Shown here: positions 1 through 64,000 of the stretch, piece after piece | Position numbering within the stretch: the first letter of the stretch is position 1 | Layout: each line of letters opens with the position of its first letter | Assembly (NCBI GenBank): GCA_050273025.1 | Contig: CP158635.1 | Coordinates: 3,782,001-3,846,000, forward strand | DNA: 64,000 nucleotides | Direction: 5' to 3' | Source of the DNA: Cenococcum geophilum | Taxonomy: Eukaryota | Position numbers and translations under genes: made by a program | The notes under the pieces: generated by a model | What the model was told of the DNA's origin: nothing | Seen by the model: only the letters and a program-made list of their open reading frames with translations | The model's database searches: none

Positions 1-3000
1 GTTATTATAATCGTCCTAAATACCAACAAATTATAGTAGTATTATTTGCTAGGTTCTAGTTAAAGGTCCTTTTACTCTATAAGAAAGGTAAGGTATAGTT
101 ATACGCACATCTCCTTTCTTATATGGCTGAGCTACCTAGTCGGTCGCATACTTTTCTACGTCTTTAGTAGTCTAGTTTTAGTTAGAGATCTTATAAACGA
201 ATCCATTGCCCTTAGTTAATCCTCGCGCCTTAAGATCCTCCCACTATAATTCTAAGTGGTAATACATGCCGGGTAGGATAATTGTGCAGTTATCCTTAGT
301 CTTATTATCTAGAGAAATGCTCCTTTAGATTATATCGGCACCGTATCTACTTTTAAGGAGCGAGGGAATATTAACGTTAATGTAATGGAAAGCTGTAGAG
401 TCTCCTTTAACCGCGAATTTTATATAATAAGGGTAGGAAATAAGTTGCCACTAGCTGTTAGGCCTAAGAGCGCAATAGAGACAATAATACTAAGGGTCTT
501 ATCTTATTAGCTGTTAGTAAAGACCGTAGACCATCGTTCTTAATTAGCTATAATTTAGCCGCCTATTAATTAGACGCTAATAGTGGCGGTATATATATAT
601 TTCCTTATTAATTATTACCGAGATACTAGAATCCCACTACTATCTAAATACGTTTAAAATTACAGATCCTTCTCGCTGCCATACTTCTTAGTCTTTTAGT
701 AATATTATCCAATTAAGCAAAGCCTCTCTGTTATATAAAAACCTTAGTGCTAAGTTATAAATAAACTTATACGGTCCTAAGAAATCGGATAAACTAGAGG
801 TTTATAAGCTTTTCTAAACTAAGAGTACGTAGTAGAATCGGTCTTTATAGTGCTAAGGTAGTTATAAGTGTAATATATTAAACAGAGTCTATAATATAGT
901 GCGGTATAGTTTAAACCCTTTATTACTAAACCTATACGTCCTCTTATAGCTTGCGTATATATCTAGTAGACCTTATATATCTCTAGATTAGAACTAGCTG
1001 CCTTATACTAACTACGCAAGAGCTTTATAACCTTAGTTAGTTTAATTTTAGTAATTCGGTTTAGGGACGCCTTAAGATAAGTAGGTACGTTATCCTTATA
1101 GTTATACCCTTATTTTGTATGGAGTACCGCTATAATATCTGCAGCCTCCTTAATATACTCCTTATTATCTCCCAGCTTAATAACGTTCTTATTAAATATT
1201 AATGCTACCCCTAGCCCTCCTACTTCCGGGTAAGTAATCGTTAGCCCTTTTCTTAAATTCCTCCTTAATAAAGATACTGGTAGCTATGGGGGCGAGCTAA
1301 TAGGCGTTTTAGCCGCGAGAATGCTCTCGTTTATGGATAATAATGGCGAGTTAACTAATATAGGTGATCCTTGTTGGGATGGGCTTAGTATAATACTAAC
1401 GCCTCCTCCTTAAATAGGTATTAATGGCTAAAAAGCTAAGGGATTTATTATATTAGAAGTATGTCGTAAATATATTCGTAGTATAAGAGCTAAGCTCTCT
1501 CCTGCTTATTAAATTCCGATATCAGTGACCTCTAGTCTTACAGTAGTTAGTCTCCTACTTCTTAGTAGTAGGTCCTCGTTTAAAATAAGGAAACCAGTTA
1601 AGTGTCTTTCTAAGCTATAATTATTTACTACCTAGTCTAATACCGCCCTTCTTGGTATTTTTAGCGCGAGCGCAAAATCGGTTGGCTGTAGTTAAGTAGT
1701 GTTCTTAATGCCGTGTTCTGGATATTTGAGCCTATTAGTTAGGGCCTTATTAACTCGTGCCGTTACTTTATAAAGTAGGTGGACGGTAAGCTTTCGGGCG
1801 GTAAAAAGAAAGTAGTAAGAGACCGCGTATTTAAGTGGACCGTTAAGAACACCTTATCTCTAGGACTTTCGGATAGTTTCTCTAGCTTTATTACACTAAT
1901 TTCTTTAATCTTTTACTATCTTACTAATATTAGAGATGTCCTTAAAGATTAATAAGAACGCGTCCCTTCCTAGAGATGCTTATATAGCCTATTATCCTAG
2001 TTAACGAAATTAACTACTACACTAGCAGTATCTGCGTAGTTTTCTTAAGAGAGCAGAATCTCGTTATAGATTTAGAAGAGCACTACCTAACGCTAATTAA
2101 CTACGAAGCCTCTAACTTCTATAAAAACGTTACTAATTTATTACTTAGCTCCTTTATATAGTACTAGAGATCTACTAGATAAAGATATAATAAACATACT
2201 ATTATTAATTCTGTTTAATTTATGACTTTAACTAATCACGGCTATATTTAAGGTTTATTAAGGGTAAAAAGGTAAAGTTTTAAATAGGGTTTCCTAATCT
2301 AAATGGTCTACTAAATCTAGGTAGCGGTATAGAGTTCTACCGGCTCTAATTATTAAATGGACCAATTATAATTTTCTATCCCTAGGATAGAAAATCGCTA
2401 TTAGCTTAGTAAAGGCGGTAAGCGGAACTAATATCTTTGCAGTAAATAATACTAGATGGTTATACATAAATATTCTTCTATCCTTACCTTACTGCCACTA
2501 CGCATTAGATTTCTGTAACTAAAAAAAGTAAATAAGAAAGTGTAATAGAAAGAGTTTTAGGAAATATAGTAAATAAACAGACGGATTATATAGCTGTTAT
2601 CTACATCCCCTTCCCCACCTTAGAACTTAACTGTCCCTTAGTTAAATATTTTATACTTAGTTCTATTAAATAATCTTTTTAAAACGCGTACTTCTTAAAC
2701 TACACGGCGTTGCAATACTAGTAGATTTTATATAATATCCTCCTTAGGTTCTGGCTCTGCTATTATTTCTTATAGCATAGTTTTGCCTAATTGGTTAAGC
2801 TAGTCTTCCTAGCGGACCTTAGATATCTATTATTAATAGAACTTCTTTAATCTATTCCCTAGAGTTTAATTATGGAACAGCGTGCCGTTAAGATCCTTAA
2901 TTAAGTACCATCCTTTATAAGGGTAACTCTTACGTACGCGGAACGGGCCTAGCCATTTTAGATCTAACTTACGACTACTAGAATAGTTTTACTTAAGCTG

Positions 3001-6000
3001 CGTGTTATAAAGCATAACTATATCTCTAACCTTAAATCCGTCCTGGCGAATATAGTAGGTGTTATTAAAGTACTCCTTATTTACTACCCTTAGTCGTCTT
3101 ATACGCGTAATAGCCTCTTTTATATCTGCGTCTTTTTAGTTAAACTGCTTTATATAAAGTGCTAATAGCTTTATAATAGTCCGGACTGTTTACTAAGGCA
3201 GTGTCTGCTAAGTAGGTATGTAAAGTTTAATAGGAAGGATATGCTTATATCCGTATATAACTCTTACCGGTATTATTCCCGTAGGCCGCTTAATAGTTAT
3301 TCTATCTACCTATAAAATAGTATAAAGATTATCTAGCTATAAGCCATCTATCTTTACTAAAGCGTCTATTATAGGTTTGTGGCCTCGCTCTATAAAGCCT
3401 TGCGCCTAAGCGTGGTAAGTAGAAGCTATAACCCTCTTAATATTATAGAGCTTTGCGAGCGCAGCGGTAATATTAGCATTCTCTCCTCTACTATCTATAG
3501 AGAGCTATCTAAATGCTCCCTATTAGTAGATAATATCTTTATAGAGGAACTTTGCTATACTTTTTATATCCTTATTTTAAAGGGCCTAAGCCTCTACCTA
3601 TCTAGATATATATTCTTAAGTAATAGCCAGGTACCGGAATCTAAGATAGCTTGGAGGTATAAATATAATGTCTACTGCTACTTATTACTATAAGGTGGAC
3701 TCCTATATAGGGTATATCGCTTCTTCTTCCTATTCTAGCTGTCGCTCCTAGTATTGCAAATACGACTTAATATACTACGATATCTAATCCTATAGCCCTA
3801 GCCACTAATATTAATTTAAGACCCTCTAATACGTTCTCTCTTATCTATAATATCCGCTTCGATTATAAAGGCTTTTAATAATCTCCTACTAAGCGTCCTT
3901 GTTATTAACTACCCTTCGTATTAGTATATTTTTCGACTACCGGTAGAAGAGCTGTCGATTATATACTAGGAACTTTAGCGTATATTATTTAAACTTTTTA
4001 AACTTCTTGGTATTTATCTCTTCCGGACGTTATAAGGTTACTAGCCACTTTATAATCTTCTAAGATTCCTCTAAATATAAGTCTTCTAATAGCAGACCCG
4101 CTTCTATTTTAAGAGGGGCAGCTATATATTTTAAGGCACTTAGTTTACAGTTAATAAACTCTTTAATATCCTTAGTCGGCTCATTAAGTCATTTACCATT
4201 AGGTAGTTATTACAAAAGTCTATTAACTAGGCTATTCTTTTTCCCTAGCATATATCTAACATTAAAGTCCTATAGCTAGATCTATGCTAGCTATCTTATT
4301 ATTAAGGCTCTGGGTAAATTAGTAGCGGTATAATTTAATTGTGTGACTAGGGTGTTTGCGTCCGTCTCTACTATAAAGTGAACGCCGTATAGGTATACGC
4401 GACACTTCTTTAACGTATATAATAATACCCGATATTTAAGCTTTCCTAAGTTATATTTCTGCTCCGCCTAAGACTAGATACCGCTTTTATATTAATATAG
4501 GTAACGATGACCTTATACATCCAGTTATATAAGGCCGCACCCCCATCTATTCTTATATCCATTAATAGCAAGAATAATTAGCCTAGCCCCTTTACTATAA
4601 TCTAGCTAAACTAATACGGGTATAGTAGTGACTGCATACTTTAAAGTCTTTATAGCGGCTATCTGCTCTATACCCTATATAAACAGAACATTTACTTATA
4701 GCAGTTAGAAGATTAGCTCTGCCTTAATTGCGAAGTCTTTTACCTATATTTGGTAATATATAACAACTCCTAAAAACGCTTAGGCCGACGTGACGTCTTT
4801 ATAGTCTTTTTAGTAAATAATATTTGCGACCTTTAACTCTTCTAGATATCGTCCTTTTTTATTACAGCAGTAGCCAACTACTATAATCTCGTCTTTGCAG
4901 AAATAAGACTTTACGCCTAAGATTGTATACCTAGCTCGTTCTAAATCTATAAGTACCCCGTCTAGCTATATAATATATTCTAAAATATATCTACGCATAC
5001 CTAAAAGGCTCTCCTCCCCATTATACACTGTCTATAGGCCTTTTACTGTAATGTTATCCAGAAATAGCAGGGTATAGTGTGGGATGTGTTGTTTTAAGAT
5101 CTTAGTAATCGTCCGCACGAACTAGGCTACGGAATTCGTGCCTTTTATAGGTACCGTTATTTGTTATAGAAGTCCTAAAGGTATTATAAAAGCCGTTAGG
5201 TTCTAGCTTTCTATATTTAGCTCTAATTAGTTATAGTTTAAGAAGAAGTCCACTAGAGATATAACCTTATACCCTATAAACTTCTTGGAAAATTCATCAG
5301 TATATAGCGGCAGATTTGCGTCCCTAATAGTTACTTGGTTGATATTTATCGCCGTATTAATTAGTTGGTACTTATTACGTTCCTTCTTACTTATAAAAAA
5401 CTATAGATTCCTATATAGGCTTTCGCAATATTCTAAAGTCCCTTAAGCTAGTTATTCTCGTAATATATTTATTACTTCTCCTTATAGGGCCCTAGGTACT
5501 GGAAAGTTTGGTACTTACTATACTTTATATAGCACGGTTTTAATCTTTAGTAGTGGAGTTATGTCTCTGCTAACGCGACTTATCTTAAAGAACTCCCATG
5601 CTAGAGCCTCTTCTTAGTTAAATAATATGGCCTTAAGGATCTCTTGTTCTCTTAGCTAAATATCTCCTATAATTATACGCTCTAATTATTCTAGCTTTAG
5701 TCGTGCACCGCGGGCTAGCTTGGTGTATTGCGGCTTAAGAAAATAATTATACGGTCTAAGAGGTAATCCTTAGATAGACGCCTTCTATTAATATAAGGCT
5801 ACCTCTCGCCATTCCACTATGCCTTTTATAACTGTTCTATCTGGTGCTAATGAATTAACTAGGTAGACCTTATCTGCCTTCTATTTATATGTAGTTGCTA
5901 CGTTTATAGCGCTTAGTTAAGCCTTACTCTGGTAGCTTTTTATTCGCATTATAAATAGATCTGTTATCTTTAACATTCGATATATAAGGGATTTAGCTTT

Positions 6001-9000
6001 TGCTTTAAATACTAGCTTCCAATTCTTCCTTAAGTATTTCTTTAGGATTTCCTTTAACGTTTTACTATCGAGCTTTCTCTATCCAATGTTATACTTCTTT
6101 TTCTGCTAATAGCTCTATCTAGTAGATATCCAAAACAGTATATATCCGTGTTAGAGCCGTACCTTATTTCCCTTCTCTTTATTTTTAATATCCTCTTTAT
6201 CCTAATGCGCTGGGTTATAAGTAACCCCAGATATAATTCTAGCAGTTATACTGGCTATATATTTCCTAAACTATTTTCTATACTAATACCTTTATTTAGT
6301 TTAAAGAATATCGCATCCTTATAGGATATTAAGAACCTCGTTTTAACTCTACTATCTTTTAATTAAATAATATAAGATACCTAACCTATTATAGTTCGTT
6401 TCGTTACTAGTCTAGCCCTTACTAACTATAGCTTACCAAGTATCACCTTATGTGACATTTCCCCTACAGCAATAAACGTCATAGATATTAAGACGTTACC
6501 TATTACTATAGGGACCGCATATACTAGCCTAATAAACTTAGATTAAGTTCTATTTATAAATATTAAACGCGCGCCTTATAACTATAAAGGCAGACTTAAT
6601 ATTAGCAGGCCGTGTCATAGGGCTATGCTTTCCTTAATTAGGTTAAGCTCAGCTCCAGAGTTAATTAGGCATTTAGCCCTTCCATCTCCTATCTGCGCTT
6701 TTACCTTTAGGTACCGCCTTTAAAACCGGATAAATCCTACTTCTTATTCGATCTGGTCTACTTTAGTAGTTATTAGGCCGGCTTAATTAGCATAGAATAT
6801 TAGGTATACTAATAATACAAATGCCTTAACGTCCTCCTACTTCTGTCGGTAAGGCTCTATAAAGGGTAGTAGAAGAGGCTTAAAGAATAGCCTTGTAACT
6901 TCAGGTATATATATAAGGCAGTTACTAATAGTAACTTCGATGGTTTTTAATAAGATCTTGTCCGCTATTATAGTTGGGCTTAGGACGTTTCCTTTTAGTA
7001 TGTCTATTATCCTAACTGGCTTTAGTCGTAATACTTTAACTATTATTATTACATCCGCTATTTGCTCTGTTTATCCTAGCTATTTAATATAATTTATTTT
7101 ATCACCCCTATTACTGCTTAATGGTGGTAAAGAAGCCTACTGCTGGGGCCGTGGTATAATTTAGATATGTCCTCCTGGTTATATATTTTAAACTATTGCC
7201 GGTTACGGACTAGATGGTTTTAGAGGCTATTTTATTACCCTTACTTCCCCTTACGGTCTCCTAAGATTATATACCCGCGGCATAGGCTATAACTAGGTTA
7301 CGGCCCCTACTAAATTAACGTATATTAACTCCACTTAGTATATATCTTCCTAGGACTTACCGAGTTCCTCTTCGCTTTTAGTGTTATTACCCTCTATAAG
7401 CTCTATAGAAGTTGCCTTTAGTTAAATACCTATCGCTAGCGTATTAGGATTAATATTCGCGTTTTGCCTTAGCTAGTCTTTAAGGAACTAGATCTAATTG
7501 TCGCTCGGTAAATACGGAATTATATTTCCTAGGCGCTTACATATTCTAGTGCATATTTAGTTATTTTTGTTTATATATAGGAAACTATAATAAACTAACT
7601 CTTTAAGCTCTGGACACTGATTAATAAAATAGTAGGCACCCCCGCATCTATAACACGTCTAATTTTATATCTAGTATGCGCTAAAGTTCCCTAGCCCTCT
7701 ATACCTTTCTAGGCCTAGCTTATATTATTCTTATAGCGCTCCCTTATAGGGCGGCTGCGGTTTATTATTACCTAGTGCTAGTTACGGGTCTATTTGTTCT
7801 TAACGCATTAACGCCCTATTTAGGAGCTATGTGTACCGTATTAAATCCTAGCGAATCCTATCTAGAAATGGCATTGAAGATATAATGCCTACTAATTTAA
7901 CCGTCCTAAGATTAAGCTTCCGGAGTTAATTAGTAAGTTTCTCTAGTTTAGGGTCTGTTTCCTAAGTTATTTAATAGGTATTTACCGACTTACTTGGCTA
8001 AGAGACTATAGGTAGTTAAAGAGCAGCATCTCTTTGGTTTATTATAGCTAGTTACTAATTATAGAATTGTCTAACTAGCTGACGAAGGCCTTATTTCTTA
8101 GGATTTATTATTAATAACTAATTGGCGCCTTTATGCGAATTAAGCCTGTCTTCTACAGCTCTCCTTAGCAGGTAAAAGTTAAAAGACTCTCGCCTATTAG
8201 GGTCGGCTCCTATTTTAGTCATTATATATCTTTAGTATTTAAATAGGAGTCCTTTTACAAACCAGTACCCTTATTCGCGGTTTTTTAAATTACTAGCCTT
8301 AGTAACCTTCTAGGAGATTAACGTGAACTACCTATAGTATTCGCGTATACTACTGGGTGGATTATTCCTGTACTATAGTATATAAGCTTCTAAGAATTCT
8401 ACTGTTTTAACTTATTAAAAATAGTTACTTCCTTAATAGTCTGTCCTAAGCTTTCCTATAAGTTCCATCTAGTTACTAATAGCAAACTTAGGCAGACTTT
8501 AGATCTATATCCCTATCCAATAGTTGCAATACTCCAGAAGTCCTTAATACTTTTTATTGTCCGTAATATAGTGCCGGATGCATAGCCGCTTATACTACTT
8601 AATAAATTACAACACGTTTTATCTCATAAAGTAAGGGGTCCTAGGGGTTCCCGGAGCCGGTATAGGCTAGGCTATAATATACACCTTATCTTATTCTATT
8701 AGTAGTCTAGTAAGAGGTAGCGGACCTATAGTTTCTCTAGGGATAGGTAGGTAGACCTCGTGACCCTTATCCTCTATTTATTAAGGGTTATTAGTCCCTA
8801 ACGTTATAGGAGTTAGGGTTAATATTATATGCCCTAGTTTAGGAGAGCTTCGCGGTTTAATAGGCTGCTTGCTTTCCTTTTTCTTTCTAGCACCCTTATC
8901 GTTATTATAGAATGGGCCTAATATTCCTAATAATCCCTTTACTGGTACTGTCGCCATTATTATAAATTTAAAGGTAGCTCTAATAAATGTGAGAATAATA

Positions 9001-9619
9001 GTATAGACTGTTGCAAATATAGTAAATAAAATATAAAAGATTTTTCTCTGCCGTTTTTAGTATGCCATAGTCCTTCCTTTTATCCTTTATCTTACTATAC
9101 TACGTACCCACCTCCTTATTGCTGCTTGCCGACCACCATTCCCGCATAGAGAACTCGGTAAGTGTTATTAGTTTATTCTTTATAGCGGTAACTGCATATA
9201 GGTCGCTAATATGCCCGTGCTTCTTTATCTTAGTCGTTCTATCGCAGTTCTAGATCGTTCCTATGCGTCTCCTGTGTATGGAGTACTAGACTTCTAATCT
9301 AAAGAGCTTGCTATTGTTTTTATGTAGAATGCCATAAAATATATAGGAGGGTACGACCTCTCTAAGATAGGAAAGTCACAGTGCTATTAGTTAGTCTGTC
9401 GGTCGGTCTGTTGGTTAGTTATAATTAGTTAGAATTAAGCAGTAAGAAGAGAAAGAAAAGAGTGTATTTAAGGAGAGTTGTGTATCTGTCGGTGTTGCCT
9501 AAGTTGTTAAAGACTCTGAGGGCTCCAGACTAATCTATATAACTTGTGGAAGGCCTAGGCTCTCCTAAAGCTATGCCTAATCTAGATATTAAATCTAGGG
9601 GCTAAATCACACCACCATA
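1..9619 (-). mobile_element. RIP-degraded Ty3/Gypsy LTR retrotransposon (element G4); 5' LTR, gag, pol and a long 3' extension running off the window start
   Basis: Minus-strand relics: zinc knuckle CYRCGGAYYFINQC (~7610-7656), protease CLINSGAELNLI (~6635-6672), RT LFLDNITV (~5045-5068), RNase H IILAING (~4555-4580) and integrase end DGTLFHN*TLGNRLKKF (~2840-2890). Stops are TAA/TAG, consistent with RIP. It interrupts gag of element G3 at 9619/9620. Confidence 0.85.
9210..9619 (-). repeat. Probable 5' LTR of element G4
   Basis: Starts TATGGTGGTGTG (RIP of TGTGG...) exactly where homology to the G3/G6 gag ends. Contains an AT-rich box followed by a CT-rich tract, and is followed by TTAGCGACC, a RIP-type variant of a TGGCGACC primer-binding site. 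No second copy is visible in the window. Confidence 0.6.
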
Positions 9620-10264
9620 ATAGCAAGTCTTTAATTGTTTAATAATGACTTATTATTAGATATAGGGGTATCTCTAGCTTTAAGCAGCTCTTATAGTTGT
9701 TTAATTTTGGCATTAGTAGCTATAAGCTCCGCCTAAGGGGTTAAAACGTTAATTATTTCTTTGTCTAAAGTATTTAAGGGTCCTATAGCTGCTTTACCTA
9801 CTACTATAGTTTGTGGTATAGTAGTAGGGGTATTAGGTAATTCTAGGTAATTTCTTTAGGGGTTCTAGTCTATATATATCTTGTAGGTCCTTTCCTTAGG
9901 GTTTTATTCTTTTCTTTTAGGTCCTATTCTTGTGGTCCTAGTAATGTCCTTAGGGTCCTATTCTATATTCTAGTAGATATATTTAAGTTCTTTCTTAGGA
10001 AGAAAGAGTAGAGTAAGCTTTAGATAATGTTAGCAACTTAGTTAATTAAGATATAAGCACGGTAAAAGGGTCGCGCAAGCCTATACGATTGGATTGTCTA
10101 TAAACGAGAATCTAAAGCTAGGGAAAGGAAAGGAGAAGAAGAGTAGCGCTGTTCGGTGTTTTATAAGATCTTCGCGTCACGTGATCGTAATATGCGGCAA
10201 TCTGTAGCAACTTGCCGGTGCGAGGTTTTGCTAAGTTCTGCCAAGTTCTGCTAGTGCTATAATA
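9620..10264 (-). mobile_element. 5' LTR (10028-10264) and start of gag of a Gypsy element (G3) of the same family as 23878-29858, interrupted by G4
   Basis: The reverse complement aligns by eye with 23878-24510 (LTR, ATCTAAAGCT primer site, gag start) up to GACTTGCTAT, where a different LTR begins. Confidence 0.9.
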
Positions 10265-11547
10265 ATTACCTAGGTAATAAATTATCTATAGCTTTTTATA
10301 GCCGGTCTAGGGAAAAGATGGGGTAGATCTTTATTAACTCTAATAGCTTAACCTTAAAAAAGTATTCTACCTTTTAAAGAATCTTATATAGGCTAGCTAT
10401 TTAATAGTCTAGCTTATAGCTTAGCCTCTAGGTTTTCTAGTTCTTTATTAATACCTATACCTTATCTCCTACTTAGAAGTCTACCTTATAACAATATTAA
10501 TTTATATTAAACTCTTTCTTCTTTTACGCCTTTTTTAATAATTGTTTAGGCGGTCTCCTAGGCTCTATATATTCTCTTAGCAAATGCCTAAGCCTCTTTA
10601 TAGCTAAGGCGTTTACAAGCTATAGTGGGTTTAGTAGGCCTATTCTAATTAAAGAACGTTTAGGGTGTATACCCATTAAGCAGTTTAAATAGTAATATCC
10701 CTATACTATTATAGGGGAGTATAAGCTGCGCGTAGTCTATTATAGGTAGTAATTCTAACTAGTTATTCTAATAGTAGTCTATAAAGGGGCGTAGTCGCTA
10801 GTTAAGATACTAGTTTATAATCTTAGTTTAGCCGTCCGTTTAAGGGTAGAATATAATAAAGAGTTTAATTTTAATCCTAAGGATACAGTAGAGTTTATTC
10901 TAGAAATCTAATATAAACTAGGACTATAGTTAGAAACAATTAATTTAGAAGCACTATAGAATTAATAGATATTATTAATATAGAGGCGGGCTATATCCTT
11001 TATAGTTATAGTTTTAAAATAAAAAAGGGAGATAAATTGCTTATATAGCCGGTCAATCACTATAAAGGCCGCATTATAGCCGTAGGCGTCCTTTAGAAAC
11101 GACTTAAAGTCCATTATAATATATTATTAAGGGCGTTTTAAAATAGGCAGTGGTTATAACCACCTAGGGGTTTAATCCCTAGGAGTATCTACGCGTTTAT
11201 AGGCGTGGCAGTTTCTAATAAATCATTCTATATTAGATAGAAGTCCTTACCAGTAGTAATAGGGCGCTAGTAGTTAGTGAGTCTTATCTTAACTAGGGTA
11301 TACTATAGAGACTTAATAGTAGGCTTCGCGGATTAGCTCTATTTGTAGGTTGTTAATATCTAGGACTATAAGCCGTTCTTAGTATAGAAGCAGTCCTTCT
11401 TTTATTTTTAAATTAGGGTTACCTTTTATAGCTTAGTTATGGAGGGCTTTTAGGGAGTTAGCTATGCGGTTTATAGTTAGGATATAGTTAACTAGCCCTA
11501 TTAGTTTATCTAAGACTTCTCCTTTTAAGGGTACTAACTTATTCCGT

Positions 11548-14500
11548 AACCAAAAAGAACCCTGAAAAATACCTAGAGAATCCCCCTAAGATGCATGCAT
11601 CGCAGGGGAGGCATATATTAACCGACGGTGGCTTGTACTCGCGCGTAACCGCCAGATCCACGCCTAATAACGGCCCTCTATAATAAAGATGGGCGAATAC
11701 TATACTATAAAGCGGAAACACCTTTATTAAGAAGGCATCTAATAAAATATAAAGCCTATTGGATACGTCTAGTATCCAGAATTACAGGGGAGTAACTATT
11801 AGCCATAACGAACTAATACAGCTAGTAGAATGGCTCCGCTAGTCTAGCGAACCTTAGGCGCCCCTCTAGTAAACCCTTAATTAAATCCTCTAACGGCTAA
11901 GTAAAATTAAAAATAAATAAAAACCCCCTTTACCGGCGAACCGCACCTGGGCCGCCGTAGCCGCGCTTCTACACTATAGGGAACCCACCCCCCTTAAGAT
12001 AATAACCGGGTATATAATTATAATATAACCAAATATAGAAAAAGCAGAGGGGCTTAGGGGATAATTAGAAATAGAAGTCCTTACGGAGATTTGTAAAGAG
12101 GTTTATAACGTAGTTATAGTCTAATACCTTAGGAGCGGAGATATTAGAGTTATCCTAAAGGACCAATAGGTAAAGGAATAAGCCGTAAGGGTAAGGGATA
12201 GGCTAGGAGAACGTATTGGCATAAAAGTACTCTATAAAGACTACCTAGTTAAAGTCCTAGTGGTTCCTATAAGCCTTAGGGTAGAAAAGGGACGCTAGGC
12301 GGACAACACAGCAACTATATAGGAGATAGTAAAATATACAGAACGCCTTATACTAGGCCTTGAGATTACCTAAATCTAATGGCTTTAATAGGAAAATGTA
12401 AACTAAGCAAATAATGAGAATAATAAGAGGATATAAGGGTCGCTAGAGACTTGCTAGGGAGACGCCAGTTAAATGCATAGCTCCCTTATTATTAGTATAT
12501 ATACACTAGGAATGCAAAAACTCCTTATCTAAAAAGGAATAATTATAAATGGCCTTATATATAACGTAAGGCTCTATAAGTATAGACTACGCCTAGAATG
12601 ATGCTACTGCTACGCATAATAGGGATATACCTAATCTATATGCGCAGCATAGGTATGCTGCGGCTACTGTGCAGGCCCCTATAATATAAGACACTGCTTA
12701 AATTAAGACTAAACAAAATATATAAACTGCTACCGAAGTATATATAAGGCGTAGGAGAGAGAAGACTGTATTAAATACAGGAGGTAGAAGGTAAGGGCTT
12801 AATAGCTACGGGAACAACTATACGCTAGGTTATATAAATGGAAACAATAGGCGATAAGCTAAGGGGACGCAGGTGCCTTTCTAGCGTTTCCTACCTTTAG
12901 TACTAGGGGGCTAGGCTAGCCATCCTAAGCCTTAATAGGCCAGAAGCGGCGCCGCGTAATATTACTAGACTGTATAGGGATATAAGGGTTACAGGGGACA
13001 TAAGGGAGAGGACGCCCTGTAGAAAGACCCCCATAGACAGCTACAGTAAGCTTAAAACTAGGATAATTAAGAATTAGATTTAATGCGGCAAATATAATAT
13101 TTATAGCCGACCTATAAAGGGTATATAGCTAGCTAGTAAGAATAGGGGAGGAACTAGAGATAATAACAGATTTAGATATAAAAGCGCTAGTAGGAATATA
13201 AGATACGGGAATAGAAAGCTCTATATAAAATGAGTAGTAACTAGGGTATAGACATAAGAGATAGAAGTTCTAAATATCCTAGAGAAAGTAGAAATAGAAG
13301 AAGCAAGGAATAAAGGAGAGGTAAAGGACCCTCACTGGGGGTCCGCTACCTATCCATTATATAGTATAACTGCGGTAACACAAACCACCGTCTTATAAGG
13401 CCTTTACTAGATGGTCTAGACCTAGAGAAATACTATATCCTTACTATATAAGAGCCGTACTACAATACCTATATATAATTAATATACTGCCCCTAAGGAT
13501 TTCAGCTCCTATATAAACTAAAAGCAGCTATACGCGTGTGCTTTATAATTAGCAAGGCTATTAGCCTATCCTTATAGTTATAGCAGGTAGTTAACCTAGA
13601 TATTATAGTTATAATAATCTAGATATATAGGGGACCGGTATAAATTATTAATATATATAACCCTAGGGTTAAAGGGGTCCTATAAACAGAGAATATTATA
13701 TTAGTAATAAGCTTGCTAAAAACTAAAGGTATAGAGTTTATCCTACTAGGAGATATAAACCTCTACCACCTGCGGTAGGGGGGTATCTATATTACTGCTA
13801 ATTAATAGGTAGAGTGCCTATTAAGAGCTATAGATACCTGGGGCCTTAAGTTAGCCACCCCTTTAGGAGCAACTATATGGTAATAAGAAACCTCTAGAAG
13901 TATAATTGACCTTATATTTATAGACAAAGGCCTATACTAGAGACTTAAAAGGTATAACCCTAAAGAAGAATAGGCACTCGCCTTAGACTATATCCCTATC
14001 TAAATACAGCTAGATTTAGATATTAAGGCGTAATTAAGTAGCAAAAGATATGCAATAAGGAAGCTTAAGATAAATAGTTTCCTTAATATAGTTAAATAAC
14101 AACTCTAAGACCTAGAAGAAATCTACCTAATTCTAAATAAGTAAGGCTTATTAGCCACCCCTAAGGAAATTAACTAAAGACTAAAAAGGATCTAGGTAGC
14201 GATTAAAAATAGGCTAAAAGAGCACTGCCCGGTCTTAAAACTGGGCCCCTATACATAATACGCATAGTCTGTATAATACGCGGTTCTTATTACCAGCTAA
14301 TAATAAGTAAGAAGGAAATATATAAGTAGCTACAACCCTAAAGATAAGAGACGATATAAAGATATAAGAAACCAGTTAAAGAATACCCTAAAGAAAGAAG
14401 TAAGGAATAACTGGAGACGGTTTATAAATAAGCATACTTCTAACTTAAGCCTCCCCTATAATAAGGGCCTTTAGGCTATAGTAAAATAGGTAAAAAAAAA

Positions 14501-17500
14501 AAGGTAGGGCGCCTAGTAGAAGACTTATACCTACCACCCCTATAAAGAGCAGGGGAATTATAGGCCACTAATAATAATAATAAGAAGGTAAAGATCCTTA
14601 TAGAAAGGTTCTTCCCTTAACTAGCTCTAGCAGACCTTAGCGATATTATAGGTAAAACACTAGTGACTCGCCTAAGGGTTAACAGCGATATAATAATAAA
14701 GGAAATAGCCAGAACTATTAGCCGCCTTTTAAATAATATAGTACTAGGACTAGATGGGATTTTAAATAAGGCCTTAAAAACCTATAGACTACTTATAGTA
14801 CCCTAGCTTATAGATATAGCTAGGGCATACTTTACTATAGGCTACTACCCGCAACTTGGAAGAGCTATAATAACTATTACGGCACTGGCAGAACCTGGCA
14901 GAACTTGGTAAAACTTGGTAGAACTTCATAGTCACGTGACTAGAAGACCGTATAAAAAGAACCCTACTTCGACTAGCGCTGCTCTTCTTCTCCTTTCCTT
15001 TCTCTAGCTTTAGATCCTCGTTTATAGACTACTAATCGTACAGGCTTACGCGCCCCTCTTGCTGTACTTGTGCCTTAATTAACTAAGTCACTAACATTAT
15101 CTAAAGCTTAACTACCCTTTCTTCCTAAGAAGGAACTTAAATATATCTACGGACTATAAACTAGAATAGAATACAGAATTAAACCCAAAGAATATTACCA
15201 GAACTAGAAGAATAGAAAAGAATAATAAGACCTATAGAATACGCATAGACCAGAACCCCTGTAGAATCCTACTAAAGGTTACCTTAATAACTATACCACG
15301 ATGCTAAGAAATATAGCAGCCGGTAAAGCAGCCGTAGGACCCTTAAATACCTCCGACGGTGAAATAGCAACTAACTCAAACTCCTAAGTAGAGCTTACAG
15401 CAGCCAATGCCGAAATTAAACAACTTTAAGAGCTACTTAAAGCTAGAGAACCCCCTACGCCTAGCAAGGAATTATCAGACACCTAAAGACTTGCTATGGT
15501 CCTTAAGGCTCTAGCCTAACGTATAGTATTAGCATTATTGCGGTCCGTAAAGGTTGCGGACCCCCCGTTGCTTATAGACGGAATTAACCCTATATTTAAT
15601 AATTGGAAGCTTTAATTGCAGAATAAGCTTAAAGTTAATGCGGACCACTTCCCTACTACTTGGGCTAAAATGGCCTACGTCTTTAGCTATACTGGTAGGG
15701 ACGTACAGACGTACCTACGTCCGTGGTACGTATAGGACTTGGTAGAGCCCTTCCTCTCTAAAGAAGAGATGATTGTCTACCTGTCTTCTATTTATAAGGA
15801 CCCCTTTAAAGTATAGAACGCCTAACTTAATTATAAAAGCCTAAATATAAAAACGACAGAGACTTTCTTGGCCTTTTAGACCCGCTTTCTGCACCTAGCC
15901 GGCTAGGCTTGAATTCCCTAGGAAGATTTAATGCTAGACCTATTTAATAAGCTTACCCTAGACCTACAGCGAGCCGTACTGCCAGTTTTTACTACTGTAT
16001 AGACGCTAAAGGAACTTATGGACTAGTGCTTGGCTATTAACCAAGGCCTCCGCCGAATTAAGGTATGCGCTAAACGGTATAAAGCTAGAAACCCTTTAAA
16101 TTAGACCACAAGCAATATAAGAACGGCCTATAATGCTCTGGCACGATTAGCAACCCCCATAGTACCACCCGTATAGCCCACCGCTAATTTAGTAGCTAGC
16201 CGTACGGCTAGCCCTGCTATGGGTCCGGCGAATGCTTGGCCTATGTATAGCAACCCCTGTATATAGGCCCTTAGTAATTAAGGAGCTTGCTTCTTTTACG
16301 GATAGAAAGGTTACCGTGTAAAGGATTACCTAATAAACGCGAAAGCGGACGAGGTTTTATTAATCTAGGAGGATAACGCGGAGTCAGAAAAAGAGGAACC
16401 CTAGAGGAAGACTCCTCTCTAGGGTTAAAAGGGATCGACATATTAGATGTTAATCTGGGTTGGCTAGTTAGTAGAAGAAGCTGCACTATCCCTTATACTT
16501 TATTCCGCAATAGATACTAAGTTTTAACCTCTGCTTTAGCTAACTCTGGAGTAAATGCCTTCGCCTTAATAGATACCTAGTGTGCTGTAAAGCTAGCTAA
16601 CTTTCTAAATATATCTATTAAAGAACTGCCTAAACTAATTCCTATCCGTGGGTATAATGGGCGGATAGGACCACCTATTACAACTATCTTACGGATTTAC
16701 CTCCGTGTTGACGGATAAAGGTAGTATAACGCCCCCTTCCTTATTACGGACCTAGGTAGCTATAATATAATCTTAGGGCGAAAATAGCTAGCCTATTTAG
16801 GCTTACAGCTTAATATACGGAGTAGACGGCTTACCTAGCCTAAAACCCTACCCCTAACCCCTTCCTTTATAAAAGAAATTAGCATTATAATAGAAAACCT
16901 TATATAGCCCTAGATTAATACTATTTACTAGGCCGATGCTATACGTAGGGACTAGGCCTTTAAGAAAGATATATAGCTTAATTCGCAACGGATCCGTATA
17001 CTACGTTACCCCTAAACTACCTATATTACGCCACCCGCATTAAAAACCTAGGAAGTTAGTAGTAACCTAAAAAAGCCCCCTATAAAGAGCTTAGGCCCTA
17101 TATAGCTATAAAGAACAGTAAGGGATGTTAGATGTTACACTAAACTAATAGATTGGAGGGATAACCTATGGAAGATAGAATAGGAGCTAAGAAAGATTAT
17201 AAACCCTAAACCATAAAATACGGTCTAGAAAACAGCTGTAAGGAAACTAGTAGACCTCCCACTAGTTAATATCTACTATATTAGTGCCGTAGGATTCTAC
17301 CGGAACTTGGTTTAGCCTAATACTATTACCTTTATAACAAGCTTATACGAAATTAATTAAATAATTAAGGAAAAGGGAAATAAGCTTAGTGGATAAGAAA
17401 GCGAGCTTACGGATAAGGAACTAGTAAAACAAAAGCTACCCTATTAACACTAGAAATTTAAGGACGTATTCTCTAAAGTAGCGTCTAATATACTTCTACC

Positions 17501-20500
17501 TTACTAACTATATAACTACAAGATTGAGATTAAGCAGGGCAAAGAAAATACCCTTAGCTTTAGCCCCCTTTACAAGCAGTCCATTACCGAATTATAGGCC
17601 ATAAAGTAGTATTTTATCAATAACCTAAATAAGGGCTTTATTAAGCCTAGCCAAGCCCCTTTTGCCTTGCCTATTCTCTTTATTAAAAAGCCAAATAGAG
17701 GACTCTACTTCTATATTAACTACCATAAGCTAAATAATATAACCCCAAGGATCGCTATCCGCTACCCCTACTTAATAAAACTCTAGCCCGAATAAGTAGA
17801 GCTAAGGTCTTTATAAAGCTTAATATCCACTAGGCCTTCTACTAAATTAGAATAAACCCCAGGTCTAAAGATCTTACTATATTTCGGACCCGTTACGGAA
17901 CGTATAAATATAAAGTACTCCCTTTTAGACTAACTAACGGACTAGCTACGTACTAGCGGTATATAAATAATATACTCTTTAACTACCTTAACGATTTCTA
18001 TATAGCCTATTTAGATAATATTATAATCTACTCTAAGAATAAGCTAGAACACGAGGAGCATATCTATAAAGTCCTATAACGGCTCTATAAGGCTAGCCTC
18101 TAGGTTAACATTAAGAAGTTAGAGTTTAGTGTTAAGCGTATAAAGTACCTAGGTTTTATTATTAGTACGGACGGAATTAAAACCAACTTAAAGAAAACGG
18201 CCGCAATTAACTAGTAGACACCCCTACGGACTATAAAGGGGGTACAATCCTTTTTAGGGTTTTGTAACTTCTACCGACGCTTTATTAAAAACTATAGTAG
18301 GATCGCCCGGCCTCTTAACCGTCTTACTAGAAAAGACTAGCCCTTCTACTTTAACGCTATATATAGGCAGGCCTTTAATAAGCTTAAGAAACGGCTGGTA
18401 TCGGCTCCCTTACTTACCTATTTTAACCCGGAACGGCCCTTAATACTAAAAACTGATGCCTTAAACGGCGTAATAGCTAGTGTTTTTTCCTAGAAGCAAC
18501 TAGACGGAGAATAGCACCCTATTATATACTATTTAAAGACTATAATAGATGCTAAGCTAAATTACCATATCCATAACAAAGAAATGCTGGCTATTATCTC
18601 TAACTTTTAGCACTAGCGTATATAGCTAGAGGGGACCCCTAAGCCGATTAAGGTAGTTTTAGATTATAAGGCCTTAGAATACTTTATAATAACTAAGGCC
18701 CTTACGGCCTAATAAGCACGCTAGGCGGATACCCTATTTTAGTTTAACTTCTTAATTATATATAGACTAGGCGTTACAAACCGTGCGGACGCTCTTATAA
18801 GGCGCAAGCAAGACCTAGATAACTAGACGGCTGCGAAGATCTTACTATAGACTTAGACGCTACTATAACCAGAACACCTTAACCCCTAGATATAGGTAGA
18901 ACTAAGCACGGACTCCTTAGGCGCCGAGATATATTCTATTAACTCCTCCGAACTTGACCTTATTAATAAACTACTATAGGCTAACTAAACGACCCCCTCT
19001 CTATAGGAATACCGTGAAAAGGCAAAGAATGTTGCTAGCCTATAGTCCCTTAAAAACGGACTACTTAAGCACTAGGAATGGCTAGTAGTAGCTAAGGAAC
19101 AGAACTTACGGACCTAGCTTATTGCTGAAGCTTATACCTAGGTCTCTACGGCCCACCCTAGAAAAAATAAGACCCGTAAGATTATTGGTGACCGCTACTA
19201 CTGGCCCGGAATAATTATAGATATTAACCGTTATGTATAAAACTGCGATAGCTGCCGTAGATCTATAATTCCACGAGATAAGACCCTAGGACTATTAAAA
19301 CCTCTTCTGATACCTAACCGCCCCTAGCAGCATATCTCTATAGACTTCTATAAGCTACTAACAGACCGCAACGGATATGATATGGTTATAATTCTAGTTA
19401 ACCGCTTTGGCAAGCGCCCGTTCTTAATTCCCTATTATAAAAATATTAATGCTAAGGAGGCGGCCTGACTATATATCTACTACATCTACCGCATTTACGG
19501 ACTACTAGATACTATTATATCCGATTACGGCCCGTAATTTATATTGGCCTTCTAAAACGAGTTTACCCGGATCCTAGGTATTAGGCTAAAGCTCTCTATA
19601 GTATACTACCCCCAGATAAACGGCTAGACGGAGATTATAAATTAATATTTAGATTAGAGACTCTAGCCTTTTATTAACTACTTCTAGGATAACTGGGGCG
19701 AACTACTACCCCTAATAAACTACGCCCAGGCGACCCTACCCTATAACTCTACGGGATTTGCACCTATCTAACTAGAAATAGGGTATTTACCCTAAATAAG
19801 CTTTAACTAAGATAGACCAGAAGGACCACGGACTATACGCGAGAAACTATCTTATAAGGAAGCCCAGTAGTACGCCAAGCGCTTAGAGGAAGCCTAGACG
19901 GTAGCCTATACAAATCTAGAAAAGGCCTAAAAATTAATAAAACAGCAGGTAAATAAGTATAGGCGCGAACCCGACTTTACTATAGGCGATATGGTCTAGG
20001 TTATAATAAAGAACTAGAAGACGGAACGGCCTAGCCATAAGCTAGACTATTAGATGGCGGGACCGTATAAGGTCCTTAAGAAGATAGGTAACTTGTACAA
20101 AGTAAAGCTCCCGAATTTAATTAAGGTTTACCCCGTTTTCTCGCCGGATAAGCTATGGAAAGCTATAAACGACCTATTACCTAGACAAAAGAACGAACCT
20201 CCCCTACTAATTTAAGTCAATGGCGACAACGAATGGGAAATTAAAGAAGTACTAGCCTATAAACTAGTAAGGAAAACGCTAAAGTACCGCGTTAGTTGGA
20301 AAGGCTATAACCTAGATCCTACCTAGTACCCTATATAGAACTTTATTGGCAGTCCCTATAAGCTTTAAGAATTCTATAACCGCTACCCTAATGAATTAGG
20401 ACCCCTAAAGTACCTAGATAAGTGGATGGAGTGCTAGTATAGCGAAGACGATAAGCTACCAGAAGAATATAAAGATAAGAACGCCCTATAAGCATAATAT

Positions 20501-22955
20501 GGACTATAAAGCCTGAGGGCAGGCTTTTGCGGAGGGGGGGGTAATGTTACGGCACTGGCAGAACCTGGCAGAACTTGGCAGAACTTAGTAGAACTTCGCG
20601 GTCACGTGACTAAAAGACCGCATAAAAAGAACCCTACTTTGACTAGCGCTGCTCTTCTTCTCCTTTCCTTTCTCTAGCTTTAGATCCTCGTTTATAGACT
20701 ACCAATCGTACAGGCTTGCGCGCCCCTCTTGCTGTGCTCGTGCCTCGATTGACTAAGTCGCTAACAATAACGGTTATTCTATGGAAAGAAGGTAAAGTAG
20801 ATTGCTTAATCCTAGGAAGCTACCGCCCTATTACCTTAGAAAACACCCTTAGCAAGATCTTAGAAAAGGTAATAGCGGACCATATAGTAGACACAGCTAA
20901 GGAATACGACCTACTACTATAAAGCTAAATAGGGGTAAGAAAGAACCGCTTAACACTATTAGCACTTACGCTACTCGCTACCACTATTAAATCCGCATGG
21001 GCGATGTGAAGGGACTTTATAGTATTAATGCTTAGCCTAGATATTAGCGGCGCCTATAATAACGTACCCCACGAGCATCTCCTATATATCCTTAGGGTAA
21101 AAGGCTTCCTAGAATAGATTATATAATTTATTTAAGGGTTTATAGGTTAGAAAGAAATATTACTAGTCTTTAGCGGATACTAGAGCCCCCCTATTATAGT
21201 TACAACAGGAATACTATAAGGATTACCCCTCTCGCCTATACTCTTCCTTTTCTTTATAAGCAACCTACTTAACTCCTTTAAGGAAGGGGTAACCTAGGGG
21301 ATAGGCTTTATTAATGACACAAACCTAATTATATACGGGCCAACAGCTATAGAAAATTGCAGAATACTAAAGAAAGCTTATAATACCTATATAGAATAGG
21401 CAAGACGATATAAAGTCCAATTCTTACTAGAGAAATACTAGCTAATCCACTTTATAAGAAAACGTAACTAATCTGTAGATCTTTAGCATATAATTTATAT
21501 CTAAGGCTTTAGGGGTTAACTAGTTTAGGGTTTAAGGGTATTAGAAGTATAGGTAGATAGTAAGCTCTGGTGGAGCGCATATACGGCGCAAGTAGCCTAT
21601 AAGGGCTAAGTATAGTATATCATATTATCTAGGATCGTTAATTCTATATAGGGTCTATACTTTTAGAGGTTACGCCTACTATATATAGCAGTTGTCCGGC
21701 TAACCATAACGTATAGGTCTAGTATTTAGGCCATTAGAGAATCTAAGAAAGGCCCCCCTAAATCACTCCTTAAACCACTCTAAAAGGTCTAAATAGCCTA
21801 CCTTTAGAGTATAATAGGCGGATATAAGCGAACGGCTATAGCACTGCTTAAAAAGGAAGCCAATATTCCCCCCCTATAACTATATATTAAAGCCGCTGTA
21901 ATATAAAGGGCGTAAAATAAATACAACTCTAATATTATAAAGTATATTAAGACACGCCTAAATAAACTATAAAGGGACCCTAGGGCGCCCTATAGGAGAA
22001 TAAACTAATAACCCTAAAGTAGGGAAGATATATTAAAGAAACAGGTGAAGAAAGCAGAAGAAGAATAGTGCTGCTTTAGGGCCCAGGCCTATATAGAGGA
22101 GGAAGGGAGACGTGTAAGAGGCCAGTAAAGATAATAGCAAGAGAGAGAAAGGAGTAAAAGTAGAGCATAAAAGAATGCTAGGAAACTATCTACCGTAATA
22201 TAATACTGGCTAAACCAATACTAAAGAGGTGTATGGGAGTTAAAGGTATAGAGGCTAACTAAGGCAAGAGGAACCTAAGCCGTAGTATAGTTAACGCTAT
22301 AGGGGGTAAACACTTTAGGGCTCTAAGAAGGCCTAACAAAGGCAGAAAATATAATGGTAACACTCTTAAGAACAGGAATAATAGGACTAAAAGACTAGCT
22401 CTACTAGGTAGGTGTCCTAGTAGGTAGCCTAAGATATAAATATAGCTGGCTAAGACAGACACTAAAATATATAATACTGTTATGCCCCTTACGCACCAAC
22501 TAAGAAGTAATGCTCTTAGTAGCTGGCATAGAGAATTATAATATACTGCTCTTAATATAAAAAGGCCTTAAGGCAGTTACTTAGTGGCTTATTAGCTAAA
22601 ATATACTAAACCAGTTTTAGGTTATAAAGGAAATAGTAATAGAGGGCGGGGGGGCGAGTAATAGGCGCCCCCTAATAACTCTACAGTGGTAGAGTAAAGT
22701 TTACGATACTAGCGCGTCCGTAGGCTTGTTACGGCAGCAGTGGTTCCTAAAGAGGTTAAAAAGTAAGGTAGTAGAGCACTATAGGTGACTTGTAGGCGCC
22801 TCGTAGGCGCCTTATAGGCGAGTCCTAAAAGGCGGGGAGATAGATTACAGGGTTTTCTTAAATAGAGTTTTCTCCCCATATATATATAAGGAGTAGTCCG
22901 CGTGGGCCTAATAGGGATCTAAATCGGACGTTAAGTAATGAATAATAATAATAAT
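11548..22955 (+). mobile_element. Tad1-like LINE, copy A (5'-truncated, RIP-degraded), split by Gypsy G5
   Basis: Colinear with copy B (53772-59269). ORF1 with CCHC knuckle relics (~12600-12760), endonuclease LLGDINLYH (~13743-13770), RT GFINDTN (~21304-21324), 3' end TAGTCCGCGTGGGCCTAATAGGG...(AAT)n. Confidence 0.9.
14875..20766 (+). mobile_element. Full-length RIP-degraded Ty3/Gypsy chromovirus (G5), LTRs 14875-15096 and 20545-20766, TSD ATAAC
   Basis: Two 222-bp direct repeats (TGTTACGG...CTAACA). ATAAC at 14870-14874 and 20767-20771. Polypurine tract before the 3' LTR. Protease ALANSG (~16532), RT AYLDNIIIYS (~18005), integrase, chromodomain EWEIKEVL...YRVSWKGY (~20230-20310). Confidence 0.95.
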
Positions 22956-23877
22956 TTAATTAACCTTATATAGGCTTATTATAAAGACCTTATTATCTTT
23001 CCGGTATATATTAAAGTGGAACGCTATAGCGCTAATTGCAGTAATATCTACTATAGGGGAGATACCTAATAATAAGGACGTACGCGACTTCAGGGGCTTC
23101 CTGGGTATTAGCGCCATTATTACTTCTTTTAGCTTCTATTACATCTTTTAGAGGTCGTCCCTTATATCTTATTAGTACGTTCTTTTCCATACTAGTTAAA
23201 TCTACGCAATTTAGATATTATCTACGTTACTATCTATCCCGCTTCTATATATAGAGTCTTTATTAACTATAGCGCTTTAAGAAAGTATCTTTACTAGTAT
23301 AAAAGAATTCCTTCTGGCCTTATAACAGGCATCTTCTTAGGTAAAGGCTAGGTTATAATCGGTTACATCCTATAAATAGGTAGGGTTAGCCTTTATAACT
23401 AGTATCTTACGGTTGGTTTAGATTTCCCTAATAAAGGAAGGTAATTTTGGTCTATCCTCTAGCTAGATAAACTATCTTTACCGTATATTTAACTAAATAT
23501 TAAAGTAAAACATCTATTTTCGGCTAAGGATTATATTATAGGAACTTAGGTTTAGAATATAAAAGGGAATACTATATTAGCGTTATCTATTAAGGGAGAT
23601 ATATAACTTTAGAACGTAGGTAACCGGCTTACTGGCTTAACTATTATAGCCTTTTACTTAAACAGGCTTCTCTAGTTAGGTAGCTTTTATATTTAGAAAC
23701 TTAGCAACGTTAATTATATAGGCAGTATTTATAAAGGTAAAGCTATTTGCTCTAGTGTCAATAAGGGTAGTTAAGTTAACTCTATATCTATTTTAAGATA
23801 CTATATATAGAACTATAAAGTATTTTCTACCTATTAACTAACTTAGATTAATCTCTTTAAGATTAATAGGATACCCT

Positions 23878-26800
23878 TATTACGGCACTAGCAGAACTAA
23901 CAGAACTTCGCACTAGTAAGTTGCCACAGATTGCCATATATTGCGATCACGTGACGTAAAGATCTTATAAAACACCCAATGGCGCTACTCTTCTTCTCCT
24001 TTCCTTTCCCTAGCTTTAGATTCTCGTTTATAGACAATTTAATCGTATAGGCTTGCGCGACCCTTTTGCCGTACTTATATCTCGATTAACTAAGTCGCTA
24101 ATATTATCTAAAGCTCACTCTACTCTTTCTTCCTAAGAAGGAACTTAAATATATTTACTAGAACACAGAATAGGACCTTAAGGACATTACTAGGACCATA
24201 AGGACAGGACCTAAAAGAAAAGAATAGAACCCTAAGGAAAGGACCTATAAGATACGCATAGACTAGAACCCCTAAAGAAATTACCTAGAATTACCTAATA
24301 CCCCTACTACTATGCCACGAACCATAGTAGTAGGTAAAGTAGCTGTAGGACCCTTAAATACTTTAGATAAAGAAATAATTAACGTTTCAACCCCCTAGGC
24401 GGAGCTTGCGGCTGCTAATACCGAAATTAAATAACTGCGAGAGCTGCTTAAAGCTAGAGATACCCCTATATTAAATAATAAGTCATTATTAGATAACTAA
24501 AGACTTGCTATAGTCCTTTAGGCCCTATCCTAGCGTCTTAGTAGATCTACTAAGACTTATATAGTACTAAGGCGGTTAGCAAAGGTTGCGGATCCCCTAC
24601 TATTTATATATAGAACTAACCCTATATTTAATAATTAAAAGCTTTAATTATAGGATAAGCTTAAAGTTAATATAAACTACTTCCCTAACGCCTAAGCCAA
24701 AATGGCTTATGTTTTTAGCTGTACTAGCGGAGACGCCTAGACGTATTTACGCCTATAATATACTAAAGACTTAGTAGACCCCTTTATTTCTAAAGAAGAA
24801 ATAATTAAATACTTATCTTCTATTTATAAAGACCCTTTTAAAGTATAAAACGCCTGCCTTAGCTATAAAAGCCTAAATATAAAAATAACGGAGACCTTTT
24901 TAGCCTTTTAAACCCGCTTTCTATACCTAGCTAGATAGGCCTAGATCCCCTAGGAAAACCTACTACTAGACCTCTTTAATAAGCTTACCCTAGACCTATA
25001 GCGGGCCGTATTGCTAGCTTATACTACGGTATAGACGTTAAAGGAACTTATAGACTATTGCCTAGCTATTAACTAAGGCCTTTATTAAATTAAGGCACGC
25101 GCTAACTAGCTAAAAACTAGAAACCTTATAAACTAGGCCGTAAGTACTACGAGTATAGCCCGTAGTGCCCTAGCACAATTAGCAACTCCTATAGTTAACC
25201 CAGTAGCTAGCCGCGCAGCTACCCCTACTATGGGCCTAGTATACACCCGGCCTATATATAGCGACCCCTATATATAGGCCCTTAGCGATTAAGGAGCTTA
25301 CTTCTTATACGGTTAAATAGGCTACCCTATAAGAAACTACCTAATAAAGGTAAAGATAAATAAGGTCCTATTAATTTAGAAGGATAATACGGAGCCGGAA
25401 AAAGAGGAACCTTAAAGGAAGACTCCTTTCTAGGGTTAAAAGGGATTAATATATTATATATTAATCTAGGTTAGCTAGTTAGTAGAAGAAGCTGCACTAT
25501 CCCTTATACTTTATTTTGTAATAGATATTAAGTTTTAACCTCTGCTTTAGCTGACTTAGGAGTAAATACCTTTACCTTAATTAATATAAAGTGCGCTATA
25601 AAACTAGCTGACTTTTTAAATATACCCCTTAAAAAACTACCTAAACTAGTCCCTATTCGCGGTTATAACGGATAAATAGGATTACCTATTATAACTATCT
25701 TGCGGATTTACCTCCGCGTTAATAAATAAAGGTAGTATAATATCCCCTTCCTTATTACGGACCTTAGAAGCTATAATATAATCTTAGGGAGAAAATAGCT
25801 AGCCTATTTAGGCTTATAGCTTAATATACAGAATAGGCAGCTTATCTAGCCTAAAACTATACCCCTAACGCCTTCCTTTATAAAAGAGATTAGTATTATA
25901 ATAGAAAACCTTATACAGCTATAGATAAACACTATTTACTAGGCCGATGCAACGTGTAGGGACTAGGCTTTTAAGAAGGATATATAGCTTAATCTATAAC
26001 GGATCTATATACTACGCCGCCCCTAGACTACCTATATTATACTACCCGCACTAAAGACTTAGGAAGTTAGTAGTAGCTTAGCTAAGTCCCTAATAGAGAA
26101 CTTAGGCCCTACGCAGCTATAAAGAAAGGCTAGGGATATTAGATAATATACCAAATTAATAGACTAGAAGGATAACTTACGGAAAATAGAATATAAGCTA
26201 AGGAAGATTATAAACCCTATACCGCAAAATACGGCCTAATAAATATCCGTAAAGAAACCTATAGACCTCCCACTAGTTAATATCTGCTGTATTAGCGCTA
26301 TAGGATTCTACTAAAACCTAGTTTAGCCTAATACCGTTGCCTTTATAACTAGCTTATATAAAATTAATTAAATAATTAAAGAGAAAGAAGCCTTAGCCTA
26401 AGAAAAAGGTAAGCTTATAGATAAGGAGCTAGTAGAATAGAAACTGCCCTATTAATACTAGAAATTTAAAGATACCTTCTCTAAAGCAGCGTTTAATATA
26501 CTCCCGCCTTACCGACCGTACAACTATAAGATTAAAATTAAGCCGGATAAGGTGGTTACCCTTAACTATAGCCCCCTCCGATAGTAATTTACTGCCGAAT
26601 TATAGGCTATAAAGTAGTATTTTATCGATAACCTAGATAAGGGCTTTATTAAGCCTAGTTAAGCCCCTTTTAACTTACCTATTCTCTTTACTAAAAAGCT
26701 AAATAGAGGACTTTGTTTCTATATTAACTACCATAAGCTTAATAATTTAACCCTTAAAGACCGCTACCCACTGCCTTTACTTAATAAGACTTTGGCCCGA

Positions 26801-29800
26801 ATAAGTAGAGCTAAGATCTTTACGAAGCTTAATATCCGCTAGGCCTCTTACTAGATTAAAATAAACCCTAAATTAAAAAACTTTACTATATTTCGGACTC
26901 GTTACAGAACATATAAATATAAAGTACTACCTTTTAGACTAACTAACGGACTAGCTATATACTAATAATACATAAATAACGTACTATTTAACTACCTTAA
27001 TAACTTCTATACAGTATACCTAGATAATATTATAATCTACTCTAAAAATAAACTAGAATATAAAGAGTATATCTATAAAGTCCTATAACGGCTTTAGGAA
27101 GCTAGCCTCTAAGCCGATATTAAGAAGTTAGAATTTAGTATTAAGCGTATAAAATACTTAGGGTTTATTATTAGTATAAACAGGATTAAGGCAGACCTAA
27201 AAAAGATAGCTATAATTAACTAATAGGTACCCCTAAGGATTATAAAGGGGGTATAGTTATTCTTAGGGTTCTATAACTTCTACTAATGCTTTATTAAAAA
27301 CTATAGCAGGATTACCTAGCTACTAAGCCTACTTACCCATAAAGACCGGCCCTTTTACTTTAATACCGTATATAGGTAGGCCTTTAACGAGCTTAAGAAA
27401 CGACTGGTCTCTACTCCTTTACTCGCCTACTTTAACCTAGAACGGCCCTTAATACTAGAAACCAATGCCTTAGATAGTGTTATAGCTAGCGTTTACTCCT
27501 AAAAGCAGACAAACGGAGAATAGTACCCTATTACTTACTATTTAAAGACTATAGTAGATGCTGAGCTAAACTACCCGATTCACGATAAAGAAATACTGGC
27601 TATTATCTCTAGCTTTTAGCACTGGTGAGCCTAACTAGAAGGCACCCCCAAGTCTATCTAGGTAGTTTCCGATTATAAGGCCTTAGAATATTTTATAATA
27701 ATAAAGGCCCTTATAGCCTAATAGGCGCGCTAGGCGGATACCCTATCTTAGTTTAACTTCCTAATTATATATAGGCTAGGCGCTACTAACCGTGCAGACG
27801 CTTTTATAAGGCGTAAATAGGATATAAATAACCAGATAGCCGTAAAGATCTTATTATAGACCTAAGCGCTACTATAATTAGAGCACCTTAACTCCTAGAT
27901 ATAGGCAGAACTAAATACAGACTCTTTAGATGCCGAGATATGCCCTATTAACTCTATAGAACTGGACCTTATTAATAAACTACTATAGGTAAACCGTACG
28001 GCCCCTTCTCTATAGGAGTACTGTAAAAAGGTAAAGAACGTTTCTAGCCTATAGTCCCTTAAAAGTGGACTACTTAAGCACCGTAAATGGCTAGTGGTAG
28101 TAGAGGAACAGAACTTACGGACTTAGCTTATTACCGAAGTATATACCTAGGTCTCTACGGCCCACCCTAGAAAAAATAAGACCCGTAGAATTATTAGTGA
28201 CCGCTACTACTGGCCTAGAATAATTATAGATATTAACCGCTATATACAGAACTGCAATAACTGCTATAGGTCCACAATTCTATAAAATAAAACCCTAGGA
28301 CTATTAAAATCCCTCCTAATACCTAACCGCCCCTAGTAATATATCTTTATAGACTTTTATAAGCTACCTCTAGACCGTAACGGATATAATATAGTTATAA
28401 TCCTAGTTAACCGCTTTAGCAAGCGCCCGTTCTTAATCCCCTGTTATAAAAATATTAATACTAAAGAGCAGCCTAACTATATATCTACTATATCTACTAA
28501 ATTTACGGACTATTAAATACTATTATATCCAACCGCGGGCCGTAGTTTATATTAGCTTTTTAGAATAAGTTTACCCAGATCTTAGGTATTAAGCTAAAGC
28601 TTTCTACGGTATATTACCCCTAGATAGATAGTTAAACGGAGATTATAAATTAATACTTAGACTAGAGACTCTGGCCTTTTATTAACTACTTTTAGGATAA
28701 CTGGGCTAAACTATTGCCCTTAATAGACTACGCCTAAGTAACCCTACCCCACAACTCTACCGGATTTGCCCCTATTTAACTAGAAATAGGTTACCTACTC
28801 TATATAAGCTTTAACTGGGAAAGACTAAAAGGGCCCTAAACTGTACGCGAAAAACTATCTTATAAGGAAGCCTAGTAGTACGCTAAGCGCTTAAAAGAAG
28901 CCTAAAAGTAGCCTATATAAACCTAGAAAAGGCCTAGAAATTAATAGAATAGTAGGTAAATAAGTATAGGCGCGAGTCTAACTTTACTATAGGCGATATA
29001 GTCTAGGTTATAATAAAGAACTAAAAGATAGAACGGCCTAGCTATAAGCTAGACTATAAGATAGTAGGACCGTATAAGATTTTTAATAAAGTAGGCAACT
29101 CGTATAAGGTTAAGCTCCTAGACTTAATTAAAGTTTATCCTATTTTTTTACCAGATAAGCTACGGAAAGCTATAAATAACTTACTACCTAGATAAAAGAA
29201 TAAACCTCCCCTACTAATTTAAGTTAATGGCGATAATAAATAGGAAATTAAAGAAGTGCTGGCCTATAAACTTATAAAGGGAACGTTAAAGTATCGTGTT
29301 AGTTAGAAAGGATATAACCTAGACCCTACTTAGTACCCTATATAGAACTTTATAGGTAGTCCCTATAAGCTCTAGGAGTTCTATAGCTGTTACCCTAATA
29401 AACCTAGACTACTAAAGTACCTAGATAAGTAAATAGAAAGCTAGTATAATAAAGATAATAAGCTACTAGAAGAATATAAGGACAAAAACGCCCTAGAAAT
29501 TTCTTAGTTATATAAGGTGTTAAGATATTTAGGAACTTTAACCGGCGGTTAAAGTTATCTAATTGGTTAGATTCTCTTACTAAGACTTTAGCAACAAAGC
29601 CTGAGGGCAGGCTTTTTTGGAGGGGGGGGTAATGTTATAACACTGGCAGAACTGGCAGAACTTCGCACCGGCAAGTTGCCACAGATTGCCGCATATTGCG
29701 ATCACGTGACGCGAAGATCTTATAAAACACCGAACGGCGCTGCTCTTCTTCTCCTTTCCTTTCCCTAGCTTTAGATTCTCGTTTATAGACAATCCAATCG

Positions 29801-29858
29801 TACAGGCTTGCGCGACCCTTTTGCCGTGCTTATGTCTCGATTGACTGAGTCGCTAACA
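23878..29858 (+). mobile_element. Full-length RIP-degraded Ty3/Gypsy chromovirus (G6), related to G5; LTRs 23878-24103 and 29633-29858, TSD ACCCT
   Basis: Two 226-bp direct repeats. ACCCT at 23873-23877 and 29859-29863. PPT GGAGGGGGGGG before the 3' LTR. gag-pol colinear with G5, RT VYLDNIIIYS (~27014). Confidence 0.95.
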
Positions 29859-32018
29859 ACCCTAGGGGGGAGTTTTTCCCTAGAGTTCTTCTTTTCCTAA
29901 CTTATTAAATATTTCTCCTTTCTCTATTTCCTTAATATTGCCTATATCCTTTAGCTCTAGGTAAGACAAGGTAAAGTAACCCTTTTTATTGCAGTTATAG
30001 TATATAGCCGAGGTAGGGTTAATTAGGGTATTGTAATAAGTACTAGTTAGGGGTATAATACATAGCTAGTTAGGCGAGGCTCGCCAGTACGTAGATATAA
30101 CCGCTTTTAGTATAAGAGTAGTCGTGGCTTATCTTCCTACTCTAGCTCCTATAAGTATAGCTAATAAGTTTTAATTATTCTGGGGTCGCTTCTACTAATT
30201 AAGGTAGGCGTTAATTCGCTTTAGTTCTAAATCTAATAATAGGCAATAAGTTGCGAGTCTATTATACGTTAGAAGGTTATTTAAGGTTATAGCGATCTTC
30301 TCTTAAAGCTGGATTATTAGCTTATTATATAGGTTTAATTAATAGTTCTTAAGCGGAACCTAGCCTTCTCCTGTAAGGTATAGAAATTAAGTCTAAAATT
30401 TAATAAAGGGTTAGTTTAGTTTTATTATTAGGCAATTAAAGTTATACTAGGCGTCCTATACTTTATTTAGGTTAATATAAATAGCCGCTAGGTACCGTAT
30501 TATCTTATTAATAGATATAAATTAGATAGGGAAATCGTCCTTAAACTTAGCTTAAAGGTGCCATTAAGCGTCCCTAGTAGTTTAACTAAAGAGGTAGAGT
30601 ATTTTAGCTTCTTTAGAAAGGAAATAGTTATAGTTAATATAGAGCTTTCCTTATACTTAAATCCTCTAATTCTTAAAGGTAGGGTCTATCCCGTTAAATA
30701 GTGGTTAGGGGTTAAGGAGCTTAACGAACTTTAATTACTTTATTATTATATCCGTACTCCCTAGTATATTATATTTAGTAAAGTAAATAGGTTGGCTAGG
30801 GCTTTAAAAAAGGGAAGCTAGGCTATTTTATAGGGCCGTAAGGCTTTCTAGGATCTCTTATAGGGTCTCTTATATATTCCTTACCTTAAGATAATTAGCT
30901 TTCTGGTTAGCTATAAAGGCGTAAATCTGCTTGCGTATATCTATAACATTATTATTATCTTTAATTTCTAATCCTAATTAGATATTAGGTTCCTCTTAGG
31001 TAAAAATAGCTCTCTTAAATAAGCTAGCTTTAGGTACCATTGTTAGCTTTTTAAGGTTTATTAATATTATACGCTTTAGTTTTAATTCTGGGGGTATAAA
31101 TCCAGTCCTATCTAGCTTATAAAGTAGGATATTATTAAGGCCTTCCCAGGTAATATAGAGTAACTTTAGTGTCTAAGTATAACGCGTTAACGCGTCGTTG
31201 TAGACAAGAGTCTTCTTTTAGGGTAGGATATTATTAAGGCCTTCCTAGGCAATATAGGGAGAGCTTAGTATAATATAACGGCTCGCATAAATACCTCTAG
31301 ACTAAAGCTTATAGATTACTATTTAATAAAGATACTAAGCTAAGGAGAAGGAAAGGGGGTTATAAGGGCTAGTATTAATAAATAGGTAGCGCAAGCCGCT
31401 AAGGCGCTAGCAGTAAACGAGCTAATAGTAGGCGAGTTAACAGTAAGAAAACAGTACTAGACAGTATGCGATAGTACTAAATAGTATGCGACAATATAAT
31501 AGGTGGTAGAATATGGCAGAACTTAGCAGGTAACGCGCCCTAGTACCGTCACAGTTTATAGCTCTGGCCCTTAATATCCTAGAACTATTACTTTATACTA
31601 TATATTTTATACATATAAAAAAGGCCTCTATAACTTAACTAGCTCCTACCTATTTTACTACTAATATTAATAGGGCGGAGTTAATTTTTTAAAGCTAATT
31701 TCCTAAAGAGACTTTTAGTTTTCTGTACTAAGAATAGTATTATATAATAATATTTAAGAATACTAAATAATATATTCTCCCATATCTATACTGCTATAAA
31801 ATATTCTTAATTACGCACTTAAAGGTACTTATAATAGGTGCTTCTAAAAGATCTACTAATTTAAATTTCTAAAATTAAACGTAGTTAATACTTTATATAG
31901 TGGTTATTAATTAAGTTCTCAATATAAAGATTTGTAAAGTTTAATACTATATAACTATTACGACTTTCCTATAGCGGCCAAGTAAACCCTTAATTCTCCC
32001 CTTCCCCCTATTACTTAG

Positions 32019-32140
32019 CGCTGAGCCTTATTATATCGTCGCCGAGCCTCATTATATCGCCGCCGAGCCTTATTGCGCTGCCGAGCCTCATCGCGTCGCC
32101 GAGCCCTATTGTATCGCTGCCGAGCCCTATCGCACTGTTG
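32019..32140. repeat. Degenerate tandem repeat, about six 18-21 bp units with core GCCGAGCC
   Basis: Units such as GCCGAGCCTCATTATATCGCC and GCCGAGCCTCATCGCGTC. Two further core copies occur near 32270-32297. Confidence 0.75.
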
Positions 32141-33660
32141 AAATAGACGATTAAAGGGAGTCAAAAGTAGGAGTGGACTTAATATTTAATAGAGTATGAA
32201 GCTCGTATATAAGTGGCTGGTAACAGTCACCCTATATTGGGCCCAGCCACCCGATTTTCAACACGCACCGCTGAGCCATTATATTGTTGCCGAGCCTCCT
32301 AATTATTATCGGGGCGACGGTCAAGACCAAAAAATATAACCTAAGACTCCTACTTTGGCCTCGTATGGAGCAACGGTAGCTGCTAGACCTGACCGCTAGG
32401 CCTAGGGGTACCTCTACCCTAAGCCCTCCATAGGGCTTTATATTCCACCTCTTACGACCCGGCAAACGGCTTCGCGTTCTTATTGCGTAGATACGACTAT
32501 CTAGCTACGGCGCGTAGTGGTTATCTCGGGGTCGCCTGCTCTGCTACTAATTAGCTACTGGGTAGCTTAAAGAAGCTCTGGCGAACTAAGTCGTATATAA
32601 GTAAGCCGCGGTCGATTTAGAAATTGCGTAAAAAGTTTTAATATATATAGATTAGTTGAATTAAGCCTGATATTAAAAATCTCTACTGCCTTAATTATAT
32701 GCGCGAGATCCGTGCTGAATATACGTGAAAACTACCCCTAAAATATTAAAATTAAGCCTAAACCTTAATACTATACATCTATCTTAGAAAAAGGCCTCTA
32801 CTAAAGCCTCTAATTTAGCTCCTATAGATCTATGCTAATATGACGAAAATAGCGCGTCAACTTAATAAAATTAACTTCTACTACTATAAAGCCCTTTAAA
32901 TTATATTAAGTTAGCTTCTTACTTGATAAAAAGATGCGTTTTTACTGCAAGTAGTGAGAAATTTGATAAAGGGGGGGACTTGACGATTGGAGGGGAACAC
33001 TTTTTAAGTCTCGTCGGTTATATCCAAGTTTCATCCAGCATATCTCTTTATGCTTACAAGTAGTTTTTCTAAGTTTTGTTGTTGTGGTTCCCTTATTTCA
33101 TAAGTTGTTGTCCGAGCAGTACGACATGTTTAGCATCTGAGTTTTGGTTTGATATTTGTCTAGTTCGTTGGTAAGTGAGATTGATAGTTTGAAGCGCTAG
33201 TGCCTTAAAAGCTTATTATAGGCGTATGAAAAATTTGATTGATACTGACCTATTAATGAAAGCTTTAGAGGATACAAGTCCTAGTAAGCCATCAGGTGGC
33301 GGCGAGTAGAACAGAAATAAAATCCGCACGGACCTCAGGCAGCCTTTGGGCGCGAAATGGCGGAAAATTCTTTTTGCGTCCATTTGTAACGCCCCGAACA
33401 ACACATCCTTAAACCCTACAGACAGCGTGACAACATCTCTTTTGCTAAGGCGACGGCAAACTTCATCGACGGCAAACCTTCATCGCCTGCAGTGCTTCCT
33501 TCGACTTTTATGTCATTTTGTACGAGGTTTTGGGATCTCCCAATAAGTCAGCTCCAGAAGTGTTTTCATCATCTTTTTTTTTTTCGTTCTACCCTCTTGT
33601 AGGGATTAGACCATGCCAGTGTTGGCACGTGAGTAAAAGCCCTCGTCCATACTCACCGAC

Positions 33661-35520
33661 ATGCTGGGTGACGCTGAGCTTGAGGCTTTGGATGCCCAAC
33701 TTGGGGACTTCAGTGTTTCCAGTACAAAACATCACGATATACTCCAGGTAGGTCGTCTGGCCAGTTCTGAGCCTACAATCCTAATCACATGCAAAACCAG
33801 GCTGTGATACAAAAATATGGAAAACTCCTTGAAAATTATCGGATCCTACGAAGTGATTATGAAGAAGAAAAAGAGTCTCGTGAACGATACAAAAAGCTTT
33901 CCCGAGAACGAGTGAGTTTGACAAGCCTTTTCTTTGTATTCCTAGTACAGCCGTTAATAATGACCTCAGGTGCACAATCCTTTCGTCCTGGTATTGGTAG
34001 ATGGGGATGGCTATATCGTATGCTCATAATATATATCTAATAACACCGCCCCAGCTTACGTGTCCTAGTTTAATGATGACCTCGTTAGAGCCAACGCAGA
34101 AGGGGGAAGTAATGCTGCTCAGATGTTAAACAGCTGTATTAGAGAGTGTCTTCCAAACGTGGTTAGGAACTCGGACCAATGCCGTATCATGGTTCGCATA
34201 TATGCAAATCTTGCCGGCCTGTCAAAAGCATTATCTAAAGCCAAGCTTGTGGGGCCCGAAAAAAGATCTTTGGCTCCTTTTGCTGCCAGCTTTACACGTT
34301 CTCAGGATCTGTTCGATTTTATTGATGCCGATGACAAGAAGGAGGGTGCCGATTTCAAGATTAGAGGTACGTACATATCTATATGCCTACAACAGGTAGG
34401 ATGATACTAATATATGTGTGTTTTAGAAATGTTTCGACTATTTGCAGAGAACAGTCAGTGCAAGCATATCTTCTTCGCCGGATGCCATGATACGGGTTAC
34501 CTGTCTCTATTGACCCCGTATCGTGGTAAATCCGACCGCATCACTCTTGTAAGAACTGGAGCTTTTAGCTCTGAATATACCTCGCTCAGATTGGGAATTG
34601 TAGACTTCCCAGCAGTCTTCAGAACCTTTAGCTTGCCAACTATGCCTACCGCTACAAACAATGGAACTAAAAACGTTCTACCATTACAACGCTCTCAGTC
34701 TCCTATAATAGATCATAAGTCGGCGGCTGCGAACACTACAAGGGTCTGCAAGTACTTCCAAACTGTATGTTTCCAAAGGGAATCATCATTTCTTTTCTGT
34801 TGTGGCTAACCAGCACCATAGGGTAGCTGCCGATTTGGCAGCACCTGCGCAAATGCTCACGTCATTCATGATGTTCGCAGAGCCGCCCCACCAGAAACAA
34901 ATATTCTACCGTGGGGGGCAATAGGGCCAACAATGGCAGCCCAAGGGAGCCCCACACTATGGAAGCCACCAAACTTTGTTCAACCACTTGCCATGGATGG
35001 CGCTCAACAACGAAATCGAGACAACCTTACGGATGACCTGCCGATTTCGACTCCACAAACTGAAGGGATGATCCCTGTTAACAAAGATGGCGAGAGACTC
35101 GACACAGTGATCCCGAAACCAACACCTGAAGAATGGTCCATATACAACCAACGGGTTAAGCAACAAAAACCCTGCAATAACTTCTACATGAGAAACCAGT
35201 GCCCGATTCCTAACTGTACCCTCGATCACACACCTCTGGAGCCGGAAGCGCTCCACGTCCTGACATGCATTTTGAAAGGATACCCATGCCCTCGTAAAGG
35301 GGGTTGCCGTTCTGCTGATTGCTATAATGGTCATATTTGCCAGAAAAATGGGTGCTATGGCAAAGGCTGCAGACTCAACTATTACATGCATAGCATGGAT
35401 CCAAAAGTTACTGATTGGGTTATGCCGGCTAGTTTACCAGGAACTGATGATAGCAGCGAAGAGTCTCCAACTGAATCTCTTGAGGAAATTATGAGTTCAG
35501 TTGGAGGCGCACCTGTCTAA
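33661..35520 (+). CDS. CCCH (C3H1) zinc-finger protein with an N-terminal coiled coil and a VLVLVDGDGY domain; 6 exons
   Basis: Hand-spliced exons 33661-33747, 33801-33911, 33970-34017, 34069-34366, 34427-34764 and 34822-35520 have GT..AG introns and stay in frame. Motifs: NPFVLVLVDGDGYIF, EGADFKIREMFRLF, HIFFAGCHDTGY, CKYFQTGSCRFGSTCANAH, and further Cys/His clusters at the C-terminus. Confidence 0.85.
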
Positions 35521-36404
35521 AAGATAGTTTGAGTCTGGTAAGTGGTAGAGAAAGGATTCAACTATTCTTTTCAGGGAATAGAAGGTAAATACTTTCATGT
35601 GGAATTTGGACCCGACTAGATATGGACGGAATAAAATACTCGCGTTGGATTAGCAGACGGTTAAATGGCTGAAATTGAGAATGGTAAATTGGATTCAGGT
35701 GCTGATTATGGTTCAGAGAACAACTATTGGTAATTAGCACATCGACTGGACCCCAAAAATTGGCAGCATTGAGCGGTATATTTACTTGTCATGTTTTCGG
35801 ATTTTTGTTTCTGCTCCACTAGATTGATAGGCTACTGATATGATGCATCTTTTATTTGGTGGCCTGATAATTCATCATCCTCTACGACGTAGCCTGTTGG
35901 ATTGTTTTTTCTAGAGATCTATTACCCAAAAACACATCTGATGTCATACTGGAAGTCTGGAAAGTAACTCCCGCTGTTTTGTTAAAAGTTCATTGAAGTC
36001 TAGCCATGACTCATCCTCAGCCGACGGGACCGAGGGGACTGCTCGTGTCACCGGATTTTAGCTCAACTTTTATGACTCGTAACAGACCCACTGGTTATGG
36101 CCAATCACTAATGCGGCTTGGCCGCCCGTTCCCCTTTCTTCATCCGATCCCTAGAGCGGTGGGGTAAAGGGTCATGGTCGTTTCGCGTTCGGCACTCGAT
36201 TAATGCATTTTACGGAATTCGATTGAACACAACGGATAGGATAATAATTGGTCTGCCGTGTCTTTTCTCCTCTTTTCATGTCTCCATCTCACGTATCTTT
36301 CCTCAGTAGTTCAGCCTTATAGCCCAAATACTCCAATCTATACTCCTGATTTTCCCATCGTGTCTATATAACAAAAATCACTCATCATCTACTCAAATAA
36401 TATC

Positions 36405-37206
36405 ATAGTGTCCTCTTCTGTAGTATTAGTAACAGGCGCACCCTCCAGCATAGGCCTCGCCCTCACCAACATCTCCTGCGCAAAAACTGCCACGTCGTAA
36501 TGGCCGACATGAACCCGCCACCGGCCTCCGCCCAACCCTCCGCAACCCGCACGCTCTTCATAAAACCGACGTCTCATCCTAACACGCCCAAGCCTCCCTA
36601 TTCAGCAAAGCCTTCAACTAGCACAAGCGCCTCGACTTCACCGCCCCAAATGCCGGCATCGACGACCGCGACATCTTCAACTCCATCTCGCGCTCCGCCT
36701 CCTCGCCCCCCCAGAAACCCAACATGGCAACATTCGACGTCGACCTCTACGGCGTCTACTACGGCGCCAAGCTCTTCGCGCACTACGCCGCGCTGAACCC
36801 CGTCCCGGGCGGTAGGATCGTCATCACAACCTCCACCGCCGGCCTGTACGGCCTGCCCGCCATCTCGCAGTACTCTGCCGCGAAGCACGTGCTCGTGGGC
36901 CTGACGCGCTCGCTAGCGCCGCGTGCCGCGGCGCATGATATTACGGTTAATTGCATTTGCCCTACGATGGTTCCTACGGGGCTGGTGCCGACAGGTCTCA
37001 TGGAAAGGTTTCCCAATGAACATGTAACGTCGATGAGCACGATCCTCCGGGCGTTTGACGAGCTAATGGATGAGAAGGCGAATAGGAATGGGGAGTGCGT
37101 GGAGGATGCTATGCAGGATCTGTTTTATAGGACTCCACCGGAGCCGATGGGGGAAAGCCAGAAGTGGATGAAGGAGGGCGGGGCTGAGTTCTGGACAGAG
37201 GCATAA
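36405..37206 (+). pseudogene. Short-chain dehydrogenase/reductase pseudogene (15-hydroxyprostaglandin dehydrogenase-like)
   Basis: VVLVTGAPSSIG (degenerate TGxxxGIG), VVMAD, NAGIDD and catalytic YSAAK (36871-36885). The likely start reads ATA. Two apparent 1-nt frameshifts (~36468, ~36565) and in-frame TAA 36580-36582 and TAG 36619-36621. Confidence 0.85.
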
Positions 37207-37840
37207 CTGGGTAGAAGCTAGAGAGCATGCATGTGATGGGTGGCGGGCGTATTGGGTGTTTGTGTGGAGTTTTAGGACGCGCTGAGCATAGTGGATTTGA
37301 ACTGAGACGAAAGCACGTTTTACAAGGTAAAGTCTTCATGGAATTGATTGGGAAACAATAACTCTTATTTCAAGCTTTTAACGCCTTTGCTCCGACAACT
37401 CTGAACAATATACTGCCTACCTCCAAGTCGAAGAACTTTGAACGTCAGAACCAGCGAGTCAACCCATTTCTTGACGGCGAAACCAACTCAGCCCATCGAG
37501 CCCCTGAAAGGCATCGAAGAGAGTCAAAGTTTCAAGCCCAAAGAGAAAATGAGAACTCGACCCGAATCAGAAGTCGCTAGCCCATCTACTGAGAAGATGG
37601 AGGTATTGAAAGAGGGGTAGAAGAAGCGGTGGTGTCAGCACTAGAAATAGAAAAGGGAGAATATGAGTGACAAAAGAACAAAGAGGAATCATGTCATTAT
37701 CCAACTCCGAATCAATCCAATGCTGCCTGAACCAACTTCTGAGTATCAAAACCGCCAATCAAATCCAACGCCTAGTTTTGATATGCAATCCTTCATCGGC
37801 TCTGCGTTCGTAACTCTGCCATTCTCAAGAACATCTCTAA

Positions 37841-40800
37841 TTAATAGATTCTGCTCCGTCGTCTCACACTCCCGCCAAATGCAGCTAAGCTCTCTGTGTC
37901 TGAGATTCCTTCCCAAGGCAACTCGTCATCTTCACCGCTTTCCCCGTGGCTCTCTTCATCACTACTGCTTTCGCTTTCACTGGGGTGTTCCTCAATTACG
38001 ACTTTCTTTCCCTTCCCCTTAGCCGCTTCCGCAGCATCCATCCGAATGCTCCTTATCGTCTCTTCAACTTCCTCCTCGGTCATGTCTTCAGTCTGTTGTC
38101 CCTCGAGAACATCATACAAGTTGTAGATTTGGTCGCTCTTTACATCGATCGCTTTGACCAAGTCCTCAATCGCGGCTTGGATAGCCTTACGTTTGCGGCG
38201 TCCGAGCGAAGCATCATGTGCCCGAAGCAGAGCATCATGCGTAGATAGTTCGATATGCAGGTGAGCGAGTTCGTCTTCGAGTTCTTTGAGAACAAGTGCC
38301 AGAGCTGTCTTTGGTGATTGGGCAGGACGCATGGTTGCGTCGACATCGTCCGGCATGCGTGAAGAGACTGGGACAAGTTTTGGGATATTGACCAAATCGG
38401 GCCGAGCCTCTCCAGCGGTGCGGCGGCAGACAGTGCAATTGTTGTTGTCGTGGGCGGGAAGCTCGATCTTAGCGCCATGATTGCTAAACGTTTGCCCTCG
38501 CGGGTTAATTGTAATGTCTGGTAGGATAAATGCAGAAGTCATCTCAACTGGTACGCTACGTCGACGGCGACTGGACTGGCTCAGAAGAGAATGGTCTACA
38601 GACTGCTTAGTTTGAGTAGCTTCCGCTGGGACTTCTTCATTTTGGGCATTGTGCTCGGTGGCATTCTCAGTGAGCTCATTCTGTGCCGTCATGATTGACC
38701 TGCCAGTCACATCCCTCATAGATGATTTGCGTGGCAAAGACTGTTGCCGTGAAGCCTTAGCTGATACTGCGGAACGGATAGTATCCTCACGGGCTTGGCG
38801 CTCTATGGTAGATGAAGCTTTCTTACGAGCTGCTGCTCGTTCTTCCTCCAGCAATCTTCTTAGTCTGGTGATTTCATCACCGTTGATGAAGCTGAGCTCC
38901 GTGAGGTCTAGTGCCGGTGGCTCCTCCACAATGGGCTTTCCACTGGCACCGCCATGCATGAGGTAGCGGTCGGTCTTTTGTGCAAGCGAGAGGTCCGTCG
39001 TTGAGTCCGCATCACTGTCTGCATCTCGGTGGTCTTGAACGGCTGCAGGCACTGGAGCAGATGCGCTCCGCATCGGAATGCTAACAGTAGGCAGTGAGTG
39101 TCGCTGTGAGGTTGAATGGAACCTGGAGCTGGAGTAGTGAGATATTGGCTGTTGAGGTCGAGCTGAGACTTGCGCTGCGCTGACAGACCTGCTATTTCGA
39201 ACCTCCTGTTCCACTCTATCGGCAATTCGAGTCTGGGTGTCTTTCTCGCGACGTTGGATGCCCTTCCTCTGAGCGCCATCAACATTTCCTCTAGGAGCCT
39301 CGTTCTCCATTACGGTGTCGTGGTCGGCCAAAGCAGATTGAGACAGAGTCTGAGGCTGGTTGGTCTGTTTCGTGCTTAGAATTTCTCTGGTCATATCCTC
39401 CATTTGCTTGACAACTTCCTCCCGCTTCTCAACCTTTCGACGAAGTTGAGCTTCCTTCCTTGCCCACCTTTGATTTTCGTCTTCTTGTTGTGCGGAGAGT
39501 TGAGCTAACTCCGCTCTGAGATTCTCGTTGTCGTGTCGAAGAACCTCATTCACCTCCTCCTGGGTCATGCCTTGGAATTGACGAATTGTCTCATCCCTCC
39601 TTTCGATTTTGCTTCTGAACTCTGCCTCTCTGTTGGCCCAGCGACGCGCTTCTTCCTCTCTCTTCGCTTTCAAGTTCGCCGTTTGAGCTTTAAGTGCATC
39701 GTTCTCTGTTTTGAGCCTGGAGAACTCGGCCTTTTCTTTCTTAGCTCTCTTGGAGCGGAGCTCAGCTTCTTTTCTTGCCCAATGCTGAGTATCCTCGTCG
39801 TGCTGGGTACGGACTCTGGCTAACTCCATATGTAACGTCTCATTCTCCTTCTGTACGGCATTCTCTGTTTGACTGGCCTTCCGCCGGAGCTGCTGAGTTT
39901 CTTCTTGGAATTGAGCTTGTTCTTGTGATAATTGATTCCGTAGAGACTCGTTTTCTGTGCGAAGGGAATCGATTTCATTGCGTAGTGTCTCATTCTCCGT
40001 CTGGAGTGCTTCCTTCTCGCCTTTCAGTTCCTCAGCATTATAGAATGCAACGCCTAACTGAGTAACCAGATTATCACGTTCTGCAGTAACCCGCTTTGTA
40101 CTGATCTCCGCGACAGACAGCTTGCGCTCAGCACGATCTAATCGGGTTCGCAGCGTGTCTACGGAAGCCTCCAATCCTAGAAATCCATGTTAGCAAGGAA
40201 ACCACACGATCCTGATATTCCACATACTAGTCTTTTCGACTCTCCAATTATTCTTCTCACTGGATCCTTCGCCATCCGTTGATCCTAAGGCGCTATCGCT
40301 CCGCCTCAGTTTCTCTTGTGCTTCGTTTGCTGCTCTAAACTCAATTATCTGTATTTCCTGTTCCTCGATCTTCTTCTCGGACTCGGCTTTTTCCTGTTCC
40401 AATTGTGCAACCTTTTCCTTCAGGAGTTGCAGAGATGCGAAAATTGCTTTCTCATCAGAAGGAATTGGAACACTGTCGATAGGTGTGTGATTCAGTTGGC
40501 GGGCTGGGCCTCGACTTGGATTTAGAGGATTTGTAAATCTCGACCGTGCGCGAGTATTTCGAGAGAAGACAGGAGTGCCATCTTGGAAGACCCCAGACAC
40601 GAGTTCGGTGAGATTTGGAAGGTCTGGTAGCATAAATGACTGCTGTGTTGCATTGCCCGTCATTTGGGATGAACGTGGGGTTCCGTTTGCTCCTCGTTGG
40701 GGGGTTTCGACTGATTTTACAGCATGATCCAAGCCTTGAGCAGATGACTGGCGACTTCTTGGGCCTCCAAAACGAGTATTTTTGGCAGTAAATGTGACAG

Positions 40801-41560
40801 TTGGAGGACGTTCGTCAATGAAGGACTCGTCTTCAGAAGTGACCCTAGCGTGCATCTGCGCAAGAGTACTGCGTCGGCGTTCATTGTTTCCGGACTTCGC
40901 AGGGGAAACTCGCTCGCCGACAGTTCGCAGAAGAGACGTTCCATCATCAACACCTCTCTGTGGCACAGAGGACGCTCGTCTTATTTGTGCGTCTCGTCGA
41001 AGACTCGTATCCTCAGTCACGTTGCCCTTCCTGGGTGTCGCTCGGGCACGAGCTGGAGGCGGGGTCACGTCGTATAAGCTATCGTGAAATAGTACGTTTG
41101 GTGACATGTTGAGAGACGAATTCAGTTTGCCCGGAGTACTCCTCGCGCTCTTCTTTGCACCTCTCCCCTGCTCTATCGAAATACTGTCCTCTTCGGAATC
41201 GCTGAGATGGTCGAAATCCATGAACTCTTTGTTTATCATCGAGGTACTGACTGGCAGATCTGATCCTGGTGGATTGTAATAGGCGAATTTCTTGGCCGTA
41301 GACCGGAGGTTGGGAAGAATAGGCAAAGGATTTCTTGTATCATCGTCCAATTGACGCGTCGACATCAGTGCTTCGTGCTCAGGGTCGAAATTTGATGTTG
41401 ATGTTGCGAACTCCTGTATCGAGCTGTAGTTGAGGGTGGGGTTCGAGTCGCGGTCGACAGGAGTTGGCGATGGAAGATGACGTGGACTATGGCTGATTTC
41501 TCGAGATAATTCACGGATAAGGCGCGCTTTCCCCTCGCTACTCTTAGGCGACGGAGTCAT
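37841..41560 (-). CDS. ppc89: Ppc89/Cep57-like spindle pole body coiled-coil protein, ~1222 aa, 2 exons
   Basis: ORFs 41560-40228 and 40176-37841 are joined by a 51-nt intron (GTATGT...GCTAAC...TAG, 40227-40177). Long coiled coil, SFMLPDLPNLTELVSG motif, HDNNNCTVC, and C-terminal DATMRPAQSPKTALALVLKELEDELAHL resembling the Cep57 microtubule-binding domain (family assigned from memory). Confidence 0.8.
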
Positions 41561-42109
41561 GGTGGAAGCTGTATAGAGAATAAATCAACGCTACGTGTAT
41601 TCCGTTGTTTTCGTAGTCGTGTTTACGTGATTGATATGGGCCTTAGCAATTAGAGACGTGAAAGAAAAGGTGGGCCAATGAGGTAAATAATTAACACCCG
41701 GTTAAATACCAGCTTTCCATCCGTGGTGAATTGCAAACAAAAGCGCAGAATGGAAGGCGCCCAAAAATGATGTGACGGAGAGAGATGGTTTACTTGTGGG
41801 AGGGACATCAAAACAACGGCGATGTAAACAGCCGAAGGCGGCGTGGAGCGGCATAAAATCATCTTTTCAGGTGACTCTAGTGCACCCCTGCGACCCTTCT
41901 CCCTGCATTCTCCGACTCACGCCTTGAAACACTTCACAGAAAAATTACACCCTCAGGTGCACAACGCCAGAATACGTGCAGCGAGATATTCTCATTACCT
42001 TAGTTCTTATCCCTTCCGCTGGTGTATTTCGCCCTACTGTTATCGATAAGAGCTAGCCAATAGAATCAATAGGATCAAGGTTCCGTGACCGCCTCTCGCC
42101 CTAGCACCT

Positions 42110-43480
42110 TTATCCGAACCCAAGACCTTTTTTCTCTACTTCATACCCACCCAATCTAACATCTACATTTCTTTTTCCCTTCGCGCTCTTCTTCGTTCCT
42201 ACCGGGCTCCTTTTCACGCCACCAGCTCCTCTCTTCTTCAGCACCGCTGGATTATCATTGAAAACACTGGCAGGTCCAAAATCCGGCGTCCGGCCCAAAG
42301 TCCCAGAAATGTCCCCTATATAATTCGTTGCATTTACACCCGCAGCAAATGTACTACTCCACTCCCCCAAATCCCTTGCGCGACTTTGATCTTGGCTAGA
42401 TAAATATTCCGCAGCGCGGGCTCGAAACTGCCTTGGTTCGCCCAGAATTGGTTCGTCGGCGGCTTGCCTCGGGTACGAACGATGCATGTCGCTGGCGGTG
42501 CGCATGACAATGATGCGCGCGAAGTCGACGAGCCCGGCGGCGGTGGCACGGAGCAGGGCTTCGAGAGTCGCGTTGTCTTCCCGCGCCGTCATGCAGTAGA
42601 CGCCGGAGCCGTTCGTGGCGAGTCTTGTAAAGTTCTCGAAGGCCTCGGAAAGGATGCGGCCGCTGTAGTACGCGTCGCTTGTGGCTACGTCGCATTCGAC
42701 GGCGCTCGGGGAAGCTGCGCCCGCTGCGTGAACAGATGTTTGGGGGGTTACGTAGTTTGCCCGGTAGGCCTACACAAGAGTGCTGTCATTCAGAGTGGCG
42801 GTTTTGGCGAAGCCAACGGCCAGCGAGCGCAGCTCAGTGTTGGCTTCGAAGACTTCGGTCCTGTAAATGGACTGAGGGTATTCATTTGGAGTTGTGCTGC
42901 CTTGGGGATCATAGCCAGTGCTACAATTTTCGCGTGGGTCGAATTCATATTACAAGGCGACTTGAAGAGCATAAGGAGCGAAAGCTACAGAGCTGAGAGT
43001 TGTGACTTCAGGGTTTACTCTAGCGATGCCGCTGATTAGGGAGTATGTTGTGGTAAGGTCGAGTTTTAGGGGGGCAACGAGGGAGGAGATTGTGATAGCA
43101 GCATTAATTTCTAATTTGCAGAGACAGGATCAGTAAGGTTGAATGTTATATATGAGTGTTCTAGTTAGGGACCGCGGCCTGTGGGGTATAGGATACTGCA
43201 AGTTCCTCTTGGGTTGAGTATTCTGGGTAGACCGAATATTCAAACTTAGTCCTAGGAAATTCCAAACGTTATAACCAATACAGTATGGAAGAGGCAACCG
43301 CCACTTTCTCCGGTAACCAATTGACAAAGATCCCCGTCCGCTGTGCAATGCGCGTCTGGGAACAGTGGCGAGAAGCCCGGCACCGTAATGTTTGTCGCCA
43401 GCAGATCGAACTCCGGGATGCCCCACCAGACTTCCCCTTCTAGTGGGAATATGCTAATGATGAAGACCTTAGGCTTCGCC
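42110..43480 (-). pseudogene. Purine nucleoside permease (NUP family) pseudogene
   Basis: Motifs PKVFIISIFPLEGEVWWGIPEFDLL, CQLVTGES/EINAA, YCMTAREDNATLEAL, RIIVMRTASD and NYIGDI. In-frame TAA (42952-42950) and TAG (42772-42770). The C-terminal homology switches frame (FEPALRNIYLA lies in a different frame). The true start was not identified. Confidence 0.85.
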
Positions 43481-45198
43481 TTGTAAGTATACAATCTTTC
43501 TTTCATTGCTACTCCTGCATCTTGTGCGCTAATGAGGTTGATGAGACCAGAAGAAAAGAGAGTAGCACCACGAGTGCATGGAAGAGAAAGGAGTGCACCT
43601 AGAGAAGCTTTAGAATAATCAATTGGAAGAAATAAATGAGAACACAAGCAGCGCGCCCAACGAAGAAGCTCTAAATAATTTTCAAGTCCGTAGAAATACA
43701 GGGTCACAAAGCACCCGGCTGGTTTAAGGCTACAGCTGATTTAAACCTACAGCTCCCCTCTGCCAGTGCTGAGTCATAGCTACCCACCGGTTTACCTATC
43801 CACATACCGGGAATTGTAATCCCCTCATCCATCATGCTGCACATCAGTACCCGCCGTCTCTGTCACGGCACTATCTAACACGCGTGGCATTACCTTCTGT
43901 GGGCTGCTCGGTGCCTCAGTCGCAGTGAGCGGGTGGGACAGCTTCAGAGATAGCGGCAACAGTGCATGTTGGCATGACAATTCTTCGTTCCCGAAGGGTG
44001 CGGTTCGTATTCTTATCGTTGGCGATGTGCGGGAGTTGGATCAAGCATGGCCTCGTATCGAAGCCTACCGGGGAGATCTTGAGTTGCCCCTTATGGTTAT
44101 GGTGATCTTCTTCAGATCTCGGCCATGGCCATATATAGATAGTCTAATCGAACTTTCGCGTCGAATGACGTTTGACGAGCTTGCGACTATCCGCGTACCC
44201 TCAGTAGGTACCGACCCAGATATGAGGGCAGTGTGAGATTTTTATCTGGCCAAGAAATCAAGTCAGCCCTCAATTCTGGTAACGTTTGTGCCCTTAGTAA
44301 GAAAAGAAGAGCAATGGAGAACGCAGTGGAAGCCTTGCAAGGTCGTATCTCGGCCCAGGAAGGGTCATGTCGTTTTACTTCTGAATTTCGATGTACTGCT
44401 GTGGGTAAAGAATCCCCATATGGTGAAAGTAGTCTATCTCGCTTTGCCTAAGACACATGAAAAAGACAGACGCTAATTCGTGGCTCTCCGATTTCCTCCG
44501 CTGTTCTGGAGGGTGAGCGTCGTGATTCCAACTCCGTGGCCTAGGCGAGCATGGGTGAGCGTGGGGGAGCTGAGAGAGCAGCGATAATAAATAAAACTAG
44601 GTAATCCCTCGCCCGAAACGCAATGAATCTCGATGAACTTCATATTTGACCGTGTTTCCTTCATAGTGTTACTTCAAAGCTATGACTTTGCCTATCAGAT
44701 TTTTCTGGTTGTTCAAGTAAACACGGGGTGATCATCCAGACCTAGGACCCCCGTGTTGTTTCACTTCCCCAATGGGGTTTATAGCACACCTGAACAGGAT
44801 TGATTGAGTATCAGATGCTGTCGTGTCATATTATCTTGGAAAGGTTTCAAAAATGCATAGCAGCGTAGCTAGAGGCTCTATGAAGGAGCCTGATTGCTCA
44901 AAAAATTATCTACAAGGTGGTCCATGCATTGGCCCGTGCGCGTCGCCGAGCTGAAGAGACCCCTACAACATGCTCGTTAACTCAGCTCAAAATCTACGCG
45001 TAGTGCCATACTTTTTGGCCCGTTTGACCACACCGCTGATGCCTGGCAGCCTTACATGCATACTTCTCGCCCAAAGACTTTGGTTGACAACGCCTTCGCA
45101 AGGCTGGGATTATTCATTCCTCCGCTTTCCTTCATCTTGATTAAGAACGGACACTCAGCTGCCGCTAAGCCTTTCGTTATTTGAATTAGGGTAGAGGC

Positions 45199-48100
45199 AT
45201 GTATACTAATTCCACGTTGAAAAGACCCCGCCCTCAACCCGAACAATTTACCGTGGGATGGATCTCCGCTCTGCCCGTCGAGCTTACTGCTGCTACAGCA
45301 ATGCTGGATGAAAAATACGATGACAGCGGTTACACCACCCAGTATACGCTGGGGCGCATCGGTGGACACAACGTCGTTATCACCTGCCTGCCAGCCGGTC
45401 AGTATGGCACAAACTCCGCCGCGGTAGCCGCTACTCGGATGCAATCAGAATTCCGCGCTCTCCAAATCGGCCTTATGGTAGGCATTGGAGGGGGGGTTCC
45501 AAGCCCCGAAGTGGATATTCGACTTGGTGATGCGGTGATTAGTCAACCACAAGCGGGCTACGGGGGAGTGGTTCAATATGACTATGGGAAGACTGGATCA
45601 GGGGGACTATGCACACGGACAGGTTATCTTAACGCACCGCCCGATGTCCTCCTTACCGCAATATCTAAGCTACGGTCGAATATAAGTGCAGGCAAAAGCA
45701 ATCCTAAAGTCCACCTATCACCGCTAGCTCACCTCCCAGAATTTGAACGCCGCAACGCAGGTCCAGATACCCTCTTTCAGTCCCCGTATAGTCACATTGA
45801 AGGACCGACATGCGATCGGTGCCGTAAAGATATGGTAGTCGCACGGATCCCGCGGGAAAGCGAAGAGGTAGTCATTCACTATGGCACAATAGCTTCTGGC
45901 AATCAAGTTATAAAGGACGGGCTCACAAGAGACAAGTTGAGCGCCGAGCTTGGGGGTGTTCTTTGCTTCGAGATGGAGGCAGCAGGCCTGATGAACAGCT
46001 TTCCCTGTCTCATCGTCCGTGGTATTTGTGACTATGCTGACTCGCACAAGAACAAGAAGTGGCAGCCATATGCCGCAGCAGTGGCGGCAGCATGTGCGAG
46101 AGAAATCCTGTCAATTATCCCTACAGGCTCTTATTCGAATAATTATGGCACCGAAGTTACTCAGCAACTTGCTATGAATCCCATAGAGTTAAGTCGATCC
46201 AACGGACCAGATAATATCCCTACTGAAAACATAGCTTCGCTATGTGTGAGATCAGTCCTTACAGCAGCTCAACGCGAAAGCTACCTACATTCTTTGAGGT
46301 TCGATCAAATTGATGCTCGTCACGCGACAATCAGAACCGCCCACGCTAAGACATGTAGATGGTTGCTTAGCAAATCTGAGTATCAAGATTGGCTCGACGT
46401 TAGCAAGCTCTCCGATCATCATGGCTTCTTATGGATCAAAGGAAAGCCAGCTACCGGTAAATCGACAATAATGAAGTTCGCCTATACAGACGCCAAGAAA
46501 AAGAAGGCAGACACCGTTGTTATATCGTTCTTTTTCAATGCAAGAGGCGACGAACTTGAGAAGTCGTCTTTAGGAATGTACCGTTCCCTTTTGTTCCAGC
46601 TTCTGGAGCAGCTTCCAGACCTTCAGGACGTGTTTGACTCCTTACGACCATCAAGGCCAATCAACAGTGACCCTTATAGATGGGATATCGAAATTATTCA
46701 GAGGCTTTTCGAGCATGCGATTAAAAGGATCGGGCAGCACTGCGTGACCTGCTTTGTTGATGCTCTAGATGAATGCGACGAGGATCAAGTGCGAGAGATG
46801 GTGTCATTCTTTGAACAACTAGGGCAACTTGCAATTTCGTCCCAACTTCGATTGCTTGTCTGCTTCTCGAGTCGCCACTACCCACACATTACTATCGAAA
46901 AAGGCATCCAACTAATTTTGGAAGGGCAGGAGGGTCATCAGCAGGATATAGCCAATTATTTGCGCAGCGAGCTAAAAATTGGACGTAGCAAGTTGGCCGA
47001 GCAAATTAAGGCCGAGATACTCGAGAGAGCATCTGGAATTTTTCTATGGGTCGTCCTCGTTATACAGATGCTTAGTAAAGAATATGACCGTGGCCGCATA
47101 CACGCACTTAGGAAGCGGCTTGATGAGATCCCAAACGGATTGGATGAGTTGTTTAAAGATATCTTAACAAGAGACGGCCAGAATATAGAGGAGCTAATTC
47201 TTTGTCTCCAATGCATACTGTATGCAAAGCGGCCTTTCAAGCGTGAAGAGCTCTACTTCGCTGTATTAGCAGGAGTCGCACCTGAGGCGCTGACTGCATG
47301 GACCTCCGAAGAGATTACAGAACAGGACATGGAAAGATTTATTCTAAGTTCCTCGAAGGGACTCGCAGAGTTAACAAAGTCTAAGAATCAAACCGTTCAA
47401 TTCATTCACGAGTCGGTGCGGGATTTTCTCCTTAAAGGAAACGGCCTTGACAGGCTTCGTTCTGACCTTAGAAGTAACTTCTCGGGTCTAAGCCACGAAC
47501 GGCTAAAGCAATGCTGTCAAAACTACATGACGATTGATACTTCCGAGCAACTGGATTTAGTAACACCACTTCCAATTGCATCTTCTGAGGATGCTGCGGT
47601 TCTTCGCCGACAGGCATCTAAAATGTTTCCTTTTCTCGAATATGCAGTACGGAATGTGCTCTATCACGCCGATACTGCACAGGGGCACAGAATCTCGCAA
47701 GATAGGTTTGTTGAAATTTTCCCTCTTCAAAAGTGGATCACCCTAGACAATCTCTTTGAAAGGTATCAGATACGCCGCCATACGTCTGATGCGAGTCTTT
47801 TATATATCCTTGCGGAGAAAAACTTGCCAAACCTCATTTCAATCGAACTAAAACGTGTTCCGCACATGGATATCGAGGGGGAACGCTACAGCTATCCGTT
47901 ACATGCGGCTCTAGCTCACGCGAATGAAAATGCTGTAAGAGCACTTTTAGCCCCAAGCTCTGACCACGACATACTACATGAGCAATCACTCCGTCCTACC
48001 GCCAGAGAACATGAGGAAGTAGTCGAATACTTCATTAGTAAAAGACACGATATCCGTTCCGGGAAGGGCCGGCGTATATTCCCAAAGTCAGTAGAGCGCG

Positions 48101-49398
48101 ACCTTGCACTTTTAAAAGTTCTGCTCGCAACTAGGAAAGTTAACACCAACGCTCAAACTTATTTAAGACGGTTACTGCTGTCGTTGGCGGCAGAAAATGG
48201 GCATGAGGTGATAGTTAAGCTTCTGCTCGCGGACGGCGTCGACATAAACTTCAAGGATTCTACACAGGGACGGACGCCGCTATCATGGGCAGCAGGGAAT
48301 GGACTCGAGGCCATAGTCAAGCTACTGGTTGAGCGGAGCGATATCGAGGCCGACTCAAAGGATAATATGGGTCAAACGCCACTGTCATGGGTGGCAGAGA
48401 GAGGGCACGAGGCCGTAGTTAAGCTACTGGTTGAGCGGAGCGATGTCGAGGCCGACTCAAAGGATAATATGGGTCGAACGCCACTGTCACAGGCGGCGGG
48501 GAACGGGCATGGGGCCGTGGTTGGGCTACTGGTTGAGCGGAGCGATGTCCGGGCCGACTCAAAGGATGCGTGGGGTCAAACGCCACTGTCACTGGCGGCA
48601 GGAAACGGGCATGAGGCCGTAGTTAAACTACTGGTTGAGCAGAGTGATGTCGAGGCCGACTCAAAGGATAATATGGGTCGAACGCCACTGTCATGGGTGG
48701 CAGAGAGAGGGCACGAGGCCGTAGTTAAGCTACTGGTTGAGCGGAGCGATGTCGAGGCCGACTCAAAGGATACGTGGAGTCAAACGCCACTATCACTGGC
48801 GGCAGGGAACGGGCATGAGGCCGTAGTTAAGCTACTGATTGAGCGGAGCGATTTCGAGGCCGACTCAAAGGATAATATGGGTCGAACGCCACTATCACTG
48901 GCGGCAGGGAACGGGCATGAGGCCGTAGTTAAGCTACTGATTGAGCGGAGCGATTTCGAGGCCGACTCAAAGGATAATATGGGTCGAACGCCACTATCAT
49001 GGGCAGCAAGGAACGGGCACGAGGCCGTAGTTAGGCTACTAGTCGAGCGGAGTGACGTTGAGGCCGACTCAAAGGATAATAACGGTCGAACACCGCTATC
49101 ATGGGCTGCAGATAAAGGGCATGAGGCCGTAGTTAAGCTACTGGTTGAGCGGAGCGATGCCGAGGCCGACTCAAAGAATACATATAGTCAAACGCCACTG
49201 TCATGGGCGGCAAGGAACGGGCATGAGGCCGTAGTTAAGCTACTGGTTGAGCGGAGCGATGTCAAGGCTGACTTGAAGGATAATTGGGGTCAAACGCCAC
49301 TGTCACTGGCGGCAGAGAACGGGCATAAGGCCATAGTTAAGCTACTACTTGCCGAAGGAGTTGACACGGACTCCAAGGACAGATATGGTCGGATGTAA
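45199..49398 (+). CDS. Fungal NLR-like protein: PNP_UDP phosphorylase - NACHT - ankyrin repeats, 1399 aa, 3'-truncated by an LTR insertion
   Basis: N-terminal FTVGWISALPVE, GLMVGIGGGVP, FEMEAAGL and IVRGICDYADSHKNKKWQ (PNP_UDP). P-loop GKPATGKST (46441-46467) and Walker B CFVDALDEC. Twelve tandem ankyrin repeats (TPLSxAAxNGHEAVVKLL) from ~48175. Confidence 0.95.
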   Translation: MYTNSTLKRPRPQPEQFTVGWISALPVELTAATAMLDEKYDDSGYTTQYTLGRIGGHNVVITCLPAGQYGTNSAAVAATRMQSEFRALQIGLMVGIGGGVPSPEVDIRLGDAVISQPQAGYGGVVQYDYGKTGSGGLCTRTGYLNAPPDVLLTAISKLRSNISAGKSNPKVHLSPLAHLPEFERRNAGPDTLFQSPYSHIEGPTCDRCRKDMVVARIPRESEEVVIHYGTIASGNQVIKDGLTRDKLSAELGGVLCFEMEAAGLMNSFPCLIVRGICDYADSHKNKKWQPYAAAVAAACAREILSIIPTGSYSNNYGTEVTQQLAMNPIELSRSNGPDNIPTENIASLCVRSVLTAAQRESYLHSLRFDQIDARHATIRTAHAKTCRWLLSKSEYQDWLDVSKLSDHHGFLWIKGKPATGKSTIMKFAYTDAKKKKADTVVISFFFNARGDELEKSSLGMYRSLLFQLLEQLPDLQDVFDSLRPSRPINSDPYRWDIEIIQRLFEHAIKRIGQHCVTCFVDALDECDEDQVREMVSFFEQLGQLAISSQLRLLVCFSSRHYPHITIEKGIQLILEGQEGHQQDIANYLRSELKIGRSKLAEQIKAEILERASGIFLWVVLVIQMLSKEYDRGRIHALRKRLDEIPNGLDELFKDILTRDGQNIEELILCLQCILYAKRPFKREELYFAVLAGVAPEALTAWTSEEITEQDMERFILSSSKGLAELTKSKNQTVQFIHESVRDFLLKGNGLDRLRSDLRSNFSGLSHERLKQCCQNYMTIDTSEQLDLVTPLPIASSEDAAVLRRQASKMFPFLEYAVRNVLYHADTAQGHRISQDRFVEIFPLQKWITLDNLFERYQIRRHTSDASLLYILAEKNLPNLISIELKRVPHMDIEGERYSYPLHAALAHANENAVRALLAPSSDHDILHEQSLRPTAREHEEVVEYFISKRHDIRSGKGRRIFPKSVERDLALLKVLLATRKVNTNAQTYLRRLLLSLAAENGHEVIVKLLLADGVDINFKDSTQGRTPLSWAAGNGLEAIVKLLVERSDIEADSKDNMGQTPLSWVAERGHEAVVKLLVERSDVEADSKDNMGRTPLSQAAGNGHGAVVGLLVERSDVRADSKDAWGQTPLSLAAGNGHEAVVKLLVEQSDVEADSKDNMGRTPLSWVAERGHEAVVKLLVERSDVEADSKDTWSQTPLSLAAGNGHEAVVKLLIERSDFEADSKDNMGRTPLSLAAGNGHEAVVKLLIERSDFEADSKDNMGRTPLSWAARNGHEAVVRLLVERSDVEADSKDNNGRTPLSWAADKGHEAVVKLLVERSDAEADSKNTYSQTPLSWAARNGHEAVVKLLVERSDVKADLKDNWGQTPLSLAAENGHKAIVKLLLAEGVDTDSKDRYGRM
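48175..49393 (+). repeat. Array of 102-bp (34-aa) ankyrin repeat units with high internal DNA identity
   Basis: GAGGCCGACTCAAAGGAT...ACGCCACT recurs with a 102-bp period. 48783-48999 holds two identical consecutive units. Confidence 0.95.
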
Positions 49399-49926
49399 CG
49401 GAACCTTATAGCAAGGACTACGATGGGCTCGTTATTAGGCTAGGTGTGTAGGTGATACAAATTAAAGTCAATAACGTAATAATAATTGGTGGAGTGGTTG
49501 CCCAATAGATTAACTCTAATTATATTCTAAGAATTACTATAAGGAAGGAACTATCTAGGTAGGGATTAAGGGTCCTTAAATATATAACCGTACTCCTATA
49601 AAATCCTTCTTATACATAATATATATATACTCTATTTACTCTATTATAGATTATATAGATTATATAGATTATATAAATTACGTTATATAATCTTAGTTAC
49701 TATTCCTTATTATATAGCTCTATTAGCTCTATTTTAGACTATGCCTATATTAATTAACTAGCTTCTTTTAACTTTTCCCTAAGTAGTTATAATATTATAC
49801 TTAAAGCGTTTATAATACCATCTCCCTCCTCTCTATTTTTATCTTTAAAGATTCTTAATATCTCTAAGTTATTTACTAGAGGTATAATGTCTATTTAATT
49901 AATTTAGTTAATATTATTACTTATTA

Positions 49927-50038
49927 GGGCTTCATGAAATCGGCCTCTGCACCTCCACGCGGTGGAGCCCGGGAACCTGGCAGTACTATTGATGTTCCGT
50001 TAGGATCGTGTCAATAGACTACCAGAGCAAACGCAGAG
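49927..50038 (+). ncRNA. HDV-like self-cleaving ribozyme (predicted)
   Basis: P1 GGGCTTC 49927-33 / GGAGCCC 49964-70. P2 CTCTGC 49945-50 / GCAGAG 50033-38. P3 ACC/GGT closing L3 TCCACGC. GG 49971-72 is available for P1.1. P4 hairpin 49977-50025. J4/2 AGCAAAC contains candidate catalytic C50028. Confidence 0.85.
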
Positions 50039-50931
50039 ACGTCCGTACGGCTGCGCACCGCTGGCGCTGCGACGGGTGATTGCGAAGAAAGAAGTTTCTG
50101 TTGGGAGGGTGAGCCCTAATAAGGCCTTAGGAACACGACCAACTCGTCTTTACATACGGTCGACCTACTCGAATCACGGCATCTAAATTGGCGTCCTCCT
50201 TCTATATAGCATGGTACGCTATACTACACGACCCTATATAGTATATACGTACGCCTTGCAGGCTAAAGCCCGTAATAAGCCTCTTTATCTACCTACCTTC
50301 TAAAAGCCTCTCGTCCATTGCCTTTTAAGGCCTCTTATCTACCCGCCTTTATTATTACTTAATAGCTTAGACCTGCCGCACGCGGTATATATCCTCCTTT
50401 GTGTTATAAAGGACCTAGGTTAGGGCCCTAGGAAAAGACACCTAGCACTAATTACTATCCCGTTATTTTAGTTTTAAAAAAGGTTATATAGGACTAGATA
50501 TAAATGCATTATATAGGAGGGCAGTAGATTATACTAAAAGGTATAATAATAAGATTGGATTATGCTATAAGTAGGGAAGCTATAAGTAGCATATATGTAT
50601 GCATACAGGGCGGAGTAGAGAAAGGGCAGGTATATAATTCCATATAGGCAACAACAAATAGGGAAAGTGGTTTAAAAGGTAGATAGGGCAAGACAGGCAT
50701 TTAAGACACCTTCTTTAGGGGTCTCTAAGCAGTAACCTAACGGTGTTTTTTCCCCCGTTAATGTAGTACGAATGCTATCTGGAAGTATTACCTCTTACAT
50801 TTCCCTTAGGGGTTTTTTGTTTACCTAAAAAATGGGTTTTTCTCAGTATATATATTAAGTTTTTACTATAGGAATTAGTCTACGTGGACCTATTAGGGGG
50901 ACTAGGTCGGACGGTAAATTAAATTTATTAT
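49927..50931 (+). mobile_element. ~1.0 kb non-autonomous non-LTR (SINE-like) retroelement with a ribozyme head and LINE-like tail
   Basis: Flanked by TATTATTACTTATTA (49912-49926 and 50932-50946). The empty site is visible in the paralogous LTR element near 63215-63229. The 3' end resembles the LINE 3' ends in this window and finishes in (TTA)n. No ORF of 60 aa or more in the track. Confidence 0.85.
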
Positions 50932-53653
50932 TATTATTACTTATTATACCTAAAGCAATTTCTTTTTTAACTACTCGTCGTGTCTATACTATTACTGCGA
51001 TATTGTCTCTTAATAAGATTATATTATCTCTATATTCTCGTTACTTAAAAGAGGGGTTAGTTTACGTTATATTAGTAAACCTGTCTTCGCGATAACTATC
51101 CTCTTACTTAAAGTGTACTAAAGCGAATATTTATTTATCCTATAATGTTTGCTCCGTCTTTAATACTAAATATATATAACCTATTACTCTTAATAGTTAT
51201 CTAGTTTCTTAATTAATTTATCTTAGGGTTTTATATTTAATCTACTGCTACACAGCTAGATAATAAACTGTCTATTACTTTAGCGAAGTTATGCCGTTTT
51301 TATAATACTAAATAAGAGGCTGCTAAAGCTTAGTAAAGAGCCCTTAATTCTCGCCTTACTACATCCACTTAGTTAATCCGTCTTAAAAAGGTCTGTAAGA
51401 AGGTTTATTTTAAGGAGTAGAAACTTATAGAATAAGGTTTATAGGAACTTAATAATAAAAAAACGAATTTTTTTCTTATTAAGAAGGAAATAGATCTAAG
51501 TAGTTTAGCAACTACTCTTCTTAGGTCCCCCTTAGGTAACTTATTTTTTAGCAATCCTTTTTTATTAATACTACCTAACCTAATCTCTTCTAATACTCCT
51601 ATACCTTTCCTATAGTATTCCTTAAATTCTCTAGTAGTTCCTAGGTAGTTTTATTATAGCCTATCTACTTAACCTTATACTATATTTTATTATTAATATC
51701 TTTATAACTAATAATCTTTAAAACTTACTATTTATCTTCTTCCTATCCTTTCTACGTGTCTACTTTATAGATTAATGGCTTAATATTTCTATATACTAGC
51801 TTTAGCATTATAATATACTATATAGGGTAGATCTTTATTTTAGCTAGTAGGTTTAACTTAAATATAACTAATAAAATCTTCTATATAATTTTAAAAGGTC
51901 CTAGTCTAACATAATCTAACTTTTTACTTAGTTATTAACTCTTAAAATTTTTATATAGTAGCTATACTTTATCTCCCTCCTTAAGATCTAATCCCTTAGA
52001 TCTCTTAGCATTATAGTACCTTTTTATTTTCTCTTATACTGTTTTTATTAATTCTATAAGGTCTATATAAAGATTTATTAACGTCTTTATTCTTTCCTTA
52101 GCTATACTACTTATCTTCTTTACTTACTATAGTAATAATAATATTCTTGGCTTATATCCGTAATTTGCCTTAAATAGTAATATACCTATCCCTTTTTAAG
52201 GTATTATATTATATGCAAACTATATAACTAGTAATAATAATACCCAATTATTTTACGCGTAATTAATATAGTATTTTAGGTACTACTCTAGTATCTAATT
52301 TAATCTTTCTGTTTAACCGTCTATCTGCGGATAATATATAGTAAAAGTTACTACTCTTACTCCTTATTCCGCTAAGAATACCTCCTAAAATACTACTATA
52401 AATCTTAGATCTCTATCTAATATAATCTTGCTTAGTACTCTATATCTTATAAATACTTCTTTAATATAGATTTTAGCAATATCTTCTACTAATATTTCTT
52501 CTATATATACTATAAAGTATCCCTACTTTATAAGCTTATCTACTATTACTAAGATTATATTATAATCTTATCTGGTAATAAAATCTCTTAACTTTAGTAA
52601 CTTAATAATAAAGTTTTATAATATAACCTCTTATAGTCTTTCTAGTATCTTAATAAGTTATAGCCCTCTATATAGTTTATACCTTATTAGTTTATTTCTT
52701 TAGCAATTTAAATATTCTTTTATAACTTTTTACGCTAAGCCTTAGATTCTATTAATAATATACTTCTCCTAGAGTCTTAACACTAAGCTTATAGCTCTAT
52801 TATATCCTTAAGTTAATCCCTTATAGAAATCTTCCATAAATTATTCTGCTATGCTTTTTAAGATATACTTTACTTCTTAATTTTTATATATATCTATTTA
52901 TAGATCTTTTAGCTATACTTTTAGAATCCTTTATACCTAAAAGCTCCCTAGTAACTTATAAACTTTTTCTAGTTCTTTTTAAGTTGCTATAATCTTTAGA
53001 TAATTATATCTAATTACTCCGTCTATATCTTTTTATAGTAAAGCCCCTAATAGCCTTTTATTATTTTACAGTTTAGCCCTTTAGCTTAAAGTATTTGCTT
53101 ATATATTATCTATACCTTTAGTATACTAAATTTTAAAATAGTATTCTATAAGTATCTCTGCCCATTTAACCTATCTTTAGTTAAGTTTCTTTATTATTAA
53201 GAATCCTATTAGGTTCTTATAATCCGTCTTAACTATAAATAGTTTCTCTATACCTTATAAGAATGCTCTCTATTTTTTTAGTACTATAACTATACTTAAT
53301 AACTCCTTATTATAGATATTGTAGTTTAACTCTAGTGGTATTATCTTCTAACTATAGTATGCCACTAGGTGCTATCTATCTTAATATTTTTATATAAAGT
53401 ATACCCCTAGTATAAAGTCTAATATATCCGTTTCTATAACTATTTCTAGTCCTAGTTAATAAATCTTAAGAACTAGCTCCTGGGTAAATAACTCTTTAAC
53501 TTTTTTTAATAACTTTTACTATTCCTTTCCCTATGCCTATAGTTCTTCTTTCTTTATTAATCGCGTAAATGGTTTAATATCCTTTAACTATTGCGCTATA
53601 AACCTTCTATAGTAATTATAAAACCCTAAAAATAATCTTAACTATATAACGTT

Positions 53654-56600
53654 GTCTACTAACGAAAGCGCAGCGGGATCTAATATATATACTCTTATAC
53701 TAATTATATAATATATTAAGAATCTATTTAAAAGGAGCTCTTGCTGCACCCGGCCCAAAAAGACCAAAACCAACCAAAAGAACCCTGAAAAACACCTAGA
53801 GAATCCCCCTGAGATACATGCATTGCAGGGGAGGCACACGTCTAACGACGGTGGCTCGCACTCGCGCGCGACCGCTAGAACTACGCCTAGTAATGGCCCT
53901 CCATAACAAAGACGGGCGAATACTACACTATAAAGCGGAAATACCTCTATTAAGAAGGCATCTAACAAAATATAAAGCTTATTGGACGCGTCTAGTATCT
54001 AAAATTGTGGGGGAGTAACTGTTAGCTATAACGAACTAATATAGCTAGTAGAATAGCTCCGCCAGTCTAGCGAACCTTAGGCGCCCCTTTAGTAAACCCT
54101 TAATTAAATCCTTTAACGGCTAAGCAAAATTAAAAATAAGTATAACCCCCCTTTACCGGCGAACCGCACCTGGGCCGCTATAGCTATACTTTTATAGTAT
54201 AGGGAACTTACCCCCCTTAAGTTAATAACCGGGTATATAATTATAATATAACCAAATATAGAACAAGTAGAGGGGCTTAGGGGATAATTAGAAATAGAAG
54301 TTCTTATAGAGATACGTAAAGAGGTCTATAATATTATTATAGTCCAATACCTTAAGAGCGGAGACATTAGAGTTACCTTAAAGGACTAATAGGTAAAGGA
54401 ACGAGCTGTAAAGGCAGGGGATAGGCTAGGAGAACGTATTAGCATAAAAGTACTCCGTAAGGATTACTCAGTTAAAGTCCTAGCGGTTCCTATAAGCCTT
54501 AGGGTAGAAAAGGGACGCTAGGCAGATAATATAGCAATTATATAGGAGATAGTAAGATAAACGGAACGCCTTATACTAGGACTCGAAATTACCCAAATCT
54601 AATGGCTTTAATAGGAAAATATAAACTAAGCATATAATAAGAATAATAAGAGGATATAAGGGTCGCTAAAGACTTGCTAGGGAGACGCTAGACGAACGCA
54701 TAGCTTCCTTATTATTAGTATATATACACTAGGAATGCAAAAACTTCTTATCTAAAAAGGAATAATTATAAATGGCCTTATATATAACATAAGGCTCTAT
54801 AATTATAGACTACGCCTAAAATAATGCTATCGCTATATATAATGGGGACACACCTAATCTATATGCGCAGTATAGGTATACTACGGCCACTATGCAGGCC
54901 CCCATAATATAAGATATTACTTAAATTAAGACTAAACAAAATGCGCGAACTGCTACTAAAGCACATATAAGGCGTGGGAGAGAGAAGACTGCATTAAATA
55001 TAGGAGACGGAAGGCAAGGGCTTAACAGCTGCGGGAATAACTATACGCTAGGTTATACGAATGGAAACAATAGGCGATAAGCTAGGGGGATATAGGCGCC
55101 TTCCTAGCGTTTCCTACCTTTAATACTAGAGGGCTAGGCCAGCCATCCCAAGCCTTAACGGGCTAGAAGCGACGCTGTGCGATATTACTAAACCGATTAG
55201 GGACATAAGGGTTATAGGGGACATAAGGGAGAGAATGCCCCGTAGGAAGACCCCTATAGACAGTAATAGTAGGCTTAAGACTAGGATAATTAAGAATTAG
55301 ACTTAATGCGGCAAATATAATATTTATAGCCGACCTATAAAGGGTATATAGCCAATTAGTAAGAATAGGGGAAGAACCGGTAATAATAATAGATTTAGAT
55401 ATAGAAGCGCTAATAGGAATATAAGATATGGAAATGGAAAGCTTTATACAAAATAAGTAGTAACTAGGGTATAGATATAAGAGATAGAAGCTCTAAATAT
55501 CCTAAAGAAAGTAGAAATAGAAGAAGTAAGGAATAAAAGAAAGTTAAAGGACCCTTACTAGGGGTCCGCCACCTATCTATTATATAGTATAACTGCGGCA
55601 ATATAAACCACCGCCTTATAAGGCCCCTACTAGACAGTCTAGACCTAGAGAAATATTATATCCTTGCTATATAAGAACCGTATTATAATACCTTTATATA
55701 ATTAATATACTGCCCCTAAGGATTCTAGCTCCTATATAAACTAAAAGCAGCTATACGCGTGTGCTTTATAATTAGTAAGGCTATTAGCCTGTTCTTATAG
55801 TTATAGTAGGTAGTTAACCTAAATATTATAGTTATAATAATCTAAACATATAGGGGACCGGTATAAATTATTAATGTATATAACCCTAGGGTTAAAGGGG
55901 TCCTATAAATAGAGAATATTATATCGGTAATAAGCTTACTAGAAACTAAAGGTATAGAGTTTATTCTACTAGGAGACATAAACCTCTACTACCCGCAGTA
56001 GGGGGGTATCTATATTACTGTAGATTAACAGTTAGAGTGCCTACTAAGAGCTATAGATATCTAGGACCTTAAGCTAGCTACCCCCCTAAGAGTAATTATA
56101 TGGTAATGAGGCACCGCTAGAAGTATAATTGACCTTATATTTATAGATGAAGGCCTATACTAGAGACTTAAAAGGTATAACCCCAAAGAAGAATGGGCAC
56201 TTACCCTAGACTATATCCCTATCTAGATATAGCTAGACCTAAATACTAAAGCGTAATTAAATAGAAAAAGATACGCAATAAGGAAGCTTAAGATAGATAG
56301 TTTCCTTAATATAGTTAAACAATAACTCTAAAACCTAAAAGAAATCCACCTAATACCAAATGAGTAAGGCTTATTGGCTACCCCTAAGGAAATCAACTGA
56401 AGACTAGAAAGGATCTAGGTAGCGATTAAAAATAGGCTAAAAAAGTACTGCCTAATCTTAAAACTAGGCCCCTACGCGCGATATGTATAGTCTATATAAT
56501 ACGTAGTTCTAGTTACTAGCTAATAATAAGCAAGAAGGAAATATATAAGTAGCTATAACCCTAAAGACAAGAGACGATATAAAGATATAAGAAACCAGCT

Positions 56601-59269
56601 AAAGAATACCCTAAAAAAAGAAGTAAGGAATAACTGGAGACGGTTTATAAACGAGTATACTTTTAACCTAAGCCTCCCCCATAATAAGGGCCTTTAGGCT
56701 ATAGCAAAATAGGTAAAGAAAAAGGCAGGGCGCCTAGCAGAAGACCTATACCTACTACCCCTATAAAGAGTAGGAGAATTATAGGCTATAAATAATAATA
56801 ATAAGAAGGCAAAGATCCTTACAGAAAGGTTCTTCCCCTAACTAGCTCTAGTAGACCTTAGTAATATTACGGGCAAAACACCGGTGACTTGCCTGTAGGT
56901 TAATAGCGACATAATAACAGAGGAAATGGCTAGAACTATTAGCCGCCTTTTAAATAATATAGCACTAGGACTAGATGGGATTCTAAATAAGGCCCTAAAA
57001 ACCTATAGGCTACTTATAGCACCTTAGCTTATAGATATAGCCAGAGCATACTTTGCTATAGGCTACTACCCGCAATTTAGAAGATCTATAATAATAGTTG
57101 TTCTATAAAAAGAAGGTAAAGCAGATTACTTAATCCTAGAAAGCTACCGCCCTATTACCTTAGAAAACACCTTTAGCAAGATCTTAGAAAGGGTAATAGC
57201 GAAATATATAGCAGATACGGTAGAGGAATATACCTTACTACTATAAAGCTAAATAGGGGTAAGAAAGAACCGCTTAACACTATTAGTACTTACGCTACTC
57301 ACTACCACTATTAAATCTGTATAGGCGATGTGAAAGGACTTTATAGTATTAATGCTTAGCCTAGACATTAGTAGTGCCTATAATAATATACCCCACGAGC
57401 GTCTCCTATATATCCTTAGGGCAAAGGGCTTCCTAAAATAGATTATATAATTTGTCTAAGGGTTTATAGGCCAGAAAGAAATATTACTAGTCTTTAGCGG
57501 ATACTAGAGCCCCCCTATTGTAATTACAATAGGAATACTATAAGGATTACCCCTCTCGCCTATACTCTTCTTTTTCTTTATAAGCAACCTACTTAACTCT
57601 TTTAAAAAAGGGGCAACCTAGGGGATAGGCTTTATTAACAATATAAACCTAATTATATACGGGCCAATAGCCGCAGAGAATTGCAGAACACTAGAGAAAG
57701 CCTATAACACTTATATAAAATAGGCAAAACGTTATAAAGTCTAATTCTTACCAGAGAAATACCAGCTAATCTATTTTATAAGAAAACGTAACTAATCTGC
57801 AGATCTCTAGCATATAATTCGTATTTAAGGCTTTAGGGGTTAACCAGTTTAGGGCCTAAGGGTATTAGGAGTATAGGTAGACAGTAAGCTCTAGTGGAGC
57901 GTATATGCGGCGTAAGCGGCCTATAAAGGCTAAGTATAGTTTATCGCTTTATCCAGGATTGTTAATTCTATATAGGGTCTATACTTCTAGAGGTTACGCC
58001 TACTATATATAGCAGTCGTCTGGCCAACTATAACATATAAATCTAGTATTTGGGCTATTAGAGAAACTAAAAAGGGCCCCCCTAAATTACTCCTTAAACC
58101 ACTTTAAAAGGTCTAGATAGCCTACCTTTAGAGTATTACAGGCGGGTATAAGCGAACGGCCACAGCACTGCTTAAGAAGGAATCTAATATTCCCCCCCTA
58201 TAGTTATATATTAAAGCCGCTGTAATATAAAGGACGTAAAATAAACACAACTCTAATATTATAAAGTATATTAAGACACGCTTAAGTAAACTATGGAGGG
58301 ATTCTAGGGTGTTCTGTAGGAGAATAAACCAACAACCCTAAAGTAGGGAAGAGATATTAGAGAAACAGGTAAAGAAAGCAGAAGAAGAATAGGGCCGCTT
58401 TAGGGCCCAGGCCTATATAGAGGAGGAAGGGAGACACGTAAGAGGTTAGTAAAGACAGCAAGATAGAGAAAGGAGCTAAAGTAGAACACGTAAGAACGCT
58501 AGGAAACCATCTACCGCAATACAATACTGGTTGGACTAACGCTGGAGAGGTAAATGGGAGTCAAAGGTATAGAGGCTAATTTAGGCAAGATGAATCTAAG
58601 CTATAGCATAGTTAACGCTATAGGGGGTAAATACCTAAGGGCTTTAAGAAGGCCTAATAAAGGCAGAAAATATAATAGTAACACTTTTAAGAACAGGAAT
58701 AATAGGACTAAAAGATTGGCTTTACTAGGTGGGTATTCTAGTAGGTAGCCTAAGATATAAATGTGGCTGGCTAAGACAGATACCAAAACACGTAATACTG
58801 CTATACCCCCTACGCACCAATTAAGAAATAATGCTCTTAGTAGCTAGTATAGAGAACTATAATATACTACTCTTAACATAAAAAGGCCTTAAGGCGGTTA
58901 CCCAGTGGCTTATTAGTTAAAATGTGCTAAATTAGTTCCGGGTTGTAAGGGAAATAGTAATAAAAGGCAAGGGGGCGAGCAGCAGGTGCCCCCTAGTAAC
59001 TCTATAGTAGTAAAGTAATAGTTTATAATACTAGCGCGTCCGTAGGCTTATTACGGCAGTAGTGGTTCCTAAGGAGGTTAAATAGTAAGGTAGTAGAGCA
59101 CCATAGGCGACTTATAGGCGCTAAGTAGGCGAGTCCTAAAAGGCGGGGAGATGGATTACGGGGTTTTCTCATTTTTCTTAAATAGAGTTTTCTCCCTATA
59201 TATAAATAAGAAGTAGTCCGCGTAGGCCTAATAGGGATCCAAATCGGACGTTAAGCAATGAATTATTAT
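53654..59269 (+). mobile_element. Tad1-like LINE, copy B, apparently full length (~5.6 kb), RIP-degraded, TSD TATATAACGTT
   Basis: TATATAACGTT at 53643-53653 and 59270-59280. ORF1 from ATG 53818 with CCHC relics (~54825-54970). ORF2 ~55450-59010 with endonuclease and RT relics. (ATT)n tail. Colinear with copy A. Confidence 0.93.
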
Positions 59270-62200
59270 TATATAACGTTCTCTAGTTCTTACCAATTTA
59301 CTATAGCCTTAATTTTCTTTAGATCTATACTAAGTTAGCCTAGTTTAATAATAAATCTAATAAAATTGGTCTTCTTAGTAAAGAACTCGTATTTTTTAAT
59401 TGCTACTAGCATCTATTCTTCCTATAATCTCTTTAAAACCCATTTAATATATTCTCCGTATTCTTCCTTAGTTATTAAGTAGATAATAATATTATTAAGG
59501 TATACCATAATAAATTTATCTAAGTGTTCTCCTAATATATTGTTAATACGCTTTTAGAATATTACTAGTGCGTTTATAAGCCCGAATTGCATAACTAATA
59601 GCTTATATAGTCCTTCCTTTAACCTAAAGGCTACCTTTTATTTATTGCCTTCCTTAATCCTAATTTAATAGTACGCCTATCTTAGATCTATCTTTATAAA
59701 GATTTATATATTGCCTATCTAATTCTAGATTTCGCTAATTAAGGGTAAAGGATACCTATCCTTCCTAGTAATACTATTTAACTGTCTATAGTTAATATAC
59801 AGCCTTAGTTTACCGTTTTTCTTTAGTATAAATAGTACTAGATAACCCGCTAATGACTATAATAGTCTAATATATCCCTTTTATAGATTTTCTTAGATAA
59901 ACTCTTTTAGGGCTCTACCTTCTTTTTTAGTAAGGTTATAAATTAGAAAGAACCTTAAACTTATTTTTAGTTCTAATTCTATTTTATAGTCCTACGCTAT
60001 ATACTTTAATAGCTTTTTACTTTCTAGTAACTATAGTTTTTTACCGTACTTATAGTATCTCTTTAGTATATAACTTAAGCCTCGCTTAGTCTCTTTATAT
60101 ATTGCTTTAGCTTAGTACTATATTAACTTAGTTTATTATCGCATCTTATGGTATTAAGTATCCCTAATATTAACCTAACCTATAATCTAATTAATCCTTA
60201 AATTATATTCCTATAACTAAGGCATGCCTAATACTACCTTATCCCGTCCTAATAGTAGGATATTAAAAGACATCTTAATTTATCTTCCTTTAATGGTTAA
60301 TTAAATAGGTCCTATTTTAAGATTAATAATCCCTCCTTTATAGGCTATTAGATTTCCTAAAATTGTAACTAATAGGTAAGGTTATTCCTTCTATCTATGC
60401 GGTAATCCTATTCTCTTAACTACTGCTAATAAGATATGGTTTTATATTACTCTACTATCTATTAGTACTTCGAACTGCTAATCTTACCACTTAACTTATA
60501 AATTTAGGTGTTATCCTTAAATTCCTTTAAGGGTTTAAGGCTCTACTACTAGTTCCCTTTGGTCCCGTAGGCCTCTACTTTTCCTAACTATTAGCTACTT
60601 AATCTTATTACACTTAGCTCGCTCTTTAGCTAGTATTTAGTTCGTTTTTTATCTTTAATATGCTATAGATACGTATTCTCTAGGTATTCCTACTACTATC
60701 GTCTATCTAGGCATTTTTCTATAAGGAATCTTCCTAGCTAAAGTATTAAGTCCCCTTAGCTTTGCACTTCTACTAGGTGCTAACTATATATATACTTAGC
60801 GTTTCTATATTTCGCCTTATCTAATAACTAATGCATTCTTACTGGATATTTTTAGTTCTAATTCTTTAGTGTTCTATATATGTTATATATATTATCTATA
60901 TATACAATTTATGCTAATATATAATATGCTAGGTGTTTTAGGTTAACTCTTAGCTTATCTTTATTCTTAAGTTTAAACCTTTTTTATATTAATCTAAGCG
61001 TTATAACTTTATTTGCAGGTACTATAATTTACCTCTTACTTCTCTAGTCCTCTAATTACTCCTCTAAATCTTTTAACGTCATAATTAAGGCTCCTTTAAT
61101 ATAACTTATAGCCTTTTTTATAATCGGGTGGTCCTAAATAGCTTTTTCATCTAACCATATATAAAAATCTTCCCACTTATTGTTATGCCTCTGCCTATAC
61201 TACTTTTAGTATAGCTGCTAAAGTGTATATAGCTCGTCTATAAGGAAGTATTTTCTCATTACTATATTGTAATAGCCCTTTATATATCGTTCTTTAAACC
61301 TAGTTAGAATCTCTAGATCCTCTTCTTATTCCAGTTTAGTAAGCTACTTAGCTCTTAGTGTGCCTACCCTAGGCCTATTAGTAATTTAGCGTATAGGTAC
61401 TTTACCCCTTATACGTCCTAGTATGCTAAATCTCTTATCTAGTTTCTATTCTTGCTATAAGGTAATTCTTACTTTAAATTCCTCTATAGTTTCTTTCTTT
61501 TTGCGTCTTATAAGTAGATCCTTAAAGTTCTCTTACTTCTTAATCTTGCTATTAGTTCTCCAATCTTTAGGTTAAATACTATATTCTCTTAGTAAGTCTT
61601 TTAGGTCTATATATCTGTCTCCTAGTCTAATTACTATTTAAATTGCAGATTCTCTATTCTATAAAGAGATTTCTTACCTCTTATTTATAGGTGCCTTTAT
61701 TTATACTCCAAATTCTTAGTTCCTTAGATTTTTTAATCCTAAGCCTACTTCTAACTTAAGCTTAGCTCCTACCTTAGTCTAACTAGGCTTAAGTATTCTT
61801 ATTTTGTCTTAAGAATCTTAAATCTTACTTATCTTATCTTAAGAATCTTATACCTATAGGAAACTCTATCCCAAGCTTATTTATATATCTTTAAACTAAG
61901 CTACTACTCTACTCTATTAGTTTTTATCCGTTATAGGTCCTTAAGCTTACCTTACCTTATCTTAAAAATCTTAGTCGTCTTATATCTCGTCTTAAGAATC
62001 TTAAGCTTTTAGCCTTTTGCCTTTATTAAGTGCTAAAGTAGTTCGCTACTTTATTTCTTTTACGTCTTATAAAGCAATAGACATTATATCTAGTGGGGTC
62101 TTAATCCCTACTAATATTCCCTATTCTATAGTGGAATTATCCTCTGCCTCTTATATAATATCTCTAAGGTCTATATACTTCTAATAAGCTGCCTTTATTA

Positions 62201-62696
62201 CCTTATTATTATAAAATGTTTCGCCTACGTTAAATTTATTATCCTTAATATCCAATCTATAAACTAGTTTATTAGTTCCTTTATATTTTGCTAAATATAG
62301 CTCCTATAGCTAATAGCTTGCGCTATACTTAGCGTCCTTATAAATTTAGTATACGTTATTATAACAGAACGCAAAACTTTTAATTAAATATTCTTTTATT
62401 CCTCGTAGTATATTATCGTCCCTTTATACATATATATTATCTATTAGTCTTATTCCTTTTACTATATAGTAACTCTAACCACTTTTATAGTCTCTAACGT
62501 AATAACCTTATTTTCCGTAATTTATATAAGCTCCCTTTTTAAACTATTTTTCTTATTATAGAGTCCGCCTAAACGTCTTCTACTGCTAAGATCCCTAATT
62601 TAGCCTCTATTCCTTAGTCCTATAATTACTAGACCCTTAACCTCTAGGTTTTTATAGTTTTTTACTCTATCTTTTATAGGCTTCTTTAGTACTACT

Positions 62697-64000
62697 TATA
62701 ACGGAACCTTATAGTAGATACTACAATAGGCTTATTATTAGGCTAGGTATATAGGTAATGCAAATTAAAGTTAATAACGTAATAATAACTAGTGGAGTGG
62801 TTGCCTAATAGATTAACTCTAATTATATTCTAAGAATTACTATAAGGAAGGAACTATCTAGGTAAGGACTAAGGGTCCTTAAATATATAACTATACTCCT
62901 ATAAAATCCTTCTTATACGTAATATACGTATACTCTATTTACTCTATTATAGATCCTATAGATCCTATAGATTATATAAATTATATTATATAACCTCGGT
63001 TACTATTCCTTATTATATAGTTTTATTAGCTCTATCTTAGACTATATTTATATTAATTAACTAGCTTCTTCTAACTCTTTTTTAAGTAGTTATAATATTA
63101 TACTTAAAGCGTCCGTAACACTATCTCCCTCCTCTTAATTTTTATCCTTAAAGATTTCTAATATCTCTAAGTTATTTACTAAAGGTGTAATATCTATCTA
63201 ATTAATTTAGTTAATATTGTTGCTTATTATACCTAAAGCAATTTCTTCTTCTTTAACTGCTCGTCGTATTCGCACTATTACTGCAATATTATCTCTTAGT
63301 GAGATTATACTATCTCCGTATTCTCGCTACTTAAAAAAGGGGTTAGTTTATATTGCGTTAGTAAACCCTTCTTTATAATAACTATCCTTTTACTTAAAGT
63401 ATACTAAAGTAAATATTTATTTATCCTATAACATTTGCTTTATTTCTAATACTAAATATACGCGACCTATTACTCTTAATAGTTATCTAGTTCCCTAATT
63501 AATTTATCTTAGGGTTTTATATTTAATCTACTGCTATATAGCTAGATAATAAACTATTTATTACTCTAGTAGAGTTATACTAATCCTAAGACGCTAAACG
63601 GGAGGCTACTAATGCTTAGTAATGGGCCCTTAAGTCTTATCTAGCGGTATTTACTTAGTTAATTTATCTTAAGAAGGTACGTAAGAAGATTTATTTTAAG
63701 GAGTAGAAACTTATAAAATAGGGTTTATAAGAACTTAGTAATAAAAAAACGGATTCTTCTCTAACTAAGAAGGAAATAGATCTAAGTAGTTTGGCAACTA
63801 CTTTTCTTAGGTCCCCCTTAGGTAACTTATTTTTTAGTAATCCTTTTTTATTAATGCTACCTAACCTAATTTCTTTTAATACTCCTATACCTTTTTTATA
63901 GTATTTTTTAAATTCTCTAGTAGCTCCTAGGTAGTCTTAGCGTAGCCTATCCACTTAACTTTATACTATATTTTATTATTAATATCTTTATAACTAATAA
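62697..64000 (-). mobile_element. 3' end of a second G1-family Gypsy element (G7); 3' LTR 62697-63120, PPT, 3' region and chromodomain running off the window
   Basis: Colinear with 49394-49926 plus 50947-51715, differing mainly by transitions. It lacks the 1-kb insert. Confidence 0.9.

Follow-up and report, generated by a model that had tools for sequence, protein, structure and literature searches.

The 1006-bp insert at positions 49927-50932 of the window (the full stretch of 64,000 nucleotides of Cenococcum geophilum contig CP158635.1) is most probably, at odds of close to four in five, one member, with mild RIP damage, of a large family of non-coding, LINE-dependent retroposons that carry an HDV-like ribozyme as their head, in a filamentous ascomycete. 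It lies on the forward strand between two identical copies of a target-site duplication, ATTATTACTTATTA, at 49913-49926 and 50933-50946. The duplication can be read as 14 bp or, with the preceding T counted, as 15 bp, because its edge merges with the (TTA)n tail. The same site occurs once, uninterrupted and with two transitions, as ATTGTTGCTTATTA at 63216-63229 in a paralogous copy of the surrounding repeat, and the flanks of the two copies align on either side of the insert (upstream, 49396-49926 with 62699-63229 at 88.9%; downstream, 50917-51714 with 63200-64000 at 84.8%). The empty-site form is also present in DNA sequencing runs, as eighteen contig ends in X1 and fourteen in X6, together with one joint leading from 49926 to 50992. 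An earlier note on this DNA, made from the letters alone, had proposed an insert of ~1005 bp with a ~15-bp duplication blurred at one edge by the tail, and an empty site in a paralogous element; all of this holds.

Inside the window the insert is single copy. Multiple copies were found outside it, and statements on copy number rest on those sources, namely DNA sequencing runs and metagenome contigs. Full-length relatives include L051 (93%), L054 (91%) and seven further loci (78-81%). The RIP damage of the window copy is mild, with a GC content of 0.42 and 63 private C>T or G>A changes, forty of them in CpA/TpG context. We scanned the metagenome contigs with a pattern of 21 specified bases that left P1' free, which gave at least 120 matches; 119 of those listed belong to the family. 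One candidate member, L112, was a chance match of the pattern. Among the matches listed, the 12-mers upstream of the element were distinct in all 116 testable cases, the first base was G in 104 of 117 evaluable heads, and positions -12 to -10 of the target sites were at least 94% A/T. Pairing heads with tails yielded twenty-four complete elements of 733-1063 bp (about 0.73-1.07 kb). Distinct duplications of 11-16 bp flank nine of the twenty-one pairs tested, with no duplication in nine and a mere 6-bp match in three. The suspicion that the insert belongs to a family of full-length copies with their own duplications and a shared 5' G is thus borne out.

As had been claimed, the insert has no sizeable open reading frame and neither a tRNA nor a 5S head. 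Its longest stop-to-stop frame is 60 aa; across the insert and the family copies, the longest frames reach 60-185 aa, and these, which extend across the ribozyme, match nothing in Pfam. In an Rfam search of 49700-51200 (E<=10) nothing matched tRNA, 5S or 7SL, and ARAGORN found no tRNA in L022, L067 or L084. SINEs in the strict sense have a Pol III head derived from tRNA, 5S or 7SL, and fungal SINEs are short, non-coding, LINE-dependent elements of ascomycetes with tRNA-related heads. The present family has no tRNA-related head, and since no 5S or 7SL head was found either, we call it SINE-like rather than a SINE. It does show the features of a LINE-dependent non-autonomous retroposon, being non-coding, with a LINE-like 3' end, duplications and many independent insertions. 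Transcription of the element would appear to be independent of Pol III, because there is no such head and because four T5-T6 runs (50746-50751, 50813-50818, 50837-50841 and 50860-50864) lie upstream of the tail. Runs of this kind should halt Pol III ahead of the tail. That the family is nonetheless a conventional Pol III SINE, its head an unrecognised small-RNA gene, is therefore scarcely credible; its size and LINE-like tail are indeed SINE-like, and a 5'-extended subfamily described below carries a 5' module of ~235 nt, in which Rfam found nothing meaningful.

The HDV-like fold occupies the first 112 nt of the insert (49927-50038, forward strand), and its predicted cleavage site, directly 5' of G49927, coincides with base 1 of the insert. 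It is built from P1 (49927-49933 with 49964-49970, 7 bp), P2 (49945-49950 with 50033-50038), P3 (49951-49953 with 49961-49963, 3 bp), P1.1 (49955-49956 with 49971-49972) and P4 (49977-49992 with 50011-50025, present in the MFE fold), with a 7-nt L3 (UCCACGC, 49954-49960) and J4/2 (AGCAAAC, 50026-50032). These segments follow the nested double pseudoknot order P1-P2-P3-P3'-P1'-P1.1'-P4-P4'-P2'. By its position relative to the drz-agam-1 alignment, C50028 in J4/2 is the candidate catalytic cytosine, and this column is conserved at 90% or more across 85 family heads. The exceptions that we noticed are C>T, in copies of RIP-mutated appearance.

A descriptor combining P1, P3, L3, P1.1, P2 and the J4/2 cytosine, composed after the sequence had been inspected, matched the window once, at 49927; run on both strands of 100 block-shuffled windows, it gave six core and two full matches, or ~0.02 expected per window. 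The sole Rfam match in 49700-51200 at E<=10 was drz-agam-1 (RF01787; 49928-50008, 17.6 bits, E=1.9, gathering score 37). No match reached gathering level anywhere in the window, and twenty family loci gave no HDV-family match at E<=1, with models in which the pseudoknot cannot be encoded. MFE folding, a method blind to pseudoknots, scored the head no better than shuffles (z = -0.81). The head resembles drz-Agam-1 in P3/L3 (ACC UCCNCGN GGU), in the 3' strand of P1, in the GG for P1.1 and in the G1-C pair at the cleavage site. It differs in its much longer P4 and in the P2 partner, which is another downstream segment than in the covariance model alignment.

Conservation across the family argues for the fold. 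P1 pairs at 7/7 positions in 75 and at 6/7 in 35 of the 117 evaluable heads among the matches listed. Over 85 distinct heads, the proposed pairs form in 92.2% of cells, where slid controls reach 29-44%, and eighteen pairs are changed on both sides, against 4-10 in the controls (four in P1, three in P2 and eleven in P4); none of 500 shuffles reached the observed values. P3, L3 and P1.1 were fixed by the search pattern, so that their invariance is uninformative. RIP, which yields both transition types, is another possible source of G-C to A-U double changes. The transversion-type changes of L033 and L092, by contrast, cannot be produced by RIP: in these two heads P1 reads GCCCCAU/AUGGGGC and P2 CGUCGC/GCGACG, and their mutual homology stops exactly at the new G1. 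As judged from these sequences, the element boundary in this divergent subfamily moves together with P1. Another subfamily, whose P1 5' strand is degenerate (5/7 pairs), has copies that share a further ~235 nt at the 5' end and have duplications of their own. At finer scale, G1-C44 is paired in 59 of the 85 heads as aligned and G-U in three, some of the others being rows misaligned at the 5' end. C24, between CUCUG and ACC, can pair with G107, a pair without covariation, and P4 of the window copy has AGUA opposite GA, which is not conserved across the family.

A conserved 5' fold could also be something other than an active ribozyme, for instance a promoter inside the element, a protein-binding site or a stability element, with the common 5' G as a transcription start. 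Cleavage is a prediction here and the Rfam score is sub-threshold, and a promoter role is conceivable in that the first 77 nt of L1Tc are both promoter and ribozyme (PMC3383444, PMC3185411). We nevertheless consider this reading very unlikely: the covariation preserves a specific HDV-type pseudoknot, beyond sequence alone; the DNA 5' boundary tracks P1 where it has been rebuilt at a shifted position (L033 and L092); a ~235-nt 5' extension upstream of a degenerate P1 is the expected outcome of failed cleavage; and in vitro cleavage is known for fungal HDV variants in which the cleavage site has a C-G pair (PMC5640933). The preferred reading, an HDV-like ribozyme head, agrees with the earlier note; the predicted fold starts at base 1 and covaries in P1, P2 and P4.

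The other end of the element points to a LINE. The conserved tail module (50624-50918, forward strand), which holds the four T runs, is followed by a terminal A/T-rich stretch (50919-50932) ending in a short (TTA)n microsatellite; in other family copies the final repeat is (TTA)n, (ATT)n or (TA)n and varies in length. Near the end of the module lies a 3' stem-loop (50878-50912) with an outer stem of 50878-50882 with 50908-50912 and an inner hairpin of 50889-50891 with 50897-50899. This stem-loop is common to family tails and LINE tails, with 96.1% of its cells paired, against 24-67% in slid controls, and both-side changes in three pairs; in the window copy, G>A at 50882 has broken one outer pair. 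MFE folding of the tail was no better than shuffles (z = +0.86). When both strands of the window were searched with an nhmmer profile of eighteen family tails, the matches were the element's own tail (50824-50926, E=3e-29) and two LINE 3' ends only (59160-59254, E=1.6e-7; 22851-22935, E=3.5e-7), the same two ends to which the earlier note had likened that of the insert. The likeness thus exceeds what chance would give.

These ends belong to two forward-strand LINE copies. Copy B (53772-59273) is RIP-mutated, has an RVT_1 match at E=9e-14 and resembles the family tail at its 3' end (59160-59273). Of copy A, the 3' half is at 20766-22953, with its tail at 22851-22953, and the 5' half, at 11548-14873, is parted from it by a 5.9-kb insertion. 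RVT_1 was the only domain detected in the RIP-damaged copies, whose Tad1-type placement, put forward in the earlier note, is tentative, and the same LINE family is present in metagenome loci L079 and L069. Its start base is identical in three of three copies. Rfam at E<=10 found no HDV-like ribozyme at the LINE 5' end, and the descriptor matched neither copy A, copy B nor a merge of the two that undoes RIP transitions. The LINE tail is only ~70% like the family tail, a second family tail type has an end more similar to that of the LINE, and no LINE with a tail identical to that of the family was seen. This accords with the earlier suspicion that the partner LINE may be a related family. Of the anticipated autonomous LINE sharing head or tail, then, the tail-related element exists in the window and a headed one was not found in the loci sampled.

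The family might still derive by internal deletion from an autonomous LINE with the same ribozyme head and tail, its parent lying outside the sample, in which case both ends would come from one parent and the mechanism would be the same. Such short internally deleted elements (SIDEs) have precedents, as R2 SIDEs and NARTc originated in this way (PMC3414825, PMC3185411). The sample comprises the 120 pattern matches listed and 378 kb of sequence, and head and tail sequence in DNA run X1 is several-fold deeper than the body of the window copy, an excess implying that other carriers of both ends exist. Summed contig depth in X1, which is not a copy number, is ~2,000-7,000 for the body, 26,000-30,000 for the head and 9,000-34,000 for the tail; the run holds one perfect contig, at depth 76. 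The extra depth is, however, explained by many subfamilies with differing bodies. Many loci align to the element at positions 1-190 and ~700-1006 only. Head, body and tail behave as modules: the subfamilies share the head, have one of two tail types and differ in the body. In the window copy the conserved head extends past the ribozyme (50039-50116, most subfamilies aligning to element positions 1-190), and the variable body that follows (50117-50623) is shortened or replaced in other subfamilies.

The search for a headed parent also speaks against descent from one. None of nineteen loci with at least 2.5 kb of downstream sequence has a LINE behind the head (no similarity to LINE copy B by blastn), no reverse transcriptase was found in eight ORFs of at least 300 aa from long family loci, and tblastn with the LINE ORF2 matched only unrelated neighbouring fragments. 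A related tail was seen in one LINE family only, which has a constant start (3/3) with no HDV-like fold there, and the element body has no similarity to this LINE. In the sampled loci, we found no instance of both ends coming from one autonomous element, and we consider a SIDE origin unlikely. One locus, L056, had seemed to be a ribozyme-headed LINE, because the same strand encodes an ORF2 C-terminus 4.6 kb past the head; on inspection its element is 3'-truncated and adjoins a second, inverted copy.

For the LINE-dependent family we propose the following cycle. The element RNA would come either from a larger transcription unit or from some other promoter. The HDV-like head (the first ~112 nt) would then cut directly 5' of G1 and so set the RNA 5' end, a step consistent with the fold, its covariation and the coincidence of DNA 5' ends with the predicted cleavage site. 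The 3' stem-loop and (TTA)n tail may recruit the reverse transcriptase of the co-resident LINE or of a close relative, as the homology of the tail to the LINE 3' end suggests. Target-primed reverse transcription at A/T-rich sites, if it copied the RNA to its full length, would leave copies that start at G1; DNA copies starting at G1 are observed, as are duplications of 11-16 bp.

Comparable elements are known from insects and trypanosomatids. The R2 SIDEs and R2/R1 hybrid SIDEs of Drosophila are non-coding, with an HDV-like 5' ribozyme and a LINE 3' end used for target-primed reverse transcription; in the hybrids, one element's ribozyme is linked to the tail of a different LINE, whose 14-bp duplications appear at their insertion sites (Eickbush & Eickbush 2012, PMC3414825). 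A parallel to these hybrids (PMC3414825) is seen in the fungal family, whose head was not detected in the tail-related LINE. Drosophila SIDEs are rare, lie in rDNA units and are recent products of deletion or recombination (PMC3414825), whereas the fungal family is dispersed (116 of 116 flanks distinct among the matches listed) and abundant, with subfamilies of differing bodies and two tail types. In trypanosomatids, the first ~77 nt of NARTc/L1Tc, RIME/ingi and SIDER are an HDV-like ribozyme that cleaves at +1 (PMC3185411, PMC4035085). These, too, are high-copy non-autonomous retroposons with an HDV-like 5' fold, but there the autonomous LINE shares the head, which doubles as a promoter (PMC3185411, PMC4035085), and for the fungal family no headed LINE was found in the loci sampled.

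HDV-type ribozymes are already described from fungi, with 230 variants in 26 species of Pezizomycotina and many copies per genome, of which two representatives cleave in vitro (Li & Breaker 2017, PMC5640933). In them the cleavage site has a C-G pair, P2 and P3 are separated by an additional nucleotide, usually C, and an E-loop replaces part of P4 (PMC5640933). By this published description, the family head is similar in G1-C44 at the cleavage site; its C24 could be the additional nucleotide, and no E-loop was recognised in its P4. The variants are said to have 'widely variable gene associations', and the word stem 'transpos' is absent from the article (PMC5640933). A published link between fungal HDV-type ribozymes and a retroposon was not found in the literature searched, the coverage of which was limited. 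The novelty that the earlier note had guessed at would therefore lie in the retroposon link, and not in the presence of such ribozymes in fungi (PMC5640933).

The family suggests a concrete and testable role for fungal HDV-type ribozymes, the 5'-end processing of a high-copy retroposon, where ribozymes shown to cleave in vitro had been left without a function (PMC5640933). It would also add fungi to the insects and trypanosomatids in which ribozyme-headed non-autonomous retroposons are known, and among its copies are natural variants of the fold, in which P1 and P2 have been rebuilt, P4 is minimal, or a degenerate P1 comes with a 5' extension. It is possible, and we offer this tentatively, that the HDV variants of the 26 ascomycete species generally head an unrecognised class of LINE-dependent retroposons. 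In such a class the ribozyme would replace the Pol III head of a SINE, the module would travel apart from the mobilising LINE, joined to differing bodies and at least two LINE-type tails, and loss of P1 pairing would lead to 5'-extended subfamilies. Having neither an ORF nor a Pol III head, repeats of ~1 kb may stay unclassified in TE-rich fungal assemblies, and head and tail profiles are a means to find them.

Stranded RNA reads (X21) also align to the element. Of 2788 reads, 1694 are less than 90% alike and 81% continue into sequence that does not match, which places their origin in relatives from another strain or species label. Among the three of five read-start pile-ups listed (50317, 50339 and 50577), again of reads from relatives, none marks an RNA 5' end at 49927. 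Beyond the element read depth falls to zero, and the reads are predominantly sense, with a strand ratio of ~860:11 in the peak bin.

Sequence reading and a self-comparison of the window place a 1006-bp insert at 49927–50932, flanked by a 14-bp target-site duplication (ATTATTACTTATTA, 49913–49926 and 50933–50946; 15 bp with the preceding T included). It sits in a repeat that is RIP-mutated and has another copy in the window; in that copy the empty site stands uninterrupted at 63216–63229. The flanks of the two host-repeat copies agree at 88.9 per cent (49396–49926 vs 62699–63229) and 84.8 per cent (50917–51714 vs 63200–64000). The insert itself is present once in the window. The earlier note had described an insert of ~1005 bp with a ~15-bp duplication and an empty paralogous site, lacking a sizeable open reading frame and any tRNA or 5S head, and both descriptions hold. 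The longest stop-to-stop frame is 60 amino acids, and neither tRNA nor 5S nor 7SL came up in an Rfam scan of 49700–51200 with a cut-off of E ≤ 10. The scan's single match, a weak one, was to the HDV-like ribozyme family drz-agam-1 (49928–50008, 17.6 bits against a gathering score of 37, E = 1.9).

From its first base (position 1, window 49927), the insert is compatible with the nested double pseudoknot of HDV-type ribozymes. In this fold P1 pairs 1–7 (GGGCUUC) with 38–44 (GGAGCCC), P2 pairs 19–24 (CUCUGC) with 107–112 (GCAGAG), and P3 pairs 25–27 (ACC) with 35–37 (GGU). L3 (28–34, UCCACGC) provides C29–C30 for P1.1 with G45–G46, and position 102, within J4/2 (100–106, AGCAAAC), is the candidate for the catalytic C. 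P4 is a long helix (51–66 with 85–99) that is also found in the minimum free energy fold. HDV-type ribozymes cleave directly 5′ of the first P1 nucleotide; here that nucleotide is the insert's first base, so the predicted cleavage site coincides with the start of the element. A descriptor of the head features matched the window once, at the head, while 100 block-shuffled windows gave six core and two full matches over both strands, a control that is weaker than it appears because the descriptor was composed with the sequence already seen.

We then scanned metagenome contigs with a pattern in which P3, L3, and the P1.1 partner were fixed and the 3′ strand of P1 was left free. At least 120 stretches match. 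One listed match (L112) was rejected as a GC-rich chance match. In the other listed matches homology starts at GGGCU(U/C)N, immediately 3′ of unrelated A/T-rich sequence; the upstream 12-mers are all distinct (116/116), and positions −12 to −10 are A/T in at least 94 per cent. Among the 117 listed heads with enough upstream sequence, P1 forms 7/7 pairs in seventy-five, 6/7 in thirty-five, 5/7 in six, and 3/7 in one, and the first base is G in 104. The 5′ ends of the DNA copies thus coincide with the predicted cleavage site. Pairing heads with the tail profile gave twenty-four complete elements of 733–1063 bp among the listed matches. Nine listed loci align with the window copy from end to end (L051 at 93 per cent, L054 at 91 per cent, and seven at 78–81 per cent), and many others match only at element positions 1–190 and about 700–1006. 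Duplications were sought in twenty-one head–tail pairs: nine have distinct ones of 11–16 bp, three have a 6-bp match only, and nine have none. With at least 119 family matches, the expectation of a multi-copy family with distinct duplications and a shared 5′ G was borne out among the listed matches. The longest frames in twenty-two elements (67–185 amino acids) traverse the ribozyme, with overlaps in several frames; no Pfam family was found for two of them. Locus L073 has a 502-amino-acid open frame (1318–2823, plus strand) that lacks a Pfam match and extends ~100 nt into the ribozyme head; it may be a host gene broken by insertion. In L056 (835–1650, oriented from the head) a pair of family copies is arranged tail to tail; the first is 3′-truncated where the inverted second one starts.

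For covariation we aligned eighty-five distinct heads, obtained from the 120 listed loci by removing thirty that were too short and L112 and merging duplicates. The proposed pairs form in 92.2 per cent of cells, compared with 29–44 per cent when partners are slid. Eighteen pairs changed on both sides (four in P1, three in P2, and eleven in P4) against 4–10 in slid controls, as did 110 cells against 8–35, and none of 500 shuffles reached any observed pairing measure. The invariance of P3 and P1.1 is uninformative, since the search pattern fixed both. Some double changes from G-C to A-U could be accidental, as RIP yields both C>T and G>A. RIP cannot be the source of the P1 and P2 changes in L033 and L092 (P1 GCCCCAU/AUGGGGC, P2 CGUCGC/GCGACG), two loci whose mutual similarity ends exactly at the new G1. 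In a further head variant, in L100 (223–354, minus strand), P4 is reduced to a very short hairpin and a G1-U wobble stands where cleavage is predicted; this may be a natural ribozyme of minimal size.

In four copies (L022, L067, L084, and the second one in L048, at locus coordinates ~849–2003) CGACUC(C/U) replaces the P1 5′ strand; these copies form 5/7 pairs and share ~235 nt of upstream sequence. Contigs from sequencing run X12 show the same junction. The upstream sequence, a 5′ module, starts near G(G/A)AAAGGAACACC; a long inverted repeat lies within it (CGAGAUCC...GGAUCUCG), and it gave no tRNA or Rfam matches. Two of the extended copies are flanked at their outer ends by duplications of their own (L022 ATATATACCCTATA, L048 TAATTAAAATATA). 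One end of L056 (1–113) also contains part of the module. We infer that these copies are a lineage that no longer cleaves, in which case the loss of cleavage would have let the upstream sequence be carried along.

At the other end, a family profile built from eighteen tails has three matches in the window. One is the tail of the insert itself (E = 3e-29); the others are the 3′ ends of LINE copies A (22851–22935, E = 3.5e-7) and B (59160–59254, E = 1.6e-7). The resemblance to LINE 3′ ends described in the earlier note thus exceeds chance, and elsewhere in the window the profile matches just these two. Copy A occupies 11548–14873 plus 20766–22953 and copy B 53772–59273; with stops read as X, the LINE has an RVT_1 domain (E = 9e-14), and this LINE also occurs in metagenome loci L079 and L069. 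Other subfamilies of the insert's family carry a second tail type ending ...CAGACGUUAAACAAGAAUCAAUAAUA. Compared with the tail of the window copy, it is closer to the LINE end ...CGGACGUUAAGCAAUGAAUUAUUA, a difference that suggests either that subfamilies have swapped tails or that their partner LINEs differ. This second type was found in L002, L029, L074, L034, L068, and L042, ending ...GACGTTAA(A/G)CAAGAA... All these tails end in a short (TTA)n-like microsatellite. Across twenty-nine tails of both types and three LINE copies (the mis-extracted rows of L015 and L069 were left out), a 3′ structure made up of an outer stem of 5 bp and a hairpin of 3 bp is 96.1 per cent paired, against 24–67 per cent in slid controls, with three pairs changed on both sides.

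An autonomous LINE sharing the head, the tail, or both had been proposed as a check; copies A and B have a related tail, no such head was found at the 5′ end of that LINE, and no LINE was found behind a head in the loci searched. The LINE starts at an identical base in 3/3 copies, where neither Rfam nor the descriptor detected an HDV-like fold, even in a RIP-reversed merge. None of the nineteen listed loci with at least 2.5 kb downstream of the head has similarity to LINE B there. In 378 kb of listed loci, none of eight ORFs of at least 300 amino acids encodes a reverse transcriptase, and tblastn with LINE ORF2 hit just neighbouring fragments, none continuous with a head. A ribozyme-headed LINE parent that is rare or heavily RIP-mutated could have been missed by this search. 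L034 (9004–10050, minus), L022 (3816–4691, plus), and L026 (4679–5020, minus) contain pieces of one or more further LINE families, which are 25–33 per cent identical to LINE B ORF2 at the protein level.

Parts of the insert occur in twenty run rows from fifteen studies, under two fungal organism labels and in root, soil, and fungus metagenomes. We placed reads or contigs of four runs on the insert at 85 per cent likeness or more. Summed contig depth in DNA run X1, which is not itself a copy number, is ~2,000–7,000 over the body, 26,000–30,000 at 49955–50056, and 9,000–34,000 at 50720–50923. One X1 contig matches the insert perfectly, at depth 76, and a single variant occurs in up to forty-six distinct contigs; many variant copies exist. 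The host repeat (49396–49926, 50933–51714) is extremely abundant in the DNA runs, its summed contig depth in X1 reaching ~1.1 million against the 76 of that contig. The stranded RNA reads of run X21 give zero depth both before the 49904 bin and beyond 50924, and in the peak bin first mates on the minus strand outnumber others ~864:11. In most stranded libraries this orientation marks sense RNA, and the family is present as such. The X21 reads come from related copies, as 1694/2788 are less than 90 per cent alike and 81 per cent continue into unlike sequence. Among the listed pile-ups of read starts, none is at 49927.

Fold covariation, the G1 boundary, and the LINE-type tail support the core of the earlier proposal, that this is probably a ribozyme-headed, LINE-tailed, SINE-like family. 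Transcription would occur by read-through or from some other promoter, and self-cleavage by the head would set the 5′ end of the element RNA. A LINE of the same 3′-end family would then recognise the 3′ stem-loop and prime on the (UUA)n tail, with insertion into A/T-rich targets. Runs of T5–T6 terminate Pol III; given four such runs upstream of the insert's tail and no Pol III-type head, Pol III transcription seems unlikely. The design matches that of R2 SIDEs (internally deleted LINE derivatives), especially R2/R1 hybrid SIDEs (PMC3414825), and NARTc and SIDER of trypanosomatids (PMC3185411, PMC4035085). Fungal HDV ribozyme variants were already known, with 230 in twenty-six species, two of which cleaved in vitro (Li and Breaker 2017, PMC5640933). 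Their published features are C-G pairing at the site of cleavage, one additional nucleotide separating P2 from P3, and an E-loop within P4 (PMC5640933). The present head has the C-G pair in common and is compatible with the additional nucleotide. The fungal variants are credited with 'widely variable gene associations', and no word starting 'transpos' appears in that paper (PMC5640933). Searches of the available literature yielded no link between fungal HDV-type ribozymes and retroposons. The insert family would offer these variants a likely job.

The insert's surroundings are fungal. It lies 529 bp downstream of the stop codon, and on the same strand, of an intact NLR gene (45190–49398, plus strand, 1402 amino acids) with a PNP_UDP phosphorylase-like domain, NACHT/NPHP3_N, and ankyrin repeats. 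The ankyrin repeats correspond to ~102-bp tandem repeats at 48174–49388, and the gene's end is the border of the RIP-mutated host repeat. A PPC89/Cep57 protein gene lies at 37844–40189, and one related metagenome locus has a HET-domain gene. Transitions dominate the differences between repeat copies. LINE copy A is interrupted by a 5.9-kb element (14874–20765) with ~220-bp terminal direct repeats (14877–15099 and 20547–20769, 92 per cent), a relative of which lies at 23947–29498 (80 per cent).

Follow-up and report, generated by a model that had tools for sequence, protein, structure and literature searches.

A SINE-like retroposon family of Cenococcum geophilum and relatives with a predicted HDV-like ribozyme as its head and a LINE-type tail

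In animals and trypanosomes, HDV-like ribozymes generate the 5' termini of non-LTR retrotransposons. Those of the animal R2, RTE, and Baggins elements were reportedly described by Ruminski et al. in 2011 and Webb et al. in 2009. The animal elements carry the ribozyme at the 5' end and are themselves autonomous (PMC6765202). In Trypanosoma cruzi, L1Tc and NARTc carry an HDV-like ribozyme within their first 77 nt, and it cuts their RNA out of longer transcripts (Sanchez-Luque et al. 2011, PMC3185411). In filamentous ascomycetes, HDV-class ribozymes (230 representatives) were reported to recur many times within a genome, with "widely variable gene associations" and a biological role that was left open (Li & Breaker 2017, BMC Genomics 18:785, PMC5640933). 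Constructs from P. chrysogenum and A. niger cleave in vitro at the base of P1, and the variant features described include a C-G/G-C pair at the cleavage site, an extra nucleotide between P2 and P3, and an E-loop that replaces part of P4. The main text of that report makes no mention of transposons or retrotransposons.

We analysed a 64,000-nucleotide stretch of the Cenococcum geophilum genome (contig CP158635.1, positions 3,782,001 to 3,846,000; the window). Positions 49927-50931 on the + strand (~1005 bp) are very likely a copy of a high-copy, ORF-less, SINE-like family of non-LTR retroposons in Cenococcum geophilum and relatives, which has an HDV-like ribozyme as its head and a LINE-type tail and would propagate by the mechanism proposed below. 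The copy bears the hallmarks of a non-LTR insertion: it is flanked by target-site duplications, its 3' end is LINE-like, and it terminates in (TTA)n. The left duplication (49912-49926) is 15 bp long and exact (TATTATTACTTATTA), and the right-hand copy lies at 50932-50946, where its border with the (ATT)n tail of the element is ambiguous. The first inserted base is G49927, as the earlier note had claimed. This is evident from an element-free paralog of the insertion flank on the + strand (63030-63243), which runs uninterrupted over the site: in the paralog, ACTTATTA is directly followed by TACCTAAAGC, and in the filled site ACTTATTA is followed by GGGCTTC. Beyond the position of 49926, TACCTAAAGC also follows in 18 contigs from DNA run X1 and in 14 contigs from X6.

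The element (49927-50931) contains no stop-to-stop ORF of at least 80 aa. An Rfam E-value scan of 49000-51000 revealed no tRNA, 5S, or 7SL head and no rRNA around the insertion; drz-agam-1 was the only match. A neighbouring NLR gene has 96% identity to a Cenococcum geophilum protein. Variable target-site duplications, a simple-repeat tail, the lack of an ORF, and many dispersed copies are features of the SINE-like class, and all are present; judged by its sequence, the element appears to be devoid of the pol III head that canonical SINEs owe to tRNA, 7SL, or 5S.

The first 112 nt of the element (49927-50038, + strand) are predicted to form an HDV-like ribozyme, based on a manual helix map, a descriptor, a family model, covariation, and RNAalifold. 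A nested double pseudoknot had been read from the sequence, and each of its parts was found in canonical order on the + strand: P1 (49927-49933 with 49964-49970; 7 bp, with a single G.U at T49932), P2 (49945-49950 with 50033-50038; 6 bp), P3 (49951-49953 with 49961-49963; 3 bp), L3 (49954-49960; TCCACGC, in RNA UCCACGC), P1.1 (C49955-C49956 with G49971-G49972), J1.1/4 (49973-49976), a long P4 (49977-50025), and J4/2 (50028-50032; CAAAC). The first base of J4/2, C50028, is the candidate catalytic cytosine, which we take to be the counterpart of C75 of the HDV genomic ribozyme. It is invariant in all 40 rows of a within-family alignment (A5) and in all 17 rows of a cross-family alignment (A3).

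With both strands of the window scanned, a generic HDV-like descriptor matches a single site, and it had no match in 12 Mb of Markov-1 random sequence (3 x 4 Mb); the descriptor was composed after the sequence had been seen, and this result is thus post hoc. A model built from the family, with the window copy included in the building, scores the window fold at 138.5 bits. The covariance models of Rfam, which the earlier note had proposed as a check, did not recognise the fold at their thresholds: the only match was drz-agam-1 with 17.6 bits (gathering threshold 37, E 2.5). Other representatives also gave sub-threshold matches, with 35 bits against 50 for L017, 29.4 against 50 and 28.2 against 44 for L001, and 26.2 against 37 for L045. 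On four different representatives, these sub-threshold matches were to HDV-class families only. The sequence fits the HDV-like class and is a member of no curated Rfam family (RF00094, RF01787, RF02682, etc.). The nested minimum free energy is ordinary (z -1.55; 14 of 200 shuffles fold equally well), a measure that is uninformative here because the fold is a pseudoknot.

One detail of the earlier note was not supported. It had explained the mismatch in P4 (C49981/A50021) by a RIP change in the window copy. This position is unpaired in 30 of the 39 distinct family sequences, with C-G in seven and U-A in two, and the window copy agrees with other insertions at every base of its ribozyme part (100% identity; e.g., with L009 over the first 125 nt), which also speaks against a change private to this copy.

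A scan of metagenome contigs with the core motif recovered at least 120 loci. By our own reading of the matches listed, 104 belong to the window family, nine to other HDV-like families, and seven are chance matches, which are GC-rich and have no P1 or P2. The start at G49927 is shared: among the matches listed, G1 opens the repeat in 93 of the 100 copies with enough upstream sequence, and these 93 copies, which start with RRRCTYN at G1, follow 93 distinct AT-rich flanks. The top-base frequency at this boundary is 0.44 upstream and 0.86 downstream. In the GGGCTCG subfamily (17/93), P1 has only six pairs. Four copies (L027, L076, L086, and L105) have a conserved upstream leader of ~220-240 nt together with two P1 mismatches, and the G1 start is therefore not universal among copies; the leader had no Rfam match and no second match to the ribozyme model. 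Family elements are ~0.75-1.07 kb long. Of the 19 copies whose 5' flank is 20 nt or longer, 12 lie between exact target duplications of 11-17 bp, and in six no exact duplication was detected. The 3' module was found downstream of a ribozyme in 32 of 32 copies, with an exact core 524-983 nt upstream in 29 and a mutated core in the other three.

Within the family, predicted partners pair in 95.3% of the cells of A5 (40 rows; pair counts on 39 distinct sequences), compared to 31.6-41.7% with slid partners. Double-sided changes occupy 26 cells, compared to 10.3 +/- 2.3 in shuffled alignments, none of which (0/500) reached 26. The P4 pairs 53-99 and 68-87 alternate between GC and AU, and the cleavage-site pair G1-C44 is present in 37 of the 39 sequences. 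Two of five covariation measures fail against the shuffles, namely the double-change pairs (39/500) and the further pair types (433/500). Because RIP itself makes G-C to A-U transitions, covariation of the transition type carries little weight within the family, and P3, L3, and P1.1 are uninformative on conservation and covariation because they were set by the search pattern.

The comparison across families included transversions. It comprised five different P1 and five different P2 helices, all fully paired except for P1 of L045. The MAFFT cross-family alignments A3 and A4 were left out of the pair counts because the 5' strands of P1 were out of register; we used an explicit helix table and a model-fitted alignment of 32 sequences (A7), which was fitted to P1, P3, and P4 and from whose pair count P2 was excluded, as it is cut or gapped in the short families. 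In A7, 95.5% of the cells pair (30.7-44.8% with slid partners), both sides change at six of the seven P1 pairs, transversions among them, and all five covariation measures exceed the shuffles (0/500). RNAalifold predicts P1, P3, and P4 unaided, and a model built on the main family only detects the other families at 29.8-79.4 bits. The behaviour of other copies thus bears out the pairings proposed for the window: P1 and P2 vary as complementary helices, P4 pairs switch between GC and AU, and these helices of the HDV-like fold are backed by covariation.

The 3' module of the element (50806-50934, + strand), which ends in TCGGACGGTAAATTAAATTT(ATT)n, shares homology with the 3' terminus of a LINE. 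The local score is 83 (200 shuffles: 28.9 +/- 4.3, maximum 46), and the similarity spans ~117-129 nt and is moderate, short of identity. The LINE is a RIPped non-LTR element on the + strand (53776-59272; RVT_1 2.9e-13) that sits inside a Ty3/Gypsy-like element on the - strand, and its 3' end lies ~8 kb downstream of the retroposon. A second copy on the + strand (11548-22953) is split into 11548-14873 and 20766-22953. The last ~130 nt of the retroposon are probably derived from, or common with, this LINE 3' end, which makes the LINE a candidate partner family. Only the tail matches; the head and body have no similarity to the LINE, and the 5' regions of the two are dissimilar (score 30, shuffle mean 33). 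The homology of the two LINE copies begins at the same 5' position, and no ribozyme was found at this shared start. The sole model match nearby, at 54300-54403, is at noise level (9.1 bits, E 2.6) and was rejected as a LINE ribozyme. Pfam detected no endonuclease domain in the LINE at E values up to 1 (three frames, stops as X). APE-like motifs in the LINE were discerned by eye only, and we make no clade claim.

Another candidate for an autonomous partner was L045, which has a ribozyme-like core, with the identical 13-nt P3-L3-P3' followed by GGGAAC, and, 210 nt further on, an RT ORF of 1,085 aa. It is an R2-like element of cnidarian type, its P1 pairs at five of seven positions, and its score with the family model (13.5 bits) is below those of two chance matches (20.0 and 18.9 bits). 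Its cnidarian relatives, the defective P1, and this score rule it out as the fungal autonomous partner. A tblastn search with its protein against the window and all loci returned only the self match, and no RT was found among the ORFs behind the ribozymes of the short families.

The family is represented in RNA. Stranded RNA-seq (X21) has a depth of 0, 0, and 1.3 in the three bins before 49926, followed by 98, 405, 770, and 906, and the RNA over the family is from the + strand (~98% on one strand). Metatranscriptome contigs (X11) also cover the ribozyme part. Most X21 reads lie only partly on the window (2,506 of 2,788), and the zero depth upstream may therefore reflect clipping at flanks that diverge between copies and not a true 5' end. 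No pile of read starts was seen at 49927 among the start rows listed (3/5).

We propose the following mechanism for the family. As the element has no head of the tRNA, 5S, or 7SL type, it would be transcribed from whatever lies upstream or from some other promoter. The ribozyme would then catalyse cleavage in the cell immediately 5' of G1 (G49927) and leave a defined 5' end. A LINE reverse transcriptase, possibly that of the candidate LINE in the window, would recognise the common 3' tail and use target-primed reverse transcription to copy the RNA into AT-rich sites, where the (UUA)n tail would anneal to the nicked target. A ribozyme-defined 5' end in combination with target-primed copying would yield full-length copies that begin at G1 and are flanked by target-site duplications of ~11-17 bp.

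For the window copy itself, we see an even chance that it is a dead relic that is neither transcribed nor cleaved, which concerns this copy and is compatible with the explanation for the family. The copy is embedded in AT-rich repeat sequence degraded by RIP (GC 0.29 at 49500-49999), and most differences between its body and the family are A>G or T>C, so that the copy has the RIP-type state. Its own flanks have no RNA depth in X21, and no read-through was seen upstream of 49927; X21 is possibly from another strain, which renders the missing flank reads uninformative for this copy. The identity of its ribozyme part to other copies argues against a relic, as nothing in the sequence disables it; if the copy is a relic, the fold would still be intact because the insertion is young.

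For the family as a whole, the conserved 5' structure could be real without self-cleavage in the cell, serving as an internal promoter, as an RNA-stability or protein-binding module, or as a recognition site of the RT, with the G1 end produced by transcription initiation. We consider this unlikely. The conserved features are those of the HDV catalytic core (C50028, L3, the GG of P1.1, and the cleavage-site pair), P1 and P2 covary as helices rather than as sequence, and a double pseudoknot is unnecessary for a promoter, although Pr77 of L1Tc is a promoter and a ribozyme at once (PMC3185411, PMC3383444) and read-through RNA was not seen upstream of 49927 in X21. Related fungal HDV variants, moreover, cleave in vitro (PMC5640933). 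A chance likeness of a GC-rich stretch to the HDV fold, with which the unremarkable nested free energy and the sub-threshold Rfam match would agree, is exceedingly improbable and is already refuted by the random-sequence scan, by a fold that is conserved and covaries in more than 100 homologous copies, and by the exact coincidence of the start of the fold with the insertion boundary.

According to Li & Breaker (PMC5640933), HDV-type ribozymes exist in fungi and cleave; the present analysis ties the ribozyme class to a large fungal repeat family. The locus and its 100+ relatives suggest that fungal HDV ribozymes have a role as a retroposon head that defines the 5' end, in a SINE-like architecture in which the contribution of the LINE is confined to the tail. 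A ribozyme head would explain the exact 5' ends of a promoter-less element in a genome of which 78% is transposable elements (PMC12910237). For ribozyme studies, the family also offers naturally occurring variants of P1, P2, and P4. More broadly, and with somewhat less than even confidence, we suggest that the scattered HDV-type ribozymes of ascomycetes may head SINEs of a distinct kind: a self-cleaving ribozyme would take the place of the pol III promoter head, and the tail would come from a LINE that has no ribozyme itself. Such elements would depend on read-through transcription and on 5' ends set by the ribozyme, and in Cenococcum would have been amplified to hundreds or thousands of copies.

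The predicted ribozymes resemble the variants described by Li & Breaker (PMC5640933) in having the C-G/G-C pair at the cleavage site (here G1-C44). The extra nucleotide between P2 and P3 is matched by a C in the short families L001, L017, L108, and L117 and is ambiguous in the window family, where RNAalifold pairs C24 with G38; since C24 is able to pair with G107, P2 can directly abut P3 in this family. In the animal R2, RTE, and Baggins elements (PMC6765202), which are also of the non-LTR type, a ribozyme of this class likewise stands at the 5' end. L1Tc and NARTc of Trypanosoma cruzi (PMC3185411) likewise combine an autonomous LINE with a non-autonomous partner. These two have a common ribozyme head, whereas the candidate LINE here showed no such head; the host is from another kingdom, and the ribozyme is longer, with 112 nt and a long P4.

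Canonical SINEs, Schistosoma SINEs, and retrozymes (PMC6765202, PMC7761336) share with the window family the arrangement of head, body, and LINE-derived tail and the dependence, here presumed, on a LINE. The window family differs from canonical SINEs in being without a tRNA, 5S, or 7SL head, and from Schistosoma SINEs and retrozymes in that its ribozyme is of the HDV type and theirs is a hammerhead. Circular RNA is not expected because there is a single ribozyme per element. The R2 SIDEs (Eickbush & Eickbush 2012, PMC3414825) are internal deletions of R2 that insert site-specifically in insect 28S rDNA. The window family appears, from its sequence, to be neither a deletion derivative of R2 nor tied to a 28S rDNA site: it occupies many AT-rich sites (93 distinct flanks among the matches listed), matches its LINE in the tail alone, and the LINE copies in the window are without a ribozyme. 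With the R2 SIDEs it nonetheless shares a short, ORF-less form, an HDV-like ribozyme at the 5' end that makes, or here would make, this end exact, and a 3' end recognised, here presumably, by the protein of a LINE.

The SINE-like element at 49927-50931 (+) opens with a predicted ribozyme of the HDV-like fold (49927-50038; position 1 is G49927). The earlier note had claimed that all HDV-like elements occur in canonical order, and each was present when 49700-50300 was read. P1 pairs GGGCUUC (1-7) with GGAGCCC (38-44) over 7 bp, position 6 being a G.U; P2 pairs CUCUGC (19-24) with GCAGAG (107-112); and P3 pairs ACC (25-27) with GGU (35-37), enclosing the L3 loop UCCACGC, which we take to correspond to HDV's own L3. 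For P1.1, C29 and C30 are able to pair with G45 and G46, which are followed by GAAC. The long P4 (51-99) contains one C.A mismatch (C55/A95, 49981/50021), and J4/2 (CAAAC, 102-106) is preceded by AG and starts with C102 (window 50028), presumably the counterpart of HDV C75. A generic descriptor of our own, composed post hoc with the window sequence already known, matched one site in the window (both strands scanned) and none in Markov-1 random sequence (3 x 4 Mb, trained on the window, the genic part, or the element). It required P1 to be a perfect 7-bp helix with G as its first base, P2 to span 5-8 bp, P3 to have three Watson-Crick pairs, and L3 to measure 7-8 nt with CC at 2-3; P1' had to be followed by GG and a P4 stem, and P2' to be preceded by C-N2-4. 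The sole Rfam match in 49000-51000 at E up to 10 was drz-agam-1, an HDV-like family (17.6 bits, threshold 37), and the nested minimum-free-energy fold of the ribozyme did not surpass shuffles (z -1.55).

The 200 nt left of 49927 match 63030-63243 at 87.5% identity, and the 44 nt right of ~50917 match the same continuous stretch at 86.4%. Across the site, this paralog reads ...GCTTATTA|TACCTAAAGC, the left junction of the insertion reads ...ACTTATTA|GGGCTTC, and the right junction reads ...ACTTATTA|TACCTAAAGC; from this alignment, G49927 is the first inserted base. The empty-site paralog and the junctions thus agree with the claim that the first G of P1 directly follows the left target-site duplication, and the observation of an HDV-like fold at the 5' end of the insertion is confirmed. 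The duplication is 15 bp and exact, and its left end merges with the (ATT)n tail of the element. In the DNA runs X1 and X6, TACCTAAAGC follows 49926 in 18 and 14 contigs, respectively, which marks these as empty sites of the flank repeat. The insertion (~1005 bp) contains no stop-to-stop ORF of at least 80 aa, and there is no second copy of the element within the window. An intact 1402-aa NLR-type ORF (45190-49398, +; PNP_UDP, NACHT-like, and ankyrin repeats) ends ~530 bp before the RIPped repeat that hosts the insertion, with GC falling from 0.51 to 0.29 over 500 bp. The N-terminal 620 aa of this ORF share 96% identity with a protein of Cenococcum geophilum and 76% with one of Glonium stellatum, which assigns the window to C. 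geophilum or a very close relative.

Screening metagenome contigs for the P3-L3-P3' core followed by seven free bases (P1') and GGGAAC, 19 specified bases in total, returned at least 120 loci, which were classed by reading their sequences and pairings. Among the 120 matches listed, 104 belong to the window's own (main) family and nine to other families with the same core; P1 and P2 are perfect in L001/L072, L017/L108, L039/L115, L117, and L119, and P1 pairs at 5/7 positions in L045. The seven remaining listed loci (L041, L057, L058, L062, L067, L083, and L102) are GC-rich and lack P1 or P2, and are, by a rough estimate, about as many as chance predicts for 19 fixed bases. One locus (L085:16-96, -) is a natural minimal ribozyme of 81 nt, with P1 and P2 identical to those of the main family and a 7-bp hairpin instead of the long P4.

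Members of the main family are ~740-1070 bp long. Variable middles separate two shared modules: a 5' module of ~150-190 nt, made up of the ribozyme and a further ~40-80 nt, and a 3' module of ~270-300 nt, which terminates in ...GGTAAATTGAATCTATTATTA(TTA)n. The 3' module occurs 32 times in the window and the loci, always downstream of a ribozyme, with an exact core 524-983 nt upstream in 29 and a mutated core in three. The Rfam scan of 49000-51000 revealed no tRNA, 5S, or 7SL head. In 19 copies the 5' flank extends over 20 nt or more: 12 of these are bounded by exact target duplications of 11-17 bp, a single copy by one of 6 bp, and six have no exact-match duplication, at least one of these being off by a single transition (by eye).

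Among the matches listed, 100 family copies, window included, have at least 47 nt upstream of P3. The motif RRRCTYN at the P1 position is the start of 93 of them, and all 93 upstream flanks are distinct; the mean frequency of the top base is 0.44 over the 20 nt upstream (76% A+T) versus 0.86 over the 20 nt downstream. These 93 copies also have a weak TTATA signal 10-14 nt upstream of G1, close to the beginning of the duplication (T0.60 A0.73 T0.51 A0.54 at -14 to -11), and position -1 is A in 58%; the motif suggests a possible AT-rich nick-site preference. The seven exceptions comprise two copies with altered first bases (L018, L030), one without the P1 5' strand (L026), and four with a conserved leader upstream (L027, L076, L086, L105). 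The leader is ~220-240 nt long and opens with GGAACACCAAAATCGAGATCC, and the ribozyme behind it reads CGACTCY in the P1 5' strand, with two mismatches. It was located at L027:2523-2739, L076:89-306, L086:1-206, L105:41-282, L056:1774-1994, L008:1-128, and L069:1-112, without any Rfam or model match inside it, and the leader-ribozyme junction is present in metatranscriptome contigs (X11).

Forty main-family ribozymes, 39 of them distinct, aligned cleanly with MAFFT (A5) and were scored against the full pseudoknotted structure. Standard pairs occupy 95.3% of cells versus 31.6-41.7% with the 3' partners slid by 1-3 columns, both-side changes occur in 26 cells versus 10.3 +/- 2.3 in shuffles (0/500), and the covariation score is above shuffles (0/500). 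Neither double-change pairs (6 vs 4.3, 39/500) nor further pair types (20 vs 20.2, 433/500) exceed shuffles in A5. The changes are mostly transitions, exactly what RIP produces, so the within-family covariation is weak by itself. Run on A5, RNAalifold arrives independently at P1 (6 bp), P3 (lengthened by C24-G38), and P4.

Structural support across families is stronger than within the family. A covariance model built from A5 with P1, P3, and P4, leaving out P2, scores L039/L115 at 79.4 bits, L085 at 70.7, L108 at 39.0, L017 at 37.3, L119 at 30.3, L001/L072 at 30.0, and L117 at 29.8, with 8.4-20.0 bits for chance loci sharing the 19 fixed bases. The cross-family alignment of 32 sequences was fitted to P1, P3, and P4, which biases it in their favor; in it, both partners vary in six of seven P1 pairs (GC to CG and CG to UA or AU are among the changes), 95.5% of cells pair versus 30.7-44.8% when slid, and five of five measures exceed every shuffle. 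An explicit helix table lists five different P1 helices and five perfectly complementary P2 helices (CUCUGC/GCAGAG, CGUCGC/GCGACG, GACUCU/AGAGUC, GACUCAA/UUGAGUC, and GCUGGU/ACCAGC). The covariation that the earlier note had suggested looking for is found in P1 and P2, and in P4 pairs 53-99 and 68-87 alternate between GC and AU; P3, L3, and P1.1 are uninformative because they are fixed by the search pattern. The best sub-threshold Rfam matches of further representatives are to HDV-class families only (L017 with HDV_ribozyme, 35 bits; L001 with HDV_ribozyme, 29.4, and HDV-F-prausnitzii, 28.2; L045 with drz-agam-1, 26.2).

The claim that the P4 mismatch is a RIP change in this copy is not supported. 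Across 39 distinct family sequences, the C55/A95 position is unpaired in 30, C-G in seven, and U-A in two. The mismatch is shared with L009, to which the window's first 125 nt are 100% identical, as they are to the available parts of L034, L068, L070, L075, L089, and L094, with different flanks. Given this identity to differently flanked copies and the family counts, the mismatch is a (sub)family trait and not damage of this copy. T49932, the U.G at position 6, would fit a C-to-T change within a subfamily (C-G in 27/39 and U-G in 12/39 distinct sequences). Deeper in the body, most of the window's differences from the family are A>G and T>C, so that the window carries the RIP-type base.

The element is present in runs labelled organism A and organism B, and in root, soil, and 'fungus' metagenomes. 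In the stranded RNA run X21, depth in the three 42-nt bins before 49926 is 0, 0, and 1.3, and it rises after 49926 to 98, 405, 770, and 906 (first mate -) versus 5.5-13 (first mate +), a bias consistent with + strand RNA, as in usual stranded libraries. Few reads are at least 99% alike (24/2788) and most lie only partly on the window (2506/2788), so the signal comes from other family copies, in which the flank would in any case be clipped at 49927. Among the three rows listed out of five, no pile of read starts falls at 49927. The pattern is compatible with a 5' end at G1, but is not proof of it. Summed contig depth in X1, X6, and X11 is several-fold to 40-fold higher over the ribozyme part (49926-50051) than over most of the body (50052-50930): ribozyme bins have 4-20x the depth of most body bins in DNA contigs and 20-40x the body depth in X11 RNA contigs. 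This excess suggests that the ribozyme head is common to more subfamilies than this body.

Six-frame translation of 50947-64000, with stops read as X, uncovered a RIPped non-LTR reverse transcriptase at ~57124-57870 (+; RVT_1, 2.9e-13). It belongs to a candidate partner LINE (53776-59272, +) nested in a Ty3/Gypsy-like element (-, within ~51000-64000), also RIPped, whose RVT_1 lies near 59.4-59.8 kb and whose RT_RNaseH lies near 53.1-53.5 kb. The LINE sits between these RT and RNase H regions, and GC skew changes sign at both borders. The LINE's RT has R2 (2.3e-9) and LINE-1 ORF2p (1.4e-8) as best solved relatives and is thus a generic non-LTR RT. A second copy (11548-14873 and 20766-22953, +; 88.6% and 87.5% identity) is interrupted by ~5.9 kb of other sequence, and L077 contains a third. 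At their 3' ends, the SINE-like element (last 129 nt, 50806-50934) and the LINE (last 117 nt, 59156-59272) align with a local score of 83, versus 28.9 +/- 4.3 (max 46) for 200 shuffles, and three LINE and two SINE copies align via ...TAGTC.GCGT.GGCCTAATAGGG...TCGGACG.TAA...(ATT/AAT)n. The 5' ends of element and LINE have no similarity (score 30, shuffle mean 33). Both LINE copies in the window become homologous at the same 5' point (~53776 and ~11560), where the model search detected no ribozyme; the LINE copies may all be truncated at one point. The tail of the element is thus LINE-type, with a head and body not recognizably this LINE's, so the element does not represent a simple internal deletion of these LINE copies.

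The available text of Li & Breaker 2017 (PMC5640933) reports 230 representatives of fungal HDV ribozymes from 26 species, with 'widely variable gene associations', and attributes 11 fungal examples to Webb et al. 2009. Their traits are a C-G at the cleavage site, a P4 E-loop, and an extra nucleotide between P2 and P3, and P. chrysogenum and A. niger constructs cleave at the base of P1 (PMC5640933). The main text of that paper contains neither 'transpos' nor 'retrotransposon'. The window ribozyme probably lies in, or adjoins, this published class, and its family may already be among the 230. According to the accessible part of a 2026 C. geophilum paper, Tad1 dominates among the LINEs, transposable elements make up 78% of the genome, and RIP extends across 73% of it (PMC12910237); the Cenococcum ribozyme literature found, as far as its accessible parts go, concerns introns throughout. 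We found no description of a fungal retroposon headed by an HDV-like ribozyme in the literature within our coverage, outside which lie most subscription journals and Repbase reports.

The interpretation that the 5' end is set by the putative ribozyme is supported at the level of sequence. The best description of the element is a SINE-like non-LTR retroposon of a RIP-ridden ascomycete genome, headed by a predicted HDV-like ribozyme and ending in a LINE-derived tail. Its apparent novelty would lie in tying fungal HDV-like ribozymes to retrotransposition and in the head/tail mosaic. L045 has the same ribozyme core in a cnidarian-type R2-like element, whose closest named relatives are from corals and sea anemones. 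The identical core (L045:124-200) is 210 nt upstream of an intact 1085-aa R2-like ORF (325-3579), which encodes an RT and then a C-terminal CCHC and PD..E.K-like motif (by eye). The accessible accounts establish HDV-like ribozymes at the 5' ends of R2, RTE, Baggins, and L1Tc (PMC6765202, PMC3185411), and non-autonomous ribozyme-bearing relatives in the R2 SIDEs and NARTc (PMC6765202, PMC3185411, PMC3414825). The window element would work like the R2 SIDE and NARTc systems, yet is a member of neither.
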